Origin: Candidatus Poribacteria bacterium | GTDB lineage: Bacteria; Poribacteria; WGA-4E; WGA-3G | Direction of reading: 5' to 3' | DNA length: 64,000 nt | Assembly (NCBI GenBank): GCA_009839975.1 | Contig: VXOP01000167.1 | Location: 185 to 64,184 of the forward strand | Shown: piece by piece, positions 1 through 64,000 of the stretch | How the letters are laid out: every line of letters begins with the position of its first letter | Position numbering within the stretch: the first letter of the stretch is position 1 | Program-made: the position numbers and the translations under genes | Notes under the pieces: model-generated | Databases searched by the model: none | Told to the model about the DNA's origin: nothing | What the model saw: the letters and a program-made list of their open reading frames with translations, nothing else

Positions 1-269
1 CCGAAAATTGCATACATTTAAGGGGTTTGAAATTGACGGTAACTTTCCAGAAATTAACAGAATCAATAGGTGGTTGCGCGTAAAACCTCTTTTGTGTCTC
101 ATTCGTCAAGAAAAGGTACGTGATTTAAGACGGATATTACGCTTGCCACCTTTGTTTTCCATTTTCCTGTTAATTGATCGGAGTGGTGAAGAATTGAGTA
201 TCGTGTTTTCAAAAGACGCGCTATTGCTGCGTTCTCAACCTTATATTTGGAGAAAGGTGAAGAATTCTA

Positions 270-3239
270 ATGGTTGAACAACTTGAACTTGATTTTATGG
301 GAATCTCAGACGATTCTCAAGAACCGCAGCGGCTCCATGCACAAATTGCTTTGCTGGAAAACGCTGTTGATCCATCTGATTTTGTGTTAATGGATTACAT
401 TGATAAAGTGATGCCGCAGATGTTTGAAGCGTATACGCTTAAGCCAGCGAAAGGGAGCACTGAATGGGAATACAATCATGACCAGAGTATGCTCGCTCAT
501 ATTCTAAACGGTGTCTTTCCAACGCTTACGATTGTACGAACTGCCGGGATGCAGTTGAGTGAATTAGAAGAAAGCCTATACCTGATTGCTTATTCGTTTC
601 ACGACATTGATAAACTTGTGGGGATCCGTGATTTGAGTGTCTCTGATACCGAAAAGTCTGAGCAATTTTATGCCTATCTTGACGAATGGGTTTCAAAACT
701 CCATTTTGATGAATTCCTTCCAGATTACAAAGTGTACCGCGGAGATATTGCATATCTCATTCTCAACACGCAAAAAAAATGGGGTGCTGATCTGAATTTG
801 AAGCATTTTGATTTACGTTTACAAGGACGAAGACGCCAGTATCTGCGGGAGATGTGCACAGCCTCAGACATGATTGCTTATCTGCTGAAGAATCCGAGCG
901 GATTTAAAGAACAAGCAATTGTCCGCGAATCTCTTACACAATTAAGCGGTGGGAAACTTGAACTTACCTATCACAAACTTGCTGAACATCGCGGGATGAT
1001 TACAAACGTCATTAACAACGCCTTGCTTAGAATTTTGCGTGACCGTCTCGGATGGAAACCCTTTCTCTTTTTTCCAACAGGTGTTACGTATCTGCGAGAA
1101 CGATCAAGCGAGGAAGCGATTTTACCGACGTTTGATGAAGTCGCTGAAGACACAGAAAAGCAGCTGATTGCATACTGTGCTGATCGTCTGAAAGTCAATC
1201 TTAACGGCTTCACGCGCGATGGCAAGGGATTTAAGTTTCCTGACTTCTATTATGATTTTTTTCAGATTCCGCAGTTGTTGAAACTCATCAGTATCGGATG
1301 TTTCAGGATTCTGCACGAAAACAAATCATCTTCCGCTGGAAAACGGCTACAAAAGATACTTCAACTACAAGAAAGGGGTGATATTCCGGGCAATGACACA
1401 CTTGATTTTGAAGATGACATGCGCGTTGATCAACTTGCAGAGTATCTCTATGAAATTGAGAAAAACGTTGGGGTAGTAACGAGTCGTGAGGGGGTATCTG
1501 CTGAAATCGTCAGAGTTTTGAATATGCAAGAATATCAGACCATCTTTGAAGCCATTCCACGCGACAGTAGGGTTGGTGGTGTGCCATTGCATTGGTATTT
1601 CCTTGCTGGTAAATATCTGCTGGAGAACCGTGGATTAGACACCAATCAGATGGAAGACCTGTTTACTTACATTGCTGAGAAGATTGTTACGACATTCAGG
1701 GAAGAGATTGAACAACACGAAATGGAGAAAGAAGGTTTCAGGGTTCTTCGTGAATATGTTCAGCAAATTGTTGATATTAACGGACATGGTCAGATTGAAC
1801 GCGACTTTAAATTGGAGTTAAACAGATACATCAATACGAAAAAGAAAGGGCGCGGATCAAACGCTGGATGCTCACTCTGTTCATCAACCTTTGATACTGC
1901 CAAACAGCGAGACACATCGGTTATATTTGCTAACCAAGTTTATAGCAACAAGAACTTACTCAATTCATCGATGCTTGTTCGTGGAATCTGTGAATTATGT
2001 GAAGTAGAAATGATGCTGCGCCAAATCATGATCCGATCAAAACTGAATCTGGTTGGTAGTAGATACGACGATGTAAAAATTAAGTGGCTTTATCTTTATC
2101 CGAGTTATTTCTTCACAACCGAAACTGCCAAATTTGCAGGTGATATGTACCATCGGTTGAAGAATCTCAATTTTTTTGATGTTCGCAAAGCTCTACACAA
2201 AGGGATGGCAGTAAGGGATTTCATCAACTTAGATGAGATGGTGATTGATACCGATATTCCGGATACAGACGATGATTTTCTGCTCAAAATGGAATTTGAT
2301 ACCAATGATCCTGCTACTTTCTACTTCTGTGGATTCCCTACGCTTGGGAACAGTCCTACAGATACAGAATCGTGGGCAATTCCAACTTTTCTCAGCCTCC
2401 TTATACCTTTAGTATTCAATGCCAAGGTCGTCGTTACAGAGTCGCAGGTCCCTCTTTATCATAGCGGTGAAGAGTGGAAGGAAACAGTTATTCTCAATGC
2501 GCCACCTTCTTTTGTCCATCATATACTGAGACAAGATAAACTCCGTATTGATGAGATTGAACCTGCGCTTCAAAAAGTTGCAGTGATTTATGATATGAAT
2601 GTTGACGTATTCCAAAAAGATGGAAATCCACAATGGAAATATCTTAACCAAATTGCTCGAAATATTGACACAGATCCGTTCTACGTTTTTTATTACCTGG
2701 AAGCATTTCGTCGAAAACAAAGTTGGGATAATTTCCCAAAACAACCTGACGGAGAACCGTCAATACCAGAGCGATATATACAAGCTTACCAATATGTTGG
2801 AGGTGACAAAATGAGTCTTATTGAAGAAGCAGCGAGTCGTTGCTTCAAGTTTTATGATCCTGATAATTTCAAACCTAATAGTGTATTGAAAGTTTTTACC
2901 CTTATTGAAGACGTAATCATCAACAGTGAACCGAAGATTTGTTCAGAAGACCTGAAATATCAGGTTATTGGAGAAATCCGTAATCTGATGCGACGAATTC
3001 GTCGGCCAAGCGGTGCTCGAGGGCGCCGCAGACTTAAGCGCGAAGAAGAGGCATTAGCCATTCACGAATTCGTTGAATATTTTTATCATACCGTCTTTGT
3101 AGCGTATTACGAGGACGAACGTGGTTTGCTGCGTCAAGCAAGAAACCGATTTAACGCTGGTATAAACGCCTGGTACCAGGTTAACTGGCGACAATTCCAA
3201 ACCAAAAAGGCAGAGGAGGATGTTAATGCCGATAATTGA
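270..3239 (+). CDS. cas10d: Cas10d-like CRISPR large subunit with N-terminal HD nuclease domain (type I-D)
   Basis: 989 aa. HD motifs are present near the N-terminus (EYNHDQSM, and SFHDIDK which resembles the Cas3 motif II HDxGK). There is a treble-clef-like Cys pair region (GCSLCSS...CELCEV). No GGDD cyclase motif is present, which argues against type III Cas10. It is followed directly by a Cas7 then a Cas5 gene, matching the I-D order cas10d-csc2-csc1. An RBS (GGAGAAAGG) precedes the ATG at 270. Confidence 0.55.
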   Translation: MVEQLELDFMGISDDSQEPQRLHAQIALLENAVDPSDFVLMDYIDKVMPQMFEAYTLKPAKGSTEWEYNHDQSMLAHILNGVFPTLTIVRTAGMQLSELEESLYLIAYSFHDIDKLVGIRDLSVSDTEKSEQFYAYLDEWVSKLHFDEFLPDYKVYRGDIAYLILNTQKKWGADLNLKHFDLRLQGRRRQYLREMCTASDMIAYLLKNPSGFKEQAIVRESLTQLSGGKLELTYHKLAEHRGMITNVINNALLRILRDRLGWKPFLFFPTGVTYLRERSSEEAILPTFDEVAEDTEKQLIAYCADRLKVNLNGFTRDGKGFKFPDFYYDFFQIPQLLKLISIGCFRILHENKSSSAGKRLQKILQLQERGDIPGNDTLDFEDDMRVDQLAEYLYEIEKNVGVVTSREGVSAEIVRVLNMQEYQTIFEAIPRDSRVGGVPLHWYFLAGKYLLENRGLDTNQMEDLFTYIAEKIVTTFREEIEQHEMEKEGFRVLREYVQQIVDINGHGQIERDFKLELNRYINTKKKGRGSNAGCSLCSSTFDTAKQRDTSVIFANQVYSNKNLLNSSMLVRGICELCEVEMMLRQIMIRSKLNLVGSRYDDVKIKWLYLYPSYFFTTETAKFAGDMYHRLKNLNFFDVRKALHKGMAVRDFINLDEMVIDTDIPDTDDDFLLKMEFDTNDPATFYFCGFPTLGNSPTDTESWAIPTFLSLLIPLVFNAKVVVTESQVPLYHSGEEWKETVILNAPPSFVHHILRQDKLRIDEIEPALQKVAVIYDMNVDVFQKDGNPQWKYLNQIARNIDTDPFYVFYYLEAFRRKQSWDNFPKQPDGEPSIPERYIQAYQYVGGDKMSLIEEAASRCFKFYDPDNFKPNSVLKVFTLIEDVIINSEPKICSEDLKYQVIGEIRNLMRRIRRPSGARGRRRLKREEEALAIHEFVEYFYHTVFVAYYEDERGLLRQARNRFNAGINAWYQVNWRQFQTKKAEEDVNADN

Positions 3240-4233
3240 TTTTCCGAAAGAAATTGTTCCCGAAGGATGTTTTTTAGATCAAATACCGAAAGCACCAACA
3301 GGACGTTATGCCCATCTGATTTTCGTTCGTGAAACGGAGTCGTTTCCTATTTTTCAGACAGATGGTACACTCAACATTACAAAGGTCAGTGCAGGGTTGC
3401 ACAGTGACAATTCGCTTATTCGACTTGCTATGTTCAAACGAAAACAGAGTTCACCGGAACGACTTACGGGACGTGAGTTACTGCGCCGAATGAATATTAC
3501 ACAGAATGAAGATAGCGACGGAGATGACTACTGTGATTACAATGAAAATTTCTGCGGTACCTGTCCCGACTGTGTTTACTACGGTTTCGCTATCGCAGAC
3601 TCAGGCTCCGAAAAATCAAAGGTGTATGTTGATACTGCTTGCTCAATTACAGGGTACGACGAATCACATCAACAGTTTTCATTTAATGCCCTCTATGAAA
3701 AAGGGAACATGAGTCAGTACGGTGACGTTCGCTCAAGTTTTGGTGAACAGGACCACATCGTGCCACAAGTGTTTTTCCCGTCTGTTATTACGATTAAGGA
3801 TGTGACAGTACACAGTTTCACCTATGTCTTGAATAACGTATTGCGAACGAAACGTTACGGCGCACAGACAACGCGAACAGGACGACTTTCTAATCATATT
3901 GTCGGTGTTGTATTTGCTGATGGTGAGATTTTTTCAAATCTTAAATTCACACAAGCTATCCATGATGGATTGGGTGAGGACAAGAATGAAATCCCGTTGA
4001 ATCCTACAAAAGTTCTTCAAACTGCTCAAAATACCTTGTCTGCGCTTTTGGAAGATGATGGTGTGATTTATCACCTACTCAATAGAGAAAATCTAAAACA
4101 ACTACTTGCTATTGTCAAATCTGTGACGAGAGATGAAGAAAAACTCCAGCTTTTCTTGCAGGAGGCAAACACCGAAACACAAGAATACGCCGCGCGAGTC
4201 ATCCAAAAGGCATCAAACAAGAAGCAAAAGTAG
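3226..4233 (+). CDS. csc2: Cas7d/Csc2 Cascade backbone subunit with Zn-finger
   Basis: About 335 aa. The CxxC..CxxC cluster (CDYNENFCGTCPDCVYYGF) is typical of I-D/I-B Cas7. The gene overlaps the cas10d stop, which suggests translational coupling. The start is taken at the second ATG, 6 nt after GAGGAGG. The ORF track uses 3220. Confidence 0.55.
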   Translation: MPIIDFPKEIVPEGCFLDQIPKAPTGRYAHLIFVRETESFPIFQTDGTLNITKVSAGLHSDNSLIRLAMFKRKQSSPERLTGRELLRRMNITQNEDSDGDDYCDYNENFCGTCPDCVYYGFAIADSGSEKSKVYVDTACSITGYDESHQQFSFNALYEKGNMSQYGDVRSSFGEQDHIVPQVFFPSVITIKDVTVHSFTYVLNNVLRTKRYGAQTTRTGRLSNHIVGVVFADGEIFSNLKFTQAIHDGLGEDKNEIPLNPTKVLQTAQNTLSALLEDDGVIYHLLNRENLKQLLAIVKSVTRDEEKLQLFLQEANTETQEYAARVIQKASNKKQK

Positions 4234-4242
4234 GAGGAACCG

Positions 4243-4926
4243 ATGCAAGTTACGAAATGTCATCTTACACTGCACGATTTTCTCTTCTATGCGACGCGTG
4301 AGATGGGACGACTTTACGAGACTGAAAAGGTTATACACAATTGGGCGTTGACTTATGCACTCGGTTTGGTTCAGAAACCGCATAGATCGTTTAACAGCGT
4401 TCCTACCTATCAGGATGACCTAACACCAATCAATGCGGCAGGTGTTTATGTTACACCTGCCAAACCTATCCACTATGATTATGTCATCAGTACATTCAAA
4501 CTGGCAGACAATCGGCATCGTCCGTTCTCAACTGTGAGCAACACACGAAAAAAAGAGTTAGGAATAAAGGTGACGAATAAACCTTCATTCGGTAAAGCAA
4601 AAGAACTTGCCCCAGGTAGTCTTTTTGAGTTTTTCATTGTCGGTGATTTACCCGACAAACTCCCAAAATGGATAAGGTTAGGTATATGGATGAGCAAAGC
4701 AGGGATTGAGATTAAAGATACGAAATTCTTAACACCAAAGAACGGGGCTTTTACGTGTTCACACCTTCTGAACCCAATAGATCTCGCAATTTCATCAGAG
4801 TTCTACGATCTCATTTCAATGCCGCCGGTGAGTTTACTACAGAACGCACGATTTAACGGTGAATATGTTGAATTCGGTAATGTTTGTTTGCCGACATCCA
4901 TGGCATACTTTGCCAGTGTAATATAA
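4243..4926 (+). CDS. csc1: Cas5d/Csc1 Cascade subunit
   Basis: 227 aa RAMP-like protein with a Gly-rich segment (PSFGKAKELAPGS) and a C-terminal RLGIWMSKAGIE strand. AGGAGGA RBS. It sits immediately after csc2. Confidence 0.45.
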   Translation: MQVTKCHLTLHDFLFYATREMGRLYETEKVIHNWALTYALGLVQKPHRSFNSVPTYQDDLTPINAAGVYVTPAKPIHYDYVISTFKLADNRHRPFSTVSNTRKKELGIKVTNKPSFGKAKELAPGSLFEFFIVGDLPDKLPKWIRLGIWMSKAGIEIKDTKFLTPKNGAFTCSHLLNPIDLAISSEFYDLISMPPVSLLQNARFNGEYVEFGNVCLPTSMAYFASVI

Positions 4927-4972
4927 GGAGACGGGTGTGTAAAATTTTTGTAGAAGAATACAGGTAAAACTT

Positions 4973-5038
4973 GTAGGAGCGATCTCCGAATCGCGACCTG
5001 TCGGGAATTGGCCAGATATATGTTAACTGGCCTCCTAC
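4973..5038. repeat. Structured dispersed repeat family A, copy 1 (66 nt)
   Basis: gtaggagcgatctccgaatcgcgacc...tcgggaattggccagatatatgttaactggcctcctac. The 7-bp ends are inverted repeats (gtaggag/ctcctac). It has internal stems gcgat/atcgc and ggccag/ctggcc. It is near-identical to the copy at 53289-53366. Confidence 0.7.
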
Positions 5039-5048
5039 TAAAGATTCT

Positions 5049-5075
5049 GTAGGAGCGATCTCCGAATCGCGACCT
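5049..5075. repeat. Family A partial copy (5' 27 nt only)
   Basis: gtaggagcgatctccgaatcgcgacct is repeated 76 bp after copy 1. Confidence 0.7.
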
Positions 5076-5123
5076 ACTCAAATATGGAAAACATATTGAT
5101 TCAGCGCATTAGTAAAAAAAAAC

Positions 5124-5152
5124 TTGACAAACAGTCGTACATCGTGTATGAT
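5124..5152 (+). promoter_or_regulatory. Consensus sigma70-type promoter (TTGACA-17-TATGAT)
   Basis: TTGACA at 5124-5129, a 17-nt spacer, TATGAT at 5147-5152. It sits in the non-coding region downstream of csc1. A second TATAAT lies at 5206-5211. Confidence 0.5.
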
Positions 5153-5159
5153 ATATATC

Positions 5160-5358
5160 GTGTACAATATAGATATACCAATTAGTAAAAAACTAAAAGG
5201 TATGCTATAATGTTCCCAGGTGAGAGTTACCCAAGCATTGTTAGAGTTTAGGGGGGACAGAGGTTCCAATTCTGTCTTGCTTGTTATCAACCTGCCAATT
5301 TAACAATGAATTACCCTACTACAAATTCGCGGTGTAGTAGGGTAATTCATTTTCTGTG
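5160..5358 (+). ncRNA. Candidate small RNA of about 200 nt, promoter to terminator, with a possible 13-codon micro-ORF
   Basis: A predicted TSS about 7 nt after the -10 box. The transcript ends at a 16-bp perfect hairpin plus U-tract at 5308-5358. It contains ATG TTC CCA GGT GAG ... AGA GTT TAG (13 codons) after an AAAGG. No ORF of 60 aa or more is present. Confidence 0.3.
5308..5358 (+). terminator. Rho-independent terminator
   Basis: gaattaccctactaca-aattcgcgg-tgtagtagggtaattc is a 16-bp perfect stem. It is followed by ATTTTCTGTG. Confidence 0.55.
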
Positions 5359-5658
5359 TCAACGCTTGAGATGGTTTTCACTTTTTAATCATCATTGCTG
5401 TGTTCCAGGATTCCCAATTGGTAATTTTTCAGATTGCTCTTTATAGGCTGTGACTGGATTCGTCTGTCTGAAAATTTACCAATTTTACCAATTACGATTC
5501 TGTTAAAAGACTATACCCGCAAAATTAGGGCGGACACTCTACTATTTGAAGTAACCTTACATTCTGCTAAGGTTATCAACTATGGGAAATAGTTCTATTT
5601 CAGGTATCTTCAGCACCAGCGGTGCTTGGGGTTTGACGGTATGTGTTTTCTACAATTT

Positions 5659-5783
5659 CTGTAAACATATCGTCCTTACCAAATCAACGCCAAATGCGCG
5701 TTTGGCATTTGGTGAGACTAAAGAGAGGGTGTGAACGTTTATCTATAAACATATCGTCCCTATCACTTTTTCTTGACTAAATC
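5659..5783 (+). repeat. Two degenerate copies of the CRISPR-like repeat family B, with hairpin arms disrupted
   Basis: ctgtaaacatatcgtcc[40-nt insert]gactaaagagag at 5659-5727, and ctataaacatatcgtcccta[tcactttttctt]gactaaatc at 5743-5783. These match the 5' and 3' parts of the family B consensus ctataaacatatcgtccctacgggactaaag seen at 58.0-58.2 kb. Confidence 0.55.
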
Positions 5784-5933
5784 TTGTATAGTCTGTTACA
5801 ATTGGGATGAGGTTGGCTATAGAAAACCTACGTCTCTGTTATATATAGAGCCAAATCCATGAATAAGCAGCACTATTAACGAGTATGATAATAACGACCA
5901 AAACAACCGATAACTAAATATCCCTATAATCCA

Positions 5934-7850
5934 ATGGGAATAAGTGTATATTTTATGAGATATGCTATCCTCTTTTTCATTGCGGTGACGTTTCTACCGC
6001 TGCAGAGTTCCGGCCAATACGCGACAACATTGGGATTACCCAAAGGGGCAAAACTACGCATCGGTAAAGGAAGTATACGAGATATAGCCTATTCACCAGA
6101 TGGCACAAAGTTCGCTGTCGCAAGTAGTATTGGTATTTGGTTATATGATACCAAGACTTATCAAGAGATCTCTCTGCTTATAGGGGATATGAGTTCGGGA
6201 AATAATATATTGTTTAGTCCAGATGGACAGGCACTTGCAAGTGGATGGGACGACGCTACCTTACGAATTTGGGATACCAATACGGGTGAGCAACGATATG
6301 CCATCAAAGCATATACAGATGATATGTCATTTAGTCCGGATGGACAAATACTCGCAAGTTGTGGTCATGACCGCAAAATACATTTATGGCAAGTAAAAAC
6401 AGGTAAACACATTCGAACGTTCATTGGACATGCGAGGTCAGTGTGCAGCGTATCATTTAGTCCGGATGGACAAACACTCGCAAGTGGCAGTCATGACAAT
6501 ACAATTCGTCTATGGCAAGTAAAAACGGGTGAACACATTCGAACGTTCACTGGACATGAGAAATCGGTTCGCAGCATATTGTTTAGTGCGGATGGACAGA
6601 CACTCGTAAGTTGCGGTGAGGATGAAACTGTCCGATTTTGGAATACGAAAACCGGACAGCAAATCAGCAACACTAATGTCGGTTATACAGGTTTCTTTTA
6701 TCCTTTAGTTTTCAGTCTGGATGGACAGACGCTTGCAAGTTCTGATAGGAATACTATCGCCTTATGGGATACCAACACGAATGAACGTATCCACAATTTT
6801 CCGGTAGATACGGATCCTACGTTTACAGAGTATACCTCTAATCTACGTAGTGTATCATTTAGTCCTGATGGACAGACAATCGCAGGTGGTTATGCACACG
6901 CTATCCGTTTGTGGAACATAAAGACAAGGAGACACATCCGTACGATTAGAGGGTATACGGATTCTGTCTACAGCGTATCTTTTAGTTCCGATGGGCAGAA
7001 ACTCGCAGTTGGTAGCCATGGCCTACCTATCCGTTTGTGGAACACAAAAACAGGTGAATACATTTGCACGATTAAGGGGAGTTCACGACACGTATCATTT
7101 ACGCCTGATGGGCAAACGCTGGCAGGTGTTATTTATATGCATCTCCATTTATGGGAAACAACCAGAGGAGAACTCCTCCGATCATTTACGGGGAATACAG
7201 CCATTTACAGTTTTGGTTGTTTTGCATTCAGTCCAAATGGACAGACAATTGCGAATGGGAGCTCAGAGACGATCCATTTGCGGAACGCAACCACAGGGGA
7301 ACACATTCGCTCGCTCACAGGACATACGGATTCAGTGCGTAGCATTGCGTTTAGTCCGGATGGAAACTTACTTGCAAGTGGTGGGCAAAATACGATCCCA
7401 AGAGTAGCAGATGACGAATTAGGTGAAACAACTGTTCACTTATGGGATCCACATACTGGTGAACACCTACATTTACTCACAGCTCAGAAGTCAGATGTAA
7501 TTTTTGACTTATCGTTTAGTCCGGATGGACAGACCCTTGCCAGCTCAGACATTGCGGTCCGATTATGGAATACGAAGACAGCCGAACTGCTCCACACACT
7601 CACCGGGCATACAGGCTGGGTAAAAAGTATATCGTTCCATCCTACGAATGGACAACTCCTCGCCAGCGGGAGTGGTGACTCAACGATACGTTTATGGCAT
7701 GTAAATACAGGCACACACCTAAAGACGCTTACTGGACATACGAGAGGTATCGAAAGCATTTCATTTAGTCCGGATGGACAAGTACTTGCAACAGCAAGTC
7801 TTGATGGCACAGTGCTATTGTGGGATATAGCATCTTTAGATAAACCCTAA
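5934..7850 (+). CDS. WD40-repeat protein with N-terminal signal peptide
   Basis: A dozen or more repeats of the FSPDGQTLASG...IRLW type. Hydrophobic N-terminus. The start is uncertain between 5934 and 5955. Confidence 0.8.
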   Translation: MGISVYFMRYAILFFIAVTFLPLQSSGQYATTLGLPKGAKLRIGKGSIRDIAYSPDGTKFAVASSIGIWLYDTKTYQEISLLIGDMSSGNNILFSPDGQALASGWDDATLRIWDTNTGEQRYAIKAYTDDMSFSPDGQILASCGHDRKIHLWQVKTGKHIRTFIGHARSVCSVSFSPDGQTLASGSHDNTIRLWQVKTGEHIRTFTGHEKSVRSILFSADGQTLVSCGEDETVRFWNTKTGQQISNTNVGYTGFFYPLVFSLDGQTLASSDRNTIALWDTNTNERIHNFPVDTDPTFTEYTSNLRSVSFSPDGQTIAGGYAHAIRLWNIKTRRHIRTIRGYTDSVYSVSFSSDGQKLAVGSHGLPIRLWNTKTGEYICTIKGSSRHVSFTPDGQTLAGVIYMHLHLWETTRGELLRSFTGNTAIYSFGCFAFSPNGQTIANGSSETIHLRNATTGEHIRSLTGHTDSVRSIAFSPDGNLLASGGQNTIPRVADDELGETTVHLWDPHTGEHLHLLTAQKSDVIFDLSFSPDGQTLASSDIAVRLWNTKTAELLHTLTGHTGWVKSISFHPTNGQLLASGSGDSTIRLWHVNTGTHLKTLTGHTRGIESISFSPDGQVLATASLDGTVLLWDIASLDKP

Positions 7851-7954
7851 TATCACTATAGATGGACAGACGATTAGGAGTTACGTTATTCCTGTGGTGC
7901 AAAAGCGTCCTTCAGGCGAGGGGCAGGGGAAAGGGGACAATCCTTGAAACGCAT

Positions 7955-10411
7955 CTACCGATTTTCTCCGTATTCAGGTTCTATCGCTGGACGGACTACC
8001 CATTCCGAGAAAACAGATTTAAATGACTTTGCCTTCTCTCCAAAATGCAGATATTGGATACTATTCACAGGAATGGAAATTTCTCCATAGATGGACGAAT
8101 TTCCGTACAATCTCTCACCCCTTACCTCAATAGGTTCGAATATCAAGATCGGGTTATGGATCAAAGCGATGCGAACAAGTGAAACGTTTGATTCGCTGTT
8201 GTCTGCTGGGGAAGAAATTGGGTCCTGATCAGTTGCGATCTCATCAGAAGGTATTTCATCGGATGGGTCTTCCCGTTCTGTTGCCTGAACATCACTAATA
8301 TCAATGATACGTGCAACCCTGTTGAGAGGAATGATAGATTTTCGCATCTTTGCTTCAAACTGAATTGTCTCTCCATTAAATCCAGTTAGTTTCCCCCGTT
8401 TTAGATCGCCATTGTTTGCTACCAGTATATGTTTCGGTGGATTCTCACGGTTGAATCGAGGTATGGTCAGTGCGCGTTCTACTTTCACATCCAACTTTTC
8501 GGGTTGGATTTCAAGCGGGTCAAACAGTAGGTCAACGCCGTGCTTTAGCGCGACGGCTTGGTTTGCAGCAAAGTCCCCTCCGAATGTGACTTTCAGCGGA
8601 TTTTCACCAGCATCACCCGTTTCTACGATGATCTGCAGCATCCCATTTTCTGCTTTTTGCATTGTAGCTTCCAAAATCCGTCCATCCTCTAAGATGATAC
8701 GATGTTTATTACCTCCTGTAATTGTGATCGGATTCCGGTTTTCTTTCCTACCCTGAGTCTTTCCAAGTGAAAACTCAATGGCTTTCATGTGCGTTGATGC
8801 AATGCGCGCTGCACTAATGAATGGAGACCGAAAATTGATGTTATCCTTATCATAAGACAGAACATTACACGGGATGACCTCACCATTTTTCAGATGCAAT
8901 AGATGCGGATACAAGGTAACATCGTAAGGCTGTAACCTTGATACACGTTTACTATGCCGTTCTATACGAGGTGAACGTTCGTCTGCAAAACGTACCGGTG
9001 CCGATACGCCTGTCGGTTGCCACGTTATACTGAATTCATTTTTACTACCAAATATGATCTTGCCTTGTAGACTACCATCAGGGAAAAACATCCTATCATA
9101 GTCTTCCGTAGGCTTTTCGGAATTGGTTGTAGAATTAAACCTGAGTAAGGAAGCACCATCAAGTGAACAGGTTAACGGTTCATCAGCATAGTCCGTTTTT
9201 AATACGGCACCAGTGGCGGTTAAATCCAGTATCTCTCCTTGTACAACACCGCCGTCAACATAAGACAGTGTTGAGACATCATCTGTCGTTGATAACACCA
9301 TCCCCGGTTGAACAACACGATCTATTTGATCTAAACTGATCTCACTTCGTTCGCCATCCGTATCAAGGACATATCCTTTTCCCCGCTTTAGTCTGTCTAC
9401 GAACAACTTGCCATGAAAGACTTCTCCATTCATCATGTGAACACGTTGTTTTGAAAAATCGACCTTCTGATTTCTGAATTTTGCGTGCTGTCGGTATACC
9501 CTTAATCTCCGCACTGTAAGTTCCTGTCCACGATTATAGATGTAGATACCGGTTGTATTGACGGTAGGACTGACATTTTTCAGTTCCAAGAGCGGGTTTC
9601 CGTTTATATCAAAAATCTCTAACATTCCTGTCGTTTGGTCGTAGGCGAGTCGTAGACTGAAGTTACGACGATCAGGTTCAATTGTCATTATCGGTTCAAA
9701 TATTGTTCCTTGAACGACAACGAGTTCGTTAACCCATGTCTCTAAACGCAATGCCTCATATAGGTTTTTACCGAGTGAGAAGACAAAGCCTGGGGGACGT
9801 GAGGTAGATCCCAATTCTAAACTAATCTCAAACCGTTCGGGCCACGCGATTCCGTAAAAGATGTTGGCTTTACTCTTATCGGTCTGTGGATGTCCGGCTT
9901 GATTAGCATACCATCCTGTCTGGGGTTCTTCCCATGATGATAATTGAGAGCCATCAAAGAGTAAATTTGAATGTTCCCGACTTTCAAGCGAATAGATGGA
10001 TGATCTGTTCACCCTAAACTTACCAAAACGTTTGTTGGAAAAAAGATAGGTGTTTTCATCTGAATCGATAATATCAGCAGTCCACACATCTCCTGATACA
10101 GTGGCTATGCGAAATGTGCCTTGTGATGATTCAGTTTCTTTGGAGAAAACAATTGAATCCAATACACTTTTATCTATCTCTAACGCATCTGAGAAGTAAG
10201 GTGATTGCCAACGGATTTTTCCCGAATTACTTTTTAATAGTTTACCAGCAAGGGAGTCACCGTTTTTCCAACGTAAGAGTTCTTCGGCTTCTATGCTATA
10301 GTGCAACTGGAATGTTGCGATCACAACAGTAATTGCTAATATCCACTTTAGGTATCTTTGCATTGTGTTTTTCCTATTTGAAATATTTGGGGTATATTCT
10401 CTATCTCTCAT
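7955..10411 (-). CDS. Large hypothetical secreted or membrane-anchored protein (818 aa)
   Basis: N-terminal signal anchor (YLKWILAITVVIATF). No recognisable catalytic motif. Its start is coupled (TAGATG) to the stop of the upstream gene. Confidence 0.5.
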   Translation of the reverse strand: MRDREYTPNISNRKNTMQRYLKWILAITVVIATFQLHYSIEAEELLRWKNGDSLAGKLLKSNSGKIRWQSPYFSDALEIDKSVLDSIVFSKETESSQGTFRIATVSGDVWTADIIDSDENTYLFSNKRFGKFRVNRSSIYSLESREHSNLLFDGSQLSSWEEPQTGWYANQAGHPQTDKSKANIFYGIAWPERFEISLELGSTSRPPGFVFSLGKNLYEALRLETWVNELVVVQGTIFEPIMTIEPDRRNFSLRLAYDQTTGMLEIFDINGNPLLELKNVSPTVNTTGIYIYNRGQELTVRRLRVYRQHAKFRNQKVDFSKQRVHMMNGEVFHGKLFVDRLKRGKGYVLDTDGERSEISLDQIDRVVQPGMVLSTTDDVSTLSYVDGGVVQGEILDLTATGAVLKTDYADEPLTCSLDGASLLRFNSTTNSEKPTEDYDRMFFPDGSLQGKIIFGSKNEFSITWQPTGVSAPVRFADERSPRIERHSKRVSRLQPYDVTLYPHLLHLKNGEVIPCNVLSYDKDNINFRSPFISAARIASTHMKAIEFSLGKTQGRKENRNPITITGGNKHRIILEDGRILEATMQKAENGMLQIIVETGDAGENPLKVTFGGDFAANQAVALKHGVDLLFDPLEIQPEKLDVKVERALTIPRFNRENPPKHILVANNGDLKRGKLTGFNGETIQFEAKMRKSIIPLNRVARIIDISDVQATEREDPSDEIPSDEIATDQDPISSPADNSESNVSLVRIALIHNPILIFEPIEVRGERLYGNSSIYGEISIPVNSIQYLHFGEKAKSFKSVFSEWVVRPAIEPEYGENR

Positions 10412-11518
10412 CTATCTCTCATAAATCGGCAACAGACGATAGTTCAACGCTAAAGTGAGTACTGCCATACCTGTTCCATAAGCTCTACCGTAGTTGCTAT
10501 TGAAACTACCATCACCTCTTTGCAGTTTTTGCAGACGTTCAATAGTGCTTTGATTCCAAGCTTGCCATGCCTCAAAGTCGCTTTGGAACAGTGCCTGAGC
10601 CATATAGTATAGTGTATAGAACATATAACCGCCGCTAACATTGTAATCCAAACGCCGTTTGATGAATTCTGCGGTTGCCTTGTATTCTTGCGTATCTTTC
10701 CGTTTACCGATTGCATACACGAGCGTTGCAATTGCCGATCGTGTTATACTGTCTCCATGGCTTCTTGACGGCATATAAGATACACCGCCACCACGCGAGG
10801 TACAGGTCTGAAAGAAGTTCAAAGCTTTCTCAATGGCTTCATTAGGAATTTCAATTCCGGCATTACGTGCCCCAAATATCCCCATCAGAACGGTTCCAGC
10901 GACTGTTGTGTCCGCGTCGCGTGCGGTGAGGTTATAACGCCATGCACCCCAGGGATTTTTCTCTTGTGCTGTTAGTGCACATCTTACAGCAAGTTCCAAG
11001 GCTTCACCGATGGTCCGTCTTTTACTTTCGGGTGTACCACTGTCTTTCCAAAGCAATTCGTCGCTGACTGCACCGTACGCCTCGGATAGTGCTAACATCG
11101 CGAAACCGTGATGGTACATTGATCCGTGTCCTGATCCTTGTAAGAAACCGGATTTAGGATTCTGTGTTGTGATGATATTTCGCAAAGCTTTACGAATGTT
11201 CTCCGCATAGGGTCCGTAATCAGGGTCTTCACCACTTGCCATAAACGCCATAAGACATATACCTGTTATGCCTGCACCATTACGTGAAGCTTGCCAGGAA
11301 CCGTCATCCAGTTGTGTATTGATGAGGTAGCGCAGGCATCGGTCATTTATGGTTCTCACTGATGGTGGGACACCCGGACCGTAGCGGAGCGTTGGGTCTT
11401 GACCGTAAGCTAACTTATCAGTATGGGTGCTATACAGTATCAGCAAACCGATGAATCCGATGACAACTGTGTTTCGGCTTTTTAGTAGCCACTTATTTTG
11501 TTTATGTTTTTTCATCAC
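10412..11518 (-). CDS. Prenyltransferase/squalene-oxidase-repeat (terpene cyclase-like alpha/alpha toroid) family protein, signal-anchored
   Basis: DDGSW, GAWRY and GSF-type repeats. N-terminal TM. Assigned by pattern recognition only. Confidence 0.45.
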   Translation of the reverse strand: MMKKHKQNKWLLKSRNTVVIGFIGLLILYSTHTDKLAYGQDPTLRYGPGVPPSVRTINDRCLRYLINTQLDDGSWQASRNGAGITGICLMAFMASGEDPDYGPYAENIRKALRNIITTQNPKSGFLQGSGHGSMYHHGFAMLALSEAYGAVSDELLWKDSGTPESKRRTIGEALELAVRCALTAQEKNPWGAWRYNLTARDADTTVAGTVLMGIFGARNAGIEIPNEAIEKALNFFQTCTSRGGGVSYMPSRSHGDSITRSAIATLVYAIGKRKDTQEYKATAEFIKRRLDYNVSGGYMFYTLYYMAQALFQSDFEAWQAWNQSTIERLQKLQRGDGSFNSNYGRAYGTGMAVLTLALNYRLLPIYER

Positions 11519-11593
11519 GTTTCCTTGTGTTCTATAGTTTATTAAATAGTATACCTGAATGCAGGTGAATCGTCAAGAGGTATTGTGCTGAAG

Positions 11594-12994
11594 TCAAGTT
11601 GATTCAGTCTTATATCTCAACGGCAACCAGATAGATACCGTCACACCTTCACTGATCGTGCTTTCAATTGCAACCGTGCCGCCATGTTCTTCAACGATGC
11701 GTTTTACATTTGCTAAACCGAGTCCTGTCCCTTTGTCCTTGCTTGTAAAAAATGGTTCAAACAGATGTGGCATATCAGTTTCTGGTATGCCGACACCCGT
11801 ATCTGCTACTTCAATAGATACACCGTCGTCTAATTTTGATGTAGATACCGTTAAGACTCCCCCTTGAGGCATCGCCTCCATTGAATTCAGAACAACGTTC
11901 ATAAATGCCTGTTTTATCTTATCAGAGTCAAATTCAAATTCTGGTAAATCAGACGTGAATTCTAATTGCAGTTCAATCTTATGGTGTGTTAAGTTTGCCT
12001 TCATCAACGCCAAAACATCTCTTAACAGGGGTTCAAGCGGTTGTTGGACAGGTTTGAGCGATGTTGGACGTGCGAAATCCATCATCCCTTTCACGATAGT
12101 GTCAATCCGTTCAATTTCCTCAAGGATATATTGTAGCGATTGCCGCTGTTCTTCAGTCAATTCCGGTTTTTGTCTAAGGAGTTGGGATAGCATCCGCATA
12201 GATGATAGCGGATTCCGTATTTCGTGTGCAAATGAGGTAGCCATCTTCCCTGCTGTCGCCAACCTTTCAGCTTGAATAAGTTTATCTCTTGATTGCTTAA
12301 GTTCCTGTGTCATTTGATTGAATGCAGTTGCCAGATCGCCGATTTCATCATGCGTTTTAAGTTCACACTGTTCATCAAGATTTCCCTCTGCCACTTTATT
12401 TGTAAACCCTACCAAATCCTGAATGGGATCTGTTATCGTCTTTCCAATACGGTGGCTAATGAAAGAGACGAGTCCGGTAACAATAATTGCGATACCAAAC
12501 ATATAGAGTGTGAGGGTGCGCTTCGCTGCTGCGATCTCCTCCATTGGACGTAACAAGCAGTAAATCCGCCCCACAGCAAGTATATGATAAAACACTTCGT
12601 AATGTTTCCCACCGAGAGAGACATTGTGGGTGACAGGTGTTCCCTCTTCCTCTTGGAACGATTGCTGGATCTCTTTAAGTCTCATTTTTTCGGTTAAGTA
12701 CTTTGCATCTTGCTCAGTTTCGGGAATATCTGTGAGTGTGCTTGCATTAATCGTGAAATCCGAACTAAAGATCATGACTTCAACGGTGTATGCTTGTTTT
12801 ACCTTCTCTATATCTTCATCAATAAACCCAGTTTCAATAATAACATTGAACCATCCTTCGGTTTCGCGTGTGAACTGTTCGCTGTATTTCCAAGCGAAGA
12901 ACTCAACCGTTAGTAAAGATACAAGGATAGTGATAAGCACGAAGAGAATCAAGAATGGGAGAACGATTTTGGTTTGAATACTATAGCGTCTCAT
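11594..12994 (-). CDS. Sensor histidine kinase (TM-HAMP-HisKA-HATPase)
   Basis: H-box FAHEIRNPLSSM. N-box and G-boxes (DTGVGIP, GTGLGL). N-terminal TM. No adjacent response regulator. Confidence 0.85.
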   Translation of the reverse strand: MRRYSIQTKIVLPFLILFVLITILVSLLTVEFFAWKYSEQFTRETEGWFNVIIETGFIDEDIEKVKQAYTVEVMIFSSDFTINASTLTDIPETEQDAKYLTEKMRLKEIQQSFQEEEGTPVTHNVSLGGKHYEVFYHILAVGRIYCLLRPMEEIAAAKRTLTLYMFGIAIIVTGLVSFISHRIGKTITDPIQDLVGFTNKVAEGNLDEQCELKTHDEIGDLATAFNQMTQELKQSRDKLIQAERLATAGKMATSFAHEIRNPLSSMRMLSQLLRQKPELTEEQRQSLQYILEEIERIDTIVKGMMDFARPTSLKPVQQPLEPLLRDVLALMKANLTHHKIELQLEFTSDLPEFEFDSDKIKQAFMNVVLNSMEAMPQGGVLTVSTSKLDDGVSIEVADTGVGIPETDMPHLFEPFFTSKDKGTGLGLANVKRIVEEHGGTVAIESTISEGVTVSIWLPLRYKTEST

Positions 12995-13122
12995 GGGTTT
13001 CCTTCATATTGAAAGCGATAACAACACTTTAACGTAGGTGATTATTCTTGTCAAGAGAAAGCGAAAAGGAACAAGACACAATAAACGATATAATACCATT
13101 TCTAATTAACAATGTCCTCTTT

Positions 13123-13146
13123 TGTAGCATAAACTTCCAGTTTGTG
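13123..13146. promoter_or_regulatory. Palindromic motif TGTAGCATAAACT-N4-AGTTTGTG (copy 1 of 3)
   Basis: The same 24-nt motif recurs at 30303-30326 and 32346-32369. This copy lies in the divergent region between the histidine kinase and the ECF sigma gene. Confidence 0.45.
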
Positions 13147-13354
13147 CCGTTACACGTCTGATTTCTAAAAGTATCCTGTAATCAGAGGTTATATAATAGA
13201 AATAGCATAAAATGAACAATATTGCAAATGGAAGTGTCTAACTGTAGAGAATGTGGGAACTTTTTGGCACTCGTGGTGTATCAATAGGTAATTCTATTCC
13301 CTTATATTCACTGCATAAACTGCCTTCACACATCGAGAAAAATGGAGAAATAGT

Positions 13355-13990
13355 ATGCCAGAAACGATAAGGTCTTTGGATTTCATGCCTGCTGACGATT
13401 TAGAAAATATTGATGAACAGACGTATGTTGCCCGCTTCCAAAATGGTGATGTTGATGCGTTTAACACACTCGTACTGAAGTATCAAGACCGCATTGCAAA
13501 GTTGATTTACAAAAACATCAAGGACATTGAAACGACTAAAGACCTCTGCCAAGAAGTGTTCCTAAAAGCGTATAAGGCTTTACCAAAGTTTAAGGGTGAT
13601 TCTGCATTCTATAGTTGGCTCTATCGTATTGCTATCAACTGCTGCATCGACTATATGCGCCAACAGAATAGACGTCAAACTGTTCTGTTTGACGATTTAA
13701 CATCTGAACCAGACGACTTGTTGTTAATTAGTAAGCAACCATCTCCATCGGATCAGGTTGAGATGACAGAGTTAGGTGAAATCATTCAGGAGGCGGTGAA
13801 ACAGCTTCCACCGAAACAGCAGCGCGTCTTTAGGCTCCGATACGATCAGATGCTTCAGATGAAAGAAATTGCTGTCGTAACAAATCGCTCAGAGGGCACT
13901 GTGAAAACGCATCTGTATCATGCACATCGCAAACTTCGGGAGTTGCTACGACCCTATTTAGAAAATCGTCCGTTAGAGTGGAATGCGTGA
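13355..13990 (+). CDS. ECF-type RNA polymerase sigma-70 family factor
   Basis: Region 2 (DLCQEVFLKAYKAL...YSWLYRIAIN) and region 4 HTH (LQMKEIAVVTNRSEGTVKTHLYHAHRKLRE). Confidence 0.8.
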   Translation: MPETIRSLDFMPADDLENIDEQTYVARFQNGDVDAFNTLVLKYQDRIAKLIYKNIKDIETTKDLCQEVFLKAYKALPKFKGDSAFYSWLYRIAINCCIDYMRQQNRRQTVLFDDLTSEPDDLLLISKQPSPSDQVEMTELGEIIQEAVKQLPPKQQRVFRLRYDQMLQMKEIAVVTNRSEGTVKTHLYHAHRKLRELLRPYLENRPLEWNA

Positions 13991-14053
13991 GAATTGATGT
14001 TTATTATGTGTTAGATTTATATATTGTGATTGAAAATAGGTAGGTTTCTCCTA

Positions 14054-14092
14054 ATAGGCGCGAGTTCACACCGCGCCTATCGCTTTATATTT
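14054..14092 (+). terminator. Hairpin terminator after the sigma factor gene
   Basis: ataggcgcg-agttcacac-cgcgcctat is a 9-bp stem. It is followed by CGCTTTATATTT. Confidence 0.45.
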
Positions 14093-14341
14093 GAGTATAA
14101 AATTTCGCTTGCACTTAACTTCAATATAGCGTATTTTAAGGTGGAAGACACGATAAATTCTGTTTTAATCCTTTTATTTTACTTGCAACATTTTTGAAGA
14201 TTGTGTTAAACTAATGAAAATTGCCACAAATGAGTCAAAATGTTAGCAAAATCTCAATATTTAATGGAGATTACAAAATAGAAGAGAAATGTGGTAAACT
14301 GTAGCGTCAAGTCACCCTTTCTGTCTGAGGAGACGTCCACG

Positions 14342-16231
14342 ATGAACGATAAGGATAAGTATAGCAAAGTTGGTGGAAACCACTACGATAGTAAATCTGT
14401 CAAAGATAAGGATCAGTTGGAATTTGATGAAGATTCAGAAAATGAAGATGAGGAGACGAATGCCAACTATTCTCAGCGGCGAACAGACCGCAGTCGATAC
14501 GATAACAAATACATTGAAGACGATGATGGGTTTGAGTTTGATTTAGATGAAGAGGTCGATGAAAATGAAGCCAGTTCAGGTTATTCACTCCGCCTTATTC
14601 GTATGATCATCTCGGAAACACCTGTTGAGGATTTTAGACGTCGGTATCTGCTTGAATTGCGTCGTTCTATTATCAACGACGAAGGTGAATTTCGTCAAAG
14701 ATTACGTGCTATTGAACAGGAAGCAATTCGCATTCATAAAGAGATGGAAGAGCAGATAGAGGCACTAACTGCTCCTGCCAACCGTATCGGAACGCTCCTT
14801 GACACCCCCAAAGACGATACTGCGCGCGTCACCGTTGGTGGTGCTGAATACTATGCTAATGTGGACCCACAGTTGGAATCGGGTAACCTCAAAAAAGGAG
14901 TGAGTGTGCTTCTCAATGAAGCCTTTGTTGTTGTTGGCGAACTCGGCTATAATGAATCGGGTCCGATTGCTAAGATTTCTGATATTCTTCCGGATGGCAG
15001 GCTTCGTGTCGGGTCTGAACCGAGTCTGCAATCTGTCATTATAGAACGCGCGACGGATCTCGTGGATGTTAAGTTGAAGTCTGGTGATGAAGTTCGACTT
15101 GATCCGAGTTTGCGGGTGGCGGTTGAATATATCGCATCCAAAGAAACGAAAGATTATGCACTTGAAGCGGTTCCAGAAATCCCATGGTCAAAAGTGGGAG
15201 GACTTGATGAAACCATTCAACGAATTAAAGATACAATTGAGCAACCGATCTTACATCCAGAACTATTTAAGAAGTTTCAGTACACTGTCCCGAAAGGTTT
15301 CCTGCTCCACGGTCCTCCTGGTTGTGGTAAAACACTCATCGGAAAAGCGACAGCGTATAACCTAACTGAACGTCTCAAAACAGAATCAGGTGAAGAAATA
15401 GAAGGGACATTCCTGCACATTAAAGGTCCCGAAATTCTCAACATGTGGCTGGGTGAATCGGAACGGAAAGTCAGAGAAATTTTCTCAACAGCACGAGAAA
15501 AACGGGATGAAGGTAAACTCGCTTTTGTGTTCATTGATGAAGCAGAGTCTATTTTGGGAACACGGCGTGCAATGCGATCACACAGTATCTCTAATACACT
15601 CGTTCCCATGTTCTGTGCAGAAATGGATGGGATTGAACCGCTGCAAGAGGTTGTCATTATACTCGCTACGAACCGACCGGACTTAATTGATCCTGCTATT
15701 CTTCGTCCGGGACGTATAGACAGAAAAATTAAAGTAACGCGTCCGAATAAAGACGCTGCGAAAGATATTTTCGGTATCTATTTGACAACTGACCTTCCAA
15801 TTGAAACGGAAGAAGGTGAAACGGATGACCAAGGAATCGTTGATCAACTGATAACTGAAGTCGTGGATGAGATGTTCCGTGAATCCTCTGAAAACCGGTT
15901 CCTTGAAGTCGCACTCCGCAGCGGCAGGCGCGATATTCTCTATCGGGGGCATCTCTGCAGCGGTGCCATTATAGAATCAATCGTTCAGAGAGCAAAAGAA
16001 TCTGCAATGAAGCGTGCAATAGCAGCCCCTGATACAGATACTGGCATCACTTTAGACGACCTTATGGATTCACTTAACGCAGAATATAGCGAAAACGACA
16101 TCTTCCCGCCAACAGAGGCTACTGAAGATTGGCTCAAACTCCTTGATTATGACCCCGTGAATGTTGTCAAGGTCACACCTATTCAGGCAGAAAAAAGAGA
16201 GACACGCAAAGTATCAAGTCCAGTGATTTAG
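14342..16231 (+). CDS. mpa: Proteasome-associated AAA+ ATPase (Mpa/ARC)
   Basis: Walker A GPPGCGKTLIGKA. Walker B FVFIDEAES. An N-terminal coiled-coil region. The gene context is mpa-dop-pup-prcBA-pafA. The start is taken at the ATG at 14342 with a GAGGAG RBS. The ORF track uses 14291. Confidence 0.8.
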   Translation: MNDKDKYSKVGGNHYDSKSVKDKDQLEFDEDSENEDEETNANYSQRRTDRSRYDNKYIEDDDGFEFDLDEEVDENEASSGYSLRLIRMIISETPVEDFRRRYLLELRRSIINDEGEFRQRLRAIEQEAIRIHKEMEEQIEALTAPANRIGTLLDTPKDDTARVTVGGAEYYANVDPQLESGNLKKGVSVLLNEAFVVVGELGYNESGPIAKISDILPDGRLRVGSEPSLQSVIIERATDLVDVKLKSGDEVRLDPSLRVAVEYIASKETKDYALEAVPEIPWSKVGGLDETIQRIKDTIEQPILHPELFKKFQYTVPKGFLLHGPPGCGKTLIGKATAYNLTERLKTESGEEIEGTFLHIKGPEILNMWLGESERKVREIFSTAREKRDEGKLAFVFIDEAESILGTRRAMRSHSISNTLVPMFCAEMDGIEPLQEVVIILATNRPDLIDPAILRPGRIDRKIKVTRPNKDAAKDIFGIYLTTDLPIETEEGETDDQGIVDQLITEVVDEMFRESSENRFLEVALRSGRRDILYRGHLCSGAIIESIVQRAKESAMKRAIAAPDTDTGITLDDLMDSLNAEYSENDIFPPTEATEDWLKLLDYDPVNVVKVTPIQAEKRETRKVSSPVI

Positions 16232-16291
16232 TGCTACACCTTTACCTTGAAATAAAATCACATATTGTCCGATAAAAACAGAAAGTTACAA

Positions 16292-17812
16292 ATGATGCAT
16301 AGACTTTTTGGAATTGAAACCGAATACGGAATCACACTTGAAAACGCTGAACAGATTGATACTGTCAAGGAATCCATTGAGTTAATAAAGTGTTACCAAC
16401 GCGAGCCATTTTTACCGAAATGGGATTACAATGGTGAAGACCCTTTCAGAGATGAACGCGGTTTTCGGGCAAAACATTTAAATAACCATCCTGATGAAGT
16501 GGAGGAGGAGAAGAAGGATAAGGAAAGGTTTGCTAATCAACCTGATCGTTCCTTTCGTGAAATAAAGAGTGACCGCATCCTGATAAATGGTGCGAGACTT
16601 TACAACGACCACGCACATCCAGAGTATTCAACACCTGAATGTCAAAGTTTGTTTGACCTTGTAGCACACGATAAAGCCGGTGAACGGATACTGCAGGAAT
16701 GTGCTGAAAGACGGAGCCAAGAACTTGGTGAACGGGTTATCCTATATAAAAATAACACCGATTTTTATGGTCATAGTTACGGATGTCATGACAACTATCT
16801 AATGGACCGTGATGTGCCATTTGATTACCTCAAAATGAGCATTCTCCCGTTTTTTATTACACGGCAAATATTTGCGGGAGCGGGTAAGATAGGTATTGAG
16901 ACTGAAGCGGGACTCGCTACGCCGGGACATTTCCAACTCACACAACGTTCAGATTTTTTTCACGTAGAGGCGAGTGTGGATACAATGCACAAACGTCCTA
17001 TCGTGAACACAAGAGACGAACCGCATGCGGATCCGGCAAAATATCGTAGACTTCACGGAATCGTTGGCGATGCCAACATGTCCGAATATGCTACCGCGTT
17101 GAAGGTCGGGACAACTGCACTTGTTATTGAACTGATTGAACAACGGCTTATTCCAGAGACATGTGCCATCGCTAATCCGATTGATACCATAAAACTGATT
17201 TCGCATGACCAGACGTATCGTTGGATGTTACAGAAGGTGGATGGTAAAATGATCTCCGCGATTGATCATCAGCGCGAGTTTCTTGAAATTGCACAAAAAC
17301 ATCTTGCGAGTCAGAACAGTGAGACGGATTGGGTGTTAACACAGTGGGAACAGACGCTTGATGCACTTGAAAATGACCCGATGAACCTTACAGATAGGAT
17401 TGACTGGGTCGCAAAAAAATGGTTGTTGGAAACCTTTGTTGAATCTGAAGAAATTGAATGGGATGACCCCTGGCTCCAGAGTATTGATTTAGAATACCAT
17501 AACATCAATGTTGAGGAAGGTTTATTCTACGGATTACCGATGCAAAGAGTTGTGACGGATGAACAGATTCAGGCAGCTATGCATACACCCCCCGCAGATA
17601 CGCGGGCTTATTTCCGTGGTAAATCACTCAACAAGTTTGAAGATGCAGTCAAAACTGTTCAATGGGATAGTATCTCCTTTGACATTAAAGGGAGGACAGT
17701 GACTGTTAATATGAACTCACTTGCGAATCCGGAAATTGCACAGAAATATAATGAAGCACTTGACTTATCCCCTAATCCGCAAACCCTTGTTGAAAAGCTC
17801 GGTTTACCTTAG
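16292..17812 (+). CDS. dop: Pup deamidase/depupylase Dop
   Basis: N-terminal HRLFGIETEYG signature of the Dop/PafA carboxylate-amine ligase family. It is longer than the second paralog and has an acidic insert (EVEEEKKDKERF), consistent with the Dop loop. It lies immediately upstream of pup. Confidence 0.65.
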   Translation: MMHRLFGIETEYGITLENAEQIDTVKESIELIKCYQREPFLPKWDYNGEDPFRDERGFRAKHLNNHPDEVEEEKKDKERFANQPDRSFREIKSDRILINGARLYNDHAHPEYSTPECQSLFDLVAHDKAGERILQECAERRSQELGERVILYKNNTDFYGHSYGCHDNYLMDRDVPFDYLKMSILPFFITRQIFAGAGKIGIETEAGLATPGHFQLTQRSDFFHVEASVDTMHKRPIVNTRDEPHADPAKYRRLHGIVGDANMSEYATALKVGTTALVIELIEQRLIPETCAIANPIDTIKLISHDQTYRWMLQKVDGKMISAIDHQREFLEIAQKHLASQNSETDWVLTQWEQTLDALENDPMNLTDRIDWVAKKWLLETFVESEEIEWDDPWLQSIDLEYHNINVEEGLFYGLPMQRVVTDEQIQAAMHTPPADTRAYFRGKSLNKFEDAVKTVQWDSISFDIKGRTVTVNMNSLANPEIAQKYNEALDLSPNPQTLVEKLGLP

Positions 17813-17865
17813 CATAATGTAAACCCACAATCGCATCTAAAAGCACTTTTAAGGAGAATAAATTC

Positions 17866-18063
17866 ATGAAAGACAAAATTGTCTATTTTCCCGAACGCAA
17901 ACAGAGACCGGTAAAGCCGATAGAACCCGGTGACGGTGGCGATGATAGTAACGCGCCGAAACGTCCCGATGTCAACAGACCCGATACAAACGAACTTCTA
18001 AAACGCATGAGACGGGTTGACAAAGATCAATCGCGCCGATACCGACAAAGGACGGGAGAGTGA
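17866..18063 (+). CDS. pup: Prokaryotic ubiquitin-like protein Pup (divergent, C-terminal Gly-Glu)
   Basis: 65 aa. Basic/acidic disordered N-terminus. The C-terminus YRQRTGE resembles the canonical YVQKGG[QE]. It sits between dop and prcB and overlaps the prcB start (ATGA). AAGGAG RBS. Confidence 0.5.
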   Translation: MKDKIVYFPERKQRPVKPIEPGDGGDDSNAPKRPDVNRPDTNELLKRMRRVDKDQSRRYRQRTGE

Positions 18064-18935
18064 TGAACCATAAAGGCGACTTTCTCAGCCTTTTAAAACA
18101 TGCCGATACCTTGCAAGTTGATGGTGAACAGACTCAAGGTATTTCTGAAGTGAATGTCCCAGAATTATTACCAAGTATAAAAAAACCTATACGCGATGCT
18201 ATGGTGCTGCCCACGCAAGACAGACAAACGCATAGCACGACTTTAGCGTTAGCTGAGGCAACGACTGTTGTTGCAATGCGTTACAAGGATGGTATTATCA
18301 TTGCGGGGGATCGGCGTGCAACCGCTGGCACTTCTGTCGTTCACGACCGCGCTGAGAAAGTCATTCCTATCGACTCACACTCTGTTCTGGCAATCTCTGG
18401 TGCCCCTGCAATGGCTTTTGAGATTGCGCGTGTTCTAAAACACTCATTCCAGTATTTTCGTCGCAGCCAACTCCAAGAACTCAGTGTTGAAGGAAAACTG
18501 AGAACACTTTCACGGCTTATCCTTGATAACCTGCCAATGGCACTGCAGGGGATCGGCGCGGTGATTCCTATCTTCGCGTTGTATGCACCGCAAACTGACG
18601 AAACGGTAAACGGTGGCAAAATCTATTTCTATGACGCACTCGGTGCACACTTTGAAAACGTCGATTTCGCTACAACCGGTTCCGGTTCAGTTTGGATACG
18701 CGGTGTGCTACGTTATCTTGACAGATGGGGAGAGACACGACTTGAAGATATGGATGAACAGCAGGCAACCATCACAATTCTAAGATTGCTTGATACAGCC
18801 AGTGAGTATGATGCCGCAACAAGCGGATACAACGCAAAAGCTGAGATATTTCCTACTGTCAAAACGATTACACGACACGGCGTTGAAACACTCACCGACA
18901 AATTTCTTAATGAATGTTACGCGGAGGCTACATAA
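18060..18935 (+). CDS. prcB: 20S proteasome beta subunit PrcB with propeptide
   Basis: A propeptide followed by TTVVAMRYKDGIIIAGDRRAT (active-site Thr1 context). Ntn-hydrolase fold motifs. Confidence 0.75.
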   Translation: MMNHKGDFLSLLKHADTLQVDGEQTQGISEVNVPELLPSIKKPIRDAMVLPTQDRQTHSTTLALAEATTVVAMRYKDGIIIAGDRRATAGTSVVHDRAEKVIPIDSHSVLAISGAPAMAFEIARVLKHSFQYFRRSQLQELSVEGKLRTLSRLILDNLPMALQGIGAVIPIFALYAPQTDETVNGGKIYFYDALGAHFENVDFATTGSGSVWIRGVLRYLDRWGETRLEDMDEQQATITILRLLDTASEYDAATSGYNAKAEIFPTVKTITRHGVETLTDKFLNECYAEAT

Positions 18936-19702
18936 TGCGCGATATGCCGTATCGCTGGATTGAAGCAATTCAGGACAGGGCCGATTACATTGAAGACCAA
19001 CTTAAACCCGGAAGTCCCGTCGTAGGACTTCCTTACGCAGATGGCAGCCTACTTCTTACCGTCAGTAAAGGTGCTCAGAAAATATTTGAAGTTCATGACC
19101 GTATTGCACTTTCCGCCATCGGACATCCTGCCGATATTGAACGTCTCCGTATGCTTGTTACCGATACCGCAAGCGTTCAGGCATTTCAAAGTGCCACTGA
19201 AGATGTGAACCTACACCGGCTCACACATTATGTTTTAGCACATACCTTTAAACAAGCATTTGAATCCATTGTCGGTGAAGCGTACATCATAAAAATGTTG
19301 CTCGTGGAAATTGGCAATGGTGCCCCAGAAACACAATTTACCCATATAAACTACGACGGTAACGTGAAAGTCCAGCACGAATCTGGTGTCATCGGCGGCA
19401 CCGAAGAGATTGAAACCGCTATGCAAAACTATCTCACGGAGGCAAAAAATGATACACCACCTGACCTTGACTCTGCACTGCAGTTAGCATTGAAAACCTG
19501 GGCAGTGGGTAGAAAATTAAGCCAAAGTTTTGCGGATGCAGAAGATAGCAACGAAGTATCAGAAGACGAGATAGATGAGGTTATAAACACTGAATTAGAG
19601 GAAGGCGAAATTGAAGCCGGGATTTTAGATAATTCCTTATCAGGAGACACAAAATTCCGTCTATTGAATAAAGATGAGATAACGCGCACAATCAACAGAT
19701 GA
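18935..19702 (+). CDS. prcA: 20S proteasome alpha subunit PrcA
   Basis: Alpha-type proteasome subunit pattern (PYADGSLLLTVS...). Acidic C-terminal tail. GGAGG RBS 6 nt before the ATG at 18935 (TAATG overlap). The ORF track start is 18914. Confidence 0.7.
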   Translation: MRDMPYRWIEAIQDRADYIEDQLKPGSPVVGLPYADGSLLLTVSKGAQKIFEVHDRIALSAIGHPADIERLRMLVTDTASVQAFQSATEDVNLHRLTHYVLAHTFKQAFESIVGEAYIIKMLLVEIGNGAPETQFTHINYDGNVKVQHESGVIGGTEEIETAMQNYLTEAKNDTPPDLDSALQLALKTWAVGRKLSQSFADAEDSNEVSEDEIDEVINTELEEGEIEAGILDNSLSGDTKFRLLNKDEITRTINR

Positions 19703-19732
19703 TATTAAAAACAGTCATTAAGGAAAGATTCC

Positions 19733-21193
19733 GTGACATACAGAATAATCGGCATTGAAACCGAATTGGGATGCATGGTTCAGCCTCAGACAATGCAGGC
19801 ACAACGTTTGAAAGCCTCCCCTGAGGGTGTTGCCGCGAATATCAGAGACTATGTCTTCAAACATCTTGAACTCGGTATTCCCGATCTGCACTATCGCGAC
19901 TGGGGAGAACCACCCGGTAACGGCGGCTTCCTCTTCAACGGCGGCAGACTCTACATCGATATGGGACATCTTGAATATGCTACACCGGAATGTGCCAATC
20001 TTTTTGACGCAATCGCTTACGACAAGGCAATTGAGCATGTCATCATGGCGATCCTAAAAGAGAACAGACTTGAGTCACACGTCGCCTTCTACAAAAACAA
20101 CATAGACCACTACACAGGGGCAACGTTCGGCTGCCACGAAAACTATCAGGCACGGCGTGATGTGCCGTTTTATAGAATCGTAATCCCAACACTCCTCCCA
20201 TTTTTCGTTACCCGACAAATATATGCTGGTGCAGGTCGAGTCGGTGCTTATGATGACATCATGGAATTCGGAGATGGACAATACAGTCAAGATGACTTTA
20301 TCGGGTACCAGATATCACAACGCGCGGATCACATCGTCACTGAAATCTATGAATGGATTCAGTTCAGTCGCGCAATAATCAATACCCGGGACGAACCGCT
20401 CAGCGATTACACAAAATATCGTAGACTCCATCTCCTTGTCGGCGACACGAACATGTCGGAGTACGCATCAGCACTCAAAATCGGTACAACCGTACTCATT
20501 CTTGATGCTATTGAGAGACATTACGAACGATACGGAGAAAAACTGCCAATCCCAAACCTTGAACTTGTTGACCCGATCGCCGCTATCAGATACATCTCAC
20601 GGGACACCACACTGACATGGGATGTTGACCTACAGAACGGTCAAACTGTCACTGCCATTGATATTCAACGCAAATACCTAAACTTTGTTCAAGACATGAT
20701 GACACGTCCGAATGAGACGACCCAGTGGATACTCACTGAATGGGAAAATGTCCTTGATGACTTAGAAACAGACTGGACACGTCTTACCACCCGACTCGAC
20801 TGGGCTGCAAAGAAATGGTTTCTTGATGCATTAGTGGAGGAAGAAGGTTTGGATTGGGATGACCAGTGGCTCAAGAGCCTTGACTTAGAATACCATAACA
20901 TTGACCCTGAAACTGGGATATTCTATGCACTCCAATCCGAAGGGTGTATGCGTCGCGTGATTACCGACCACCAGATCAGTCATGCCATCACTAACCCACC
21001 CATCAACACGCGCGCAAGGGTCCGCGGGTATCTCATGCGAAACCTGAAGAAGCATAAGATGCAGTGTATAGTGGATTGGCATCACATCTATGCTGGACAA
21101 ACCGAATGTTATGAGATGAAAGAACCCCTTGACACCAACCTACCAAATGCTCGTAGATGGCTAAATCTCCTCAAACTGCGGCAACGGATGTAG
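19733..21193 (+). CDS. pafA: Pup--protein ligase PafA
   Basis: N-terminal YRIIGIETELG. A paralog of the gene at 16292 without the acidic insert. It sits downstream of prcA, as in the actinobacterial arrangement. GTG start. Confidence 0.65.
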   Translation: MTYRIIGIETELGCMVQPQTMQAQRLKASPEGVAANIRDYVFKHLELGIPDLHYRDWGEPPGNGGFLFNGGRLYIDMGHLEYATPECANLFDAIAYDKAIEHVIMAILKENRLESHVAFYKNNIDHYTGATFGCHENYQARRDVPFYRIVIPTLLPFFVTRQIYAGAGRVGAYDDIMEFGDGQYSQDDFIGYQISQRADHIVTEIYEWIQFSRAIINTRDEPLSDYTKYRRLHLLVGDTNMSEYASALKIGTTVLILDAIERHYERYGEKLPIPNLELVDPIAAIRYISRDTTLTWDVDLQNGQTVTAIDIQRKYLNFVQDMMTRPNETTQWILTEWENVLDDLETDWTRLTTRLDWAAKKWFLDALVEEEGLDWDDQWLKSLDLEYHNIDPETGIFYALQSEGCMRRVITDHQISHAITNPPINTRARVRGYLMRNLKKHKMQCIVDWHHIYAGQTECYEMKEPLDTNLPNARRWLNLLKLRQRM

Positions 21194-21268
21194 AACATAA
21201 TCCTGACACAAATACAAAAAATGTGATATAATAATAAGAAATTGATCTGTGATGCAGGAGGAAATTAT

Positions 21269-22486
21269 ATGAGTAGCAGTCCATCTTATCGTATATTAGC
21301 CGAGAAATTAGAAAAGCAGGGAATTCAAGTTGAGATAGTCAAGGAACACCTAAAACAGCAGCATATAGAAACACCCTCATGGGGTTACGGAAATTCCGGC
21401 ACACGATTCGGGGTGTTTGAACAACCCGGTGCTGCGAGGAACGCAGCAGAACGTCTGGAAGATGCAGCAACCGTCCACAGGTTTACAGGTGTTTCACCCA
21501 CTGTCGCACTTCACATCCCATGGGATAAAACCGACGACTGGGGTGCATTGAAACAGTATGCAGCAGATGTCGGTATTGGAATCGGGGCAATTAACCCTAA
21601 CGTCTTTCAAGACCAAGAATATAAACTCGGTAGCGTCTGCAACCCGTATGCAGATATACGTCGTCTTGCAATTGACCACATGTTAGAATGTGTTGACATC
21701 ATGCAGAAGACAGGTTCAGATTTACTGAGTCTCTGGTTTGCTGATGGCACAAACTTCCCCGGACAAGCAAACTTCCGAAAACGTAAGCAGTGGATGACAG
21801 ATGCACTCAGCGAAGTGTATGACGTCCTACCTGATGATACCCGTATGTTGATTGAATACAAGTTCTTTGAACCCGCATTTTACCACACCGATTTAGCCGA
21901 TTGGGGTACCGCTTACCTCATGGCGACTAAACTGGGACCGAAAGCACAAGTACTTGTAGACCTCGGTCATCATCCGCAAGGGACGAATATCGAGTTTATC
22001 GTCGCATACCTTATAGATGAAGGAAAACTTGGTGGTTTTCACTTCAATTGCCGAAAATACGCGGACGATGACCTGACGGTAGGTTCTATCAATCCGCAGG
22101 AACTTTTCCTCATATATAACGAACTCGTCGCAGCTGAACTTGATCCAGAAACAGAAACTGACATCGCTTATATGATCGACCAGAGTCATAACCTAAAACC
22201 GAAAGTGGAAGCAAGCATACAGTCCGTCTGCAACCTACAGAAAGCTTATGCAAAAGCACTATTGGTGGACCGAGACGCATTAGCAGCAGCACAAGATTCT
22301 GCTGACGTTATTGAAGCGGAGAGCATACTTCAGCATGCTTATGAAACCGATGTGAACCCACTCCTTGAACAGGTGCGTTTAGAGATGGGACGCGATCCAC
22401 ATCCATTGACAGCATACCGAAAGAGTGGCTATTATGAGAAGATTAGTAAAGCGCGTATCGGTGGCGAAAGCCAAGGATGGGCATGA
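21269..22486 (+). CDS. L-rhamnose isomerase (RhaA) family sugar isomerase
   Basis: The motif pattern resembles E. coli RhaA ([20 protein letters not shown]...W.ADG, VDLGHH). AGGAGG RBS before the ATG at 21269. The ORF track TTG start is at 21242. Confidence 0.6.
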
Positions 22487-23157
22487 AAACAGAACACCTC
22501 AAAAAGATTGCTGCTGAAAAAGCGACAGAAGAGATACAAAACGGAATGGTTGTCGGATTGGGAACCGGTTCAACTGTTTACTACGCACTCTTAAAACTTG
22601 GCGGAATGGTGCGAAACGGTCTTGATATCATCGGAATTCCTACCTCCGAAGCTACAGAAAAGATCGCAACTGAACAAGGTGTCAGACTTTCAACACTTGC
22701 AGAACATGCCACAATAGAATTAACGATAGACGGTGCTGATGAAGTAGACCCACGTCTCAATTTAATCAAAGGTGGTGGTGCAGCTTTGGTTAGAGAGAAA
22801 ATCATTGCAAACGCATCAAAACGCCTCCTCATTGTTGTTGATGAAAGCAAGGTGTCTCAAGTCATCGGAACAACTTATGCACTACCCGTGGAAATAATAA
22901 AGTTCGGGTGGGAAGCGACACAACGCATGGTCAATCAGATTTGCGGGAAGTCTGACTTGCGAGGGGGAATACAAAAACCGTTGATTACAGATAACGGAAA
23001 CTATATCTTAGACTGCAAATTCAATGGAATTCCTGAACCTGAAAAGATGGAGTTATTACTGAACAACATTCCCGGCGTGGTCGAGAACGGTATTTTCGCA
23101 AAACGCGCAGACAAGGTGATAATCGGCACAACAGATGGCATAAAATACATGGCGTAG
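22477..23157 (+). CDS. rpiA: Ribose-5-phosphate isomerase A
   Basis: [19 protein letters not shown] and [12 protein letters not shown] are signature RpiA motifs. 226 aa. Confidence 0.85.
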
Positions 23158-23162
23158 GAATA

Positions 23163-23972
23163 ATGGTCAAGAAACTATACTCCTTATCTATATTACTTAC
23201 TGCCTGCCTTATATTTGCTGTTCCCGCTACGGGTGAAATCTTTACAGAAAGTGGATTAGTAGATATCCCATCAGGCAAAGTGTTAGAACACGGGATATTT
23301 GGTGTAGGTGTATATGCACCCTTTCAAAATTCAACGCATTTCAAACGGGATCCTGTTGCTTTCCGTGTCAACTTCGGCATGTTTGATAGGATTGAAATCA
23401 GTGGTTCACACATACTACCACAGGACAATGACGCTTCACGATCCTTCTTGGGACACCTAAAAGCACAACTCCTCGTAGAATCAGGAAAAATACCTGATAT
23501 TGCAATCGGTATTGACAATCTCGGCGATAATGTTATTCAAGAGTGGGATACCTACCATGCGAATTCCGCATATCTTGTTATCAGTAAGACTTTCAATCTT
23601 CCACGCATTCATCTGATTTCGGGACACATTGGACTTGGTAATAACCGTTTTGCAATAGATGATAATCCTATCGGCATGTTTGTGGGTTTAAGCACAGAAC
23701 TTCGTCCCGCTTTTGCAAGAGACGATATTAAACTCAGTCTGGAATTTGACGGTGCCGGTATCAATGCAGGTATACAGCATACTGCAAACAGTGGTTTACG
23801 CATCTCCTTGGGTGTTGAGACACTAAACAGGCCGGAAGATATCCGTTACTTCGCAGCAATTTCGTGGTCAAATGCTAAGTTGATGGAACAGATAGCAGGT
23901 GCAAACCGCCTCGCGCAACAAGCAGCAAAACTTGCAAGTCAAGCGAAAAAAGAGAAAACATCAGAAAGATAG
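23163..23972 (+). CDS. Hypothetical secreted protein
   Basis: N-terminal signal peptide (LSILLTACLIFAVPATGE). It may be a beta-barrel protein. No known motif recognised. Confidence 0.45.
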   Translation: MVKKLYSLSILLTACLIFAVPATGEIFTESGLVDIPSGKVLEHGIFGVGVYAPFQNSTHFKRDPVAFRVNFGMFDRIEISGSHILPQDNDASRSFLGHLKAQLLVESGKIPDIAIGIDNLGDNVIQEWDTYHANSAYLVISKTFNLPRIHLISGHIGLGNNRFAIDDNPIGMFVGLSTELRPAFARDDIKLSLEFDGAGINAGIQHTANSGLRISLGVETLNRPEDIRYFAAISWSNAKLMEQIAGANRLAQQAAKLASQAKKEKTSER

Positions 23973-23998
23973 ACACATTTTCAAACCTGCCGAGGAAC

Positions 23999-24895
23999 CT
24001 ACTGCTCTACCTCAATAGATTTCATTACATTTTGCAGTGATTTTAGTAATTCTGTGGAAAAATCTTGTGGTGGCACAAGGATAATCTCAATCCGACGATT
24101 CTTCGCTTTTGCATCGTCTGTACCTGCAGTATCGATTGGTTGGTAGAAAGCATATCCTGTTCCCGATAGACGTTCTGGTGCTATGTCAGCATTTTCCTGC
24201 AAATATTTGACAGCGGAGATTGAACGTTGCGTTGAAAGGTCCCAGTTTCGCAAGGCAGAACCTGCAATTGGGTTGTTATCCGTATGTCCTTCTACCCGAA
24301 TTGCGTATTCGGAATAATCAGCGTTTAGCAACACCTCTTTTGCAATTGCATCAAGAAGCGCTTTCCCTTCTTTGCTAAGTATTGCACTGCCTGTTTCAAA
24401 CAGTATTTTTCCTTTCACATCAAGCGTCAGTCGTCCAGCTTCATCTAAAACAGCACCGACTGTATCTTTGAATTTATCTTGGATAGCGGCGATTGAACGT
24501 TCAGACTGATCACGGATCCGTTTTAATTCTGATTCAATCTCGGTGAGTTTTGTCCGGAGATTCTCTTTCTCACTTTCAAGGCTGGCTTTATCCTCTTGTA
24601 GTTTATTTCGTTCAGCAGCGATTTTCTTTGCAGCTTCGCTCTCATTTTCCAATATCTCTTTTGTATTGTTAAGTTCTGTTTTTGTTTTTTCTAATGTCTT
24701 CTCTGTTTCTGCTAACTTCTCATCCAGTTCTGTTTTTGCAGTTTCAGTTTCTTGTAACGTGTTCTTTGTCGTAGTCAGGTCTAATTCCGTCTTTTTGAGT
24801 TTATCAGAAGTTGTATAAAGCAGAACTGACAAAACAACAACGGCAATGACTGCGATAATTAGTGATATGATTGAAATGATCGTCTTTTTACTCAT
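23999..24895 (-). CDS. OmpA/MotB-domain protein with N-terminal TM and coiled-coil
   Basis: C-terminal OmpA-like peptidoglycan-binding motifs (IRVEGHTDNNPI...NRRIEI). A long heptad-repeat region. N-terminal TM helix. Confidence 0.7.
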   Translation of the reverse strand: MSKKTIISIISLIIAVIAVVVLSVLLYTTSDKLKKTELDLTTTKNTLQETETAKTELDEKLAETEKTLEKTKTELNNTKEILENESEAAKKIAAERNKLQEDKASLESEKENLRTKLTEIESELKRIRDQSERSIAAIQDKFKDTVGAVLDEAGRLTLDVKGKILFETGSAILSKEGKALLDAIAKEVLLNADYSEYAIRVEGHTDNNPIAGSALRNWDLSTQRSISAVKYLQENADIAPERLSGTGYAFYQPIDTAGTDDAKAKNRRIEIILVPPQDFSTELLKSLQNVMKSIEVEQ

Positions 24896-24896
24896 T

Positions 24897-25193
24897 TTAC
24901 GCTCCTTGTAAACTTAGTATCGTATCAAAGTTATCGTCTTTGGACGTTTTGTTCTTTTTCGTAATCCCGCACGTAGTACATCGGTGGATAAGCACATAGT
25001 TCCCGCGTTTCAATGTAAATCCTATCGGTTCCATTAACCCGAGACATGTTTCTGCACGATCACCAGGATTCACATCTACATGTTGACTCCAAAGACATTT
25101 CGGACAGTGATTGGTATATCCATCTCCTTTTACAAACGTGCCGCAATATTCGCAAGTAAAATCTTCAACGTGGCGTTGGAATAGTTTCTTCAC
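24897..25193 (-). CDS. RNHCP-domain zinc-ribbon protein
   Basis: 98 aa with CEYCG...NHCPKC...CTTCG Cys pairs. The stop is 20 nt after the upstream ATPase gene on the same strand. Confidence 0.4.
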   Translation of the reverse strand: MKKLFQRHVEDFTCEYCGTFVKGDGYTNHCPKCLWSQHVDVNPGDRAETCLGLMEPIGFTLKRGNYVLIHRCTTCGITKKNKTSKDDNFDTILSLQGA

Positions 25194-25212
25194 TTGTCAC
25201 TTTCGATTTCTT

Positions 25213-26469
25213 TCATTCAATCAAACTCAATTGTTCAGCATTCCTTGTTAGGACGATCTCTCCCACCGTAAACCCATTTTTTAAAAGAGTACACACATCC
25301 TCAAAATCTGAAGCAGGTTTAACTAAGGTTCCAATTCTGTCAGGTATAAGCATAAGTACTTCCCTACCGTCAATGCCGGGTTCAGTAAGAAGAGTATCAC
25401 TTTGTGTACTGACTAACACTTGGCACCGTCTGTTTCTTCCCATAATGGAAATCATAGGTGCAAGTTGGGAGACAATCCCAAGGTTCAACGAAAGTTCTGG
25501 TTCCTCTAACAGAATAACGGAATCGTTTTCAAGAAGGGACCAAAAAAGTCCCACAAGTCGTAGCATACCGTCAGAAAAATGATCTTCGCGCAGCCCATTC
25601 TTATTTGAACGCCAATGTGTGGAATATGCTTCTAAATGCGGTTTCCCTGTTGTTTTATCGCGAACAAACTCCAGTTTCTCAAAATGTGGAATTGCAATTT
25701 TGAGTGCATGTTCTATTTTTTTCAGACGAGAACGTCGGGTACTGGGATGAACACTGGCAATTCTGTCAAGAAACATCTGTCCAAACGGATCCTCTTCAAC
25801 TACCTTGCCTTGAATCGCGTCAGCATATTGTATAAACTGCGGAACAAGATGGAGATAGGTGACATTTCTTAAGAAACTGCTAATTTCTCTAAACTTAGCA
25901 TTGGTAGCACTCTGTTCAAGAGCAGTTTGAGTGAGACGGGTGGGGTCGTCTTTATCAAAATTATCAGGTCTAAGAAGAAGAAGCTCATCGTCTTTCCATA
26001 CACGTTCATGTGTTATATAGGTATGTTGATGTGCTTGAGGACATTTGAGGAATCCTAACGTATACCGCCATGTTGCTGGTGTATCTGCAGCTTCTGCTAT
26101 GTGAAGTTCAATACTCACTTCAGCATCGTGTGGTGCAGCTAAACATCTAATTTTGGAGACACCACCTCGAACCTTCACTGCTTTCTGGAACCCTCCACCG
26201 TCGACTTTTACAATATCACGCAGAAAACGAAATATGTCAAGTAGATTAGATTTACCAGAAGCATTCGGACCAATGATAAACTGCCGTTCCCTAAGAGGAA
26301 CATCTATTTGACGAAAATTCCTCCAGTTTTTAGCAATAAGTCGATTGATGATCACTATTTTAATCCTTTTGACAGCAAACAGATTATAAAAACATTCTCC
26401 AATACTATAATTATACCACCATTCAGATATTAATTCCAAATCAAACATATCCAAATCGCACCTTGACAT
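25213..26469 (-). CDS. AAA_21/ABC-type ATPase (OLD/RecF-like, abortive-infection-type)
   Basis: Walker A IIGPNASGKSNLLD. Signature-like SDGMLRL. Walker B ILLEEPELSLN. H-loop VSTQSD. The true start is probably internal to the ORF-track start. Confidence 0.65.
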   Translation of the reverse strand: MSRCDLDMFDLELISEWWYNYSIGECFYNLFAVKRIKIVIINRLIAKNWRNFRQIDVPLRERQFIIGPNASGKSNLLDIFRFLRDIVKVDGGGFQKAVKVRGGVSKIRCLAAPHDAEVSIELHIAEAADTPATWRYTLGFLKCPQAHQHTYITHERVWKDDELLLLRPDNFDKDDPTRLTQTALEQSATNAKFREISSFLRNVTYLHLVPQFIQYADAIQGKVVEEDPFGQMFLDRIASVHPSTRRSRLKKIEHALKIAIPHFEKLEFVRDKTTGKPHLEAYSTHWRSNKNGLREDHFSDGMLRLVGLFWSLLENDSVILLEEPELSLNLGIVSQLAPMISIMGRNRRCQVLVSTQSDTLLTEPGIDGREVLMLIPDRIGTLVKPASDFEDVCTLLKNGFTVGEIVLTRNAEQLSLIE

Positions 26470-26489
26470 ATTCTTTCAAATTGTATAGA
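26463..26489 (+). promoter_or_regulatory. Putative promoter TTGACA-15-TATAGA for the heptosyltransferase gene
   Basis: TTGACA 26463-26468. TATAGA 26484-26489. The ATG follows at 26499. Confidence 0.3.
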
Positions 26490-26498
26490 CTTAAAAAA

Positions 26499-27614
26499 AT
26501 GTTTCAAAACGCATCCGAAATTCTTATGCTAATCGCTTCTGCATTTGTACAGTGGCTCTTCTATCGGAAACGTGTGCCGAAAGATTTCTTCCCCAAACGC
26601 ATCCTCGTGGTAAAGCTTGATCATATAGGAGATGTCCTTTTATCGACACCCGTTTTTACCAATTTGCGAAGAGCATATCCAGACGCAGAGATACATGCAT
26701 TGACTGGTAGTTGGAGTCGTATTATATTGGAAAATCATCCTGATGTTAATAGGGTGTTTGAATACAATTCACCGATGTTTTGCCGTTCAGGACACCCCAC
26801 ATCACTAAGGGAAACAATCCAGCTTTATCGTGCGTTGCGACAAGCAAAGTACGATCTGCTAATAGAACTACGTGGGGATTGGCGATTTGTAATATTCGCA
26901 TTATTACGTTTCACTACAAGACGTATTAATCGTGCCTCCCTTCAGTTAGCAAATAGGTTTGGATTCCGATCATTCAGTGGTAAGCATGAGACGATTCGTA
27001 ATCTTGATGTTCTAAAGCAAGCAGGTATTCCAACACCGATACAGAACACTACCTTTACCGTAAAAGCAGAAGATCAAGAATGGTCAGTTGATTTTCTAAA
27101 ATCATATCAAATTGAAGGTGATCGTCCTATTATTGCAATTCATCCAGGGTCCCCGATACCGCAAAAGAGATGGTTGACTGGACGTTATGCAGAATTAGCG
27201 GATTGGTTGATTTCACAGAGACGGGCAAGAATCCTGTTTGTTGGTGTCAAGGACGAAATGCCGATCATCAACGCAATTCAGGATAAGATGCAGGGCGAAT
27301 CAGTAAATATTGCTGGTGAAACTAATGTGCCACAGTTGGCATCAATTTTGCTTAAATGTGATATATTTATCGGAAATGATAGCGGACCAATGCATCTTGC
27401 TGCAGCTGTTGGTACGCATACAATCGGGTTGTTCGGTCCAGGAGACCCAGAAAGGTTTGCCCCTGTCGGAGAAAAGTGTTGGACAATACGGAAGAAACTT
27501 GACTGTCCACCTTGTCCTGGCAAAGTCTGTAAATTCGGTTCAGACGGTTGTATGGCTATGATACAGGTGGCAGACGTGACGCAATGTATAGAAACTACGG
27601 TTTGTGATACATGA
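26499..27614 (+). CDS. Glycosyltransferase family 9 (ADP-heptose:LPS heptosyltransferase-like)
   Basis: ILVVKLDHIGDVLLSTPV, IAIHPGS and GNDSGPMHLAAAVGTHTIGLFGP motifs. A Cys-rich C-terminal tail. Confidence 0.75.
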   Translation: MFQNASEILMLIASAFVQWLFYRKRVPKDFFPKRILVVKLDHIGDVLLSTPVFTNLRRAYPDAEIHALTGSWSRIILENHPDVNRVFEYNSPMFCRSGHPTSLRETIQLYRALRQAKYDLLIELRGDWRFVIFALLRFTTRRINRASLQLANRFGFRSFSGKHETIRNLDVLKQAGIPTPIQNTTFTVKAEDQEWSVDFLKSYQIEGDRPIIAIHPGSPIPQKRWLTGRYAELADWLISQRRARILFVGVKDEMPIINAIQDKMQGESVNIAGETNVPQLASILLKCDIFIGNDSGPMHLAAAVGTHTIGLFGPGDPERFAPVGEKCWTIRKKLDCPPCPGKVCKFGSDGCMAMIQVADVTQCIETTVCDT

Positions 27615-27646
27615 GAACGTAGGACATAATTTGTCTTGTATTTTTC

Positions 27647-27675
27647 TTGACAGATTTTTGCAAAGATGCTATGAT
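27647..27675 (+). promoter_or_regulatory. Consensus sigma70-type promoter TTGACA-17-TATGAT
   Basis: It has the same hexamers as the promoter at 5124. It is followed by an AAAACTT-AAAA-AAGTTTT 5'UTR hairpin and a GGAGGA RBS. Confidence 0.5.
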
Positions 27676-27799
27676 ACACTTATACAACATCTTATGATAT
27701 ACAGAAAACTTAAAAAAGTTTCTTTTCTTTATACGAGCATTAGCACAATTATATTGAATACAATCTTTGAGACGTACAACAAGTCTATGGAGGAATAAA

Positions 27800-28453
27800 A
27801 TGAAATGGCAATCAATCCGTATCTTTCTCACACTTCTCGCTATATGCATCATAAGCATTGGCATGCTAAGTTGCGGAAGTGATGATGAACCCACGGACAG
27901 AACACCTACAGACCCATCGGAACCTATAGTCATCGCGACAGCTGAGCCGATCGATTTTGAGGCAGAAAAAAGTGAGATACAACAAGTTTATGGTGCTTTC
28001 TATTCAGCTTTCAACAGAAGAAAGTTAGTAGACATTCGGAAAATATGGAAAGAACATCCTGTCCATGCACAATTTCGTGTGGCATGGGTAGCAGGGGGTT
28101 TCGTTGAACCCGTCGGACCATCAGCAGGGTGGACCCAAGTTAAAGGCACAATAGAAGGTCTATGGACGGGACAAGGCACTAACAATCAGAATTGGACAGG
28201 TAGTAATCGGTTTAGCCAATTTTGGATTCGTAGATCAAGGTCTGATCCAAATACTTTAGAAGCGAGTGCAAGAGCTTCTGCTTCTTATAGGTCGCAAGGT
28301 TCCGGGGTAACCTATGCATACTTGGTTAAGAACGAACACGAAGACTGGCAGCTCCAACAAATTGACAGCGTGACAGGAAATGTTATTAATATGGGTCGTG
28401 GGGATCCTGAAATCTCTAAATACTTTACTGACGAATCTGCTAAAGCCCCATAG
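27800..28453 (+). CDS. Hypothetical lipoprotein
   Basis: The lipobox-like signal LAICIISIGMLSCGS suggests a lipoprotein. Start taken at MKWQ after GGAGGAATAAAATG. The ORF-track start is 27767. Confidence 0.45.
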   Translation: MKWQSIRIFLTLLAICIISIGMLSCGSDDEPTDRTPTDPSEPIVIATAEPIDFEAEKSEIQQVYGAFYSAFNRRKLVDIRKIWKEHPVHAQFRVAWVAGGFVEPVGPSAGWTQVKGTIEGLWTGQGTNNQNWTGSNRFSQFWIRRSRSDPNTLEASARASASYRSQGSGVTYAYLVKNEHEDWQLQQIDSVTGNVINMGRGDPEISKYFTDESAKAP

Positions 28454-28455
28454 GA

Positions 28456-28501
28456 TGCACGAAATTGTGCAACTACAAATCTGGACTGCACAAATTTGTG
28501 C
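28456..28501. promoter_or_regulatory. Two tandem palindromes (GCACGAAATTGTGC and TGCACAAATTTGTGCA)
   Basis: A 16-nt perfect palindrome at 28486-28501 and a near-palindrome at 28457-28470. They lie in the gap upstream of the gene at 28664. Confidence 0.3.
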
Positions 28502-28663
28502 AAAAATTATCCGGATATCGTAGAGAATTACAACTACAACTAACTTAGTTAATGGCATAGAAATTGCACAGATGTCAAGTAGGTATTATTGTACTGCCTT
28601 ATACTTTAAGAACATATTTTCGTTGAGAATCTATACATTAATAATAATCATGTGAGGTAAAAA

Positions 28664-30145
28664 ATGAGTGCTAAAAGAACTTCTGGTGCCTTAATGACTT
28701 CGCTTCTGATTCACGTGGTTTTGATACTTATCGCAGGTGTCTATTTTGTGACGCAAACCGAGACATTTAAAGACTTGGTTGGTGTGCAATTTGCAAAACC
28801 GCCTGAACCACCGAAGCCTAAGGTCCGAAAACCAATTGTCAGACAACTGAACAAGCCTATTGTTCCTGTTGAAGACACGGTCGTTCTTGAACAAGTTCAA
28901 GTGCAACCCCGTCTAACAACCGCTTTTGCTCCAAAGACCACTGTCGTACAACAACAGACAGTCTTGGAATTTTCAAATCAAGCAGTCAAGGTTGATGCCC
29001 CCATAAATCCAAACGTTCCGAAAGTGGTTCAACCCAATGTTCCTATACCCGAAGTGGTTACACACACAGAACTCCCTGTGTCCGATTCACCGAGTGCCTT
29101 AGCTTTTGCGGGTCCCGCACCAAGTGCACCTACGGCTGGTCCTGCTAATATCATTCGCGGTGTCTCAGGAAGTCCAGTGCAGGTCAAAGTCACTTTCCAA
29201 CGTTCTCCCGGTTTAGCTATGGTTGAGAACGTCGGTGTCGTTCGCGACGCTCTCGGTGATGTTGCCGAAAGCATTACGCTTGGTAATGTTGAAGTGCCAC
29301 CATTACCCAAGGGTGAACCCGGCGGACGCGTTATCGGTAAAGGTCGTGATATACGCGGTGTATTACGTTTCACACGTATACGACATAATCTGTCCGACTG
29401 GTGGGCTGATGCTTCTTCGCTAAATGCTCTTACCAAATGGCTTAATGAGAAAACACAGATCAAAACCGACATGAACGTTGAGGGAGGCGCATTAAAATTC
29501 ACGGATACTAATCTATTAAAAACGCCGATTGCGTTTATGACAGGACACGATCCATCTCTCGTACGCTCCAGAAACTTGCTCGGAAGACAATATGGCGGCG
29601 GAAAAATGGATAGCCGTTTAACACAAGCTGAAGCTGCAGGTTTACGGAAGTACCTCGTCGAAAAAGGTGGATTTCTCATCTTTGATGACTGCGGTGTAAA
29701 TGCTGCACAACAGGCAATGATACGACTGTTCCTCGCACAGATGCGATATGTCATGCCAGAGCACCAAATAGAACGTGTAGACAACACACACGAAATCTAT
29801 GATAATTTCTATCAGATCGGCGGACCTCCTGTCGGATTTGATATTTTCTGGTGGGGCACACGTCCTCCGAAACGGAACTTCCTTGAAGGTTTCTCTATTG
29901 AGAATAAATTATCCGTTCTCGTTGTTAGACGTGATTACATGTGTGCAATGGAATCTGTTAGTTTACCAACACGGAGTGTCCACTATTCACCAGGTGTCTA
30001 CCGATTTATGACAAACGTCGTCGTCTATGCCCTGACACACGGAGATATTTCAGATTATTCCGGCTATGTGCCAGAAGACACCTTGGCGAAGAAAGAACTT
30101 CCAACACGCGCACCTGAGGCTGCAAAAACTGGAGCAACTGAATAA
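28664..30145 (+). CDS. Membrane-anchored protein with Pro-rich linker and C-terminal DUF4159-like domain
   Basis: N-terminal TM. A PPEPPKPKVRKP TonB-like proline-rich region. The C-terminal domain pattern was recalled from memory as DUF4159. Confidence 0.35.
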   Translation: MSAKRTSGALMTSLLIHVVLILIAGVYFVTQTETFKDLVGVQFAKPPEPPKPKVRKPIVRQLNKPIVPVEDTVVLEQVQVQPRLTTAFAPKTTVVQQQTVLEFSNQAVKVDAPINPNVPKVVQPNVPIPEVVTHTELPVSDSPSALAFAGPAPSAPTAGPANIIRGVSGSPVQVKVTFQRSPGLAMVENVGVVRDALGDVAESITLGNVEVPPLPKGEPGGRVIGKGRDIRGVLRFTRIRHNLSDWWADASSLNALTKWLNEKTQIKTDMNVEGGALKFTDTNLLKTPIAFMTGHDPSLVRSRNLLGRQYGGGKMDSRLTQAEAAGLRKYLVEKGGFLIFDDCGVNAAQQAMIRLFLAQMRYVMPEHQIERVDNTHEIYDNFYQIGGPPVGFDIFWWGTRPPKRNFLEGFSIENKLSVLVVRRDYMCAMESVSLPTRSVHYSPGVYRFMTNVVVYALTHGDISDYSGYVPEDTLAKKELPTRAPEAAKTGATE

Positions 30146-30187
30146 TAGACTACTTTGAGACTATTCAGTTCTAATCTTAATCCCATA

Positions 30188-30240
30188 AACAATCTCCCAT
30201 GATGGATATCATGACCATCATTGGGAGATTGTTTTGTTAT
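30188..30240 (+). terminator. Rho-independent terminator
   Basis: aacaatctccca-(21 nt loop)-tgggagattgtt is a 12-bp perfect stem. It is followed by TTGTTTTGTTA. Confidence 0.55.
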
Positions 30241-30302
30241 AGTGAAATTCAGAAATATACTCACAACTTTGATCCGATGGATATAAACCACCGGACTATG
30301 CT

Positions 30303-30326
30303 GTAGCATAAACTGTTAGTTTGCGC
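30303..30326. promoter_or_regulatory. Palindromic motif TGTAGCATAAACT-N4-AGTTTGCG (copy 2 of 3)
   Basis: It sits 19 bp upstream of the TTG start of the TIM-barrel isomerase gene. The extended palindrome is TGTAGC...GCTACA. Confidence 0.45.
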
Positions 30327-30344
30327 TACAAATGAGGTGAAAAA

Positions 30345-31169
30345 TTGAAACTTGGCGTATCCACATATTCGTATTGGCATTTCAAAACTGAGAAAGTACC
30401 AATTGAACATGTCATTGAAGAAGCTGCGAAACTTGAACTTGATGGCATTGAAATCCTACACAGACAAATGGAATCCGAAGCATCTTCCTATCTCCAGAAA
30501 CTCAAGAGACACGCCTTTATTCACGGACTTGACCTATACGCACTCTCTATCCATCAAAGTTTTGTTTCACCAGAAGCGGAAAAACGGCAAAAGGACATCA
30601 ATCACACCATACACTGCCTGCGGTTAGCACATGAACTCGGCATCCCATCAATTCGTTTAAACTCAGGACGATGGAATACGATAAAATCCTTTGACGACCT
30701 GATGAAGACTGAAGGGAAAGAACCAGCACTACCCGACTATACTGAGGATGACGCATTTGACTGGGTGATTGCTTCTATTGAAAAATGCCTCCCGGATGCA
30801 GAGAAATACGGTGTAATTCTCGGTCTGGAAAACCATTGGGGGTTGACATGTACAGCAGAAGGCGTAAACAGAATCGTCTCAGCAATAGACTCCGAATGGT
30901 TGAAGGTAACAATGGATTGTGGAAATTTCCTCACCGATCCGTATGATAAACTTGCACAGATCGCACCCGAAGCAGTACTTGTCCACGCAAAAACCTATTA
31001 CGGCGGCGGAGAATGGTACACCTTAGACCTTGATTATACCAAAATCGGAGAGATTTTACATGATGTCGGATTTCAGGGTTATATCTCTATTGAATTTGAA
31101 GGTAAAGAAGATGCACATATAGGTGTTCCGAAGAGTGTAGAAATGCTGCGCGCCTCACTGAATATCTAA
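30345..31169 (+). CDS. Sugar phosphate isomerase/epimerase (xylose-isomerase-like TIM barrel)
   Basis: MKLGVSTYSYW start and TIM-barrel metal-site pattern (LENHWG, HAKT). TTG start with GAGGTG RBS. Confidence 0.65.
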   Translation: MKLGVSTYSYWHFKTEKVPIEHVIEEAAKLELDGIEILHRQMESEASSYLQKLKRHAFIHGLDLYALSIHQSFVSPEAEKRQKDINHTIHCLRLAHELGIPSIRLNSGRWNTIKSFDDLMKTEGKEPALPDYTEDDAFDWVIASIEKCLPDAEKYGVILGLENHWGLTCTAEGVNRIVSAIDSEWLKVTMDCGNFLTDPYDKLAQIAPEAVLVHAKTYYGGGEWYTLDLDYTKIGEILHDVGFQGYISIEFEGKEDAHIGVPKSVEMLRASLNI

Positions 31170-31189
31170 ATCCGTGTAGGATTCTATCA

Positions 31190-32302
31190 TTAGTTCGTTT
31201 CCCACGGTGCCACTCGGTTCACTGCGGGTGGTGCTGGGAAACGACTCAATACATCAACAGGTCTACCCAAATCAGAGGATTCAAGCACGCGTTCACAGAC
31301 CTCCAAGACATGTCGTGCTTGTGCCCCGTTGCATCTTGGATTACGATCATGCCTGATTGCATCCGCAAAATCTGCTACACCTTTTCCCCAATCCAATCCC
31401 GTGAATGCTTTCGGAGGTGATGGTTCATCTTGCCATCCAGCTTGAGGTGTAAACTTCTTAATACCGCGTCCATCATCATGTGCCTGCAATGAAAACCCAC
31501 CCTTTGTACCGTGAATCTCGTAAGGTGGGATTTGTGAAGTCACGGTAAAACTGTGATAGATAAATCCGTGTGAACCGCCATCCTGAGACACATCAAACTC
31601 AAGTACTGCAAAACCGTGATCCTTTTCATTAACCTCAAATTCCGTGCCTTTTTTCGGTCCTTGTGTCAGCACCCGTCTCGGCACAGCCACCCTTGCAAAT
31701 CCGTGAACTGTTTTCACGGGTCCTATCATTGTCGTCATTGCTGTTAGCGGGTAAGGTGCAACATCTCTGAAGGGGCCCGCGTGCTGTAAGAACGCATCTG
31801 CGCTTGGATGCCAATGCTCCAGCGGTCCGCCAAAGTTCCCAATTGCAGAAATCACATCACCTATCTCACCATCGCGTATCCGCTGCCAGACGTTCTGTTG
31901 CACATGACCGAGTATCGCGGATGGCGCACACGCCAGTTTCAATCCGTTTGTTTCTGCAGTCTCAACAAGTTCATTCGCCTCATCGGTCTTGATAGAGATC
32001 GGTTTTTCAGAATAGACATGTTTTCCAGCTTTCAGTGCCGCTAAAGAAACAGGATAGTGTGAAATATGTAGCGTCAGATTTACAATTGCTTCCACATTTG
32101 AATCGTCCAGAACTGCCTCAAGGGATGGATAAACCTTACCCCTATTTCTCTCCGCAAGTGCTGTTGCACGTGCCTTATCCTGGTCATAGAAACCGACTAA
32201 TTCAATTTGATTAGGATACGCTTGACAACGCGGTTGGTAACCACCTGCTGCAATCATACCACATCCAATAATAACAGTTCGTACTGGTGTTATACTTGAC
32301 AT
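31190..32302 (-). CDS. Gfo/Idh/MocA family NAD(P)-dependent oxidoreductase
   Basis: N-terminal Rossmann VIIGCGMIA. EKP motif. The start is revised to the ATG at 32302 with an AAGGAGG RBS. The ORF track extends to 32353. Confidence 0.75.
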   Translation of the reverse strand: MSSITPVRTVIIGCGMIAAGGYQPRCQAYPNQIELVGFYDQDKARATALAERNRGKVYPSLEAVLDDSNVEAIVNLTLHISHYPVSLAALKAGKHVYSEKPISIKTDEANELVETAETNGLKLACAPSAILGHVQQNVWQRIRDGEIGDVISAIGNFGGPLEHWHPSADAFLQHAGPFRDVAPYPLTAMTTMIGPVKTVHGFARVAVPRRVLTQGPKKGTEFEVNEKDHGFAVLEFDVSQDGGSHGFIYHSFTVTSQIPPYEIHGTKGGFSLQAHDDGRGIKKFTPQAGWQDEPSPPKAFTGLDWGKGVADFADAIRHDRNPRCNGAQARHVLEVCERVLESSDLGRPVDVLSRFPAPPAVNRVAPWETN

Positions 32303-32345
32303 TAAATCCTCCTTATACCACTTCATATTGAGAATGTCTCTATAT

Positions 32346-32369
32346 TGTAGCATAAACTCTTAGTTTGTG
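32346..32369. promoter_or_regulatory. Palindromic motif TGTAGCATAAACT-N4-AGTTTGTG (copy 3 of 3)
   Basis: It lies 44 bp upstream of the revised start of the Gfo/Idh/MocA gene on the minus strand. Confidence 0.45.
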
Positions 32370-32501
32370 TCGTTCTCTATTTCATAATTTCTCCCTTTTC
32401 ATCCTTCCACTCTTTCAAACTCCCAAACTTTGCATTCCCATATTTCCTTGACAGCACAAGCATTTTTAGTGTAAAATTGATTGAACAAGGAGATACTAAA
32501 A

Positions 32502-32900
32502 ATGCAACAAACACATACTAGCATTCTGTTATGCTCTGTCTTCGTACTTATGATCCTGATTGGCTGTGCTTCCCACGATGTGACAAGCACAAAAGACTAT
32601 AACCAGTTTGCAATAAAAGCTGCACAAGCCGGTCTTTGGAATGAGGCGATTTTCCGATGGAAACAGGTGGTAAGTATTGACCCAGATAACGCTGCTGCCC
32701 ATAACAACCTCGGAGTCGGCTATGAGGCGATGGGAAAAATAGCGGAAGCAAAGTCAGCATATCAACGCGCAACTGAACTTGAACCAAACAGCAAGTATTA
32801 CCGGATCAACTATCGCAGATGTCGTCTACATATCCGACGAAGTGGAACAGACAACGATGAAATCTCATCTGAACCTATGCAAGTACCTGAAGACGATTAA
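32502..32900 (+). CDS. TPR-repeat lipoprotein
   Basis: Lipobox LILIGCAS. TPR consensus residues (AAAHNNLGVGYEAMGKIAEAKSAYQRATELEPN). AAGGAGA RBS. Confidence 0.55.
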   Translation: MQQTHTSILLCSVFVLMILIGCASHDVTSTKDYNQFAIKAAQAGLWNEAIFRWKQVVSIDPDNAAAHNNLGVGYEAMGKIAEAKSAYQRATELEPNSKYYRINYRRCRLHIRRSGTDNDEISSEPMQVPEDD

Positions 32901-32916
32901 CCCTGGAAAACTTCCG

Positions 32917-33672
32917 ATGCAGAAGAAAATAACAACCCTCGTTACGCAATTTTTTAAAGAATATGCAATAACCTGTCTATTGATGATCATATCCTTGGCG
33001 TTAAGTGCTTGCGGTAGCAAAGTCGCGCGCGTTGCTATACCGATAAAAGTTCAATCCGAAATTGACATCAATACCTATTCAAACTTCGCTGTGCTGCCGT
33101 TTATCAGTGAAAAACACACATCAAAAATAGGGGAAATCCCCGCTGATATAGGAAAAGATGTCGCACAGATTCTAAGAAGCGGTCTATCACGACAAAAACA
33201 TTTTGAGGTCGTTGATAAACAGGAAACCGAACGTATCATGACAGGTGAAGAGATTGAAGAAGACCTCCTCGCGGATACCGAACGATTGAGCAAGTTCGGT
33301 GGATACTTTGAAGTAAAAGGCATCATTATCGGAAGTTATCGCTTTTACACAGATACACGACCCAGACGGTATTACGGTGAACGGTATTCAGTCAGTCAAC
33401 AGCGATATGTTATGGATTATCAAGACTATATGCAAAAGACCTATCTACTTGCATTACGCGTCATCATTGTAGATGTTGACACTGAGAAGATTATCTGGGA
33501 TGAAGTTTATCAACAGAGAGCTGCGGAAGCACACTCTATTGGTTCCTTCGTCTTTTCGCAAATGGCACCACAAGAGACCACATTGAGAGAACTCAGCAAA
33601 CGCGCTGTCGCACAATTTACACAAGACATCTCTCCACACTACGAACAGGAAGACAGATTTCTGATGCGGTAA
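32917..33672 (+). CDS. Hypothetical lipoprotein
   Basis: Signal plus lipobox (LMIISLALSACGS). The start is taken at the first ATG after the upstream stop. The ORF track's 32779 start overlaps the previous gene out of frame. Confidence 0.4.
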   Translation: MQKKITTLVTQFFKEYAITCLLMIISLALSACGSKVARVAIPIKVQSEIDINTYSNFAVLPFISEKHTSKIGEIPADIGKDVAQILRSGLSRQKHFEVVDKQETERIMTGEEIEEDLLADTERLSKFGGYFEVKGIIIGSYRFYTDTRPRRYYGERYSVSQQRYVMDYQDYMQKTYLLALRVIIVDVDTEKIIWDEVYQQRAAEAHSIGSFVFSQMAPQETTLRELSKRAVAQFTQDISPHYEQEDRFLMR

Positions 33673-33744
33673 TTCCTGCCAAATAAATAGCCAAAATATA
33701 GTGGATAATGGAATTATTTATACACTATCAATAATACCCAGAAC

Positions 33745-33774
33745 GGTAGGTGCGATTAGGATATCGCACCTACC
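33745..33774 (+). promoter_or_regulatory. 12-bp perfect inverted repeat hairpin immediately upstream of RBS
   Basis: ggtaggtgcgat-taggat-atcgcacctacc. No U-tract follows. It directly precedes the AGGAGAGG RBS of the gene at 33789. Confidence 0.35.
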
Positions 33775-33788
33775 AGGAGAGGCAACTG

Positions 33789-36686
33789 ATGAAAAGTAAA
33801 AAAAACACATTATTGGGAATTAGAATCGCACGATTTTTCATCATTTTGATTTTAACGATATGCTTCTCAACGAACGTTTGGGCACAAGGTTTCGGCAAGA
33901 ACAAAATCACTGCACAAAGGTTTGATTGGCATATCCATCGTACTGAACATTTTGATATACACTACTATCCAAGCGAAGCAAAACTTGTTCCGATAATGGC
34001 TGCCATCGCTGAAGAAGCTTATGAAAAACATAGCGAGGATTTTGAGCACGAAATTGAGAGTAGAACACCCCTCATCTTATACAAATCACATAAAGATTTT
34101 CAAGAAACTAACATCATACTACAGGAACTGCATGAAGGTATCGGCGGCTTTGCCGAACTCTTTAAACATAGGGTTGTTATACCTTTTACAGGATCACTTG
34201 AAGCTTTTCGTGAGGTGATCTATCATGAACTCATACACATCTTTCAGTTCGACATTCTCTATCAAAAACCGCATGCCCGAATCTATAGCGGAGAGTTCCT
34301 CTATTCGCCACCTATATGGTTCATAGAAGGTATGGCAGATTACTTCGCAAACGATAAAGACGCGCTGGGTGAAATGGTGCTACGAGATGCAAGTATCAAC
34401 AATAATATACTTCCATTAACTGAGTTGCAGAACTTCAATCGTCTGAGTTCTCCTTATCTTGGTTATAAAATGGGACAGTTGGCTGTTGAATATCTCGTCA
34501 CGACGTATGGAAGGGATAAAATCGCCGAGATATTGCGGGGATTGCGACAGAGTAGAACAAAAAATATTGACTTAGTCTTCAAAAACGTACTTGGGGTCAG
34601 TTTGAAAGAATTTGATGTCGGTTATCAACAGATGCTGCGAAAACGTTATTGGCCCCTCATAGAAGATCGCGAGTTACCGAATATCGTTTCTCGGAAACTT
34701 ACTGAAAACGCCAGATTTTCTCATAACATTAAACCTGTATGGTCACCCAGTGGCGATATAGTTGCTTATGTTACTGCCAATGAAGGTTTCTTAGAGATTG
34801 TCCTGATGTCCTCAAAAACAGGCAAGAAACTTGATAGAATTACAAAGCGGTTTTTCCGTAATAAATACGAGGAGATCAGAACTGATTCCAGCGGCTTTGA
34901 CAGAAGCCTTGCGTGGGCACCAAACGGGGATCACATCGCTTTCATCGGTAAACACCACGATGCGAATTATCTCTTTGAAGTTAATATCCTCACACACAAA
35001 CTCACACATTACGTTAAACTCGACTATGATTCAGCAAACTCACCCAGTTATAATGGGGCTGGTGACCGTATCGTTTTTACTGCTTTGAAGGAAGGGCAAA
35101 CAGACCTTTACATCATTGACCTTGACACAGAATCTATTAGCAGATTAACCAGAGATTCCTTCAACGATACGCACCCATCATGGCATCCAAATAGAGATAC
35201 GATCATCTACGCTTCAGAACGTGAACACAAAAACCGACTTGTTCTTATTGACCTGGATCAAAGAACGGAACAGAAACTTACGGATAATGCCTCAAACGCT
35301 ATCAGTCCGATATGGATGTCAGATGGAGAGTCCGTGCTGTTTTGTGCTGACAGGTCAGGTGTATACGATGCATATAAACTCCACATCGCCACCATGGAGA
35401 CGACACGTCTCACGAACTTAATAACTGGGTGTTCCAACCCAAGTTTCTCACCAGATGGAAAAAGATTGCTTTTTAGCGCATATCAAGATGGGAAATATGA
35501 CATCTGTGTGATGTACTCAGACAAAATACTAAACGAAAAAGTCGAAATACCTGAGTTTGCATCAGAACCGATTGCTATAAATATCGATTCAGACGCCTCT
35601 CAGCGAAACTATAGAATTGCCAGACGGAAGTACAGTACACGCAATTCTTTCCGGTTTGATGCGATTTTTCCCCAGTTTAGTTACGGAGCTGATGGACTGC
35701 TACGTAGTCAAATTCAGATGAGTGCCAGCGATATGTTGGGTAATCATCGTGTTGAACTCAGCGTCATAAATCAGTCTGGTGGGTATCTCGTCCCGGATTT
35801 TATTGCACAATACGGATACTTAACGAATCGAGCTGATGTCGGGGTAGTCGTCTACAACTATCATCAATACCATCTACTCGGTTCACTTCGGAATCAAACT
35901 GGTATTTTACAACGAATTACAGGAGGCGGTGCTTTTCTCAGTTATCCCTTTAATCGGTACAACAGATTAGACCTTCAGTATTCTATGTATACGACACCGT
36001 TTTCTTACAATTTTGACACGGTTAATCCTGTTGAGTTCTATGATCGTGGATTTCTCTCGATGGGTTCCATCGCTTTCGTGAGTGATAATACCATGTGGCG
36101 AGAGTTTGCTCCCTATAGAGGTACACGCTACCGTTTTCAAGTAGAACGTTCATTTCCTGCCCTGGGTAGCGAGTTAGCACTTACAAATGCTATTTTTGAT
36201 ATTCGCAAATATATCGGTTTAGGGAGACGTTCAACGATCGCTACTCGGTTACTACTTGGTGGTAGTTTCGGCGCAGACAAATCGCTCTTTTATCTGGGTG
36301 GCATAGACTCACTCCGGGGATATGATTACGAAGACTTTGTTGGTTCTCGGGTTGGACTATTCAATGTTGAGCTGCGTGTGCCTTTCATAGATGTTCTCTA
36401 TTTCGGTTGGCCCTTCCGTTGGTCAATTGGTGGCATTGGCGGCGTTCTATTTATGGATATTGGTGGAACGTGGGCGGATGAATTATACAGTTCAGAGAAT
36501 CCCTTTAGAATCATACGTCGTGAAGGTAGACGTTATCGTCTGGCAGATGTGCAAGGATCAATCGGTCTTGGGATGCGACTCCGTTTCGGTTTATTCTCAT
36601 TAGATTTCGCTGCCGCACGGCACATGGATTTAGCAAGTATCAAGCCAGGCGTAAAATATCACATCGGTTTAGGACAAGCGTTTTAA
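33789..36686 (+). CDS. Outer-membrane multidomain protein: HExxH peptidase-like domain + TolB-like beta-propeller repeats + C-terminal Omp85/surface-antigen beta-barrel
   Basis: Signal peptide. VIYHELIHIFQ metallopeptidase motif. Repeated SP[SN]GD..I[AV][FY] propeller blades. C-terminal G/Y/F-rich alternating beta-strand region ending ...HIGLGQAF. Confidence 0.45.
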   Translation: MKSKKNTLLGIRIARFFIILILTICFSTNVWAQGFGKNKITAQRFDWHIHRTEHFDIHYYPSEAKLVPIMAAIAEEAYEKHSEDFEHEIESRTPLILYKSHKDFQETNIILQELHEGIGGFAELFKHRVVIPFTGSLEAFREVIYHELIHIFQFDILYQKPHARIYSGEFLYSPPIWFIEGMADYFANDKDALGEMVLRDASINNNILPLTELQNFNRLSSPYLGYKMGQLAVEYLVTTYGRDKIAEILRGLRQSRTKNIDLVFKNVLGVSLKEFDVGYQQMLRKRYWPLIEDRELPNIVSRKLTENARFSHNIKPVWSPSGDIVAYVTANEGFLEIVLMSSKTGKKLDRITKRFFRNKYEEIRTDSSGFDRSLAWAPNGDHIAFIGKHHDANYLFEVNILTHKLTHYVKLDYDSANSPSYNGAGDRIVFTALKEGQTDLYIIDLDTESISRLTRDSFNDTHPSWHPNRDTIIYASEREHKNRLVLIDLDQRTEQKLTDNASNAISPIWMSDGESVLFCADRSGVYDAYKLHIATMETTRLTNLITGCSNPSFSPDGKRLLFSAYQDGKYDICVMYSDKILNEKVEIPEFASEPIAINIDSDASQRNYRIARRKYSTRNSFRFDAIFPQFSYGADGLLRSQIQMSASDMLGNHRVELSVINQSGGYLVPDFIAQYGYLTNRADVGVVVYNYHQYHLLGSLRNQTGILQRITGGGAFLSYPFNRYNRLDLQYSMYTTPFSYNFDTVNPVEFYDRGFLSMGSIAFVSDNTMWREFAPYRGTRYRFQVERSFPALGSELALTNAIFDIRKYIGLGRRSTIATRLLLGGSFGADKSLFYLGGIDSLRGYDYEDFVGSRVGLFNVELRVPFIDVLYFGWPFRWSIGGIGGVLFMDIGGTWADELYSSENPFRIIRREGRRYRLADVQGSIGLGMRLRFGLFSLDFAAARHMDLASIKPGVKYHIGLGQAF

Positions 36687-36735
36687 CTATAGTAAGATAT
36701 AATGTCAATAGAAAGAATTCAAACAAGGAGAAATA

Positions 36736-39700
36736 ATGGAACCACGGGTAAAGAAGTTTATCATAATTGCCGCCGTTTTAGCCGCACTTGCAGGGATTAT
36801 TGCCGCATGGGTCAATATCTATCCCGATGTACTATGGTTCGGGATGGTGGAATACCTCAGCGTCTACACCAAAATACTCACCACTAAGATATTCGTTGGC
36901 GTTATCGTAGGGTTAGTCTATCTAATCGTTCTCTTAGCGAATTTATTCATAGTCTATAAGTTCACACCAGCACATCTCAGTCCTGCTTTCTTAGGTGGCA
37001 CTGAATTCACGGGTGGAGAAACCAACACTCGCAAGATGATCTATGGCGGACTCACAGTGCTTGCAGTTCTATTTAGTGTGCTAATGGGATATACTGCAAC
37101 TGACAGATGGGAAGTCTATTTACGATATACCCACGCCGATACCTTAAACTTTCAGGCTGCAACACCCATCGTCGTAGGTGAAGGTATCAGTTCAACCCAA
37201 CTTCCCGTTTCAACATTAGAATTAGACGCGAAAAAAATCCAGATCGGTGATGAGATAACAATTAATGTTGATGGGAACGAACAAACTGCAAAAGTTGAGA
37301 GTTTTCTAACCGAGCAGAGAACAGAGGGTGGCAAGAATGTAGAAGCACGCATTGGACTTGGCTTAAACACACCAGTACAGATTGAATCGGGACAAAAGGC
37401 GTTCTTTACATCACTGGCACGAGACCCAATTTTTGATAAAGACGTTTCCTATTACATATTCAAAATGCCGATGTTGCGGTATATATGTGGGACGTTTTTT
37501 GGCTTGTTCATGCTGGTAACGATTTTCGCAATTCTCATCTACTTTTTTCACGGATTGATCACAGGAGATACAAACCAATTCCGATTTCAGCCACCATTTA
37601 AGGTGAAGGCACATCTATTTATTCTTGTTGGTGTCACGCTACTTTTCCGTGCCTGGAATTACCAATTTGTCATGTACGACCTTCTCTATGGAACGAATGA
37701 TGTTGTCCGAGGGGGCGGCGGATACGCTGCAATAAACGCACGGCTACCTATCCTTTGGATAATGCTGGTTATTACGGTACTGGTTGCTCTTATTTTTATC
37801 GTCAGCATCTTTATCCGTAAGAACACTTTTGCTTTTGGGGGATTGATCTTTTTCATCGTCGCAGGACTTCTCGGCAATCTTTATCCACAGATTATACAGA
37901 AATGGCGTGTTGAACCGAATAAGCAGGTATTAGAGACACAGTATATCAATTACAACATCAGGGCAACGTTACAAGCTTACGGCTTAGCGGAAAACAAGGT
38001 ATTAGTAGAGGAATATCCGCTGACAGAAGAAATTAATTACGAAGACATCATAAGTGAAGAAAACGCACCTGTTTTCAATAGCATACGTCTATGGGATTGG
38101 CGACCTTTACGGAGAACGTTCCGACAACTACAGGAACTGCGAACGCAATACGACTTCGTGGATGTTGACATCGACAGATACATCGTTGATGATGAAATTA
38201 GACAGGTGATGTTGTCAGGACGGGAGCTGAATATTGATGAACTCCCTATAGATAGTCGAAATGATTGGTATAAGGAAACCTATGTCTATACACACGGTTA
38301 CGGTGCTGTTGTTAGTCCTGTGAATGAAATTAACAACGGCAAACCGAATATGTACATCAAAGAACTACCCTCCGTGTACGATACGCAGTGGCAACATAGG
38401 TTTGCAGAAATACCTGGTCCTCGCATCTACTATGGTGAGCGGACAAACCGATATGTAATCGTCCACCCTGACCGTAGTAAAGGACCACTTGAATTTGATT
38501 ATCCGATTGAGGGGCAACAATACGCTGAATATGCATATAAAGGAAAGGGCGGCGTACAAATAACCTCTTTCTGGCGGAAACTTCTCTATATGCTCAAATT
38601 TGATAACCAGATAAACTTTGTATTACCAGGGGAGATTGATTCAGAAAGCAACAGCAAAATCCTATACAATCGTAATATCAATCAACGTGTTCAGAAAATC
38701 GCACCGTTCTTACAATATGATGGCGATCCTTACATCATAATTCATAACGGAAGAATTGTATGGATGATTGATGCTTATACTGTCACACACCGTTATCCTT
38801 ATGCTGTTTCTATGAGAAACTTTGTTAAGGATAAACGAAACACTGGACCTTGGGGAAACTACATCCGAAACTCTGTCAAGGTAGTGGTCGACGCTTATGA
38901 TGGCACCGTTGATTTTTATATAGTAGAACGGGAAAATGACCCGATAGCGGAATGTTACCGAAAAATCTTTCCTGACCTGTTCAAACCTTTCTCCGAAATG
39001 CCTGAAGAACTCAAAGCACATATTCGATACCCAACAACAATGTTCCTTATACAAGCACGCGTATACGAAGATTACCACATGAAAGATCCAGTTACATTTT
39101 ATGCTGCTGAGGATAGATGGGAAATCGGCAAGGAACTTTATGACCATACAGATGCTCAAACAAGTCCAGTCCAGACAACACAACCGGCACAACGTTTTGG
39201 TGCAACACAGCAACAGCAACCTATTCAAAGATCAGGTGTAGATGGACAACCTGTTGAACCCTATTATGTCGTTATAAAGTTACCAGGACAAGAAAAAGCT
39301 GAATTTATGTTGATGTTACCTTATGTGCCATACAACAAACCAAATCTAACTGCCTGGATCGCAGCACGATGCGACCTACCGCAATACGGACAACTCCTCG
39401 TCTATCGTTTCCCAAAAGGGAAACAGGTCGCAGGTCCCATGCAGGTTGAAAACTTCATCAGTCAAGAACCAGATATCTCACAACAGATTAGCCTTTGTAA
39501 TACGCAAGGTTCTCGTGTCCTGCGGGTAAATCTGCTTATTTTACCCATGAACGACTCTCTACTCTATGTTGAACCAATCTATATCCAAGCTGAAGATGAA
39601 AAGACTGCTATTCCTGAATTGCGACGGGTCGTTATCGGATATGGAAATAAGGTCGTCTGGGGTGCAAGTCTCAACGAGGCACTCATAAAAATGTTCGGAG

Positions 39701-39930
39701 GTGACATGGGTGTTCAAACCACGTCTGTAGATGTTCCATCTGAAGATACTACAGATTCCTCTGCCCTCCCCACTGGCGATGGTTCACTGCAGGCGTTAAT
39801 TGAACAGGCAAATACTCACTTTACCAACGCTCAAAACGCAGGACGCAACGGCAACTGGGCAGAATACGGACGACATCTCGAACGTTTAGAGCAGACATTA
39901 AAACAACTTCAAAAAAGTAGTAAGGAGTAG
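36736..39930 (+). CDS. UPF0182 family large membrane protein
   Basis: 1064 aa. About 7 N-terminal TM helices followed by a large soluble domain. N-terminal YPDVLWFGMVEY matches the UPF0182 signature as recalled from memory. Confidence 0.5.
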   Translation: MEPRVKKFIIIAAVLAALAGIIAAWVNIYPDVLWFGMVEYLSVYTKILTTKIFVGVIVGLVYLIVLLANLFIVYKFTPAHLSPAFLGGTEFTGGETNTRKMIYGGLTVLAVLFSVLMGYTATDRWEVYLRYTHADTLNFQAATPIVVGEGISSTQLPVSTLELDAKKIQIGDEITINVDGNEQTAKVESFLTEQRTEGGKNVEARIGLGLNTPVQIESGQKAFFTSLARDPIFDKDVSYYIFKMPMLRYICGTFFGLFMLVTIFAILIYFFHGLITGDTNQFRFQPPFKVKAHLFILVGVTLLFRAWNYQFVMYDLLYGTNDVVRGGGGYAAINARLPILWIMLVITVLVALIFIVSIFIRKNTFAFGGLIFFIVAGLLGNLYPQIIQKWRVEPNKQVLETQYINYNIRATLQAYGLAENKVLVEEYPLTEEINYEDIISEENAPVFNSIRLWDWRPLRRTFRQLQELRTQYDFVDVDIDRYIVDDEIRQVMLSGRELNIDELPIDSRNDWYKETYVYTHGYGAVVSPVNEINNGKPNMYIKELPSVYDTQWQHRFAEIPGPRIYYGERTNRYVIVHPDRSKGPLEFDYPIEGQQYAEYAYKGKGGVQITSFWRKLLYMLKFDNQINFVLPGEIDSESNSKILYNRNINQRVQKIAPFLQYDGDPYIIIHNGRIVWMIDAYTVTHRYPYAVSMRNFVKDKRNTGPWGNYIRNSVKVVVDAYDGTVDFYIVERENDPIAECYRKIFPDLFKPFSEMPEELKAHIRYPTTMFLIQARVYEDYHMKDPVTFYAAEDRWEIGKELYDHTDAQTSPVQTTQPAQRFGATQQQQPIQRSGVDGQPVEPYYVVIKLPGQEKAEFMLMLPYVPYNKPNLTAWIAARCDLPQYGQLLVYRFPKGKQVAGPMQVENFISQEPDISQQISLCNTQGSRVLRVNLLILPMNDSLLYVEPIYIQAEDEKTAIPELRRVVIGYGNKVVWGASLNEALIKMFGGDMGVQTTSVDVPSEDTTDSSALPTGDGSLQALIEQANTHFTNAQNAGRNGNWAEYGRHLERLEQTLKQLQKSSKE

Positions 39931-39968
39931 ACATGGAGACCTTAATTTTATAGAAGGAGGTGAAGCAC

Positions 39969-40214
39969 ATGTCCCTTGATTGGAAACCACGACATCGCGA
40001 TATGATCATTGGTGGAATCCCTTGGTTAGCAAGAATTTCAGATAAAGCAAGCGCGAAACTGCAAGGCATCATCGGTGAATACATATATCCGTGACCACAA
40101 GATAAGATGTTCCTGGAGGAACATGACATATCTGCTGACGACTTTGTTGAAATGGTAAAGAACAACCCATCAGATGAAGAGATGATTGCTGCCATGAGAG
40201 AATTGAACAGTTAG
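39969..40214 (+). CDS. Candidate selenoprotein (81 aa) with in-frame UGA at 40092-40094
   Basis: Strong GGAGGTG RBS. 41 codons up to the UGA. The same frame continues for 39 more codons to a UAG. A 7-bp hairpin ATGTTCC-UGGA-GGAACAT begins 12 nt after the UGA, which is SECIS-like spacing. The UGA is flanked by Pro (YP-U-PQ). It is absent from the ORF track because each half is under 60 aa. Confidence 0.4.
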
Positions 40215-40315
40215 AATATCATGCTACATAACAGCACAAAATCACGGTATCCGGTAGGCAATTGTCTGCTCGATACCGTGATATTGTATAAAGGTTTATA
40301 TAAGAGGAGCGTTTT

Positions 40316-43300
40316 ATGTATAGACAACAAAACATCTTTATCTTTCTGTATATACTCTGTCTCTTAGTCTTTTTATTGTGTGACAACCCTATCATCTTTG
40401 CACAGGATATATCTAACGATGAACAGATAATAGAACGTTATAAACTGATGCTTAAACGTAAGCCAAAAGAGGGGAGTACATTTGACCGGCTCTATCAGTT
40501 TTATCTGGAAGGTGCTGGTTTAGATGCAATGGTTTCAGATTATCAAGCAGAAGCAGAAGCCAATCCGAATGAACCAAACCTGCAACTTATCTTAGGACAT
40601 ATCTACAAACGGCTTGGAAGAGATACAGAAGCCGTCAATACATACAAACGTGCTGTTGCACTTGCACCAGACAATTACTATACGCATTTTGCACTCGGAC
40701 AAGCGTTTGCTGCATTACTACAGCATGAAAATGCCATCAATTCTTTGAAACAGTCAGCAACTTTTGCTGAGAAGACGCAAGATGCTACTCCCGAAGAAAT
40801 GACTGCCATCTATAAAGCACTCGGCAAAAGTTACTTCAGGCGAGATAGGGTTGATGAAGCAATTACTGCATGGATAAAGATCGCTGAAATTGATCCACAA
40901 AACATCTTTGCACGGACTGAACTTGCCGATCTATTCATAGAGCAGGAACTATACGAGCAAGCAATCACACAGCATCAAGCGATAATACAACTCAAAACGG
41001 ATGATCCTTACCGAAAGTGTTTAAGTCAAAGAGAAATTGGCAATATCTATGAAATAAAAGGTGATTATCAGAAAGCCATTCAAAGTTATGATACAGCACT
41101 CTCCTTAACAGTACCCGGCAACTGGTTGCGGAAAGACCTTCAACATCGTATCATCGGTATATTCGCCACTGATAGTGATTGGAAAGGCTTGATTAAATAC
41201 TACCAACAGAAACTCGAAACAACGCCAAATGAACCGGAACTACTCGGCTTGTTAGCTGCAGCGTATATTGAAAACCAGCAAACTGAAGAAGGGATAAACG
41301 TATATCGGAAAGGTTTAGAACTTGCACCAACAGATTCGACGCTCCGCCTAAATCTTATCGCTGCACTCCGCAACGATGAAAAGTTCGCTGAAGCTGCAAC
41401 TGAATATGAAGTACTGAGTGAACAAGATCCAGACGATTTTGGAATCTATCGTGAACTCGGTGAGTTGTATATACAAGTGGATGATGAAGACAGCGCAAGG
41501 AAAACGTATCAACAGATGATTGATCGTGATCCGAACAGTGCCAGTACATATCTGACACTTGCAGAAATCTACACAGGCAATGAATGGCTTGAAGATGCAA
41601 TCGCAGCATATCAGAAAGCGATATCCCTTGCCCCGAATAATCTTGACTACATTGCGTATTTTGGGGAATTCTATCTGCGTCAAGGAAGTCGTGACAAAGC
41701 AATAGAAACTTGGAATATGATGGTTGCCTCTAACTTAGGGATTGCCGAAAATTATGAAAGACTTGCAAAACTACTTAGCACAAAGAACTTTCATACCGAA
41801 GCAATAACCGTAAGTCGAAAAGCTGTAGAATTGAAACCCGATGTCTACGAATACCGTAAGGAGTTGGCACAACGACTTATGAAAACTGGGGAATTCGAGG
41901 AAGCACAGAAAACGTTTACCGAAGCAGCAAAACTTGCACCGAACGCATTCTTTGCTGAGGAGATGGACAACCAACGTATTGAACTCTATCGTAGACAAGG
42001 AACGCTTTTGGAAAAAATCGAAGCAGTGGAGGTAGCACTTGAAGAATCTGGACTGACAGATACAGAGATATTCACACAACAGAAACGACTCGCAAAGATG
42101 TATCTTAAGTTGGGTAATGTCACTTATGCATTGGAAGTCCTTTTGAAAGCAAAGGCGGACAAACCTGATGATGTAATTGTCAATCGATGGCTTGCGGAGG
42201 TATATATCAAGCAAAACAGACGCGATGATGCGAATGCTATCTACATGCATCTTATACAAATCGACAGTGCCAATGCACGCGAATACTATACGAATATTGC
42301 GCAATCTCATTTGCATGTGATGGATTTTGAAGCTGCCACTGCATCAGCAAAGCAGGTCATCGCGCACAGTCCACGCAATCCAGAAGGACATAAGATGCTT
42401 GCTGAAATTGCAAAACAGTCCTCCAATTATGATGGTGCTATAGATAGCCTCAAACAGGCAATTCGTCTACGTCCAGATGCAATTGATATGCGTTCTGAGT
42501 TGGCAGCGGTTTATAAGCTTGCAGAAAAACCGAGGCAAGCACTTGCACAGTATTGGCGATGCTGGGAATTAAGCGATTCTGTTAGTGACAAACTCTCTTT
42601 CGTCAAACCACTTTCCGATACATATTACGACTTAGGACAGGGTAGTGCTTTGTCGGAAAAACTAAAACAGTTATCAAAATCAAATGCATCTGGTGTTGCC
42701 CCTGTTTTGGCACTTGCTGAACTCCACCGTATGGAAGGGGATCTCCCAAAGGCAAGATTTCAACTTGCACGTGCATTAGATAGGCAAAGCGATAATCCGG
42801 ACCTGTTGTCACAACTTGTGAACATTAGCCTTGACCTTGGTGATAACCAAGACGCCTTAACCTATCAAGAACGTCTCGTTAAAGCACATCCAGACCCAAT
42901 CCACCAGCGAAAACTGGGTGAGTTGTTATTTGATGCTGGACGCGAGCAGGAGGCTATTCAGGCATGGACAAAACTGCTTCATGCGAAAAACCAGACACTT
43001 GAAGCGGAGGTAAAACTCGCTATTTTACTGATTCGGCATGCACATCTTGACGAAGCACTCTTTGTCCTTGATCGCGCAGCTGAGAAAATTACTGGTACAG
43101 ATGCACATATAGCACTCTTCCAACTCGGTGTGGTATTAGTGAAAATGAACGAGTATGAACGCGCACGGACGCATTTCCAACGTATCTTAGAGATGCCAAA
43201 ACCACAGGAAACCGCAGATAAGAAACGAGATACATACAGACGTTATAACTATGATCCACCCGGTATAAATACCAGAAAATTTGATCTTGCAGACGACCTT

Positions 43301-46300
43301 CTTTACGATATTCAGGATCAATCATACAGAGGCAGCAATGTTCAAGGATGGATGCCGAAAAACTTTGACGAAGCACAAGCAGGCGCACTTGTACATTTAG
43401 TGACAATATCACAACAAGAAGGCAAACTAAATGAATTCATACAACAGTATGAAACCAACCTGAATAAAAACCCAAAGGACATCAAGACGCTTGAAACCTT
43501 AGCGCAAATCTATACCTTGACAGAAAACACAAAGAAGACAGATGAAATTATTGAGCAATTGATCGCTGCATCTCCTAAAGATACCACCTACCAAGCCATA
43601 AGATTAAGAAATGCGATTCAAAGAGACTATACTTCTGAAACATTAGAGCAATATCTAAATAACACCACAGATTTAACTGAAGCATCACGTCTTTGGTTCA
43701 CATTTCAATACATCCAAAAACGCTACCTTGAAGGGGAAGAGGCTGAAGCAGAGAAACTGATAAATGAAATTGAAGATACAAATGGCATGAACCTTGACAC
43801 TATTGATGCCCTTATAGAGACACTTGTTCTCATGAAGAAAACTGACGCTGCGGAACGATTCATTGCAAAGTTACCTATTCCTACGCAAACACAACAGTCA
43901 ACGTATAGATACATTTATAGTAAGGTTACCCATGCCTACCTAAAGCTTGGGCAGTATGACAAGGCTGTAAATCTCTTCTGGACTTACCTTGAGAAGACTC
44001 GTCCTGAAATGATTAACACACAACGAGTTCCATCATTACCTTTAAGCACATCTTCTTCAAGTAGTTCATCCATTCAAACAATATTTCCTACAAGCACAGC
44101 CTATTACAAGGGAAGTCGATTGTGGTATCTAAAATCCTTTTCACGCGAATTGTGGATGAATAATCAACAGATGGTACTGTACGAAAAATTACAGACTGTT
44201 TTTGATGCGACGGATGGAAGAGATAGAATCTTCCCTGGATTAGCACTTAGCTACTGTTACTGGTGGAATGGACGGCGCGAAAAAGCACAAGAAATACTCG
44301 TTTCACTTCAAAACGAATTCCCACATGACCAATCCCTCAAACTCAATACAGTGTTCTTAGCAATTCAATCAGGACAACAGGCTGGAACAATTAAATTACT
44401 TGAGGAACTTACAATCAGTGATCCGAGAAATAGATCTAAATACTACGAACTGACGTTAAAACTGGCAATGCAGACGGGTAACAGTGTCGCAATACGTGAT
44501 CTGATAGTAAAACTCCTGAATACACCAAGCAGTGCTCATGAACTTTACAACTATTCCATGCAACTAAAGAAAGCCGGTTATTCACAATACGCTTCTGCAA
44601 TTATGAATAAAACAGTGAAACTTGCTATGGGGGTGCAAGATGCAAGTTTTTTGATGGATATAAGTCGTCATTTGGAAAATCTCGGTAGAGGACAGGATGC
44701 CGCGATGATCGCAGAAAGGGCACTACGATTTGCAAACCGACGCGACCGATACGGTAGAACACTATCTTCTTGGAAACTTCAACAAGCCACACACCTGACG
44801 AGCCATTCAGAATCCATTAAAGATCATGAAATACAATTAATTGAAGCTGCAAGAAAGAACCCTAATTCACATAAGGCACAGATAAAGTTGGCAGCCTTCT
44901 ATGAAGGAACAGAACGGATTGAAAAGGCGACAGACGCATTCAAGACTGCACTCACTTTACGACCTAAAGACAGTGATACTCGCAAACGTTACGCAGCTTT
45001 GTTATACCGAAGTGGAAAATATGAGGATGCTATTCCGCAATATACGAAACTGCTCCAAGACAACCCAAGTATACTTGGGTACGATACGTGGGATGTAATT
45101 GAAACCTTTTTTAGGGCAAAGAGAGTTGACGAACTCGTCTCTCTCTCCAAAGATATGATAACACCATCCATTGGACGGGATTATAATAACGAATTAGCAC
45201 GAGATGTAGCAAGTGAACTTAGGGATACAAACAATCATAAAGCAGCTATAGAAATATATGAAAAACTGATTGAAGCACAGCCGAGTGACTCATACTATAT
45301 TCGATACATGGCTGGTGCATACACCGAAATGGGTGAATATGAGAAAGCAATCCAGATACTAAGGGATTTACTGAAAATCGAGGATTCACTGTATTGGCAA
45401 AAAACGACCATCTCATTATTGACACGTTATTATAGATTTTCCGGTGGACTGGAGGAATTCATCACGGAATATGAAGCAAAACTGGCAGAAAAACCGGCTG
45501 ATAACAACTTACGCTATCTTGTTGCTACAATGAAATTTGAAGCGAATGACTTGGATGGGGCAGACGAACTCACTTTACAACTTCTTGATGAGGACACGTT
45601 CAATACTCTAAATAGAGGTGACCTCACAAGTTTGGCGGATGCTTATCGACTTGCAGGGTTGCGAGAACGTGAATTGCAGATTCTGGAATACATTGTGAAA
45701 AACCAACAAGGGTATTGGACGACATATAATAGACTCGGCATGATATATGGACTAAGGGGTGAAACGGAGAAAGCACAAGATGCATATCGTAAAATGGGTA
45801 GACTCAAGTTGCAATATAGGAACGATTACATTGACCTAATGAATCTGGGTTCGATTTATATGCAGAATCTCATGTGGGATGATGCTGAACCGCTTTTTAT
45901 TCAAATCGTCAACGACCTGTCTGTTCAATCATATTATCGTAGCCAAGCAGCAGATCAGTTGGTAGGAATAAAAAGACGTCGCACTGATTTCAATAATTCA
46001 ACCCAACTGAATGATAAGATACAATCCATGGACATCGGCACGTTGCGAACTTTAGCAAAAGATTTCGCACGGCGCGGAGATAGAAAAAAAGCAATAACCT
46101 TATACACACATCTCCAAAAGATCATGCCAGAAGACTTCGAATCTCGGGCACACCTTGCATCAATATATACGACCCAAAATCAATACGACAATGCTGTTGC
46201 GACATGGGAATCACTCCTTGCTGAAGACCCGGGAAACTCAAAGTTTCAAGATGGACTTGTCCGGACCTATCAGAAAGCAGGTAATATTAACAAAGCAATT

Positions 46301-49300
46301 GAAATAGCGCAACACTACATTGACCGTGATTCTGACAACAGTGTCAATTACATCCGTATTGCAAAACTCTATGCCGATGCGGATCGGACCGATGATGCTA
46401 TCACTGCATACAAAAAAGCAGTTGAAATTAACCCTGGCAATGCCGAACTCTACCAAGAAATGGCTACACTCTATCTGCGTAAAGAGGATGTAGATGCTGC
46501 TAAACAGGCTTACCAAGAAGCAATACGGTACACGGGATCAGAATGGGAACGACAGGATATTGAGCAAGAGATAATAAAACTAACTGAAAGTAAAGAAAAC
46601 AGTGAAGACGCTGAACAGAAGATGGAAGAGGATAAGGTGCTTACTTATGCACAGCAAAAGGCACGCGCGGATAAGTTAAGAGAAGATGGAAAACTCACTG
46701 AGGCAAGTACTACTTATGAAAAAGCTCTTGAAATGACTACCGATAGTTTTGAACAGAGAAGAATCTATGAATATCTGATCGATATTTATCCAAAAGTTGG
46801 GAATGATGATGCTGCCATTGAAATGCACGACATGCTTGCATTCTCAATGGGAATATACAATGCTGAACAAAGAGCACGCGATAGGTTAATCAATGCTTAT
46901 GATAGTGCAAGCAAACTTGATATCCTGACAACTATCTATAAGACAAAACTTGAGAACGATCCCAAAAATATAAAGAATATGGAAATGCTTGCAGAAACTT
47001 ACAAAAAAGCGAACGACCATGCAAAGACAGCTGAGATGTATCAAGCAATCATCAAGTTACAACCGAATAACATCATAAGTTATTACTGGATTGCTGCTGC
47101 ATATAATAGAGATGGACAATCCGATTTAGCTAAGCAGATGTTAAGTCAAGGTGAAAGTGTTCTTTCTGTTAGTGATAGAAAAAGCGATAGGTATTTCCTT
47201 AAAGAGCTCGGGGATATCTGCTATGACGGTAGATTGTACGACTCGGCAATTAAACTGGCTTATACTGCAATCGCTGAAAGTATAGGGACGAGACTCCACG
47301 GCGTTGGTTCTCCTGCTGAATCTGCCTATGAACTTCTGGCAAAGAGTTACCTCGCTGCAAAACGATATGAGGAAGCAGTATATGCTTATCAGCAACTCGT
47401 AAATCTCCCAGGAAGTGGTTGGCGTAGAGACGAAGCAAGGAGAGCCATTGAAAGCGCATCAAAGTTGGGTAAACTTTACGATAAACAGATACCGAAACTG
47501 CTGAAACAGGTTCAGGAAAATCCTGATGACGCAGAAGTTCGTTTGACACTTGCACAAACCTACGAAAAAGCAGATAAACCTGATGAATCAATTACACATT
47601 ACGAAAAGTTGAGTCAACTCCAACCTAATGATGTCAGATGGCAAAAAAAACTGGGTGATCTCTATAAAAAGGAGAGGTTACAGCGAAGCCTAACTGGACA
47701 AGTATATGAAAACATTGCAGTGCAGCTTGACGGCAACGCAAATTATGTAGAGGTAGAGAACAGTGACTCATTGAGAAGAATCACACGACAGGCGACAATT
47801 TCCTTCTGGATGAAACCCACTGCATTTCCAAATAGATATGCACCGATAATATCTAAAGGAGATGAACGACAAGCAGATTTGAGCAACCGAAGCTACACCC
47901 TTCATCTTGAAGAGCAGGGAAAAATACATTTCTCCTCTGCTCCCAGGGGGCGTGGACAGAGGCAAATCTATACAGATGTTGGTACTATTCAATTAAACCA
48001 ATGGTATCACATTACTGGCGTTATTGATGCGACACGAAACAGTATCAAACTCTATGTCAACGGGATTGAATTAGGTAACAATACCTTGAGTGGACAACAG
48101 AGTTTCTATGAAAGTCATTTACCGCTACGCATTGGATGGACACATGAGATAGAAAGACCTACACATTCACCTTTCGTTGGACTTATTGATGATGTGCGAA
48201 TCTGGAATATCGCACGTCGCGGAAATCAGATCCGTTCTGATATGAATACAGAATTGAAGGGAGATGAACAAGGATTAGTCGCGTATTGGAAATTCAATGG
48301 TGCTACAGATGGCATGGTACTTGACGCTACACCCAATAAAAACCATGGTAGAATATTCGGAAATGCCAAATTTACCTCTTATTCACGTCCTATTTTCGAG
48401 AGTGCAAAAAGTGCACAACTTACAAAAGCATCTGCTGCTTATGAAAAAGCAGTTAAGCTTGACCCTACTTCTTATGAACTATACACCTTATTGGCAGAAA
48501 CTTATGACAGAAGTGGTCAATCATCAAAAGCAGAGGAGGTATATCTCCGAGCTCTGGATGCTCCACTTACAGAACGCAACCACGATGACGCGATTCAAGC
48601 CATCTGGTCATTTTACGAAAATAGGAAGGATCAAGACAAGGGAATTGCAATCCTTGAAGGACTTAAGCAGCGACAGAAAAATAGTGTAGTTCTATATCAA
48701 CTGTTAGGAGATGTATACCGAAGTGTCGGAGATACTGACAAATCTGATCACGCTTATACGCAGTGGATTGAACTCCGACGGCGACAGTTAAACCAGCAAG
48801 GTTCCGGTTATCAAGATTTTGCCGAAGAACTGATAAAAAAAGAGATGTTTCCAGCAGAGGCAATAGAATTTGCAAAACGTGCTGTCCAACACAATAGTAA
48901 TTATACGAATATACTAACATTAGGATATGCTTATCTTGCAGATGGACAAAATGATATAGCACTTGAAGAATTCAAAAAAGGGTTAAAGATCTTGAAATCC
49001 GGGTCTTTTCAACGCAAATTCTTCTCATGGATTTTTGATTACGGTGAAAAAATAGAAGACAAAGAGACTTACGTTGACATGTTAAACGAACTCGTAAACG
49101 TTATACCTGATAACTTAATCGTTCAACTTAATCTTAGTCTGCTGCTTGCGGATTTCTGCCTAAAAAATGACATGCAAGATAAAGCAAGAGCGTACATTCA
49201 AAAAACCGGTTTCATTACTGAAGATGCATGGCTATACCTCGGTCCTTTTGACAATACCAGCGGAATAGGTCACGATACTGCATATATTCAAGAAGACATC

Positions 49301-49729
49301 ACACAAATAGACATGAACAAAAAGTATGATGCGGATAATAAGAAGATCAGTTGGAACAATCTGCCAGATGACAAGTTGGATGGTTTTATTAATATGGGAG
49401 AAGGGCGCGACTGGGAGGTTGCTTATGCTTTCACAACTATCGTTTCACCTGATGCGCGTGAAGTCCAATTCCGATTCGATAGTGATGATCAGGGAAAAAT
49501 CTGGCTTAATGGTGAAAGGGTATACGCAAGACGCACTTCACATCCGACAGAAATTGATCGGTATGTTTTTCCTGTGACTCTCAAGCAAGGCACAAACAGT
49601 CTACTCATCAAAGTATGTGAAGAGTCAGGTGGTTGGGGATTTTACCTGCGTATCACAGATGAACACGGTAAACCTTATCAGGACCTACAATTCCGACGTC
49701 CAGATACGGGATCGGTGGTGCAACAATAA
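40316..49729 (+). CDS. Giant secreted TPR-repeat protein (3137 aa) with C-terminal concanavalin-A-like (LamG) and beta-sandwich carbohydrate-binding-like domains
   Basis: N-terminal signal. Dozens of TPR units (A..Y..A..L.P). Around residues 2480-2680 there is a LamG-like pattern (ISFWMKP...WYHITGV...LYVNG). The final roughly 170 aa is a jelly-roll-like domain (GKIWLNGERVY...GGWGFYLRI). Confidence 0.75.
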   Translation: MYRQQNIFIFLYILCLLVFLLCDNPIIFAQDISNDEQIIERYKLMLKRKPKEGSTFDRLYQFYLEGAGLDAMVSDYQAEAEANPNEPNLQLILGHIYKRLGRDTEAVNTYKRAVALAPDNYYTHFALGQAFAALLQHENAINSLKQSATFAEKTQDATPEEMTAIYKALGKSYFRRDRVDEAITAWIKIAEIDPQNIFARTELADLFIEQELYEQAITQHQAIIQLKTDDPYRKCLSQREIGNIYEIKGDYQKAIQSYDTALSLTVPGNWLRKDLQHRIIGIFATDSDWKGLIKYYQQKLETTPNEPELLGLLAAAYIENQQTEEGINVYRKGLELAPTDSTLRLNLIAALRNDEKFAEAATEYEVLSEQDPDDFGIYRELGELYIQVDDEDSARKTYQQMIDRDPNSASTYLTLAEIYTGNEWLEDAIAAYQKAISLAPNNLDYIAYFGEFYLRQGSRDKAIETWNMMVASNLGIAENYERLAKLLSTKNFHTEAITVSRKAVELKPDVYEYRKELAQRLMKTGEFEEAQKTFTEAAKLAPNAFFAEEMDNQRIELYRRQGTLLEKIEAVEVALEESGLTDTEIFTQQKRLAKMYLKLGNVTYALEVLLKAKADKPDDVIVNRWLAEVYIKQNRRDDANAIYMHLIQIDSANAREYYTNIAQSHLHVMDFEAATASAKQVIAHSPRNPEGHKMLAEIAKQSSNYDGAIDSLKQAIRLRPDAIDMRSELAAVYKLAEKPRQALAQYWRCWELSDSVSDKLSFVKPLSDTYYDLGQGSALSEKLKQLSKSNASGVAPVLALAELHRMEGDLPKARFQLARALDRQSDNPDLLSQLVNISLDLGDNQDALTYQERLVKAHPDPIHQRKLGELLFDAGREQEAIQAWTKLLHAKNQTLEAEVKLAILLIRHAHLDEALFVLDRAAEKITGTDAHIALFQLGVVLVKMNEYERARTHFQRILEMPKPQETADKKRDTYRRYNYDPPGINTRKFDLADDLLYDIQDQSYRGSNVQGWMPKNFDEAQAGALVHLVTISQQEGKLNEFIQQYETNLNKNPKDIKTLETLAQIYTLTENTKKTDEIIEQLIAASPKDTTYQAIRLRNAIQRDYTSETLEQYLNNTTDLTEASRLWFTFQYIQKRYLEGEEAEAEKLINEIEDTNGMNLDTIDALIETLVLMKKTDAAERFIAKLPIPTQTQQSTYRYIYSKVTHAYLKLGQYDKAVNLFWTYLEKTRPEMINTQRVPSLPLSTSSSSSSSIQTIFPTSTAYYKGSRLWYLKSFSRELWMNNQQMVLYEKLQTVFDATDGRDRIFPGLALSYCYWWNGRREKAQEILVSLQNEFPHDQSLKLNTVFLAIQSGQQAGTIKLLEELTISDPRNRSKYYELTLKLAMQTGNSVAIRDLIVKLLNTPSSAHELYNYSMQLKKAGYSQYASAIMNKTVKLAMGVQDASFLMDISRHLENLGRGQDAAMIAERALRFANRRDRYGRTLSSWKLQQATHLTSHSESIKDHEIQLIEAARKNPNSHKAQIKLAAFYEGTERIEKATDAFKTALTLRPKDSDTRKRYAALLYRSGKYEDAIPQYTKLLQDNPSILGYDTWDVIETFFRAKRVDELVSLSKDMITPSIGRDYNNELARDVASELRDTNNHKAAIEIYEKLIEAQPSDSYYIRYMAGAYTEMGEYEKAIQILRDLLKIEDSLYWQKTTISLLTRYYRFSGGLEEFITEYEAKLAEKPADNNLRYLVATMKFEANDLDGADELTLQLLDEDTFNTLNRGDLTSLADAYRLAGLRERELQILEYIVKNQQGYWTTYNRLGMIYGLRGETEKAQDAYRKMGRLKLQYRNDYIDLMNLGSIYMQNLMWDDAEPLFIQIVNDLSVQSYYRSQAADQLVGIKRRRTDFNNSTQLNDKIQSMDIGTLRTLAKDFARRGDRKKAITLYTHLQKIMPEDFESRAHLASIYTTQNQYDNAVATWESLLAEDPGNSKFQDGLVRTYQKAGNINKAIEIAQHYIDRDSDNSVNYIRIAKLYADADRTDDAITAYKKAVEINPGNAELYQEMATLYLRKEDVDAAKQAYQEAIRYTGSEWERQDIEQEIIKLTESKENSEDAEQKMEEDKVLTYAQQKARADKLREDGKLTEASTTYEKALEMTTDSFEQRRIYEYLIDIYPKVGNDDAAIEMHDMLAFSMGIYNAEQRARDRLINAYDSASKLDILTTIYKTKLENDPKNIKNMEMLAETYKKANDHAKTAEMYQAIIKLQPNNIISYYWIAAAYNRDGQSDLAKQMLSQGESVLSVSDRKSDRYFLKELGDICYDGRLYDSAIKLAYTAIAESIGTRLHGVGSPAESAYELLAKSYLAAKRYEEAVYAYQQLVNLPGSGWRRDEARRAIESASKLGKLYDKQIPKLLKQVQENPDDAEVRLTLAQTYEKADKPDESITHYEKLSQLQPNDVRWQKKLGDLYKKERLQRSLTGQVYENIAVQLDGNANYVEVENSDSLRRITRQATISFWMKPTAFPNRYAPIISKGDERQADLSNRSYTLHLEEQGKIHFSSAPRGRGQRQIYTDVGTIQLNQWYHITGVIDATRNSIKLYVNGIELGNNTLSGQQSFYESHLPLRIGWTHEIERPTHSPFVGLIDDVRIWNIARRGNQIRSDMNTELKGDEQGLVAYWKFNGATDGMVLDATPNKNHGRIFGNAKFTSYSRPIFESAKSAQLTKASAAYEKAVKLDPTSYELYTLLAETYDRSGQSSKAEEVYLRALDAPLTERNHDDAIQAIWSFYENRKDQDKGIAILEGLKQRQKNSVVLYQLLGDVYRSVGDTDKSDHAYTQWIELRRRQLNQQGSGYQDFAEELIKKEMFPAEAIEFAKRAVQHNSNYTNILTLGYAYLADGQNDIALEEFKKGLKILKSGSFQRKFFSWIFDYGEKIEDKETYVDMLNELVNVIPDNLIVQLNLSLLLADFCLKNDMQDKARAYIQKTGFITEDAWLYLGPFDNTSGIGHDTAYIQEDITQIDMNKKYDADNKKISWNNLPDDKLDGFINMGEGRDWEVAYAFTTIVSPDAREVQFRFDSDDQGKIWLNGERVYARRTSHPTEIDRYVFPVTLKQGTNSLLIKVCEESGGWGFYLRITDEHGKPYQDLQFRRPDTGSVVQQ

Positions 49730-49861
49730 TTCAGTCATTGGAACATTCGTACTGTATCCCTTGTTTTTGTTTTTCTCAAATTGGAAGATGTGCTACAATA
49801 TATGTATGAACTAATTCTTTAAATCATCGCGCTATCACAGCAACATGATGCGCGAATTGCT

Positions 49862-50956
49862 TTGAACGTTTCTTCGGAGATCACGGTTTTGAAACTAAAA
49901 AAATTACGCGAGCAAATAAATCACATTGATGACAAACTTCTAAAACTACTGCAAGAACGTGCCGAGCTCTCAAAGCAAGTCGGCAGCTTAAAAGCAGATA
50001 TGGGATCGGAAATCCATGTGCCGCATCGTGAGTACGAAATCATAACTCGTATTAAAAAAGAGAATTTCGGTATATATCCTGAAGACGCTATTGAGAAAAT
50101 CTGGGCGGAAATCTTTTCGGCATCACGAGATGCGCAAATACCAAAAAACCGAATCGCTTTTCTCGGTCCACCGGGTAGTTTCGGACACACGGCAAGTAGA
50201 TCCTTTTTCGGACCTAAGGCAGAAATGATTCCCATCATACCTCAGACTGATATCTTTACAGAAGTTGAAACAGAACGTACTGATTTTGGTGTGGTCGCCA
50301 TTGAAAATTCTGTTTACGGTACTGTCAGAGATGTTTTGGAACGTTTCTTACACACACGTCTGAATATATGCGCGGAAATATATCAACCCATCAGACATAA
50401 TCTCATCTCAAAGTATCCACTCTCTAAGATTGAACGTGTCTACTCACACAGGCAACCTTTTGCCCAATGTAGAATATGGTTGAATAAGTTCTTGAAATCA
50501 GTGGAGCAGATTGAAGTTGTCAGTACGTCTGATGCTGCACAACGCGCGGCGGATGAACCCAATTCAGCTGCTATTGCCAGTAGCCTGGCAAGTGAAATCT
50601 ATGAAGTACCAATCATAGCAGATTCCATAATGGATGAACCAGATAACACAACCCGATTTTTTGTTATTGGAAACCAAAGGGTTGGCAAAAGCGGGAACGA
50701 TTGCACATCTATTTTCTTTGCAATCAAAGACAAAATCGGTGCGTTGTATGAAATCTTGGAAGTATTGGACAAACATCAATTAAACTTGAGTTACATAGAA
50801 TCGCTCCCCTCACGGACCAAACCGTGGGAATACATCTTTTTCGCTGATATTGATGGACATATTGACGATGAGAATATGCGTCTTGCACTTGAATCTCTTG
50901 ATGATATGTGTCGTAATGTGAAAATCCTCGGTTCATACCCACGTGGTGTAAAGTAA
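49862..50956 (+). CDS. pheA: Bifunctional chorismate mutase / prephenate dehydratase (P-protein)
   Basis: N-terminal CM helix (LRE.I..ID..LL.LL..R). PDT domain (IAFLGPPGSFGHTAS, ESRP). C-terminal ACT domain. The start is uncertain: TTG at 49862 or TTG at 49889 after GGAGA. Confidence 0.7.
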   Translation: MNVSSEITVLKLKKLREQINHIDDKLLKLLQERAELSKQVGSLKADMGSEIHVPHREYEIITRIKKENFGIYPEDAIEKIWAEIFSASRDAQIPKNRIAFLGPPGSFGHTASRSFFGPKAEMIPIIPQTDIFTEVETERTDFGVVAIENSVYGTVRDVLERFLHTRLNICAEIYQPIRHNLISKYPLSKIERVYSHRQPFAQCRIWLNKFLKSVEQIEVVSTSDAAQRAADEPNSAAIASSLASEIYEVPIIADSIMDEPDNTTRFFVIGNQRVGKSGNDCTSIFFAIKDKIGALYEILEVLDKHQLNLSYIESLPSRTKPWEYIFFADIDGHIDDENMRLALESLDDMCRNVKILGSYPRGVK

Positions 50957-51031
50957 CATATAAATCTGATCGTCCCATTATTGATTGAACTTCTCTATTG
51001 AACAATTCCCAATAACTCCAAATAGAGAACC

Positions 51032-52189
51032 ATGGAAAACACACTATCCCAACAAATTCAGAAGCGTGCACACGAACTCGGATTTGAACTTGTCGGTATT
51101 ACACCAGCCGAACAGAGTCAAACTATAGAACGTTACCGGGAATGGATTGAAAATGGATATGCCGGTAAAATGGGATACCTTGAAAGACACCTACCCCTTA
51201 AAGAAGACATGCGTAAACTCCTACAAGAGGCTAAATCTATCATAAGCCTCGCGATGAACTATTACACGATTGATCCACCAGAAGCACTCGCAGCGGATCC
51301 GAGTCGAGGACAGATTTCACGATACGCTTGGGGTGATGATTACCACGATGTTATCCGTGAACGTCTTTTAGACCTTGTTGATTTCATCAAAACCGCTGGG
51401 GAAACCCACCTGAAAAGTCGTGTCTTTGTTGATTCGGGTCCAGTCTTAGAGAGAGAATATGCACAAAAAGCCAAACTTGGGTGGATAGGTAAGAATACCA
51501 ATCTGATTAACTGGCGTTCAGGGTCATGGTATTTTCTTGCAGAAATCCTTGTCAGTATAGATTTAGAACCTGAGACGGAGATCTTACGTGGCAGTTGCGG
51601 GACATGCACAAAATGTCTTGAGGCGTGTCCAACAGACGCATTCATTGAACCGAATGTGCTGGATTCCAGGCTATGTATCTCCTATCTGACCATTGAACTG
51701 AAGGATAGCATACCAAAGGAACTCCGCTCTAAAATGGATAATCTGATTTTCGGTTGCGATATCTGCCAAGAGGTATGTCCGTGGAACAGCAAGGCAATGT
51801 CAACAGATGAACCCGCATATCAACCGCGAGATGGCAACCTTGCACCTGAATTACTGTCACTTGTCAACATGACACAAGCTGAGTTTAGTGAAAAGTATAG
51901 AGGGAGTCCGATCAAACGTGCTAAGCGGAGAGGGTTCTTACGAAACGTCATCGTTGCCATAGGCAATTGGGGATCGCGCGCTGCCGTACCAGCACTCAAA
52001 AAAGCCTTAGTAGATGACGAACCTCTAATCCGTGGTCATGCTGCTTGGGCATTAGGACAAATCGGCGGAAAGCAAGCCGAACAAGTGCTGCAAACGCATT
52101 TACAATTGGAAAATGATGCAGAAGTAACCTTAGAAATCCAAGATGCACTACAGAATATCAACTCTGAAATGGTAAAGTACAATGTATAA
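51032..52189 (+). CDS. queG: Epoxyqueuosine reductase QueG
   Basis: Two 4Fe-4S ferredoxin motifs (CGTCTKCLEACP and CDICQEVCPWN). C-terminal HEAT/PBS repeat (GHAAWALGQIGG). About 385 aa. Confidence 0.75.
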   Translation: MENTLSQQIQKRAHELGFELVGITPAEQSQTIERYREWIENGYAGKMGYLERHLPLKEDMRKLLQEAKSIISLAMNYYTIDPPEALAADPSRGQISRYAWGDDYHDVIRERLLDLVDFIKTAGETHLKSRVFVDSGPVLEREYAQKAKLGWIGKNTNLINWRSGSWYFLAEILVSIDLEPETEILRGSCGTCTKCLEACPTDAFIEPNVLDSRLCISYLTIELKDSIPKELRSKMDNLIFGCDICQEVCPWNSKAMSTDEPAYQPRDGNLAPELLSLVNMTQAEFSEKYRGSPIKRAKRRGFLRNVIVAIGNWGSRAAVPALKKALVDDEPLIRGHAAWALGQIGGKQAEQVLQTHLQLENDAEVTLEIQDALQNINSEMVKYNV

Positions 52190-52239
52190 TAATTGAAAAA
52201 AAGAAATCGACATTTACTATAAGAAAAAAACGTATCTAC

Positions 52240-53241
52240 TCACACAGCCAAACCTTCAGTCTGTTCCATATATAGTTGTGTTGTCAAGATTGCCCACATA
52301 GGTGTGAAAACCGCATAGAGGATTATTTTTTGTATCAGTATGACCATAATGACCCAAAAAGCAGGCACTGTTGATAAAGTCGTTTCTATTTTCCCAATTT
52401 CTATTAGGAAATCATTATGCTGCCATGCACCATCTATCCCTACCAAGATATTATAGATTTCTGTAGACAACAACTTTTCCTGCATCGGTTTTAGTTCAGG
52501 TGCTATAATAGAAAGGATCATGAACGTTAGAGCAAATACTAAACCGATAATTACACAAGAACCCCACAGAAGTAGCAGATACCTTACAAAGAAACTAATC
52601 CATCTGCCTTCAACAAGTTCAAAACTTCTACGGTATGCCCGAATTACCGATAGATTTTCAATGATTATGCCTTGGTTTAGCAGACTCCATCGCACAGCAA
52701 AGTAAACGAGGACACCTAAAGTTACAAGTGCGGTTAGAAAAGGTAGTAGTGGAAATTTAACTGAGAATGTTACGAACTGAGAAATCAGTAAAGTCAGAAA
52801 AATAAGAAAAAAGAACAACACGACCAATAGCAAAGACATCCCGATAATTGATAAGGATCTTTGCAAGGTATGTTTCCAGACCTCTTGGAGTGAAACATCC
52901 ATACCACGACGTAGTCTGTAAACTGTGAGAACGAGAGGACACATAGCAAACCAGAGGAAAAATGCAATGAAGGACGAATATTTCATTGACCATTTCACCG
53001 TATTTGCTTCTGGTGTAAGATTATGGGTCGCAGAAAAACCACCCGATGTATTGACAGTCCAAAAAGGTTCGGCAACAAAGTTATAATGGTAGAGAAGTGC
53101 TGCGACATCAATGAGAAAGCAAAGAAGGATCAGTGGTATCATCACTTTCCAAAACAAACCGAAATGGTTCAAATAGAACCTTAGGATCCTGCTAAAAAGT
53201 TCTGTCACTCCGACTATGTTTTTATTTGTTAATGAGTTCAT
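52240..53241 (-). CDS. Hypothetical polytopic membrane protein
   Basis: Six to eight predicted TM helices. No motif recognised. Confidence 0.45.
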   Translation of the reverse strand: MNSLTNKNIVGVTELFSRILRFYLNHFGLFWKVMIPLILLCFLIDVAALLYHYNFVAEPFWTVNTSGGFSATHNLTPEANTVKWSMKYSSFIAFFLWFAMCPLVLTVYRLRRGMDVSLQEVWKHTLQRSLSIIGMSLLLVVLFFFLIFLTLLISQFVTFSVKFPLLPFLTALVTLGVLVYFAVRWSLLNQGIIIENLSVIRAYRRSFELVEGRWISFFVRYLLLLWGSCVIIGLVFALTFMILSIIAPELKPMQEKLLSTEIYNILVGIDGAWQHNDFLIEIGKIETTLSTVPAFWVIMVILIQKIILYAVFTPMWAILTTQLYMEQTEGLAV

Positions 53242-53288
53242 TATTTCTTACGTGAATTTGATATAGTGAACATTTGAAATAATGATAC

Positions 53289-53366
53289 GAAGTCTCTGTA
53301 GGAGCGATCTCCGAATCGCGACTTAACGTAGTGATAGTCGGGAATCGGCCAGAATTATGTTAACTG
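53289..53366. repeat. Structured dispersed repeat family A, copy 2 (78 nt)
   Basis: gtaggagcgatctccgaatcgcgact-[13-nt insert]-tcgggaatcggccagaattatgttaactggcctcctac. It has the same ends and stems as the copy at 4973-5038. Confidence 0.7.
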
Positions 53367-53426
53367 GCCTCCTACATCTCAAAATGTCCCATTAATTCCA
53401 AAGTTAACTATAATTGTATAATGTCT

Positions 53427-54263
53427 TTATTCTGTAGACGAAGAAATCTGTGTTTCTTCATTAACAGTCTGAGGGGTTTCTGATGTCTTTAGTGCGTAAA
53501 CTTCCTCTAAGAATTTGTCGTATAGGATAGAACTGTCACCTCCCATCTTTTCAACGATGGGACTACCGATCCTCTCTGCCAGTTCAATCTTTCGTGTGAC
53601 TGAAAGTGTAGAACGACGTGATAGATACTCCCGTATCATACTTAACTCCATATCAGTGATGAGATGAGGTTGTATCCATTCAATATAGAGAAATTCTTGG
53701 GGGGAAATGTTGATATCTGGTACCACTTCTTTTGTACCAGCATCAGTGAGTGTGAGTTTTTTTCTTGATGTTTTTACCACAAGTGTTCCGGCTGCCAAGT
53801 CACCTAATCGTTGCCAGTTGCCATTTATCAGCATAGTGGTCATCCCTATACAATAACAGAAGGGTAGAAAATCAACGATTCTGACTAAGTTGCGGATGGC
53901 GGAATCTGCGAAGCTGATGGGATACCCGCCGACTTTCATCACCCTTAATCCGAGTAACCGTTTTCCGGGTGATTGACCATTTGTAATGATCTCAAACGCC
54001 ATATAGTATCCCCAAAAAAGTGCAAAAACAACGATTCCACTGATCGCAGCAAGCCAGTTCCCGAACACACTTCGCAATTCAAGTATGAGTTTCTCATTGA
54101 AGTATCTTCCAATGATAACGATCAATAAGAGCAGACTTGTGTCTATCAAGGCAGCATAAAACCGGGATCCGATTCCTGCTTTCTGAAAATTCAGGTTGAT
54201 CTGTTCTGGTGTTTCTACGGATAAATGATCATTCATGATTTTTATTGATACCTGTTTTATCAA
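53427..54263 (-). CDS. RDD-family membrane protein with C-terminal soluble extension
   Basis: RDD-domain pattern (RFYAALIDTSLL...). Multiple TM helices. Overlaps the downstream gene by 4 nt. Confidence 0.55.
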   Translation of the reverse strand: MIKQVSIKIMNDHLSVETPEQINLNFQKAGIGSRFYAALIDTSLLLLIVIIGRYFNEKLILELRSVFGNWLAAISGIVVFALFWGYYMAFEIITNGQSPGKRLLGLRVMKVGGYPISFADSAIRNLVRIVDFLPFCYCIGMTTMLINGNWQRLGDLAAGTLVVKTSRKKLTLTDAGTKEVVPDINISPQEFLYIEWIQPHLITDMELSMIREYLSRRSTLSVTRKIELAERIGSPIVEKMGGDSSILYDKFLEEVYALKTSETPQTVNEETQISSSTE

Positions 54264-54742
54264 AGTTCATATATCTTTGCGTCCTGGACTTCCAGGTCAA
54301 CAACAGCGACTGTTGCTTTTCCAGTTGTCCATCCTCCAGTTTCACCTGGATTTAGCAGGAGCGAATTGTCCGTATTGATATCTATCTTATGGGTGTGTCC
54401 GTAGACGACAATGTCATAATCGCCACTCTTGGCGATGGGTATAGCAAGCTCAGGATAGTGCATGACTGCAATGCTCTTGTCGCTAAGTGTTACACTGGCG
54501 AGATTGGGATGCACCTCGCCGATTGCTTCAAACTTTTTCGCAAGCACAACGCGTTCCCCATCATTGTTTCCAAAAACACCAACGACACGGCAATTGAGAT
54601 CGGCTAACGGGTCAATAGCAAATGGAGATATGAAATCTCCTGCATGGACAACGAGATCCACACCGATCTGATTAAAGAGTTCTACTGCACGTTTGACGTT
54701 TGGGATGTTGTCGTGACTATCTGACATGACACCGAGTTTCAT
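54260..54742 (-). CDS. YfcE/MJ0936-type metallophosphoesterase
   Basis: The MSDSHDN, HAGDF, GNND and GHTH metal-binding motifs are in canonical order. 160 aa. Confidence 0.8.
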   Translation of the reverse strand: MKLGVMSDSHDNIPNVKRAVELFNQIGVDLVVHAGDFISPFAIDPLADLNCRVVGVFGNNDGERVVLAKKFEAIGEVHPNLASVTLSDKSIAVMHYPELAIPIAKSGDYDIVVYGHTHKIDINTDNSLLLNPGETGGWTTGKATVAVVDLEVQDAKIYEL

Positions 54743-54758
54743 TGTAATTCCTCTCTTT

Positions 54759-56012
54759 TTATGCGGTTATAGAAGTGGGTACTCTATGAATGACATTTCC
54801 AAGGTATCCTTTGGGATTCCACGGCTGGGTGAAAGGCTGTGCATTCCCTATATCAGAATAGGCCCGTGCCCATATCTCATAATAGCCTCTGTTCGCAAGT
54901 GTTATATCGGTTTCCCAGTGATACCAAGCATACCTGTTTGATGGCGGGGTCAACTCTGTTTTTTGCCAATTGATGCCAAAATCTGTTGAGACTTGGACTT
55001 TACTGATTCGGTTTTCCCCTGCCCACGCGTGTCCTCGGACTTTTATGGTGTTTTCAGTACTGAAATCCGAATGCGGTTCGGGTCGTGTGATGAGGGATTT
55101 TACCCGTAATGAAGTGGCAATACGCATATCTTCAACGGGTGGTTTATGTCCTGGTTCTACTTGATACGCAGGTATACGGTAGGCATATCCGCTCATTTTC
55201 TCTGAGTCGTGGACTTTATCTCTCACCCAGATGCGGTTGAGCCATTTCTGCATGGAACTCCCAATCCATCCGGGAACGATTAACCGTGCGGGAAATCCGT
55301 GTGCTGCAGGTAAGACGTCTCCGTTCAATTTCAATGCGATGAGTGTGTGTTCATCCATTGCCTTTTCTATTGGAATTCCTCGTGAAAATTGTTCGCTACC
55401 ATCAGCAGGGATATCGTCTCCATAGTTTCCTGTATAGACAGCAGTCGGTTTTACACCTGCTGCCTGTAGGACATCGCGCAGACGGACACCTGTCCATTCG
55501 CTACAAGCAACGGCACCACGTCGCCAGGGAGTGCCATCCACTTCTGGCACGAATAGACTTCTTCCGTTTCCAGCGCATTCCAGCACCACATCCATTGTAA
55601 CCTGCGGGAACTGAAGCAGGTCATCCATCGTTAGTGCAAGTTCTTTATGCACTTCACCGTCTACTGTCAATTGCCATCCGCTCAGATCTTCCTTTATTGC
55701 GCGTTCTGGGATACCGTTGTTATTTCTAACAAAGTGTCGTGATGTTGGCGTAACGTTGTCATCAAGAAGGTGCGGAGGGAACTCCCCGTTGAAAGGATTA
55801 TCCGAATGGACAAGCATATCTGTTTTCGGCAAACCTGCTGCCTTCAAATCTTCCAAAACAACGGGGACTAAACCTCTATCCAATAGACCTCGGTTGACCG
55901 CTTCGCAGCCAGCACCAAAAATGCCGAGACTCGCGAGTAATGCAACTTTACCTGTTTTGGCAAGAAAGTCTCGTCTTGAGTTTGTTGACGTTTCAATCAT
56001 CGTCGCGTTCAC
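54759..56012 (-). CDS. Sulfite-oxidase-family molybdopterin oxidoreductase with TAT signal
   Basis: Twin-arginine motif SRRDFLAKTG. Mo-co binding domain plus a C-terminal dimerisation domain pattern. 417 aa. Overlaps the upstream Rieske gene by 20 nt. Confidence 0.7.
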   Translation of the reverse strand: MNATMIETSTNSRRDFLAKTGKVALLASLGIFGAGCEAVNRGLLDRGLVPVVLEDLKAAGLPKTDMLVHSDNPFNGEFPPHLLDDNVTPTSRHFVRNNNGIPERAIKEDLSGWQLTVDGEVHKELALTMDDLLQFPQVTMDVVLECAGNGRSLFVPEVDGTPWRRGAVACSEWTGVRLRDVLQAAGVKPTAVYTGNYGDDIPADGSEQFSRGIPIEKAMDEHTLIALKLNGDVLPAAHGFPARLIVPGWIGSSMQKWLNRIWVRDKVHDSEKMSGYAYRIPAYQVEPGHKPPVEDMRIATSLRVKSLITRPEPHSDFSTENTIKVRGHAWAGENRISKVQVSTDFGINWQKTELTPPSNRYAWYHWETDITLANRGYYEIWARAYSDIGNAQPFTQPWNPKGYLGNVIHRVPTSITA

Positions 56013-57906
56013 TCAGCAGCTCACCTCGTGCCAGACGTTCAGCGTTCTCGGTTGACCATAAGATGTTCTTCATCAACTTTTGAGCAGTGATGTAACGGGT
56101 TGCCGCTAATAGATGCATCCGTTTTTCTTCAAAGTCATCTGACAGGTCGTAATGTCGGAAGGCGACTTCAAGTACCTGGAACATGTGGAGTTCTGCGTCT
56201 TCACGTAGTAGGATATGTGCCAGTGTCCGCTTTAGTGCGTCAACGTCATGTCCTTCTTCAAGATACTGATTGACGAGAATCTCTGCTTCGTAGACTTTCT
56301 GGAAGTCAGCAAATTCCTGTAGCCGTTCTAACATCTTATCAACAGATGTGTAGGTTTCATCAGGTATCCGTTGCCCCGGTTTGGGGATACGTGCGGCGGG
56401 CATGTTCAACCAACGGAGATATGCCAAATAAACGACACCGTGGAATATACCGCGTAATAGGTTAGCACTCGGTGAATATTGAAACGCTTTATACAATGCA
56501 TGTGAATACGAGTAGATGTTCGCGACGTCGTGCCAGTCACCTTCGTTTTTCAGATGGAACCGGGCAGTGCGGATCGCGGAGGCATAGGTCATTGCACGAC
56601 AGATGTCGGTTGGCTCAACACCTTTGCGAAGTTGTTCTTCTACTATCTCTACTGTAGGTTCAAACTCATCAGCGAGTAGGAGTTGCGTAAATTCTGATAT
56701 ATCAATCTCAGCACTGTTGGCTTGATTGTCCTCCCAGATACTATCTATTCTCCGTAGGACAGGTCGTAGAACAGGGACAGAATCTGCCCATCGTGATGTT
56801 TCCTCATGGCGTGTTCTGCTGACAAGGTCAACGACGATGGGTCTTAAAATCTCGTGTGATCCTTCCCAGTTGACATATTCCAATGCTTCAAACATTTTGT
56901 TCGCGAAATCGAGTGCGTGACCATCTCCAGTGAAGTAAAAGTCTGTTGCTGCGGTGTAGATGAAGTCTGCGATGACAGATTTATCGTAATCTCGGTCATT
57001 TAGTGTTAGCAGGATACGTTCAGCTGCGCCGCGATGTCGTTTATTAACGAAATAACGGAACCATCTCTTTAGTGTTTCAAGGTCATGATCCTCTTTAACA
57101 CGTGGGAAGGGCGCGCGGTAGGGTCTTGCACTGCCGGAGGTTCTGCGACTGATTTGACTTAATCCGTGTACGAGGAACAGGTTATGGTCATCTGGATCGA
57201 TATCATCCCAGAGGTTTGCTGCGAGTGTCAGTATTGCTACCCCTGATGACCATCCGTCACTGCTTTTGTGTGCGCCGTAATGTAGACCTTGATGGATAAT
57301 CTCTGCTGGCGGTGCACCTGCGTCACGCAGTGCGGTGACGGCTTTAGCGATGAAGAACGTGCTGCGGTCTTTGAGTCCGCGTTCAAGCGCACGTTTACCA
57401 TTTGCAATAACACGTTTTTTTGCTGCCTCACGTTCACCTTTTGCTAATCCGACGTAAAGATAGCCATCATCCCGGACTTCAACAGGAAATGCTTTTAGGT
57501 CATCACCGGATGCTAAGAAGCATGCGCCGGATTTCAGGTCGAATTCCCAGTGGTGCCAATGGCAGATTAGCACACCATCACGGATACTTCCTTTAGACAT
57601 CGGGTATCCCATGTGTGGACACCGATTGTCAACAGCGTAGTAACTGCCGTTGTTTTTAAAAACAGCGAGGTGTGTCCCGTTGACGTGAAAGGGTTTACCT
57701 TCCAGTTCCTCAAAATCCTCTGCCGGACAGAGTTGGTGGTAGATAAGTTGGGTTTCATCTATTTCTGGTGGTGGTATTGGGTCAACAGTGATGGAACCGA
57801 TACCAGTTTCTTCAAGGGTTGAAGTTAGGTTTTGCACATTGGACCTCCTATTTGAAGATTCTATTTGATTGAGATTTACGGTTGCTCTGTTTTCAGATAT
57901 TAACAT
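55993..57906 (-). CDS. Rieske [2Fe-2S] domain protein with large C-terminal domain of unknown function
   Basis: CPHMGYPMS...CHWHHWEF Rieske motifs. The start is revised to the ATG at 57906 with an AAGGA RBS. The ORF-track start 58041 would run into the repeat cluster. Confidence 0.65.
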   Translation of the reverse strand: MLISENRATVNLNQIESSNRRSNVQNLTSTLEETGIGSITVDPIPPPEIDETQLIYHQLCPAEDFEELEGKPFHVNGTHLAVFKNNGSYYAVDNRCPHMGYPMSKGSIRDGVLICHWHHWEFDLKSGACFLASGDDLKAFPVEVRDDGYLYVGLAKGEREAAKKRVIANGKRALERGLKDRSTFFIAKAVTALRDAGAPPAEIIHQGLHYGAHKSSDGWSSGVAILTLAANLWDDIDPDDHNLFLVHGLSQISRRTSGSARPYRAPFPRVKEDHDLETLKRWFRYFVNKRHRGAAERILLTLNDRDYDKSVIADFIYTAATDFYFTGDGHALDFANKMFEALEYVNWEGSHEILRPIVVDLVSRTRHEETSRWADSVPVLRPVLRRIDSIWEDNQANSAEIDISEFTQLLLADEFEPTVEIVEEQLRKGVEPTDICRAMTYASAIRTARFHLKNEGDWHDVANIYSYSHALYKAFQYSPSANLLRGIFHGVVYLAYLRWLNMPAARIPKPGQRIPDETYTSVDKMLERLQEFADFQKVYEAEILVNQYLEEGHDVDALKRTLAHILLREDAELHMFQVLEVAFRHYDLSDDFEEKRMHLLAATRYITAQKLMKNILWSTENAERLARGELLSERDDD

Positions 57907-58005
57907 AAAATCCTTTCTGGTGCAAGCGTTTTGTTCCTTAAGGGTGTGTAAATATTTTGTCACCCTAATTGTCAATTTAAGAAGATAAATCCAATCAATT
58001 AGTGT

Positions 58006-58180
58006 CCTTAGTCCCGTAGGGACGCTATGTTTATAGTTCATGTTTGAACACCCGTTCTTTAGTCCCGTAGGGACGATATGTGAAAATAAGGCAATAACAT
58101 AAACATATCGTCCCTACGGGACTAAAGGAGGGGAGTCAACGCTTTTCTATAAACATTCCGTCCCTACGGGACTAAAGAGG
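58006..58180. repeat. Cluster of four CRISPR-like repeat units (family B) in two inverted pairs with 19-nt mini-spacers
   Basis: Minus-orientation units at 58006-58036 and 58056-58087. Plus-orientation units at 58097-58129 and 58147-58180. The consensus is ctataaacatatcgtccctacgggactaaag, with hairpin GTCCC-TAC-GGGAC. The spacing is 50 bp. The spacers are ttcatgtttgaacacccgt and gaggggagtcaacgctttt. Confidence 0.6.
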
Positions 58181-58315
58181 CTTTCTGCATTTGAAGATTC
58201 CTTTAGTTTACACCCACTGAATGCCCTAAGGCATTCATAGCGTTGATTTATAAGATAGATCTTGCGAAATCCGACACTATGAAATTCCTTGGAAGGTAAA
58301 CGTCGGAGGGATATC

Positions 58316-61300
58316 TTATTGATTTAGTTTTCCCAATTCCTTTTCAAGATTGCATTTAGATTTCTTTCCGCCGTGGATACTCGGTTCGGCACACAACAAT
58401 TCGCGGAGGCGATGGACAGCATTGTGTGCATCTTTACTTGTGATGTCTAACACTTCATTCAGTAAACGACGATCAAGTTCGTGACGCACAGGGTCATGGT
58501 CTAATTCATTAAAAGGTAACATGCGTTTATGTTTCAAATCATGAAAGATACGTTCTGCGTTTGCTAACGCTTTATTTGACAAACACCTCACATCCAACGT
58601 TGGCATTTGAAGCAATGAGGTTCTTGAACCTCTACCTCTACCCGGCTGTTGCTTTCCACTATGCGCCCAATGTAGCAGAAGTCCTAAAGTTGAATTTCCC
58701 CAGAGAGTCCAAACGTAATCGCAAATCAGTTTTTCAAATACAACGTTGGGCAAAGAACTTATCCCAAGAGAGGGTTTTTCTGTGAAAAAGACACCGAGGG
58801 AGTTAGCACTGAAACCTATATCCACATTAAAGTGAACACGTCCGCTGCGGGTGAGTATCATCTGAGCTTTTTCGTGACGATTGGGACGAGGAATTGCATG
58901 GCAATCGGGTTCAACTACCATTGCCCGTTGTGCTGGTGCATTAAGATGCCATAATCCTGGATAAAGATCAGTGTCTGTGCAACCTTTTTCTATATCAAAT
59001 GCACCACGTTCACTTTTCTCAAAAATATCCCGATGGCTTGCACTTATTTTCGCGATATCATTGACCAAGCAGATAGGAATTTCTAAAGGAGCAGCTTGAG
59101 TTGGCAACCACATCTCACCGTTTGCTAAACGGTGCGCGGATTGGATTAATGCCATCTCCTTAATCCGAACCGCATCCCACGACCTGTCTATTTGTAGTGG
59201 ACAATTGAGTGCATGTCCAACTATTTCTTCACCGACTTTCAGTGGTTTACCACCGCTCGGTTCATCTTCTAATCTCCGTAAGTTTTCAAACTTGTTGATG
59301 ATATTTGCTATCTCAATTGCTTCTAATACACTCTGAGGTCTATGAGAAAGGGATATAAAGGTTCCGCGTCCAGTATTGTTCTCTTTTTTACCTTTGGTAG
59401 CAACTACCATGCATTCAGCCATGCTCGTATCAGCAGAAAACGCGCAATCCTCAGCTTTAGCATCCGCGATGGTAAGAACTACCACGTCGTGATATTCGGT
59501 CGCCCACAAATTACGGACATTCTTCCAGTCTGAGACAGCGAGGCATGTAATAGGTAAAATGAACCCCATTCTGCTTTTGCCATTTTCCTTTAGCATTTTG
59601 TCTGCAAGGTCAACAAAATCGGAGGCGAGTCCTGCATTTCCGTTACCGACTCGCCACTTTTTTCGTTTCCGCGCTTGTCGCATGTTCTGTTCTTCTTCTT
59701 TTTCTCTGTCAGATCCTCTGAATACGGCTTTAGGTGTACCACTGCTTGCATCGGAGTCTGGTCTGGTAAACGGAGGATTTAGGACAACAATGTCAAATTC
59801 ATTATGTTGGAACTCATGCTCTGTTACTACAGTCAGGTCGTCTTCTCCGCCAACTTGTTGAATCTCAGTTCCCATCATTGGAAGGGGGATCGTTGCTTCG
59901 GGTTCATCAAATAGATCGAGCGCACCGAGGGCGTAAATTCCGTCTTTTTGCCTTCCGTAAGGCATTGTATAGATTCGGGTGTTACCGATTTTCAAGTCTG
60001 GATAGGTGCTTGTAAGGAGTGACGCGGTTAAGTGACTTGCGTTTGGTAAAATGTCACATCCAACAAGGTTGTTCTCAATCATTTGGATGTGAATGCTGCT
60101 GCCATTACTGCCAGCTTGTTCATGGAGTTCAAGGATACGTTGGTATACGCCGTTGAGAAGTGAACCTGTACCGCAGGCGAAATCTGCGACCTTTAATTCG
60201 CTTAAATCTTCTTGGGATTTTGGCAAGACTAACGCAGATAATAGAGAGGCGGATTCGAGACGCGTGTAGTTTGCTTTTATATACTTTCTGTCAACAATAA
60301 GCCGTTGAAAAACGGTACCTGCAAGTTCGTGTACCTGTGTGAGTCGTTGGTCAACCAGTTCCCTCGCTGCCCTGCAGAGAATTGCCAATACTCTATCAAT
60401 CAGTTCGTCGTCGGTTGCAATTGCTTCAATGAGTCGTTTGGCAACGTAGAAAATCGGACGATAGTTTACGTTGAGAATAACGTTCCATCCTGCACGGACT
60501 TGATCATAACGGAGACGTCTCGCGTCGTCGGACAACATCTGTTTGAGAGACAGGACATCTTTCATTTCGGGTTTACCGGCAAGTGCGCTCTGAAACACAA
60601 AGGCGTTGGTAATGATTAGCATTGCCATGCGTGAGGTCTGCTCACCAGATTTTTGGAAAAGAATCCCTTCAATTTCCTGACCGATGCTGGGGCGTTCTGC
60701 AATTGCTGTCTCAAGCTGCTTTGCGGCAATCTCTATCCGTGCTTCTAACAGGTCAGCGGCAGCGTTGATTTTGGAGATAGGCGTTGATCCGACACGAATA
60801 GCAGTTGCTATGTCGGCTACACTACCTTTTAACCAACCTTCTTTTGGAAAACGTTCAGGTTCTGCTTCGTTATCCTGTTCTGTCTCTTTGGTTTGATATG
60901 TGAATGGCACTAAATCGGGTTCAGGTTCGTTTTCAGGTTTTGGGCTGTTAATAAGCATGTAAGCAATATCTTCAGCAGTCCGCATTTCTGCGTCAATGTT
61001 TCCTTGTGGCATCGTTTTGAAACGTGCAGGCATGCGGATTCGTAGGACATTCTCTACGGTATCGTAGGTAATACCTGAGAAAATGTTGGGATCAAGCATC
61101 ATGCCAAAATGTGCTGCTGCCTGCGCCATGCCTGAGAGATTAGGTGTTTTTCCGTCGATCTTTACTTCAATGACGATTGGGTTTCTACCTGTTTCGGTGA
61201 CAATCACATCAGGTTTTTGTGAAACGTGGAGGAATGGTTTGGTGATTTGTTCGTTGACACTCCATGCATCTCTCATGTTGCGTAGGACGTTTACAAATGC

Positions 61301-61330
61301 ACTGGTGATTGTGTTTTCGCTGTTTGCCAT
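58316..61330 (-). CDS. Large N6-adenine DNA methyltransferase fusion protein, candidate Type IIG restriction-modification enzyme (MmeI-like)
   Basis: 1004 aa. The N-terminal region has a PD-(D/E)xK-like pattern (KPDVIV...IEVKIDGK). The middle has SAM motif I DFACGTGSLL and motif IV VVLNPPFT. A roughly 350-aa C-terminal region could serve as the target-recognition domain. Confidence 0.6.
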   Translation of the reverse strand: MANSENTITSAFVNVLRNMRDAWSVNEQITKPFLHVSQKPDVIVTETGRNPIVIEVKIDGKTPNLSGMAQAAAHFGMMLDPNIFSGITYDTVENVLRIRMPARFKTMPQGNIDAEMRTAEDIAYMLINSPKPENEPEPDLVPFTYQTKETEQDNEAEPERFPKEGWLKGSVADIATAIRVGSTPISKINAAADLLEARIEIAAKQLETAIAERPSIGQEIEGILFQKSGEQTSRMAMLIITNAFVFQSALAGKPEMKDVLSLKQMLSDDARRLRYDQVRAGWNVILNVNYRPIFYVAKRLIEAIATDDELIDRVLAILCRAARELVDQRLTQVHELAGTVFQRLIVDRKYIKANYTRLESASLLSALVLPKSQEDLSELKVADFACGTGSLLNGVYQRILELHEQAGSNGSSIHIQMIENNLVGCDILPNASHLTASLLTSTYPDLKIGNTRIYTMPYGRQKDGIYALGALDLFDEPEATIPLPMMGTEIQQVGGEDDLTVVTEHEFQHNEFDIVVLNPPFTRPDSDASSGTPKAVFRGSDREKEEEQNMRQARKRKKWRVGNGNAGLASDFVDLADKMLKENGKSRMGFILPITCLAVSDWKNVRNLWATEYHDVVVLTIADAKAEDCAFSADTSMAECMVVATKGKKENNTGRGTFISLSHRPQSVLEAIEIANIINKFENLRRLEDEPSGGKPLKVGEEIVGHALNCPLQIDRSWDAVRIKEMALIQSAHRLANGEMWLPTQAAPLEIPICLVNDIAKISASHRDIFEKSERGAFDIEKGCTDTDLYPGLWHLNAPAQRAMVVEPDCHAIPRPNRHEKAQMILTRSGRVHFNVDIGFSANSLGVFFTEKPSLGISSLPNVVFEKLICDYVWTLWGNSTLGLLLHWAHSGKQQPGRGRGSRTSLLQMPTLDVRCLSNKALANAERIFHDLKHKRMLPFNELDHDPVRHELDRRLLNEVLDITSKDAHNAVHRLRELLCAEPSIHGGKKSKCNLEKELGKLNQ

Positions 61331-61364
61331 GACTATTTACACCGGGGACTTCACAAGTAGGCGT

Positions 61365-62207
61365 TTACGCAAATAACGCTGCATTAGGTTGTCCACGATA
61401 AAGAACAACGCGATAGCGTAACGTCAAAGCCTCATCAGGAGCAAGATTGAACGGTTCATTGTAGACAGGTGAGGGATGGATTAGGCAGTAGTTTTCCCGG
61501 TTGCGGACCCACCACGGTGTTGGATGGCGTGGGTTGTCGGGGTGGTCTATGATGGCGATGCCGTAGGTTTTATTGTCAGCGGGATGTTGGGATGTGAAAC
61601 TGCACCATTTACTCTGTTTGCCGAAGATGTCCATCGGTTCGGTACGTCCATCAGCGTCTAAGAGTTTACCGGGTGTGATGATATTGTCAAATCGTATTGC
61701 CATGCCGCTGTAGTATCTACCCATCCCGCCAGGGTCACCGCGGCGGAGATCAAGTACTACATCACGTTCTGTCGCACGAAGTGTCAATCCTACAGAAATT
61801 TGCATCGTATTGTCAGATGGAGAGTGAACGGTTATTCTTCTTGTTTCATTGAGATGGATTGTGTTTTGCCAGTCTATCCATGCGTTTTCTGTTGTTATGC
61901 TTGCACTGTCGGTGGTCGTGTTTAGCGATATGATTCGTTGGTGAACGATTTTACCGAAACCTGTAGGGTCAGCACCTTGTGCGGGTTGTTCCCAGAATTT
62001 AACATCGTTTACCATTTTCCACGCGACCCATAGACCTTGATGATGGACGTGGTCTCCGGGTTCGTTCATGGTGAGAGGCGGTGCACCGGGTAGGTTCAGT
62101 GGATGGCAAAAGGGACGGTTGCCGTCTTCAGGAAAATGGTATCCTAAGACCTGTTGGTCGTTCCACGCGATTGTTAGACTGTGTTGTGTTTTTGTTAGTG
62201 AGAACAT
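61365..62207 (-). CDS. Hypothetical protein (possible DUF6807/PmoA-like family)
   Basis: 280 aa with a His-rich motif (PGDHVHHQGLWVAW). The family name was recalled from memory and is uncertain. Confidence 0.3.
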   Translation of the reverse strand: MFSLTKTQHSLTIAWNDQQVLGYHFPEDGNRPFCHPLNLPGAPPLTMNEPGDHVHHQGLWVAWKMVNDVKFWEQPAQGADPTGFGKIVHQRIISLNTTTDSASITTENAWIDWQNTIHLNETRRITVHSPSDNTMQISVGLTLRATERDVVLDLRRGDPGGMGRYYSGMAIRFDNIITPGKLLDADGRTEPMDIFGKQSKWCSFTSQHPADNKTYGIAIIDHPDNPRHPTPWWVRNRENYCLIHPSPVYNEPFNLAPDEALTLRYRVVLYRGQPNAALFA

Positions 62208-62220
62208 ATTTTATATAACT

Positions 62221-63045
62221 TTAGTTAAGGTAAGGGTTCACAACTTCGCGTTCAATTGCTAGACCTTCCCATTCATCATCACCAGGTCCGTCGTAGATGA
62301 GGGTGTGTGGTCCCGCGAAACCGGCATTCTTTGTGAGTTCAAGGCATTGGATATAATCGTCTTTGTCTATTTTGCGTGGTGCTGTGAAATGTGCTTTTGT
62401 ATGACACGATTCCGCTAACGGAGCGATTTCAGCAAGGTTCGTATATTTTGCTTCACCTCGCCAGTTACCAAAATCTAAACAGAGTCCAACTTTACCATCT
62501 AATTGGTCTAAAATAGTCAGCACATTTTCTGGTGTAGAAAAGATAGAGAACCAGTTTTCAGTCATCAATCGAATACCTGCTGTATCAGCACGTTCTGTGA
62601 GTTTAGATAATACCTGTTGACTTTGTGCTAATGTTGCCTGAGTCGGTTCTGCTTTGCCCCCGATGACGCGTGCACACTTTGCACCGAGTTCTCCAGCGAT
62701 GTCAATCCATTTTTCTATCCAAGCAATGTCACGTTCTGCATGAGAAGGGTGCGTAATATCACCTTCGTCTATTAGCAAAGAGAATAGTTCGACGTCGGCA
62801 TCTTGGAAGGCAGCACGTAATTCTAATAGGTAAGTTTGCTCAACTGATGGAAGATGAAAATGGCACAACTCCATAGTATTGATCCCAAATTCGGCTATGT
62901 GTTTGGGTAAGTCTAAGAGTGGAATGGGACCCTTGTTATGTGTTTCAGTAGGGATTTGCAGGTCGTGTGCTGGACCTGTAAAACCGGGTTTACCGAGTTG
63001 TCGATGCAAACTCCAAGTTGAAACAGAGATACGTGGTGTTGACAT
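62221..63045 (-). CDS. Sugar phosphate isomerase/epimerase (xylose-isomerase-like TIM barrel)
   Basis: TIM-barrel pattern with metal ligands (MELCHF, ENWF, LDFGNW). Confidence 0.6.
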   Translation of the reverse strand: MSTPRISVSTWSLHRQLGKPGFTGPAHDLQIPTETHNKGPIPLLDLPKHIAEFGINTMELCHFHLPSVEQTYLLELRAAFQDADVELFSLLIDEGDITHPSHAERDIAWIEKWIDIAGELGAKCARVIGGKAEPTQATLAQSQQVLSKLTERADTAGIRLMTENWFSIFSTPENVLTILDQLDGKVGLCLDFGNWRGEAKYTNLAEIAPLAESCHTKAHFTAPRKIDKDDYIQCLELTKNAGFAGPHTLIYDGPGDDEWEGLAIEREVVNPYLN

Positions 63046-63171
63046 AATAAATTCTCCAGATTAGTCTTTATTAGCGTGTCTGATAGCAGTGCCTACAACT
63101 ATACCGAGGGTGATAAAAAATGCTATAAGTACTACGGCGACGAGTATTTCTCTCCAATCCATTATAATTCC

Positions 63172-63888
63172 TCATAGCTTTTGGCTAATCCACGCGACAA
63201 CTTTTTCTACCATAATAACTGATGAATCACCAGAAAAAACGTGGTCTACCCCCGGAAGTTCAAGGAGTTCTGTCGGTTCATTTGCATAATTAAGAATATC
63301 AATGCTATCCTGAAGCGGAACGATATCGTCTTCTGTACCGTGAACTAATAACCACGGAACAGCGAATTGACTTGCTTGTTTTGCGACACTGTCAATCGTT
63401 GTTGTGTCATCCATATAGACTTTTGAGAGTGGACAATCGGGTTCATCCCACATAAAACCTTCATCAGGTGTAACATCTCCGAATTCTCGTTTAGCAAATT
63501 CTTTTGTATGTACCATCCCTGCTAAAGAGACGAGGACTTGAATGCGTTCATCGGTAGCAGCACGAAGCACACCGACTGCACCCCCCATACTATGTCCAAC
63601 GTAACAGACTTTATAGTCGTTGAGAACATTGAGGATGCTGCCGAGGTCTGCAACCTCTTTTGTGATAGTGGAATCTGTAAACGCGCCTTCCGATTCACCG
63701 TTGCCGGAGAATGAAAAACGTAGCGCGGAGATTCCAGCATCAGCCAGTCCTTCTGCTAAAGCGATGAGTGCAGGTCTATCTTTATTTCCTGTGACGCCAT
63801 GTCCAATCACGACGATTCTATTGTCATTCCCTTCGTGGTATGTATAATCAAGACGTTCACCGTGTTCGTTTCTAATTTCACCAAACAT
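63172..63888 (-). CDS. Alpha/beta hydrolase
   Basis: GHSMGG nucleophile elbow. Downstream Asp/His pattern (VHGTEDDIVP, VDHVF). Confidence 0.8.
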   Translation of the reverse strand: MFGEIRNEHGERLDYTYHEGNDNRIVVIGHGVTGNKDRPALIALAEGLADAGISALRFSFSGNGESEGAFTDSTITKEVADLGSILNVLNDYKVCYVGHSMGGAVGVLRAATDERIQVLVSLAGMVHTKEFAKREFGDVTPDEGFMWDEPDCPLSKVYMDDTTTIDSVAKQASQFAVPWLLVHGTEDDIVPLQDSIDILNYANEPTELLELPGVDHVFSGDSSVIMVEKVVAWISQKL

Positions 63889-64000
63889 AATTTCTTTGTT
63901 TCCTAATAGGGTCTGATGGTGATTTATCTGTGAGGCGCGAAGACCTCACAGATATCTTTATATGAAGATTAAAAAATAAATTCGTTAATTCTGAACACCA

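Follow-up and report, generated by a model that had tools for sequence, protein, structure and literature searches.

A type I-D CRISPR interference module, a deletion derivative of a complete operon, is kept under purifying selection in a clade of Poribacteria

In the 64-kb stretch of a Poribacteria sponge-symbiont chromosome analyzed here (the window), we identified the part of a normal type I-D CRISPR system that cuts DNA; it is a curiosity of evolution and does not amount to a novel system. Because fossils of cas2 and the promoter of the array lie in the region, the locus is a deletion derivative of the standard I-D operon, and the truncation shared across lineages, the intact ORFs and a dN/dS equal to that of a complete sister branch indicate that the module is maintained rather than decaying. 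The genes of the module are as follows.

2–277, + strand: cas3′ (type I-D helicase), only the 3′ end with 91 codons, the gene being cut off by the window start and the contig end
270–3239, + strand: cas10d/csc3, 989 aa, large subunit bearing an HD (Cas3″) nuclease at its N-terminus
2811–3239, + strand: cas11d small subunit, internal in-frame ORF starting at Met848, 142 aa, preceded by GGAGG
3220–4233, + strand: cas7d/csc2, 337 aa (335 aa if the ATG at 3226 is the start)
4243–4926, + strand: cas5d/csc1, 227 aa

Profile searches placed the three proteins that a preliminary description had called HD-Cas10d, Cas7d and Cas5d in type I-D families, with matches of Cas10d to TIGR03174 (4.5e-114) and PADLOC Cas10_Id (1.8e-153), of Cas7d to PF18320 (2.3e-112), TIGR03157 (2e-77) and PADLOC Cas7d (1.1e-121), and of Cas5d to TIGR03159 (3.9e-55) and PADLOC Cas5d (7.9e-70). 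The motifs it had singled out were also present, and both are family-wide features: the Cas10d HD motifs, including SFHDIDK, are identical in the window and in complete loci, and Cas7d carries the Cys4 motif C-x7-C-x2-C-x2-C. Its picture of three co-oriented, coupled genes followed by about 1 kb of non-coding DNA fits the gene positions, with a 20-nt overlap between cas10d and cas7d, a 9-nt gap before cas5d and no conserved ORF at 4927–5933 (~1 kb 3′ of cas5d). It had also allowed for a cas3′ upstream, and the frame at 2–277 was found to be the Cas3d C-terminus (PADLOC Cas3d, E=2.8e-8), 91% identical to residues 656–746 of Cas3′ in the sister locus L056, while the same position in L006, L007, L024, L059 and L060 is occupied by a full-length, intact cas3′ (698–703 aa). 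The exact window Cas10d protein is present in three NCBI Poribacteria MAGs, and the longest contig on record with an exactly matching Cas10d is 64,313 nt. At the cas11d start, GGAGGTGACAAAATG was kept in all nine homologues compared at the DNA level, and the start residues GGDKM in the other four. Internal translation of Cas11d is established for type I-D (PMC10212523) and, judging from the conserved start, probably takes place at the window locus as well.

A full operon with an array was found in 14 of 20 Poribacteria loci from the genome collection (Cas10d 57–83% identical) and also in L056 (89–91%; fetched separately). The complete order is (WYL)-cas3′-cas10d-cas7d-cas5d-cas6d-cas4/cas1-cas2 plus an array, and the arrays of complete loci comprise 8–70 repeats with a conserved 3′ half, CTCGATTACGAGATTGAAAC. 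Within the 64-kb window, as the preliminary description had noted for cas6, the adaptation genes and a canonical array, no homologue of Cas6, Cas4/Cas1, Cas2 or WYL was found by tblastn except a 17-aa Cas2 relic, and no CRISPR array was found. A PADLOC scan of 28 further window ORFs, small ORFs excluded, found no Cas family among the best 25 of 49 families. When the 37-nt I-D repeat of the lineage was searched in the window, its best match had 14–16 mismatches of 37, equal to the shuffled null. Likewise, neither a Cas6 gene nor an array was found within 10 kb on either side of the module in the five relatives within the truncated clade.

The region downstream of cas5d contains the following features.

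4927–4933, + strand: left deletion junction, GGAG kept (in complete loci, the ribosome-binding site of cas6d)
4934–5085, no strand assigned: REP/MITE-like insertion, sitting in place of cas6d through cas2
5086–5149 (~64 nt), + strand: cas2 relic, the last ~21 codons, stop codon mutated to TAT
5124–5152, + strand: predicted former CRISPR-leader promoter, TTGACA-17-TATGAT, 11/12 matches in a promoter scan
5305–5351, + strand: hairpin, a perfect 19-bp palindrome followed by TTTTCT, terminator-like; a dispersed REP
5352–5502, no strand assigned: conserved non-coding block with a long imperfect hairpin (5409–5433 pairs with 5467–5500) and TTACCAATT motifs
5658–5681 and 5742–5765, + strand: two copies of a dispersed repeat with the core TAAACATATCGTCCCTA

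Alignment of the window with L056 showed identity through TAAGGAG and divergence after it, and homology to the complete loci stops at this point; the ~66 nt 3′ of the junction are common to all six truncated-clade genomes (88–92%). The cas2 relic was recognized by tblastn as IQRISKKKLDKQSYIVY against the Cas2 C-terminus IQRIGQKKGLDKESYIV*, and by blastn it matched the cas2 3′ ends in nine complete loci (best E-value 8e-8). It also occurs in L007 and L059, and both the relic and the conserved block at 5352–5502 are absent from L006, L024 and L060. Most variant-1 complete loci have a TTGACA/TTGATA-17-TA(G/A)AAT box that runs across the stop codon of cas2; in L007 and L059 the ex-leader promoter reads TTGACA-17-TATAAT, and the promoter box is invariant across these two and the window, where it may still be active. 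The cas2 relic with the leader promoter, and a junction lying right after the former cas6 ribosome-binding site, thus show descent from a complete operon. The proposal that this was an undescribed system gives way to these fossils, which mark a deletion derivative. The relic with its ex-leader promoter (5086–5152) and an exact 28-nt repeat pair (4972/5048) had been missed in the preliminary description.

Six assemblies (the window, L007, L059, L006, L024 and L060) share the four-gene module, its left junction and its flanks; upstream lie an XPB-like helicase and DUF790, downstream two proteins of 818 and 368 aa and a histidine kinase. The assemblies fall into four to five diverged lineages, dS within L006/L024/L060 being 0.03–0.05. 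Across ~6.7 kb of coding sequence, none of the six genomes had an internal stop codon or a frameshift. The concatenated dN/dS of the truncated clade was 0.18–0.26 at dS 0.03–0.20, and three-taxon branch estimates gave 0.15–0.21 for the truncated lineage versus 0.15–0.24 for the complete sister L056, with 0.05–0.35 for flanking chromosomal genes in the same genome pairs. Deeply diverged complete loci had a dN/dS of 0.06–0.13, about half of the module's ~0.2; this difference is probably a short-divergence effect, because dN/dS is no different in the nearest complete sister branch and in the genes of the flanks. The clade-wide purifying selection therefore indicates that the module does something.

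It is accordingly improbable that the module is a non-functional, guide-less remnant, orphaned by deletions and heading to pseudogenisation, and the selection analysis has already largely refuted this reading. The loss of processing and adaptation genes, regulator and array, with visible deletion scars, would agree with a remnant, as would further damage in relatives: cas7d is truncated and cas5d absent in L058 (one low-coverage contig), and in L003/L004 (one strain variant) Cas7d loses its final 16 residues to a nonsense codon close to the C-terminus. Nevertheless, six assemblies at dS up to 0.2 share the junction and an uninterrupted coding sequence, their dN/dS is that of the complete sister branch and neighboring chromosomal genes, and both the catalytic motifs and the start of cas11d are undamaged. 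A split of cas3′ in L001, considered as a real gene break, was rejected, being only a scaffold N-gap.

On balance, we lean toward the reading that the module is the interference half of a standard I-D operon, left by deletions in the clade ancestor, still functional and guided by crRNAs from a source in trans. One deletion in that ancestor removed cas6d, the WYL regulator, cas4/cas1 and most of cas2, where a REP/MITE-like element now lies, and another took the leader and array, so that nothing is left but the relic of cas2 and the former promoter of the array. The four remaining genes would assemble a Cascade-like complex on crRNAs produced by a Cas6-type processing/adaptation cassette and array elsewhere in the same genome, for example in the other, paralogous type of I-D locus that is common among Poribacteria; this array would share the 37-nt repeat with the ATTGAAAC handle at its end. 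As in canonical I-D, the complex would break down DNA by means of the HD nuclease of Cas10d and the helicase Cas3′. In L056, a second, divergent I-D effector-only module (cas10d-csc2-csc1-cas3′), itself devoid of cas6, adaptation genes and array, adjoins the complete locus. Variant-2 complete loci share the repeat, that of L046 being identical to those of L009, L021 and L025, and in L066 an effector of type I-B is joined to a Cas4-Cas1 fusion like that of I-D and to a Cas6 that has 77% identity to the Cas6d of I-D. By analogy, the second L056 module and this Cas6/repeat sharing suggest that trans supply is feasible. The Cas6d clusters checked had matches only in other MAGs or samples, none in truncated-clade genomes. 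According to the literature, I-D loci devoid of cas6 and cas4 may rely on other systems for proteins or crRNA (PMC10212523), and the use of I-F crRNAs by type III-B is documented (PMC5576922).

A co-opted Cascade working on something other than canonical crRNAs, either guided by an adjacent non-canonical RNA or serving a regulatory or addiction role (CreTA-like), is unlikely. The candidate RNAs would be a transcript from the promoter at 5124–5152 or the conserved block at 5352–5502. Selection on a module with no local array would suit this reading, as would the invariant ex-leader promoter, a perfect consensus in L007 and L059, and the ~200-nt downstream non-coding block conserved in three lineages above a rough neutral estimate; at 5352–5502, 88–98% of columns are invariant among the window, L007 and L059 versus a rough neutral expectation of ~80% at dS~0.14. 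This block has a fold z of −2.2, no conserved ORF and no Rfam match. However, 4927–5933 bears no likeness to the lineage repeat or the ATTGAAAC handle, the body of the predicted promoter-to-terminator transcript (5159–5303) is the least conserved part, with 46–72% invariant columns and indels, and the half of the clade formed by L006, L024 and L060 keeps the module equally well with neither the block nor the cas2 relic. The HD nuclease and Cas3′ are moreover retained, as ordinary interference predicts.

The repeat units on which such a role had been built belong, like both hairpins, to dispersed families. The supposed degenerate CRISPR-like units at 5659–5783 are copies of the TAAACATATCGTCCCTA-core repeat, which has four more copies at 58017–58166 on both strands and others in further Poribacteria loci (three in L006, and L023 and L024), and shows no similarity to the clade I-D repeat, whose match here is at chance. 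The supposed decayed repeats being dispersed REP-like elements, the earlier suggestion of a CreTA-like or crRNA-like regulatory or addiction module loses its footing. The strongly structured insertion at 4934–5085 (z=−3.7) contains TGTAGGAGCGATCTCCGAATCGCGACCT in two exact 28-nt copies (4972–4999 and 5048–5075), which do not resemble the 37-nt I-D repeat of the lineage; a third copy together with the intervening 'spacer' sequence lies at 53297–53376, marking the repeat as dispersed, and further copies were found in L007 and L016 and, to the left and right of the module, in L006. In L056, an element of the same REP/MITE-like family abuts cas2. Copies of the 5305–5351 hairpin lie upstream of cas3′ in L058 and L059.

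Type I-D CASTs are not known to carry Cas3 or an active HD. Membership of the module in such an element, with a nuclease-free Cascade guiding Tn7-like transposition, can practically be dismissed: I-D CASTs with reduced cas content do exist (PMC9881144), but here Cas3′ is present, the Cas10d HD motifs are intact, no transposase/TniQ-like Pfam match was found among the neighboring genes scanned or called, and the flanks are conserved chromosomal genes co-diverging with the cas genes.

Among known systems, canonical type I-D is exemplified by CRISPR1 of Synechocystis sp. PCC 6803 (review, PMC10212523; structure, PMC9123187). The window has the same interference genes in the same order, equivalog-level profile matches and an intact HD motif, but differs in having no cas6d, cas4, cas1, cas2, regulator or array across 64 kb, the sole remains being a cas2 fossil of 64 nt and the former leader promoter. 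The CreTA modules of haloarchaeal I-B systems are reportedly CRISPR-repressed toxin-antitoxin RNAs defined by a crRNA-like RNA flanked by repeat-derived sequence; the window resembles them in that non-coding DNA with repeats adjoins cas effector genes, but it contains no such RNA, the nearby repeats all being dispersed elements. The reduced cas set is shared with type I-D CASTs (PMC9881144), from which the window differs in its intact Cas3′ and HD, its lack of Tn7 genes and its vertically inherited chromosomal flanks. The crRNA sharing between III-B and I-F in Marinomonas mediterranea, experimentally demonstrated (PMC5576922), offers a parallel to the proposed array-less effector loading crRNAs of another Cas6, which for the window is suggested by conservation and by the Cas6/repeat cassettes that effectors of I-D variant 1, I-D variant 2 and I-B have in common on related metagenomic contigs. 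Finally, partial I-D loci are already in the literature, as in Thermofilum pendens (no cas4 and cas6) and Sulfolobus islandicus (no cas2), and have been proposed to be inactive or to borrow proteins or crRNA from co-resident systems (PMC10212523). Like these, the window has I-D effector genes with less than the full complement; unlike them, its loss is fuller, extending to processing, adaptation, regulator and array, and its truncated form extends across a clade of bacterial symbionts of sponges, where purifying selection maintains it.

Profile searches identified the genes of a type I-D interference module in the window, with cas10d, cas7d and cas5d closely spaced, in that order, after the end of cas3′:

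2–277, cas3′ 3′ end (last 91 codons); PADLOC Cas3d, E=2.8e-8
270–3239, cas10d/csc3, large subunit, 989 aa; TIGR03174, 4.5e-114; PADLOC Cas10_Id, 1.8e-153
3220–4233, cas7d/csc2, 337 aa; PF18320, 2.3e-112; TIGR03157, 2e-77
4243–4926, cas5d/csc1, 227 aa; TIGR03159, 3.9e-55

The preliminary description had called HD-Cas10d, Cas7d and Cas5d, and these calls were right: the profile matches are unambiguous and place all three proteins in type I-D families (TIGR03174, PF18320 and TIGR03159). The window holds only the C-terminus of Cas3′ because the contig ends there; this part is 91% identical to that of L056, a complete sister locus, and cas3′ is full-length and intact in loci of the same clade. The N-terminus of Cas10d is a type-I-like HD (Cas3″) domain, whose HD motifs, including SFHDIDK, match those of all homologues in the alignment, and an identical Cas10d is also found in Candidatus Poribacteria MAGs from sponges. 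Of the contigs on record with this protein the longest measures 64,313 nt, and the window is nearly the whole of it. The Cys4 motif of Cas7d is a family-wide feature. From the sequence, an internal start for Cas11d is predicted within cas10d at Met848 (nt 2811), which is conserved and has a GGAGG ribosome-binding site upstream. The profile searches thus recovered the features that define I-D interference, that is, HD-Cas10d, Cas7d/Csc2, Cas5d/Csc1 and a separate Cas3′ helicase gene.

The remaining window is ordinary chromosome, metabolic genes included. Pfam matches among the neighbouring genes were to WD40, histidine kinase, ECF sigma factor and Pup-proteasome proteins and, outside the window, to an XPB-like helicase and a DUF790 protein; no Pfam match was obtained for two adjacent proteins, of 818 aa and 368 aa. 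The WD40 protein (638 aa, 5934–7850) adjoins the cas module and is not at the equivalent position in L007, one of the close relatives. Three further features were recorded:

14291–21193, Pup-proteasome cluster: genes for a proteasomal AAA ATPase, for two members of the Pup-ligase family and for two subunits of the proteasome
25213–26469, minus strand, AAA_21 ATPase; PADLOC candidate defence protein HEC-01A, 3.2e-131, with weaker matches to AriA and AbiLi
40316–49729, plus strand, giant protein of 3,137 aa that has TPR repeats and a Laminin_G_3 domain and would fit the reports of eukaryote-like repeat proteins from symbionts of sponges

When the Cas6d of L056 was compared by tblastn with the whole window and with three related truncated loci (L006, L007 and L024), no match below E=5 was obtained, and a Cas6 family was absent from the listed PADLOC and Pfam results for the other window ORFs. 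Neither cas4, cas1 nor cas2 was found in the window, the sole trace being a 17-aa relic of the Cas2 C-terminus (5099–5146). TRF and a k-mer array finder detected no CRISPR array with ~37-nt repeats in the window, and no further Cas family appeared by tblastn or among the profile matches listed for the rest of it. These searches of the window by tblastn, profiles and array finders bore out the earlier claim that cas6, the adaptation genes and a canonical array are absent. Downstream of cas5d, 1,007 nt without a conserved ORF precede the WD40 gene. Homology between the window and L056 covers the cas5d stop codon and the adjoining GGAG, which is the cas6d ribosome-binding site, and breaks at ~4933; a REP/MITE-like element, which may have mediated a deletion, follows the break, and after it come two remnants:

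5086–5149, cas2 relic, last ~21 codons; translation IQRISKKKLDKQSYIVY versus IQRIGQKKGLDKESYIV* in Cas2
5124–5152, predicted promoter of the former array (ex-leader promoter), TTGACA-17-TATGAT

In blastn the relic matches nine complete loci at the 3′ end of cas2 (E down to 8e-8). In most complete loci of variant 1, one of two paralogous Poribacteria I-D locus types, a TTGACA/TTGATA-17-TA(G/A)AAT box spans the cas2 stop codon ~190 nt before the first repeat, and this box presumably serves as promoter of the array. In L007 and in a further relative, L059, the ex-leader promoter has a perfect TATAAT as its −10 box, and nothing leader-like or repeat-like lies 3′ of this promoter in the window. Taken together, the cas2 relic, the junction and the ex-leader promoter show that the window locus derives by deletion from a complete I-D operon and is not a minimal system of separate evolution. 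At the −10 box the window alone carries a 16-nt tandem duplication (ATCGTGTACAATATAT, 1.9 copies, 5141–5171), which L007 and L059 lack.

Two repeats at 5658–5681 and 5742–5765 had been described as degenerate CRISPR units. Their common core, TAAACATATCGTCCCTA, has four further copies at 58017–58166, on both strands, and is found in other Poribacteria loci too. The Poribacteria I-D repeat is 37 nt long, with a conserved 3′ half (CTCGATTACGAGATTGAAAC); it has no match in the window at ≤3 mismatches, and the best full-length window match to any Poribacteria I-D repeat has 14–16 mismatches in 37 positions, equal to the shuffled null. Being dispersed copies with no likeness to the I-D repeat, the two units are ruled out as decayed CRISPR repeats and belong to a dispersed repeat family. 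The cluster at 58017–58166 covers the 5′ end of a 682-aa minus-strand ORF (55993–58041) together with intergenic DNA on its upstream side.

An exact 28-nt pair at 4972 and 5048, 76 nt apart, had been overlooked. That it forms a mini-array of repeat, spacer and repeat is ruled out, since a third copy recurs together with the ‘spacer’ at 53297–53376, and this recurrence identifies a REP/MITE-like element with a 28-nt core, TGTAGGAGCGATCTCCGAATCGCGACCT, and a partner segment, GTCGGGAAT.GGCCAGA..ATGTTAACTGGCCTCCTAC. Copies of the 28-nt element were found in L006, L007 and the Poribacteria locus L016, and the sites are as follows:

Window: 4972–5075 and 53297–53376
L006: 314–338 (minus strand) and 7353–7377 (plus strand)
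L007: 14781–14805
L016: 7434–7458
L056: ~18917–19053

In several Poribacteria genomes the element is found beside cas genes, and in L006 inverted copies lie on both sides of the truncated module. For annotation, such repeats beside Poribacteria cas genes can mimic degenerate or mini CRISPR arrays.

The module was compared with 20 Poribacteria loci from the genome collection that encode a related Cas10d (57–95% identity). Fourteen of them have the order WYL regulator, cas3′, cas10d, cas7d, cas5d, cas6d, cas4/cas1 fusion, cas2 and array (8 to 70 repeats), including L020, in which an array is present and no cas4/cas1 or cas2 was called; the other six comprise three loci of the truncated clade, two short or cut contigs and a disrupted locus (L013). 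The four interference genes stand alone in the window's close relatives L007, L006 and L024 (Cas10d identity to the window 95%, 92% and 91%, respectively), L059 and L060. These truncated loci share their upstream genes (XPB-like helicase and DUF790), their downstream genes (the 818-aa protein, the 368-aa protein and the histidine kinase) and ~66 nt directly 3′ of cas5d, and the common gene set, flanks and 66-nt stretch point to a single ancestral truncation behind the clade. The nearest outgroup, L056 (Cas10d 89–91% identity), is not a split locus but a complete sister one, whose array has at least 46 repeats. Its region beyond the array showed no synteny with the window's downstream genes. 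The XPB/ERCC3-like helicase and DUF790 genes lie at 2708–5412 in L007, 4274–7180 in L024, 2770–5474 in L059 and 4294–7068 in L060; the pair adjoins cas3′ in L024 and L060, and a peptidase C25-like gene intervenes in L007 and L059. We take the DUF790 protein upstream of cas3′ to be a Bax1-like nuclease partner.

All four ORFs are intact in six truncated-clade assemblies; in L001, a contig of the same strain, cas3′ looks like a pseudogene (428+271 aa) only because an NNN gap interrupts the scaffold. Within the clade, the pairwise dN/dS of the concatenated genes was 0.18–0.26 at dS 0.03–0.20, and three-taxon branch estimates gave 0.15–0.21 for the truncated lineage and 0.15–0.24 for its complete sister L056. 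Flanking chromosomal genes of the same genome pairs had dN/dS of 0.05–0.35 and the same dS as the cas genes, which indicates vertical co-inheritance. The lower dN/dS of deeply diverged complete loci (0.06–0.13) is attributed to the depth of divergence. The module is not decaying, and these selection data contradict the view that it is a neutral remnant, which we regard as unlikely. Minor signs of erosion are a cas7d nonsense variant and gene losses in L058, a further related locus. The variant, GAA>TAA at ~5509–5511 of L003 and also in L004, two assemblies of one strain, corresponds to cas7d codon 322 of the window (~4183–4185) and removes the final 16 Cas7d residues, past the Csc2 Pfam domain. 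In L058 (6160–6768; ENA ERZ25069412 ctg762176_1x_l), whose 1x coverage makes assembly error possible, cas7d is reduced to 202 aa and cas5d is gone, with unrelated POTRA and peptidase M50 genes in its place.

An intact, selected set of Cas3′, HD-Cas10d, Cas11d, Cas7d and Cas5d would require crRNAs, for which the most economical source would be a Cas6-plus-array cassette elsewhere in the same genome; the trans array would have a repeat ending in GAGATTGAAAC, as in a variant-2 I-D or an I-B locus. We give such supply in trans somewhat better than an even chance. On the long contigs of the relatives, the 10 kb read to each side of the module contained neither a Cas6 gene nor an array. A search for Cas6d homologues gave 979 matches, 120 of them listed. 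The Cas6d clusters covered, seven by look-up and ten by accession listing, were traced to MAGs or samples other than the truncated-module assemblies (VYFZ, VXXJ, JAAXGN, JAJDZB and JAJEJA), namely the Porites lutea MAGs JAAXHL, JAAXHD and JAAXGG, MKWU01, and ENA and Logan contigs.

Three observations make sharing feasible in Poribacteria. First, L056 (1–22967; ENA ERZ21830300 ctg716750l) carries two I-D effector modules in tandem: the second, cas10d(978)-csc2-csc1-cas3′(742), is divergent (29–45% identical), comes with neither cas6 nor adaptation genes nor an array, and is placed just upstream of the complete locus, from which a DUF3800 gene separates it. Second, stand-alone variant-2 I-D loci share the variant-1 repeat, that of L046 being identical to those of L009, L021 and L025. 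Third, L066 (88–8736; Logan SRR24540797) combines a type I-B effector (Cas8b, Cas7b, Cas5b, an unknown protein of 263 aa and a Cas3 helicase) with a Cas4-Cas1 fusion of the same kind and with a Cas6 that shares 77% identity with the Poribacteria I-D Cas6d, which indicates exchange of one processing and adaptation cassette among different effector types. In the L056 array the repeat spacing is ~80–87 nt and the spacers hence measure ~44–50 nt, ~10 nt longer than in other Poribacteria arrays (spacing 72–77).

Co-option of the module with a local, non-canonical guide we also hold to be improbable. Its attraction lies in the invariant ex-leader promoter and in a non-coding block at 5304–5502 (L007 ~15035–15243, and the aligned stretch of L059 3′ of cas5d), in which 88–98% of columns are invariant among the window, L007 and L059, against a rough estimate of ~80% under neutrality in an alignment of three sequences with ~12 variable columns; neighbouring intergenic DNA is far less conserved. 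The block forms a long imperfect hairpin with repeated TTACCAATT motifs, contains no ORF and has no Rfam match, and an Rfam search of 1–8000 gave only a sub-threshold miRNA match on a palindrome. Against co-option, sequence resembling a repeat or a handle is absent, conservation is lowest in the predicted transcript body, the hairpin of the block is a dispersed REP, and the half of the clade comprising L006, L024 and L060, from which both block and cas2 relic are absent, keeps the module equally well. Less probable still is an array-independent, domesticated I-D Cascade with a fixed target, serving regulation, addiction or self/non-self control in the sponge symbionts, for which RNA from the ex-leader promoter (5124–5152) or the block 5304–5502 would be candidate programming sources.

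If supply in trans holds, the clade would offer a clear case of CRISPR modularity in nature, in which selection has kept an interference module for long (dS ~0.2) after the loss of Cas6, the adaptation genes, the regulator and the array, and would inform on redundancy and on the swapping of effectors where phages and anti-CRISPRs put pressure on sponge symbionts. The phylum pairs one Cas6/Cas4-Cas1/Cas2/repeat cassette with three or more different effector modules. The module itself opens no new mechanism. The novel CRISPR-derived regulatory module proposed in the preliminary description is not upheld, as the nearby repeats are not CRISPR-derived: a CreTA-like or crRNA-like module has a crRNA-like RNA gene bounded by repeat-derived sequence, with a 5′ handle, beside cas genes, whereas 4927–5933 contains no repeat-like or ATTGAAAC-handle sequence and the candidate units are dispersed repeats. 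A type I-D CAST is scarcely conceivable, since such systems combine Tn7-like tnsA/B/C and tniQ with loss of nuclease and helicase, whereas here no Tn7 genes occur among the neighbouring genes scanned and the module keeps both Cas3′ and HD intact. The locus is a partial type I-D system, an interference module alone and as such a known kind of thing; what is documented here is that in Poribacteria this partial I-D locus is clade-wide and under purifying selection.

Follow-up and report, generated by a model that had tools for sequence, protein, structure and literature searches.

A strong promoter-like sequence beside an orphan type I-D CRISPR effector in Poribacteria is a leftover of a deleted cas2 gene

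We analysed a 64,000-nucleotide stretch of a Candidatus Poribacteria contig (VXOP01000167.1; hereafter the window), in which a near-consensus sigma70 promoter sequence (P1) follows the last gene of a type I-D CRISPR effector operon. Comparison with related loci indicates that P1 is the leftover of a deleted cas2 gene, of which the last 68 bases survive, and most likely an inherited CRISPR leader promoter. Our preferred reading, which we hold to be probable, is that P1 is what the decay of a CRISPR–Cas locus left behind and that, if it is still active, the RNA made from it would be a by-product ending at a repeat-derived palindrome. Below, we set out the comparisons behind this reading and weigh it against explanations in which P1 never fires, drives a functional RNA or peptide, serves the next gene downstream or forms part of a toxin–antitoxin RNA pair.

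The type I-D effector set fills positions 1–4926 of the window, and the next gene on the same strand encodes a WD40 protein:

Start of the window (within 1–4926): cas3′ (end of the gene)
270–3239: cas10d
3220–4233: csc2 (cas7d)
4243–4926, + strand: csc1 (cas5d), last intact gene of the truncated operon (NCBIfam TIGR03159, 3.9e-55)
5934–7850, + strand: WD40 gene, same strand as P1

Csc1 proteins identical to this one occur on sponge-metagenome contigs and in metagenome-assembled genomes (MAGs) labelled Candidatus Poribacteria. In all eight relatives with a Csc1 73–90% identical, cas6 begins 10–12 nt past csc1, and in six of the eight the locus continues past cas6 with a cas4–cas1 fusion, cas2, a leader (~190 nt) and a CRISPR array, the repeat of which is 37 nt long (CTTGAAA..ATCTCGATT[A/C]CGAGATTGAAAC). 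Across the 64-kb window, neither cas6, cas4, cas1 or cas2 genes nor a CRISPR array were found, and the Cas6 proteins of three relatives had no tblastn match anywhere in it, so that the Cascade is an orphan within these 64 kb, as the original prediction had described it. The only other copy found with the same truncated junction is L007 (Csc1 94% identical), the contig of which stops at the window equivalent of 5069. An apparent split of cas3′ in another locus (L001) proved to be a scaffold gap of Ns rather than a mutation. Used as an orthologue query for the ancestral context, the downstream WD40 protein gave a best match of 48% identity and was swamped by repeat-protein paralogues.

Of the 12 sigma70 consensus bases, P1 has 11 (TTGACA at 5124–5129, 17 nt, TATGAT at 5147–5152), in agreement with the near-perfect match first claimed for it. 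Sites with at least 11 of 12 matches number seven in the window, compared with 1.6 expected under a first-order Markov model (~4-fold), and several of the seven, the one at 27647 among them, sit upstream of genes, so the organism appears to use sigma70-type promoters; the site at 27647 does carry hexamers identical to those of P1, as had been pointed out. The sequence in and around P1 can be laid out as follows:

5086–5153, + strand: cas2 3′-end relic, approximately the last 22 codons, by homology to relatives' cas2 tails; stop codon TAA changed to TAT
5124–5152, + strand: P1, TTGACA-17-TATGAT, positional homologue of the relatives' cas2-stop motif
5138–5169, + strand: cas2 end duplicated in tandem, 16-nt unit (ATCGTGTA + 8 nt), marking the end of homology with relatives

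The relatives' Cas2 proteins, searched against the window with tblastn, match at 5099–5146, which translates as IQRISKKKLDKQSYIV, compared with a Cas2 C terminus of IERIGQDKGLDKQSYIV-stop in relatives; for the Cas2 of L012, 12 of 17 amino acids are identical over residues 74–90, ending in the conserved C terminus LDKQSYIV. At the nucleotide level, local alignment of the surviving piece (5086–5153) with the cas2 tails of L008, L011 and L012 gave 72–76% identity over 63–69 nt, with scores of 34–47 compared with a maximum of 25–27 for shuffled sequences, an independent blastn search matched 5114–5152 (E = 6e-5), and a multiple alignment with six relatives showed the correspondence base by base. 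Codons for Leu-Asp-Lys in Cas2 (cTT-GAC-Aaa) supply the −35 hexamer, Lys codons make up the A-tract upstream of it, and the −10 hexamer lies on the former cas2 stop (GTG TAA AAT in relatives versus GTG TAT GAT in the window). The unit duplicated at the breakpoint takes in the final 8 nt of cas2 and another 8 nt.

The same promoter-like motif is found at the cas2 stop codon, the only position scored, in all eight relatives, at the same alignment position; four of these motifs score 11/12, two 10/12 and two 9/12:

L134, L011, L012: −35 TTGACA, 17-nt spacer, −10 TAAAAT, 11/12
L136: −35 TTGACA, 17-nt spacer, −10 TAGAAT, 11/12
L009, L010: −35 TTGACC, 17-nt spacer, −10 TAAAAT, 10/12
L008: −35 TTGATA, 17-nt spacer, −10 TAGGAT, 9/12
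L135: −35 TTGACA, 17-nt spacer, −10 TAACAA, 9/12

Among the seven relatives on which the distance to the first repeat rests (all except L135), the motif precedes that repeat by 183–196 nt in six and by 422 nt in L136. In L009 and L010, cas4, cas1 and cas2 are mostly deleted, yet the cas2 tail still precedes the leader and array. Among the relatives, down to the most distant ones, the leader shows good conservation (TTCTGTGAGCGAAAG.GGACCGAAAAACC...). In Synechocystis, a 212-bp I-D leader follows cas2 directly, and CRISPR arrays have their promoter within the leader (PMC6607411). The presence of the motif in all eight relatives, at a leader-like distance before the first repeat, suggests that the ancestral CRISPR leader of the clade most likely had this motif as its pre-crRNA promoter; TTGACA is also constrained by the Cas2 codons, so conservation alone is no proof of promoter function.

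Past ~5153, local alignment to the relatives' leaders revealed no homology, and the relatives' leader motifs and repeats are absent from the whole 64-kb window even with 8–11 mismatches allowed, which makes P1 a relic rather than a working leader. P1 is thus like a CRISPR leader promoter (including that of Synechocystis I-D; PMC6607411) in its position relative to cas2, its orientation and the conservation of its motif in eight related I-D loci, ~185–195 nt before the first repeat. It differs in lying partly inside cas2 coding sequence and in that the window holds no leader motifs or any repeat, leaving nothing CRISPR-like to transcribe.

Since the −35 hexamer is wholly coding, the TTGACA-17-TAxxAT arrangement could be a coincidence of Cas2 C-terminal codons and stop, with nothing transcribed from it either in the relatives or here. 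The conserved LDK/LDR residues can explain the conservation, two relatives reach only 9/12, and promoter-like strings arise easily in a region of 35–36% GC. However, the −10 hexamer lies mostly outside the coding sequence and still reads TAAAAT or TAGAAT in six of the eight relatives, with the 17-nt spacing fixed; independent deletions retain the cas2 tail ahead of the array; and the excess of good sites in the window (again ~4 times expectation) also speaks against chance. We therefore regard a pure coincidence as unlikely.

If P1 is an active promoter, a discrete short transcript from it, as first proposed, is plausible. As had also been stated, no + strand open reading frame (ORF) of at least 60 amino acids follows P1. 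Downstream of the cas2 relic, the following features were recognized:

5203–5211, + strand: TGCTATAAT, possible second promoter P2 (extended −10), not above chance alone
5210–5251, + strand: putative micro-ORF MFPGESYPSIVRV, 13 codons, ATG 5210 to TAG 5251, ordinary codon usage
5254–5278, + strand: 9-bp hairpin in the putative RNA, from folding, with a 21- or 22-nt core (5257–5278)
5305–5351, + strand: perfect 19-bp hairpin (5305–5323 / 5333–5351) with a 9-nt loop, predicted terminator; arms resemble dispersed family B
5352–5361, + strand: T-rich tract TTTCTGTGTC, 6 T in 10, directly 3′ of the hairpin

The second TATAAT, placed at 5206 in the original prediction, is indeed there (5206–5211) and, being preceded by TGC, forms an extended −10; the nine-base pattern TGNTATAAT occurs five times in the window versus 2.7 expected, which is not above chance, and an RNA driven by P2 would begin near 5218, already past the ATG of the micro-ORF. 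The 13-codon micro-ORF is likewise real as a reading frame, with the AAAGG reported ahead of it at 5196–5200, 9 nt upstream of the ATG; an SD-like motif is found in only 10 of the 23 genes of the window, so that AAAGG is weak evidence for translation. All 13 codons have usages of 7.8–28 per 1,000, and none is repeated in tandem. On the opposite strand, a 70-amino-acid ORF (5078–5290), with a TTG start and no spaced SD, runs antisense to the cas2 relic.

The predicted RNA spanning 5159–5360 (202 nt) folds at −64.8 kcal/mol (z = −5.7 versus shuffles). A comparison with Rfam, which had been proposed as a check, gave no family match at gathering thresholds across the window, and within 4900–5950 only sub-threshold, microRNA-type chance matches; no tRNA or tmRNA was found in the window by ARAGORN. 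A tRNA-like element or tRNA attachment site at 5254–5278 was considered and rejected, both ARAGORN and Rfam being empty there. Exact matches to the hairpin core at 5257–5278 numbered zero in the genome, metagenome and viral collections, and the stretch 5154–5300 matched neither 0.93 Mb of Poribacteria DNA (blastn and nhmmer) nor phages and plasmids. From the −35 hexamer through the hairpin tail, no difference separates six contigs from the population of this species, and all of their differences lie outside it (a SNP at 5112, upstream of the −35, a 2-nt deletion at 5455–5456 and SNPs at 5792 and 5815); the known copies of 5154–5360 are near-identical only and too alike to judge conservation or covariation.

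The original prediction ended this transcript at a perfect 16-bp hairpin followed by a U-tract; the perfect hairpin and T-rich tract were recovered, but the stem measures 19 bp, with a 9-nt loop. The base of the stem is A/T-rich, and the T-tract follows the hairpin on the + strand only (none on the minus strand), consistent with a hairpin that may terminate + strand transcription. A consensus terminator scan with a loop limit of 8 did not report it, probably because the 9-nt loop exceeds that limit. The hairpin at 5305–5351 has no exact match in the metagenome collection. Its arms, however, resemble a dispersed repeat, family B (motif AATGAATTRCSCKACTACA; unit ..AATGAATTGC[C/G]C[T/G]ACTACAAAC..), of which a 0.93-Mb Poribacteria sample holds 14 related copies at three or fewer mismatches, including copies in L102 that are 18/19 and 17/19 identical to the hairpin arm and 11 further members, at 16–17/19, in other genomes of the sample. 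From this resemblance, the putative terminator is probably an inverted pair of partial family B units.

Other dispersed repeats lie on either side of P1, together with a separate promoter-like site:

4972–5040, + strand: family A full copy (TGTAGGAG...CTCCTAC), at the deletion junction; second full copy at 53295–53376
5048–5075, + strand: family A half copy (5′ part), dispersed repeat
5658–5681 and 5742–5765, + strand: family D partial copies (unit CTATAAACATATCGTCCCTACGGGACTAAAG)
5679–5712, + strand: family C copy, dispersed repeat
5773–5802, + strand: TTGACT-18-TACAAT with TG, distinct promoter-like site ahead of the WD40 gene

With their 76-nt period, the 28-mers at 4972 and 5048 have the look of a one-spacer mini-array. 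A mini-CRISPR array at 4972–5075 was nevertheless ruled out: the copy at 53295–53376 carries the would-be 'spacer' along (39 nt at 92% identity), the 22-mer core of this partly palindromic dispersed element occurs in more than 118 genome-contig stretches, nearly all from Poribacteria (with a few 'uncultured bacterium' MAGs), and the element is unlike the cognate repeat. Similarly, the crRNA-like degenerate repeats that had been reported at 5659–5783 turned out to be copies of dispersed Poribacteria repeats and not CRISPR-like, the segment 5658–5765 being made of families C and D; four more family D units lie in mixed orientation at 58005–58178, and the 0.93-Mb sample holds 31 copies of family D and 12 of family C. 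The segment 5658–5802 was first read as transposase-binding sites of a Tn7-like CRISPR-associated transposon end, prompted by TGT...ACA-like ends and by two contigs that end near 5799, and this reading was dropped because cas3′ is present, the related loci are of the ordinary I-D kind and dispersed families account for the repeats. Families A–D are like REP/BIME-type palindromes in being short, partly palindromic, intergenic and multicopy, in both orientations and sometimes clustered, and the 5305–5351 hairpin, like REP elements, could terminate or stabilize an RNA; they differ in that their sequences are Poribacteria-specific and in that this hairpin probably consists of two partial units in inverted orientation, not of one standard unit. 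In repeat-rich genomes such as those of Poribacteria, dispersed palindromic repeats can thus imitate two-repeat mini-arrays, a caution for screens that seek CreTA- or CreR-like elements from 'mini-arrays' and promoters near cas operons.

From these comparisons, we infer a history in which the ancestor would have carried a complete type I-D locus (cas3′, cas10d, csc2, csc1, cas6, cas4/cas1, cas2, leader and array). A deletion in this lineage would have removed cas6, cas4/cas1 and most of cas2, where a family A repeat now lies at the junction, and a separate event would have led to the loss or replacement of the leader and array. Orphaned in this way, P1 probably still fires, reading ~150 nt of unrelated, unconserved sequence until transcription would be stopped by the palindrome built from a dispersed repeat, and the resulting RNA, of 140–200 nt, would most likely be a by-product without a function of its own. 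Decayed CRISPR–Cas loci that retain a piece of cas2 and in which the leader promoter is orphaned are a known kind. In some E. coli strains, only fragments of the I-E cas genes are left beside the array. The window is like such decayed loci in its internal deletion leaving a short cas2 fragment, and in L009 and L010 a different deletion has partly removed the adaptation genes; it differs in keeping its effector genes intact and under selection while lacking cas6, adaptation genes and array, the reverse of the usual picture.

Some observations run counter to the by-product view: P1 still has 11 of 12 consensus positions although the stop codon has mutated, it is followed by a second, extended −10 and by a highly stable fold (z = −5.7), and a strong promoter kept beside selected effector genes could have gained a role. 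P1 might accordingly have been retained to drive a lineage-specific RNA of 140–200 nt, or a 13-amino-acid peptide, with a function. The succession of a near-consensus promoter, extended −10, structured RNA and strand-specific hairpin with T-tract is consistent with this, as are the AAAGG 9 nt ahead of an ATG, the purifying selection on the effector genes and the invariance of the region, from the −35 hexamer through the hairpin, across six population contigs. However, those contigs are too similar for invariance to inform, no homologue appeared in any collection searched (genome, metagenome, viral, Rfam, phages, plasmids and 0.93 Mb of Poribacteria), ancestry accounts for P1, TGNTATAAT is no more frequent than chance would give, the arms of the hairpin look like a dispersed repeat and AAAGG is weak evidence where fewer than half of the genes (10/23) carry an SD-like motif. 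Such an exaptation is a minority reading that we would not expect to hold, and the fallback of the original prediction, a plain sRNA, keeps a small chance in the form of a taken-over promoter. It is very unlikely that the exapted RNA or peptide would serve the array-less, cas6-less I-D effector itself, for example as a non-canonical guide or regulator; if true, this would explain why cas3′, cas10d, csc2 and csc1 were kept after the loss of cas6, adaptation genes and array.

Alternatively, P1 could be a far-upstream promoter of the WD40 gene (5934–7850), with a long 5′ leader in which the hairpin would act as a stabilizing or attenuating palindrome of the repeat type. The gene lies on the same strand with no intervening gene, and dispersed palindromes are common in the intergenic RNA of other bacteria. 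Against this, ~580 nt of repeat-filled sequence separates the hairpin from the WD40 start codon, another promoter-like site, with TG, stands ahead of the gene at 5773–5802, and the hairpin has a terminator-like T-rich tail, all of which make a WD40 leader quite improbable.

The CRISPR-regulated toxin–antitoxin RNA pairs known as CreTA (PMC8501985, PMC9458426), the layout of which the original prediction saw here, comprise a toxin RNA (CreT) and an antitoxin RNA (CreA), the latter being matured by Cas6 and acting with Cascade (PMC8501985). In an addiction module of this kind, the short RNA would act as the CreT-type toxin, and Cascade, guided by a CreA-like RNA from the neighbouring repeats, would repress it. 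We took the defining features from the same source (PMC8501985): one or two degenerate copies of the cognate repeat flanking a spacer-like segment, maturation by Cas6, a PAM-adjacent seed (nt 1–5 and 7–11) complementary to the creT promoter, and a strong SD with a mini-ORF in which consecutive rare codons sequester tRNA. The locus is like CreTA in that a small unit, with a promoter but no protein gene, sits beside cascade genes that are retained without an array next door, and in combining a strong promoter with a short ORF and an SD-like motif. It differs on all four of the features tested, which the sequence contradicts. No repeat-like sequence akin to the cognate I-D repeat is present, three such repeats compared with 4927–5933 giving best local scores of 10–13 versus a median of 10–11 and a 95% level of 13–14 for shuffles, and the candidate 'repeats' are genome-wide dispersed elements, one of them copied with its 'spacer'. 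The window holds no cas6, although CreA maturation needs Cas6 (PMC8501985). No match of at least 10 nt to the promoter was found, and a seed scan (positions 1–5 and 7–11) from all plausible spacer starts returned 10 one-mismatch matches, approximately the chance number, none of them on a P1 or P2 hexamer beside a GTN PAM. Finally, the 13-codon micro-ORF has no consecutive rare codons. A CreTA-like module is, on these grounds, scarcely credible.

Returning to P1 as debris of a decayed locus, the direct value of the result is small, as remains of cas2 and the CRISPR leader account for what appeared to be a strong stand-alone RNA gene; it does reveal that the presumed array promoter of this clade overlaps the last codons and stop codon of cas2. 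Ratios of dN/dS between the window and L007 are 0.14 for cas10d, 0.26 for csc2 and 0.27 for csc1, indicating purifying selection, so the locus is not simply dead, and because L007 shares the truncated junction, the effector has been under selection since the loss of cas6. A type I-D effector thus persists under purifying selection without neighbouring cas6, adaptation genes or array, and its crRNAs and Cas6 may come from genes at other sites of the genome, the whole of which deserves a look. Within the population, two of the six contigs nevertheless carry a csc2 nonsense variant (G4183T, which turns codon 322 of 337 from GAA into TAA).

Purifying selection acts on the orphan type I-D effector genes, which gave dN/dS values of 0.14, 0.26 and 0.27 when window positions 270-4926 were compared with positions 2490-7146 of L007, a relative with a 94%-identical Csc1 and the same truncated junction. 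Neither the I-D locus nor the entire 64 kb window contains cas6, cas4/cas1, cas2 or an array. The effector genes also vary within the population: a G to T polymorphism at window position 4183 converts csc2 codon 322 of 337 from GAA to TAA in two of the six metagenome contigs (L004 and L005), removing the final 16 residues. Among relatives that have cas6 after csc1, three carried a deletion or an insertion in the I-D locus:

L009 9550-10180 and L010 7136-7710: separate internal deletion in related strains
L135 7691-8278: gene with a 23S_rRNA_IVP (four-helix-bundle) domain

The deletion in L009 and L010 differs from that in the window: most of cas4/cas1/cas2 is gone, and a stub of ~35 nt from the cas2 3' end remains, together with cas6, leader and array; loss of the adaptation module is therefore recurrent in the clade. 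In the I-D locus of L135 (one relative), the 23S_rRNA_IVP-domain gene is inserted between cas6 and cas4/cas1.

Downstream of the effector genes and elsewhere in the window, we identified several repeats and one very long open reading frame (ORF):

4972-5040, 5048-5075 and 53295-53376 (and, in genome contigs, loci L013-L130): copies of the family A repeat
5409-5500: nested inverted repeats (5416-5433 / 5467-5484, 94%; 5409-5424 / 5485-5500, 81%)
5504-5516 / 5786-5798: inverted repeat with 13-nt arms separated by 269 nt
5658-5681 and 5742-5765: partial copies of the family D unit
6327-6611: tandem repeat within the WD40 gene (126-nt unit, 2.3 copies, 83% identical)
40316-49729, + strand: ORF of 3137 aa
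58005-58178: four copies of the family D unit, two per orientation

Family A, with core GGAGCGATCTCCGAATCGCGAC and flanks TGTAGGAG...CTCCTAC, is a dispersed repeat specific to Poribacteria; it was found in more than 118 stretches from the genomes of many species, in places as clusters of two to four copies near one another, and can mimic a two-repeat CRISPR mini-array. The family D unit (~31 nt, CTATAAACATATCGTCCCTACGGGACTAAAG, including a small hairpin) likewise resembles a CRISPR repeat, but its spacing is irregular and its orientation mixed. Its 58005-58178 cluster lies in the gap separating two minus-strand genes, and 31 additional copies were present in the Poribacteria sample (0.93 Mb of DNA).

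The nested inverted repeats build a long imperfect palindrome with only weak matches elsewhere. Contigs L004 and L005, from independent assemblies, both end at window position ~5799; this shared break adjoins the 13-nt inverted repeat and could mark a repeat or a strain-variable junction. The tandem repeat corresponds to WD40 blades of recent duplication.

What the first reader, a model, noticed from the sequence alone, without database searches (positions are those of the whole stretch)
14342..21193. Complete Pup-proteasome system (mpa-dop-pup-prcB-prcA-pafA) in a didermic, non-actinobacterial-looking genome, with a divergent Pup ending in Gly-Glu
All six components are present in the canonical actinobacterial order. 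The host also carries LPS heptosyltransferase, Omp85-type and OmpA-type outer-membrane proteins and WD40/TPR giants. Lineages outside Actinobacteria with a full Pup-proteasome system are few. The 65-aa Pup is highly divergent and very basic in the Mpa-binding half. It ends YRQRTGE, a ligase-ready Glu, yet a Dop homologue with a Dop-loop insert is retained, presumably as a depupylase. Dop versus PafA was assigned only from gene order and the insert.
Basis: partly seen in the sequence, partly recalled or inferred. Interest (0 to 1): 0.55.

Follow-up and report, generated by a model that had tools for sequence, protein, structure and literature searches.

The report
UBact-proteasome gene cluster in Poribacteria
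This is a complete, intact copy of the already described UBact-proteasome protein-tagging system (the Gram-negative counterpart of actinobacterial Pup) in a sponge-symbiont Poribacteria genome, and its small tag protein is already annotated as UBact in GenBank, so it is real but not new.

Summary
The six genes are at the stated coordinates, in the stated order, on the + strand. All checked catalytic motifs are intact.

The 65-aa "divergent Pup" is a textbook member of the described UBact family. It scores 68.8 bits on PF20513 and 77.2 bits on NF033388, against a cut-off of 35. It gives no hit to the Pup model PF05639 even at E<=10. The identical protein is already deposited as [quoted passage not shown] (MYB64286.1 and others).

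The gene order recurs in 62 poribacterial species genomes and in 8 Verrucomicrobia. The last 25 residues of the tag are invariant in all 66 poribacterial copies.

ORF2 is clearly Dop-like. It is equidistant from actinobacterial Dop and PafA by sequence, by curated HMMs and by predicted fold. Its ligase role is inferred.

Other differences from the Pup system:
- The tag is basic where Pup is acidic.
- The ATPase ends in SPVI, not GQYL.
- Every enzyme scores below its actinobacterial equivalog cut-off.

Verdict: already known, low interest. The one open point is the origin and activity of ORF6.

The parts
14342..16231 (+). Mpa/ARC-like proteasomal AAA+ ATPase. It is 629 aa from the first ATG; the ORF opens at GTG 14291. 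An acidic N-terminal extension of about 105 aa precedes the coiled coil, two OB domains and the AAA module. The C-terminus is ...SSPVI.
   Evidence: Pfam hits are AAA 110.7 bits, Prot_ATP_ID_OB_N 61 bits and Prot_ATP_ID_OB_C 42.9 bits. TIGR03689 pup_AAA scores 451 bits, below the 504.75 cut-off. The best solved-structure matches are M. tuberculosis Mpa 5kwa and 7px9, with residues 107-626 aligned to Mpa 45-582. Walker A (GPPGCGKT), Walker B (FIDEAE) and the pore loop (MWLGE) are visible in that alignment. The C-terminal motif SPVI / SRVI / SAVV is conserved in relatives. The 629-aa form is in NCBI as 'AAA family ATPase', MYB64284.1.
16292..17812 (+). Dop-like enzyme, the predicted UBact deconjugase (and deamidase where the tag ends in Gln). 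It is 505-506 aa; the mechanical ORF opens at TTG 16265.
   Evidence: PF03136 scores 551 bits. TIGR03688 Dop scores 478 bits against PafA 383 bits; the Dop cut-off is 492.3. PDB matches are Dop 4b0r at 418.6 bits and PafA 4b0t at 264.5 bits. The Dop-loop is present with its conserved motif: DPFRDERGF here, NPLRDARGF in Acidothermus. At the Hecht-2020 discriminating positions it is Dop-like at 13 of 22, including D-H-A and S-T-P around the catalytic Asp. Its clade has 100% bootstrap support.
17866..18063 (+). UBact, the 65-aa tag. The sequence is MKDKIVYFPERKQRPVKPIEPGDGGDDSNAPKRPDVNRPDTNELLKRMRRVDKDQSRRYRQRTGE. Net charge is +6 and the C-terminal residue is Glu.
   Evidence: PF20513 UBact scores 68.8 bits (cut-off 27.8). 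NF033388 ubiq_like_UBact scores 77.2 bits (cut-off 35). There is no Pup PF05639 hit at E<=10. The last 25 residues are invariant in 66 poribacterial loci. The exact sequence is deposited as 'ubiquitin-like protein UBact' under MXV76762.1, MYB64286.1, MYF55954.1 and MYI93532.1. An AAGGAG site lies 8 nt before the ATG.
18060..18935 (+). 20S proteasome beta subunit (PrcB-like) with a 67-residue propeptide. The start (GTG 18060 or ATG 18063) overlaps the UBact stop codon.
   Evidence: PF00227 scores 83.8 bits. TIGR03690 20S_bact_beta scores 158 bits, the best model but below the 191.9 cut-off. The best PDB match is the Rhodococcus beta subunit 2h6j/1q5q. Thr68 aligns with mature Thr1. Asp17 (GDRR), Lys33 (EKV) and GSGS are read from the alignment. 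The start-stop overlap is shown.
18935..19702 (+). 20S proteasome alpha subunit (PrcA-like), highly divergent. It is 255 aa from the ATG in TAATG, which is preceded by GGAGG. The mechanical ORF opens at 18914.
   Evidence: TIGR03691 20S_bact_alpha is the best model at 68 bits, below the 139.05 cut-off. PF00227 scores 22.5 bits. The only significant solved-structure matches are the Rhodococcus and Mycobacterium PrcA chains 1q5q_A (E 3.2e-10) and 3h6f_A. The gene is conserved at this position in 75 related loci. Both the 255-aa and 262-aa forms exist in public data. NCBI calls it 'hypothetical protein'.
19733..21193 (+). Second Pup-ligase-family enzyme (486 aa, GTG start), the predicted UBact-protein ligase. 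It belongs to a distinct clade that is neither canonical PafA nor Dop.
   Evidence: PF03136 scores 461.7 bits. TIGR03688 Dop scores 368 bits and TIGR03686 PafA 359 bits, both far below cut-off. PDB matches are Dop 9cku at 256 bits and PafA 4b0t at 244 bits. The AF2 model (pLDDT 84.2, pTM 0.88) matches Dop 7oxy at TM 0.79 and PafA 4bjr at TM 0.80. The GIETE, catalytic Asp (LYIDMGH), GCHENY, NTRDEP and RRLH motifs are present. It lacks most of the Dop-loop. It is PafA-like at F54, I63 (for Leu), G66, A72, T73, H188, S200 and D439. Its clade has 100% bootstrap support, but the deep placement is unresolved.

Best explanation
The locus is a complete, functional-looking UBact-proteasome system. This is the Gram-negative counterpart of the actinobacterial Pup-proteasome system, here in a Candidatus Poribacteria genome.

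Proposed mechanism:
1. UBact is made ligase-ready, because it ends in Glu.
2. The downstream Pup-ligase-family enzyme (19733-21193) uses ATP to phosphorylate the gamma-carboxylate of that Glu. It then joins it by an isopeptide bond to a lysine of a target protein.
3. The Mpa-like AAA+ hexamer (14342-16231) captures the tag on its N-terminal coiled coil. It threads the tag's disordered N-terminus through its pore, unfolds the target and feeds it into the 20S core.
4. The 20S core is built from the PrcA-like and PrcB-like subunits, with a Thr1 active site exposed after removal of a 67-residue propeptide.
5. The Dop-like enzyme (16292-17812) removes UBact from targets. In lineages whose UBact ends in Gln it would also deamidate the tag first.

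What is shown here: the family memberships, the intact motifs, the operon-like arrangement and the conservation. What is inferred: the division of labour between the two paralogues, conjugation itself, and delivery to the proteasome. These are inferred by homology with Pup/PafA/Dop/Mpa.
For: - Tag identity: the UBact HMMs are passed with margin and the exact protein is deposited as UBact.
- Enzymes and core: all five partners hit the bacterial Pup-proteasome equivalog models as their best model. Their best solved-structure relatives are Mpa, Dop, PafA/Dop, PrcB and PrcA.
- Catalytic residues seen in the alignments: beta Thr1, Asp17, Lys33 and GSGS; Walker A, Walker B and pore loop of the ATPase; GhExE, the catalytic Asp, GCHENY, NTRDEP and RRLH in both ligase-family proteins.
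- Selection: the six-gene order is kept in 62 complete poribacterial and 8 verrucomicrobial loci, while the flanking genes are not conserved. The last 25 residues of the tag are invariant in 66 poribacterial genomes.
- Expression: overlapping stop and start codons couple ubact to prcB and prcB to prcA.
- Role assignment: ORF2 carries the Dop-loop and 13 of 22 Dop signature residues. ORF6 lacks most of the loop and has the PafA-type Asp439, His188, Phe54 and Gly66, plus the 2-residue insertion that PafA has before Asp439. The signature positions come from Hecht et al. 2020, PMC7947786.
- Gene positions match those of actinobacterial dop (upstream of the tag) and pafA (downstream of prcA). This is established knowledge of the M. 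tuberculosis locus.
- Both Glu- and Gln-ending tags occur in Verrucomicrobia, 5 each, as with Pup. This fits a Dop-type deamidase activity.
- Charge complementarity: UBact is net +6. The UBact-linked enzymes are about 10 charge units more negative than their actinobacterial counterparts.
Against: - No experiment on any UBact system was found in the searchable literature. Conjugation, deconjugation and degradation are all inferred.
- Every enzyme scores below its NCBIfam equivalog cut-off.
- ORF6 cannot be assigned to PafA by score, fold or NJ phylogeny.
- The ORF6 alpha-loop lacks the Thr-Thr pair that is conserved and functionally important in both PafA and Dop.
- The ATPase lacks the GQYL-type C-terminus that Mpa uses for 20S docking, and the alpha subunit is very divergent. 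ATPase-20S coupling may therefore differ.
- The promoter and terminator scans were no better than shuffled sequence.
Confidence: 0.85

Rival explanations
1. The small protein is simply a Pup orthologue, in the same family as actinobacterial Pup. On this reading the locus is a Pup-proteasome system, and 'UBact' is only a different name.
For: - The gene sits in the same slot, between dop and prcB.
- The size is similar: 65 aa here, 64 aa for Pup.
- It has a disordered-looking N-terminal half and a C-terminal Gly-Glu/Gln.
- hhalign places it colinearly on M. tuberculosis Pup: T..LL ... R.Y.Q..G at the C-terminus, 30% identity over 33 columns.
- The partner enzymes are clear homologues of the Pup enzymes.
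Against: - There is no PF05639 hit even at E<=10, whereas the Pup control scores 79.7 bits on Pup and nothing on UBact.
- The hhalign match is not significant: E 0.27, probability 0.2%.
- The penultimate motif is T-G-E, not G-G-E/Q.
- The Mpa-binding half is basic, not acidic, and 4 residues shorter.
- Pfam and NCBIfam curate the two as separate families.
Confidence: 0.4
2. The two Pup-ligase-family genes of UBact loci arose by a duplication independent of the actinobacterial Dop/PafA duplication. ORF6 would then be a convergently evolved ligase derived from a Dop-like ancestor, not a PafA orthologue.
For: - The NJ bootstrap gives 45% for ((ORF2 clade, ORF6 clade),(ActDop, ActPafA)).
- ORF2 and ORF6 clades are 44.1% identical, as close as ORF2 is to actinobacterial Dop (44.6%). 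ORF6 is only 35.9% identical to actinobacterial PafA.
- ORF6 keeps the first part of the Dop-loop region (HYRDWGEPP), lacks the PafA-specific Val insertion, has Dop-type Pro at position 15, and has a private alpha-loop.
Against: - The other topology gets 55%.
- The gene positions (Dop-like upstream of the tag, ligase-like downstream of prcA) match the actinobacterial order.
- ORF6 shares several PafA-specific states with PafA, including a 2-residue insertion and Asp439.
- Hecht et al. 2020 recovered Dop and PafA as two well-supported clusters that include Nitrospirae sequences, using ML and an outgroup.
- Distance methods are sensitive to the fast-evolving PafA branch.
Confidence: 0.25
3. Roles are not split as assumed. 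ORF2 does both ligation and deconjugation, or the roles are swapped, and ORF6 has another function such as an inactive scaffold.
For: - The ORF6 alpha-loop lacks the Thr-Thr pair needed for full PafA activity.
- Some Planctomycetes manage with a single homologue.
- The ORF6 alpha-loop could not be modelled with confidence.
Against: - ORF6 retains every nucleotide-binding and catalytic motif shared by the family.
- Its clade is strongly conserved, with 53 full-length sequences and many invariant active-site columns.
- The Dop-loop and the Dop signature around the catalytic Asp favour hydrolase activity in ORF2, as shown experimentally for Dop by Hecht et al. 2020.
Confidence: 0.1
4. Tagging with UBact is regulatory or protective, not a degradation signal. 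The proteasome genes would act independently of the tag.
For: - The ATPase lacks the Mpa-type GQYL docking tail.
- The alpha subunit is highly divergent.
- From my own knowledge, some actinobacteria use pupylation without a proteasome.
Against: - ubact is translationally coupled to prcB and prcA.
- All six genes travel together across two phyla while their flanks change.
- The ATPase keeps the coiled coil, double OB and AAA architecture of Mpa.
Confidence: 0.1

Closest known systems
UBact-proteasome system of Gram-negative bacteria (Lehmann, Udasin, Livneh, Ciechanover 2017, Biochem Biophys Res Commun 483:946-950; Pfam PF20513; NCBIfam NF033388)
   Same: - The tag passes both curated UBact models.
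- It ends R-T-G-E.
- It lies between a Dop-like gene and prcB, in a cluster with Mpa-like, PrcB, PrcA and a second Pup-ligase-family gene.
- The host is a diderm.
- The identical protein is already named UBact in GenBank.
   Different: Nothing of substance. This is a typical member.

The details added here are descriptive: the invariant C-terminal 25 residues across Poribacteria, the SPVI tail of the ATPase, the 67-residue beta propeptide, and the third-clade status of the downstream ligase-family enzyme.

I could not read the original paper. Its citation was confirmed from the reference list of PMC5751360. That it already listed Poribacteria is my recollection, not a tool result.
Actinobacterial Pup-proteasome system (Mpa/ARC, Dop, Pup, PrcB, PrcA, PafA)
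   Same: - Same gene order.
- Same enzyme folds and catalytic motifs.
- The tag has a C-terminal Gly-Glu/Gln that would be activated by a glutamine-synthetase-like ligase.
- The Dop-like enzyme has a Dop-loop.
- The ATPase has a coiled coil, double OB and AAA module.
- The 20S core uses a Thr1 beta subunit.
   Different: - The tag fails the Pup HMM, is basic not acidic, and ends TGE, not GGQ/GGE.
- All five enzymes score below the actinobacterial equivalog cut-offs.
- The ligase candidate is not in the PafA clade and has a private alpha-loop.
- The ATPase ends SPVI, not GQYL, and has an acidic N-terminal extension.
- The enzymes are about 10 charge units more acidic.
- The host is a diderm of another phylum.
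Single-copy Dop/PafA homologues of Planctomycetes (used as outgroup by Hecht et al. 2020, PMC7947786)
   Same: Like ORF6, they are reported to be about equally distant from Dop and PafA (29-31% identity to both). They are also reported to align only partially with the Dop-loop.
   Different: They occur as a single copy, whereas ORF6 is paired with a clear Dop-like paralogue. I did not have those sequences identified by taxon, so any relationship to the ORF6 clade is untested.

Membership tests
UBact (PF20513 / NF033388) | Score above the curated cut-off of the family HMMs | tested here: met
   PF20513 scores 68.8 bits against 27.8. NF033388 scores 77.2 bits against 35, covering 54 of 54 model positions.
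UBact (PF20513 / NF033388) | C-terminus R-[T/S]-G-[E/Q] on a protein of about 50-70 aa | tested here: met
   The 65-aa protein ends YRQRTGE. All 66 poribacterial homologues end RTGE. The 10 verrucomicrobial ones end RTGE or RTGQ.
UBact (PF20513 / NF033388) | Encoded in a cluster with Mpa-, Dop-, PafA-like and proteasome alpha/beta genes in a Gram-negative host | tested here: met
   The gene order is shown. The host is Candidatus Poribacteria. Outer-membrane and LPS genes are in the window.
UBact (PF20513 / NF033388) | Covalent conjugation of the C-terminal Glu to substrate lysines | not testable with these tools
   This needs biochemistry or proteomics. No experimental paper was found.
Pup (PF05639) | Match to the Pup family HMM | tested here: not met
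   There is no hit at E<=10. The M. tuberculosis Pup control scores 79.7 bits.
Pup (PF05639) | C-terminal G-G-Q/E and an acidic helical Mpa-binding region | tested here: not met
   The protein ends T-G-E. Residues 40-65 carry 9 Lys/Arg against 5 Asp/Glu (sequence; alignment).
Pup (PF05639) | Detectable homology by profile-profile comparison | tested here: inconclusive
   The hhalign alignment is colinear and anchored at the C-terminus, but E is 0.27 with shallow profiles.
Dop, depupylase/deamidase (TIGR03688), for ORF 16292-17812 | Equivalog HMM cut-off | tested here: not met
   The score is 478.2 bits against a cut-off of 492.3. This is narrowly below, but well above the PafA model at 382.7 bits.
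Dop, depupylase/deamidase (TIGR03688), for ORF 16292-17812 | Dop-loop insertion of about 40 aa with its conserved motif | tested here: met
   The insertion is present and about 15 residues longer. DPFRDERGF aligns with NPLRDARGF of Acidothermus Dop.
Dop, depupylase/deamidase (TIGR03688), for ORF 16292-17812 | Dop-specific residues of Hecht et al. 2020 (D-H-A and S-[TA]-P around the catalytic Asp; alpha-loop F.EVE.GLE..LK) | tested here: met
   It is Dop-like at 13 of 22 positions, including all those flanking the catalytic Asp. The alpha-loop is partly divergent (FFHVEASVDTMHK). Position 46 is Gln, which is neither Ser nor Asp.
PafA, Pup-protein ligase (TIGR03686), for ORF 19733-21193 | Equivalog HMM cut-off, and a better score than the Dop model | tested here: not met
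   The PafA model scores 359.3 bits against a cut-off of 551.3. The Dop model scores slightly higher, 368 bits.
PafA, Pup-protein ligase (TIGR03686), for ORF 19733-21193 | Absence of the Dop-loop | tested here: met
   The roughly 40-residue core of the loop is absent. Only the first segment (HYRDWGEPP) is kept.
PafA, Pup-protein ligase (TIGR03686), for ORF 19733-21193 | PafA-specific residues (L-D-V-G-S with the Val insertion; A-T-A; alpha-loop H.WEG.SSA..RS; Asp439) | tested here: inconclusive
   It is PafA-like at F54, I63, G66, A72, T73, H188, S200 and D439. It lacks the Val65 insertion and has Pro, not Ala74. Seven of the nine alpha-loop positions are private (HIVTEIYEWIQFS), and the conserved Thr-Thr is replaced by Trp-Ile.
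PafA, Pup-protein ligase (TIGR03686), for ORF 19733-21193 | Phylogenetic placement inside or as sister to the PafA clade | tested here: inconclusive
   The four clades each have 100% support, but the deep quartet splits 55:45 by NJ bootstrap. The predicted fold is equidistant from Dop and PafA.
PafA, Pup-protein ligase (TIGR03686), for ORF 19733-21193 | Alpha-loop forms a helix (PafA) as opposed to a loop (Dop) | tested here: inconclusive
   The AF2 model is good overall (pLDDT 84.2), but pLDDT is below 50 at residues 201-206 and 212-220.
Mpa/ARC proteasomal ATPase (TIGR03689) | Equivalog HMM cut-off | tested here: not met
   The score is 450.9 bits against 504.75. It is still the best model by far.
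Mpa/ARC proteasomal ATPase (TIGR03689) | Coiled coil, tandem OB domains and a single AAA module | tested here: met
   Both OB Pfam domains and AAA are hit. Residues 107-626 align with Mpa 45-582, including the coiled coil.
Mpa/ARC proteasomal ATPase (TIGR03689) | C-terminal GQYL (penultimate Tyr) 20S-docking motif | tested here: not met
   The protein ends SSPVI. Relatives end SPVI, SRVI or SAVV. The GQYL motif of Mpa is from established knowledge.
Bacterial 20S proteasome beta subunit (TIGR03690) | Equivalog cut-off, and the Ntn-hydrolase catalytic residues Thr1, Asp17, Lys33 and GSGS | tested here: met
   The HMM score of 158 bits is below the 191.9 cut-off. All the catalytic residues align with the Rhodococcus and Mycobacterium PrcB structures, and Thr68 aligns with mature residue 1.
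Bacterial 20S proteasome alpha subunit (TIGR03691) | Equivalog cut-off / recognisable PrcA homology | tested here: inconclusive
   The score is 68 bits against a cut-off of 139.05. It is the best model over 215 of 229 positions. The only significant PDB matches are PrcA chains, at E 3e-10 to 4e-8.

The most novel reading that the evidence does not exclude
The downstream Pup-ligase-family enzyme of UBact loci (ORF 19733-21193 and its clade) may be a third lineage of the family and not a PafA orthologue. It could have been recruited as a ligase independently from a Dop-like ancestor. Alternatively it could preserve the pre-PafA intermediate state. It keeps the start of the Dop-loop, has no Val insertion, and has a private alpha-loop that lacks the Thr-Thr pair. 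If so, ligase/deligase pairs for disordered protein tags either evolved twice, or this clade is a living intermediate on the hydrolase-to-ligase path that Hecht et al. reconstructed by mutagenesis.
Probability: 0.25. Interest if true: 0.5.

Novelty: already known. Interest (0 to 1): 0.2.

Why it matters
As a discovery it does not matter much. UBact and its accompanying Mpa/Dop/PafA/proteasome homologues in Gram-negative phyla were described in 2017. Curated HMMs exist, and this very protein is labelled UBact in GenBank.

Three points have residual value.

1. No experimental demonstration of UBact conjugation turned up in the searchable literature. The poribacterial system is extremely conserved and ligase-ready because its tag ends in Glu. 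That makes it a clean candidate for reconstitution in E. coli.
2. The ligase candidate is not a canonical PafA. It could inform how ligase and hydrolase activities diverged in this family.
3. The public annotation of this locus is incomplete. The beta subunit is named 'alpha', the alpha subunit is 'hypothetical protein' and the ATPase is a generic 'AAA family ATPase'.

Tried and rejected
- **Pup membership.** I ran PF05639 at E<=10 with a Pup positive control. The window ORF gave no hit, so I rejected filing it as Pup.
- **UBact-Pup homology by hhalign.** The alignment is colinear but not significant, E 0.27. I left this open.
- **Dop/PafA phylogeny.** I built an NJ tree with Kimura distances from 142 sequences and 438 columns, with 100 bootstraps. 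The clades are solid but the deep branching is unresolved, 55:45. No ML program or identified outgroup was available.
- **AlphaFold2 of ORF6, to read helix versus loop in the alpha-loop.** The model is good overall, but pLDDT is below 50 exactly there.
- **AlphaFold2 of ORF2.** A 20-sequence alignment gave pLDDT 49.7, which is unusable.
- **Foldseek of the ORF6 model against the PDB.** Dop and PafA tie.
- **Promoter and terminator scan of 13300-23300.** Counts equal the shuffled expectation: 19 against 18.1 and 9 against 9.3. I make no claim about transcription signals.
- **Search for a second Pup-like ORF in the window (ORFs of >=30 aa ending in Gly-Glu or Gly-Gln).** It found only UBact plus four unrelated ORFs, one of them lying out of frame inside dop. 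The rest of the genome could not be searched.
- **Charge complementarity.** The UBact-linked enzymes are about 10 units more acidic. I could not map the changed columns onto the Pup-binding groove, so this is only consistent with the idea, not a demonstration.
- **Original UBact paper.** It is not held in the library. The claim that it already listed Poribacteria rests on my memory.
- **Flanking synteny.** The ECF sigma factor, TIM-barrel, rpiA and other flanking genes are shared only with the closest relatives. I therefore rejected including them in the system.

Full report

Yes. One search lists six co-directional ORFs that fill 14291/14342-21193 on the + strand.

Pfam and NCBIfam identify them as follows:
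- An AAA ATPase with both proteasomal-ATPase OB domains. Its best NCBIfam model is TIGR03689 pup_AAA, at 451 bits.
- A Pup_ligase-family protein: PF03136 at 551 bits, with the Dop model at 478 bits and the PafA model at 383 bits.
- A 65-aa protein.
- A proteasome beta subunit (TIGR03690, 158 bits).
- A divergent proteasome alpha subunit (TIGR03691, 68 bits).
- A second Pup_ligase-family protein: PF03136 at 462 bits, with Dop at 368 bits and PafA at 359 bits.

The genes are packed like an operon. The spacers are 60, 53, 30 and 48 bp. The ubact stop overlaps the prcB start (GTGATG). The prcB stop overlaps the likely prcA start (TAATG, preceded by GGAGG). An AAGGAG site lies 8 nt before the ubact ATG.

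The window also carries a GT9 heptosyltransferase, an Omp85-domain protein, an OmpA-family protein and WD40 proteins.

**2. Who is the host?**

A scan of one genome per species with the Dop-like protein returned 67 loci titled Candidatus or uncultured Poribacteria, or untitled MAGs that group with them, at 71-99% identity. The best was L002 at 99%. About a dozen Verrucomicrobia loci followed at 53-57%. The host is a sponge-symbiont poribacterium, not an actinobacterium.

An exact-sequence look-up shows all six proteins are already in public databases. They come from poribacterial MAGs and carry consecutive accessions MYB64284-MYB64289 on a 64,313-bp contig.

**3. What is the small ORF?**

It is UBact, not a divergent Pup.
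- It passes both curated UBact models with margin: PF20513 at 68.8 bits against 27.8, and NF033388 at 77.2 bits against 35, end to end.
- It gives no hit to the Pup model PF05639 even at E<=10. In the same run, M. tuberculosis Pup scores 79.7 bits on Pup and nothing on UBact.
- The identical 65-aa protein is deposited four times as [quoted passage not shown].

The family was named by Lehmann et al. 2017 (BBRC 483:946). I confirmed the citation in the reference list of PMC5751360. The paper itself is not held. My recollection that it already listed Poribacteria is not a tool result.

Within its own family the protein is anything but divergent. The last 25 residues (ELLKRMRRVDKDQSRRYRQRTGE) are identical in all 66 poribacterial loci that reach the gene. 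Verrucomicrobia differ at only a few positions and end in RTGE or RTGQ, five each.

A profile-profile comparison with Pup gives a colinear, C-terminally anchored alignment (T..LL ... R.Y.Q..G). It is statistically insignificant, E 0.27. Common ancestry with Pup is therefore plausible from position and pattern, but not demonstrated here.

UBact is net +6, and its C-terminal half has 9 basic against 5 acidic residues. Pup's equivalent segment is strongly acidic.

**4. The enzymes**

*ATPase.*
- Residues 107-626 align with Mpa residues 45-582. This covers the coiled coil, both OB domains, Walker A and B and an aromatic pore loop.
- An acidic, low-complexity N-terminal extension of about 105 residues precedes it.
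- The C-terminus is SPVI. Relatives have SPVI, SRVI or SAVV. None has the GQYL motif with penultimate Tyr that Mpa uses to dock on the 20S core, which is established knowledge.

*Beta subunit.* Thr68 aligns with mature Thr1 of the Rhodococcus and Mycobacterium PrcB structures. Asp17, Lys33 and GSGS are in place. This implies a 67-residue propeptide.

*Alpha subunit.* It is very divergent. Its only significant solved relatives are PrcA chains.

*ORF2 (16292-17812).* It is Dop-like by every measure.
- It scores 419 bits to Acidothermus Dop against 264 bits to Corynebacterium PafA.
- It has a Dop-loop with the conserved P[LF]RD[AE]RGF motif.
- It has Dop states at 13 of the 22 discriminating positions defined experimentally by Hecht et al. 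2020 (PMC7947786). These include D-H-A and S-T-P around the catalytic Asp.

*ORF6 (19733-21193).* This is the interesting case.
- It has all the shared catalytic motifs and lacks the core of the Dop-loop.
- It is equidistant from Dop and PafA by phmmer (256 against 244 bits). The same holds for the NCBIfam models (368 against 359 bits, both far below cut-off). It also holds for predicted fold: TM 0.79 to Dop 7oxy and 0.80 to PafA 4bjr.
- At the Hecht positions it is PafA-like at F54, I63, G66, A72, T73, H188, S200 and D439. It also shares a 2-residue insertion before D439.
- It lacks the PafA-specific Val insertion, has Dop-type Pro at position 15, and keeps the first segment of the Dop-loop region.
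- Its alpha-loop is private (HIVTEIYEWIQFS). The Thr-Thr pair, which is conserved and functionally important in both PafA and Dop, is replaced by Trp-Ile.

**5. Phylogeny**

I combined 142 family members:
- actinobacterial Dop sequences with source names;
- diverse PafA-side representatives;
- the ORF6-like hits;
- both paralogues from poribacterial and verrucomicrobial loci.

NJ with 100 bootstraps gives 100% support to each of four clades: actinobacterial Dop, the ORF2 clade, the ORF6 clade and actinobacterial PafA. It does not resolve how they join. The split is 55% for (Dop+ORF2 | ORF6+PafA) and 45% for (ORF2+ORF6 | Dop+PafA).

Mean identities tell the same story: ORF2-Dop 44.6%, ORF2-ORF6 44.1% and ORF6-PafA 35.9%.

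Conserved gene positions and shared PafA-type states make me favour ORF6 as an early-branching member of the PafA side, at roughly 65-70%. An independent origin is not excluded, at roughly 25%.

**6. How it most likely works**

By homology with the Pup system:
1. UBact is ligase-ready because it ends in Glu.
2. ORF6 phosphorylates that Glu with ATP and couples it to a target lysine.
3. The Mpa-like hexamer binds the tag on its coiled coil and threads the tagged protein into the PrcAB core.
4. ORF2 removes the tag. In Gln-ending lineages it would first deamidate it.

What is shown: the family memberships, the intact motifs, the translational coupling of the tag to the proteasome genes, and strong purifying selection on the whole cassette. 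The cassette is conserved across two phyla while its flanks are not.

What is inferred: conjugation itself, which paralogue does what, and ATPase-20S coupling. The last is uncertain given the non-GQYL tail and the divergent alpha subunit.

One exploratory observation fits a basic tag. The UBact-linked enzymes are about 10 charge units more negative than their actinobacterial counterparts.

**7. Comparison with the known, and verdict**

The locus is a typical member of the UBact-proteasome system. It works like the Pup-proteasome system, but it fails several Pup-system membership tests: the Pup HMM, the GGQ/E end, the acidic helix, the equivalog cut-offs, the GQYL tail and the PafA signature.

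The components, order, host type, Glu end and Dop call are right. The labels "divergent Pup", "PafA" and "few lineages" are not.

No second tag gene was found in the window, and the rest of the genome could not be searched.

Novelty: already known. Interest is low. Two things remain of value. UBact biochemistry appears untested in the searchable literature, and ORF6-type enzymes may illuminate how ligase and hydrolase diverged.

**8. Dead ends**

- AF2 could not resolve the ORF6 alpha-loop and failed for ORF2.
- The promoter and terminator scans were at background.
- hhalign was insignificant.
- The NJ tree was unresolved at depth.
- The original UBact paper was not available.

Noticed in passing
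window 270-4926 (+): A Csc2 CRISPR protein (PF18320, 375 bits) lies at 3220-4233. It is flanked by a 989-aa and a 227-aa ORF that have no Pfam hit. The arrangement looks like a type I-D CRISPR-Cas effector module (cas10d-csc2-csc1). I did not look for a CRISPR array.
   Followed up: no
L001 11447-13271; L013 11534-14751 (between prcA and the ORF6 homologue); also L005, L006, L008, L015, L018, L024, L027: In several poribacterial genomes the 30-bp prcA-ORF6 spacer of the window is replaced by a 0.9-3.4 kb insertion. In L001 and L013 it encodes a D12-class N6-adenine methyltransferase and an EcoRI-family endonuclease. L013 also has an IS605 OrfB/TnpB gene. The proteasome operon is thus an insertion site for a mobile restriction-modification cassette.
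   Followed up: partly
window 18060-19702: The public annotation of this locus is partly wrong. The beta subunit (Thr1, TIGR03690 as best model) is deposited as 'proteasome subunit alpha' with a truncated 244-aa start (MYB64287.1). The real alpha subunit is 'hypothetical protein' (MYB64288.1). The Mpa-like ATPase is a generic 'AAA family ATPase'.
   Followed up: yes
L069-L078 (Verrucomicrobia), UBact genes: Closely related verrucomicrobial UBact proteins end either in Glu (5) or Gln (5). This is the same polymorphism known for Pup. All 66 poribacterial copies end in Glu.
   Followed up: partly
window 14342-14660: The Mpa-like ATPase has an Asp/Glu-rich, low-complexity N-terminal extension of about 105 residues ahead of the coiled coil. 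tblastn matches in relatives start at varying points, so the extension appears variable in length. Whether it helps capture the basic tag is speculation.
   Followed up: no
I did not analyse it.
   Followed up: no
window 36736-39930 (+): A 1064-aa protein with a very strong match to the uncharacterised family UPF0182 (PF03699, 801 bits), directly downstream of the Omp85/PD40/peptidase-MA protein at 33750-36686.
   Followed up: no
window 25213-26469 (-): An AAA_21 (AbiEii-like) ATPase, PF13304 at 111.7 bits. It may be part of a defence or toxin-antitoxin module, and it lies between the OmpA gene and the heptosyltransferase gene.
   Followed up: no
L068 and L080 (Chthoniobacterales): These loci hold a Dop-like gene at 56-57% identity. 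tblastn found no Mpa, UBact or proteasome genes in the DNA held for them, which includes 8 kb upstream and 6.8 kb downstream in L068. The cluster is therefore not universal around Dop-like genes in Verrucomicrobia.
   Followed up: no

Follow-up and report, generated by a model that had tools for sequence, protein, structure and literature searches.

A short DUF5069-family gene with an in-frame UGA and a compact SECIS-like hairpin is a probable selenoprotein gene of Candidatus Poribacteria

The 64,000-nt stretch of Candidatus Poribacteria DNA that was analysed (here called the window) very likely carries a single 81-residue selenoprotein gene of the DUF5069 family, in which a UGA would encode selenocysteine (Sec) with the help of a functional SECIS element. 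The selenoprotein reading is strongly supported because of comparative data, and not because of the hairpin alone. The UGA itself is kept throughout, its position is occupied by Cys in homologues, coding constraint continues downstream of it, and the hairpin that follows shows RNA-level selection and covariation. The mechanism is very probably standard bacterial Sec insertion, and the family very probably a genuine selenoprotein family that has been systematically mis-annotated.

Gene layout and coding constraint across the UGA

The whole candidate gene, a short DUF5069-family form, occupies positions 39969..40214 of the forward strand and has 81 codons, including the putative Sec42, followed by TAG. 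Codons 1-41 (39969..40091, forward strand; ATG at 39969-39971) correspond to a publicly annotated 41-aa hypothetical protein. The in-frame UGA that would specify Sec42 lies at 40092..40094 (forward strand), and the 39 sense codons after it (codons 43-81, 40095..40211, forward strand; TAG at 40212-40214) are read only if the UGA is recoded. A first-pass annotation of the sequence had placed the ATG at 39969, the UGA at 40092 and the UAG at 40212, with 41 and 39 codons between them, and these coordinates and the peptide that it quoted were all exact. It had also described a strong ribosome-binding site, GGAGGTG, 7 nt from the ATG. This Shine-Dalgarno sequence is present at 39956..39962 (forward strand), and GGAGG occurs here in 83/85 homologous loci, but its spacing to the ATG is 6 nt.

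Conservation of the UGA was assessed by a species-level scan with one genome per species, which yielded 80 loci, all from Candidatus Poribacteria (uncultivated sponge symbionts). Together with five metagenome contigs and the window, these make up 86 poribacterial loci, and the nearest of them to the window is L010 (JAAXGN010000016.1), with 99% identity. Codon 42 is TGA in 86/86 poribacterial loci, 80 of them species-level genomes, and the gene is kept end to end in every one. TGA was also found in the more diverged lineages L090-L095 and L097. The sole other codon in that locus comparison was TGT (Cys), which occurs in distant relatives with a different gene context; two Cys forms, P0010 and P0011, carry TGT at the UGA position.

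Public annotation gives a product of 41 residues because the selenocysteine UGA is taken as a stop. NCBI cluster members are 41 aa long; a single one of these entries, MCY4570748.1, occurs on 118 contigs. The database proteins P0012-P0015, which stop at ...YIYP, are the same gene cut off at the UGA. Gene calls from ENA and Logan on short contigs place W at residue 42, and the underlying DNA is TGA; these calls come from genetic code 4 gene calling of short contigs.

Such calls would fit a reading in which the UGA is decoded as a standard amino acid, giving Trp42 either by genome-wide use of table 4 or 25 or by leaky read-through with near-cognate tRNA-Trp, and one family member, P0155 (locus L098), does have a genuine TGG (Trp) at this column. 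We consider Trp42 extremely unlikely, as the W calls from ENA and Logan are TGA in the DNA. Genome-wide reassignment of UGA to code 4 or 25 was rejected: TGA terminates 11/38 long ORFs of the window, their read-through tails are short, and the window is 92% coding under table 11. Leaky read-through would leave unexplained the frozen synonymous sites and compensatory hairpin changes described below, and a Trp reading would leave unexplained Cys as the family residue.

Coding constraint downstream of the UGA was evaluated over 82 unique nucleotide sequences. The 39 codons 3' of the UGA contain no in-frame stop (0/82), and each of the other two frames is interrupted in 82/82. Entropies at the three codon positions are 0.29, 0.16, and 0.88 after the UGA and 0.21, 0.07, and 0.94 before it, and pairwise comparison gave 34,621 synonymous vs 22,349 non-synonymous differences. 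The in-frame openness and the variability at third positions therefore indicate that purifying selection acts on the downstream half at the protein level, in the frame that it shares with the upstream half.

This bears directly on the possibility that the UGA is a true stop, so that the locus would express a 41-residue peptide and the downstream half would be either the second part of a split gene, initiated on its own, or a pseudogene in decay. Every public annotation gives a 41-aa product, and the codon 12 nt 3' of the UGA is ATG, TTG or CTG throughout Poribacteria, each a possible start. However, the downstream frame is open in 82/82 sequences and is selected in the upstream frame, and in a pseudogene neither the TGA nor the open frame would persist across 80 species. 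The internal ATG, TTG or CTG was rejected as a reinitiation site, since other UGA lineages have AAG (Lys) or GTA (Val) at this codon, and there is no ribosome-binding site before it. Cys homologues and the solved structure 3omd run as single continuous domains across this point. A true stop is thus very improbable. The first-pass annotation had named separate genes or a frameshifted pseudogene as outcomes that would undo its proposal; the lack of in-frame stops, the entropy pattern, and the Lys or Val codon in other UGA lineages indicate that the two halves are neither.

The hairpin downstream of the UGA

An RNAalifold consensus of 74 distinct poribacterial sequences identified a conserved candidate SECIS core at 40108..40123 (forward strand), consisting of the 6-bp stem UGUUCC/GGAACA and the loop UGGA. 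Positions 40108-40113 pair with 40118-40123, and the loop (40114-40117) has G at its second and third positions. In the window, an outer A-U pair that is present in 47/74 sequences extends the core to the 7-bp hairpin AUGUUCC-UGGA-GGAACAU (40107..40124, forward strand), which begins 12 nt past the UGA. This hairpin exists as the first-pass annotation had given it, but its conserved part is only the inner 6 bp and the UGGA loop. The bacterial SECIS spacing claimed for it was borne out, as the loop lies 19 nt from the UGA, inside the 16-37 nt range of the bSECIS model. A longer lower stem in the single-sequence fold (40100-40104 with 40129-40133) was rejected, with 64% of cells paired and no covariation.

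In the consensus bSECIS model of Zhang and Gladyshev, as given in PMC13188914, the apical loop has 3-9 nt and a G in its first two positions, the upper stem has 4-16 bp, the loop lies 16-37 nt past the UGA, and the minimum free energy (MFE) is <= -7.5 kcal/mol. The poribacterial hairpin agrees with all of these, with a 4-nt loop (U-G-G-A), a stem of 6-7 bp, and 19-nt spacing. Over positions +3..+50, the MFE is <= -7.5 kcal/mol in 75/75 unique sequences, and -12.2 in the window. With its short stem, the core by itself reaches only -5.8 to -6.9 kcal/mol. The 61-nt fold has a z-score of -1.72, and an equivalent bSECIS-like hairpin is found at 13.6% of random window positions and after 202/1,447 UGA triplets. 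The hairpin taken alone is no better than chance, and the finding was therefore judged by comparison with other sequences. A search of the whole window against Rfam, which would not be expected to detect bacterial SECIS elements, gave no match.

Within Poribacteria, codons 48-51 (TTC CTG GAG GAA, encoding F-L-E-E) are fixed in 81-82 of 82 sequences. Among 52 conserved degenerate codons, seven are fixed, namely these four and three of the remaining 48, and the probability of all four hairpin codons lying among the seven is P = 1.3e-4. Just two stem substitutions occur within the phylum (in L011 and L016), and both produce a G-U wobble. Because the stem is invariant within Poribacteria, compensatory changes were sought in other UGA lineages. 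The hairpin reads GUAUUCC-UGGA-GGAAUAC in L090, where one inserted codon places it 15 nt past the UGA, AAGUUCC-UGGA-GGAACUU in L094, and AGUUCC-UGGA-GGAACU in L097, while L091 and L093 have the 5-bp version GUUCC-UGGA-GGAAC. In a covariation alignment of ten UGA-lineage sequences, a small and hand-picked set, 3/7 stem pairs are altered on both sides with pairing kept. In the same ten hand-picked sequences, 90% of cells are paired vs 31-67% in slid controls, and the covariation score exceeds 499/500 shuffles and all slid controls.

The distribution of the element follows that of the UGA. Ten of the 11 family representatives with 'W' at the column have F-L-E-E, including all five with DNA-confirmed TGA, and the exception is the TGG-bearing P0155. 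F-L-E-E is found in 0 of about 60 Cys forms, in which this 4-mer is highly variable, and inspection of the Cys loci L006 and L096 and the Trp locus L098 revealed no comparable hairpin. The element therefore exists only with the UGA. Judged from these sequence comparisons, the hairpin is under selection at the RNA level and fits the bSECIS model.

Alternatively, the hairpin could bind a protein, act as an attenuator, or terminate transcription on the antisense strand, in which case its position after the UGA would be coincidental. The core stem is short, and a pattern scan calls a terminator-like site on the minus strand (40124-40107); this call was rejected, being the hairpin's own inverted repeat seen on the other strand. 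Any such role is exceedingly improbable as the explanation, given that the hairpin is confined to UGA forms and missing from Cys and Trp forms, and that it is fixed at 12 nt past the UGA, or at 15 nt in L090 with its inserted codon. The 124-aa antisense ORF at 39821-40195, which was rejected as a candidate gene, is open in just 5/85 loci.

In the Sec-insertion mechanism that we propose, the ribosome would initiate at the ATG at 39969 and reach the UGA at 40092. There, UGUUCC-UGGA-GGAACA would serve as a bacterial SECIS with its loop starting 19 nt 3' of the UGA. The G-containing apical loop would bind SelB-GTP-Sec-tRNA(Sec), and selenocysteine would be put into the A site. After this presumed incorporation of selenium, 39 further codons would be translated to the UAG at 40212.

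The DUF5069 family and the predicted protein

The first-pass annotation had suggested that the product resembles DUF5069 proteins, and this was confirmed by profile search. When C stands in for U, the 81-residue product scores 53.5 bits (E = 3.5e-14) against PF16798 (DUF5069), whose gathering threshold is 27 bits. There is one match, over residues 7-78, which spans the UGA, and the two halves alone score 21.3 and 18.6 bits, both under the threshold. The match covers only positions 4-75 of the 133 in the profile, which is less than a full-length domain. The short form is the N-terminal sub-domain, which is also seen in the 89-93 aa Cys forms P0010, P0011, P0019, and P0025. A search of NCBIfam with the protein matched no model.

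A profile search of 1.84 billion representatives gave 468 family members, and 185 aligned domains were scored at the UGA column. Cys occupies this column in 102/185 domains, Ser in 32/185 (mostly multi-domain paralogues), and 'W' in 11/185; the residue is absent in 12/185, where the protein ends just upstream of the column. Among the 11 'W' entries, five are TGA by DNA, five are near-identical to TGA loci, and P0155 is the true TGG. The one solved structure of the family, 3omd, from an 'uncharacterized protein' of Leptospirillum rubarum, also matches (E = 9.5e-15) and has Cys at the column in GEYTYNCPLDQ. The suggestion that homologues carry Cys at the equivalent position thus held for most of the scored domains and for this structure.

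Sec42 is the sole Cys/Sec of the predicted protein and lies in the conserved motif Y-x-Y-P-U-P-x-D. An AlphaFold model of the Cys homologue P0010, which is 58% identical to the window protein, has a mean pLDDT of 85.6 and shows a small helical domain in which the Cys directly precedes helix 47-55. The model has the same fold as the solved DUF5069 member. We found no thioredoxin-like fold, no CxxU or UxxC motif and no resolving Cys two residues from Sec, the features that would mark a thioredoxin-fold redox selenoprotein. The model suggests that the poribacterial protein is a small all-helical domain equivalent to about the first 80 residues of the 3omd fold, with Sec42 just before helix 2. By analogy with other selenoproteins, Sec42 may have a catalytic role, either redox or nucleophilic, in which an external thiol would act as its cycling partner; we consider the chances of this role about even. 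Three observations favour it: Sec replaces a reactive Cys, the residue stands where a helix begins, and its counterpart in paralogues is Ser.

Selenocysteine machinery, known systems, and gene neighbourhood

ARAGORN scans of the window and of 60 loci detected no tRNA, Pfam annotation of 41 long window ORFs found no selenium-related gene, and none of tRNA-Sec, selA, selB, and selD was present in the 64-kb window or the scanned flanks. Published COG counts for Candidatus Poribacteria WGA-3G list SelA (COG1921) 2, SelB (COG3276) 1, and SelD (COG0709) 1; the counts are the same for poribacterial bin70, and bin44 has 4, 1, and 2, respectively (Slaby et al., 2017; PMC5649159, Table S4). WGA-3G (ASZN01) is our locus L078, which bears the TGA form of the gene. 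Sec-type group 4 hydrogenases have also been reported from Poribacteria MAGs in a 2026 study (PMC13582414).

The sequence evidence fits insertion of Sec and of Cys alike, and the UGA could in principle be recoded to cysteine, with SECIS and SelB, by a tRNA(ReC)-type tRNA or an allo-tRNA. Genes for tRNA(ReC)-like molecules occur in 13-17% of analysed genomes and can mediate SECIS-dependent UGA recoding (PMC13582414). We regard recoding to Cys as very unlikely here. It is unparsimonious, as a costly UGA and SECIS would be kept in all 80 species where TGT or TGC would do; SelA and SelD, which act in Sec biosynthesis, are on record for poribacterial genomes; and no such tRNA was found in the window or the 60 loci scanned.

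The proposed selenoprotein gene resembles bacterial selenoprotein genes with an intragenic SECIS, such as Escherichia coli fdhF, in having an in-frame UGA followed by a stem-loop in the coding region with Gs in the loop. The minimal functional element of E. coli fdhF is a 17-nt upper stem-loop located 11 nt past the UGA. The poribacterial hairpin comes very close to this geometry, being 18 nt long and 12 nt past the UGA. Unlike the bSECIS prototype, the poribacterial element is very compact: its loop is a UGGA tetraloop, it lacks a bulged U, and its lower stem is not conserved. All UGA lineages that were read, whose proteins are ~50-70% identical, have one and the same 12-nt core, UUCC-UGGA-GGAA, which dictates F-L-E-E. 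At the protein level, 3omd has 145 residues with Cys, whereas the poribacterial protein has 81 residues with a predicted Sec.

Single-Sec selenoproteins predicted by computation among DUF families have been inventoried, including DUF523, DUF1858, DUF3179, DUF166, and DUF1573, as have the hypothetical proteins DG, DW, and DF (PMC13188914). The evidence for the poribacterial gene is of the same kind as for these entries, namely TGA and Cys homologues at one column, plus a bSECIS. Unlike them, DUF5069/PF16798 is unlisted, and its short form combines a helical non-thioredoxin fold with no CxxU or UxxC motif and no NCBIfam model. DUF5069/PF16798 is absent from the 119-family prokaryotic selenoprotein inventory of 2026 (PMC13188914), and our literature search found no indexed paper naming DUF5069 or PF16798. 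Tentatively, and with considerable doubt, DUF5069 may be an uninventoried selenoprotein family whose fold is helical, not that of thioredoxin, and whose one catalytic Sec is never Cys in any poribacterial genome retrieved.

If true, this tentative reading would imply a selenium-dependent core function in sponge-symbiont Poribacteria. Under the selenoprotein reading as such, the presence of the gene in every retrieved genome would be direct genomic evidence of selenium use by these uncultivated bacteria, which fits an earlier report of SelA and SelB enrichment in sponge symbionts. The prokaryotic selenoproteome would gain a family, and a systematic annotation error would be corrected in a gene that some metagenome gene callers 'fix' by genetic code 4. 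A functional residue would also be marked in a domain of unknown function, and DUF5069 would be experimentally approachable because of this marked residue and the existing crystal structure. The ultra-conserved UUCC-UGGA-GGAA could mean unusually strict SelB recognition or horizontal spread of the Sec form. A compact invariant hairpin that forces F-L-E-E would show cleanly, in a natural gene, how RNA structure can constrain a protein, and it could serve as a minimal SECIS in engineering.

The upstream neighbour in the window is a gene for a UPF0182 family membrane protein (36736..39930, forward strand; PF03699, E = 1e-240), which ends 38 nt before the ATG and is possibly co-transcribed with the candidate selenoprotein gene. 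Within Poribacteria, UPF0182 adjoins upstream in 74/85 loci, and pheA is found downstream in 76/85. Neighbourhoods are inconsistent between lineages, and no function could be derived from gene context. In two Cys loci, a homologous unannotated ORF of ~350-370 aa that is kinase-like lies upstream. L092 has Pyr_redox_2 upstream, and the Trp form (L098) has MerF alongside.

Genes flanking the selenoprotein gene in the window

Upstream of the UPF0182 gene that precedes the selenoprotein gene, the window encodes a 978-aa protein (33750-36686, forward strand) with Peptidase_MA_2, PD40/beta-propeller, and C-terminal Omp85 domains, and this synteny is also present in locus L001. The fusion of a protease to an outer-membrane barrel is an unusual architecture. 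On the downstream side, a giant gene (40316-49729, forward strand) encoding a 3,137-aa TPR-repeat/Laminin_G_3 protein separates the selenoprotein gene from pheA (49862-50956). Such a gene occupies this position in only three of 85 homologous loci; in the remaining loci, pheA lies 55-877 nt after the selenoprotein gene. The giant gene looks like a lineage-specific insertion. Directly past the TAG of the selenoprotein gene and ahead of the giant gene is a perfect 11-bp inverted repeat, ATCACGGTATC...GATACCGTGAT (about 40241-40284, forward strand; loop of ~20 nt), which could be a terminator or operator.

Neighbours of related DUF5069 genes

Two loci with the Cys form of DUF5069, L006 and L096, have homologous unannotated ORFs directly upstream of the DUF5069 gene, at distances of 7 and 24 nt. 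These ORFs encode 372 aa (L006:8876-9994) and 349 aa (L096:4928-5977) and are 26% identical across 313 aa (E = 2e-8). In both, D-x-x-P-x-N and F-[LV]-[ED]-F-A resemble kinase motifs. The kinase-like ORF may be a conserved functional partner; it does not occur in Poribacteria. L091 and L092 represent the lineage of family member P0007, a diverged UGA lineage. On L092 (region 18-371), the selenoprotein gene starts 17 nt past the end of a Pyr_redox_2 (pyridine nucleotide-disulphide oxidoreductase) gene, whose product is a possible redox partner. On L091, the downstream neighbour is pheA (chorismate mutase), the same as in Poribacteria.

Spurious and genuine tryptophan forms

On the short ENA and Logan contigs L002, L003, and L090-L095, the gene callers used on metagenomes changed over to genetic code 4 and translated the Sec-UGA as Trp, so that spurious "W" proteins have entered public protein collections. 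The L093 call also reads through two more TGAs in the tail. At the Sec/Cys column, a true TGG (Trp) codon occurs in a single member of the family, P0155 (L098), which has neither the FLEE motif nor the hairpin. There is a 4-nt overlap between its gene and the end of a MerF (PF11431) mercury-transporter gene (region L098:369-874).

Other gene clusters in the window

The window carries a complete Pup-proteasome cluster (14291-21193, forward strand), with a proteasomal AAA ATPase (14291-16231), two Dop/PafA-like Pup-ligase family genes (16265-17812 and 19733-21193), and a proteasome subunit (18060-18935). Adjoining the subunit gene is a 262-aa ORF (18914-19702) with no Pfam match, possibly a second proteasome subunit. 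A further region (270-4926, forward strand) contains Csc2, a type I-D CRISPR Cas7-like protein (3220-4233; PF18320, E = 2e-112). ORFs of 989 and 227 aa on either side of Csc2 have no Pfam matches and may encode the remaining type I-D effector subunits.
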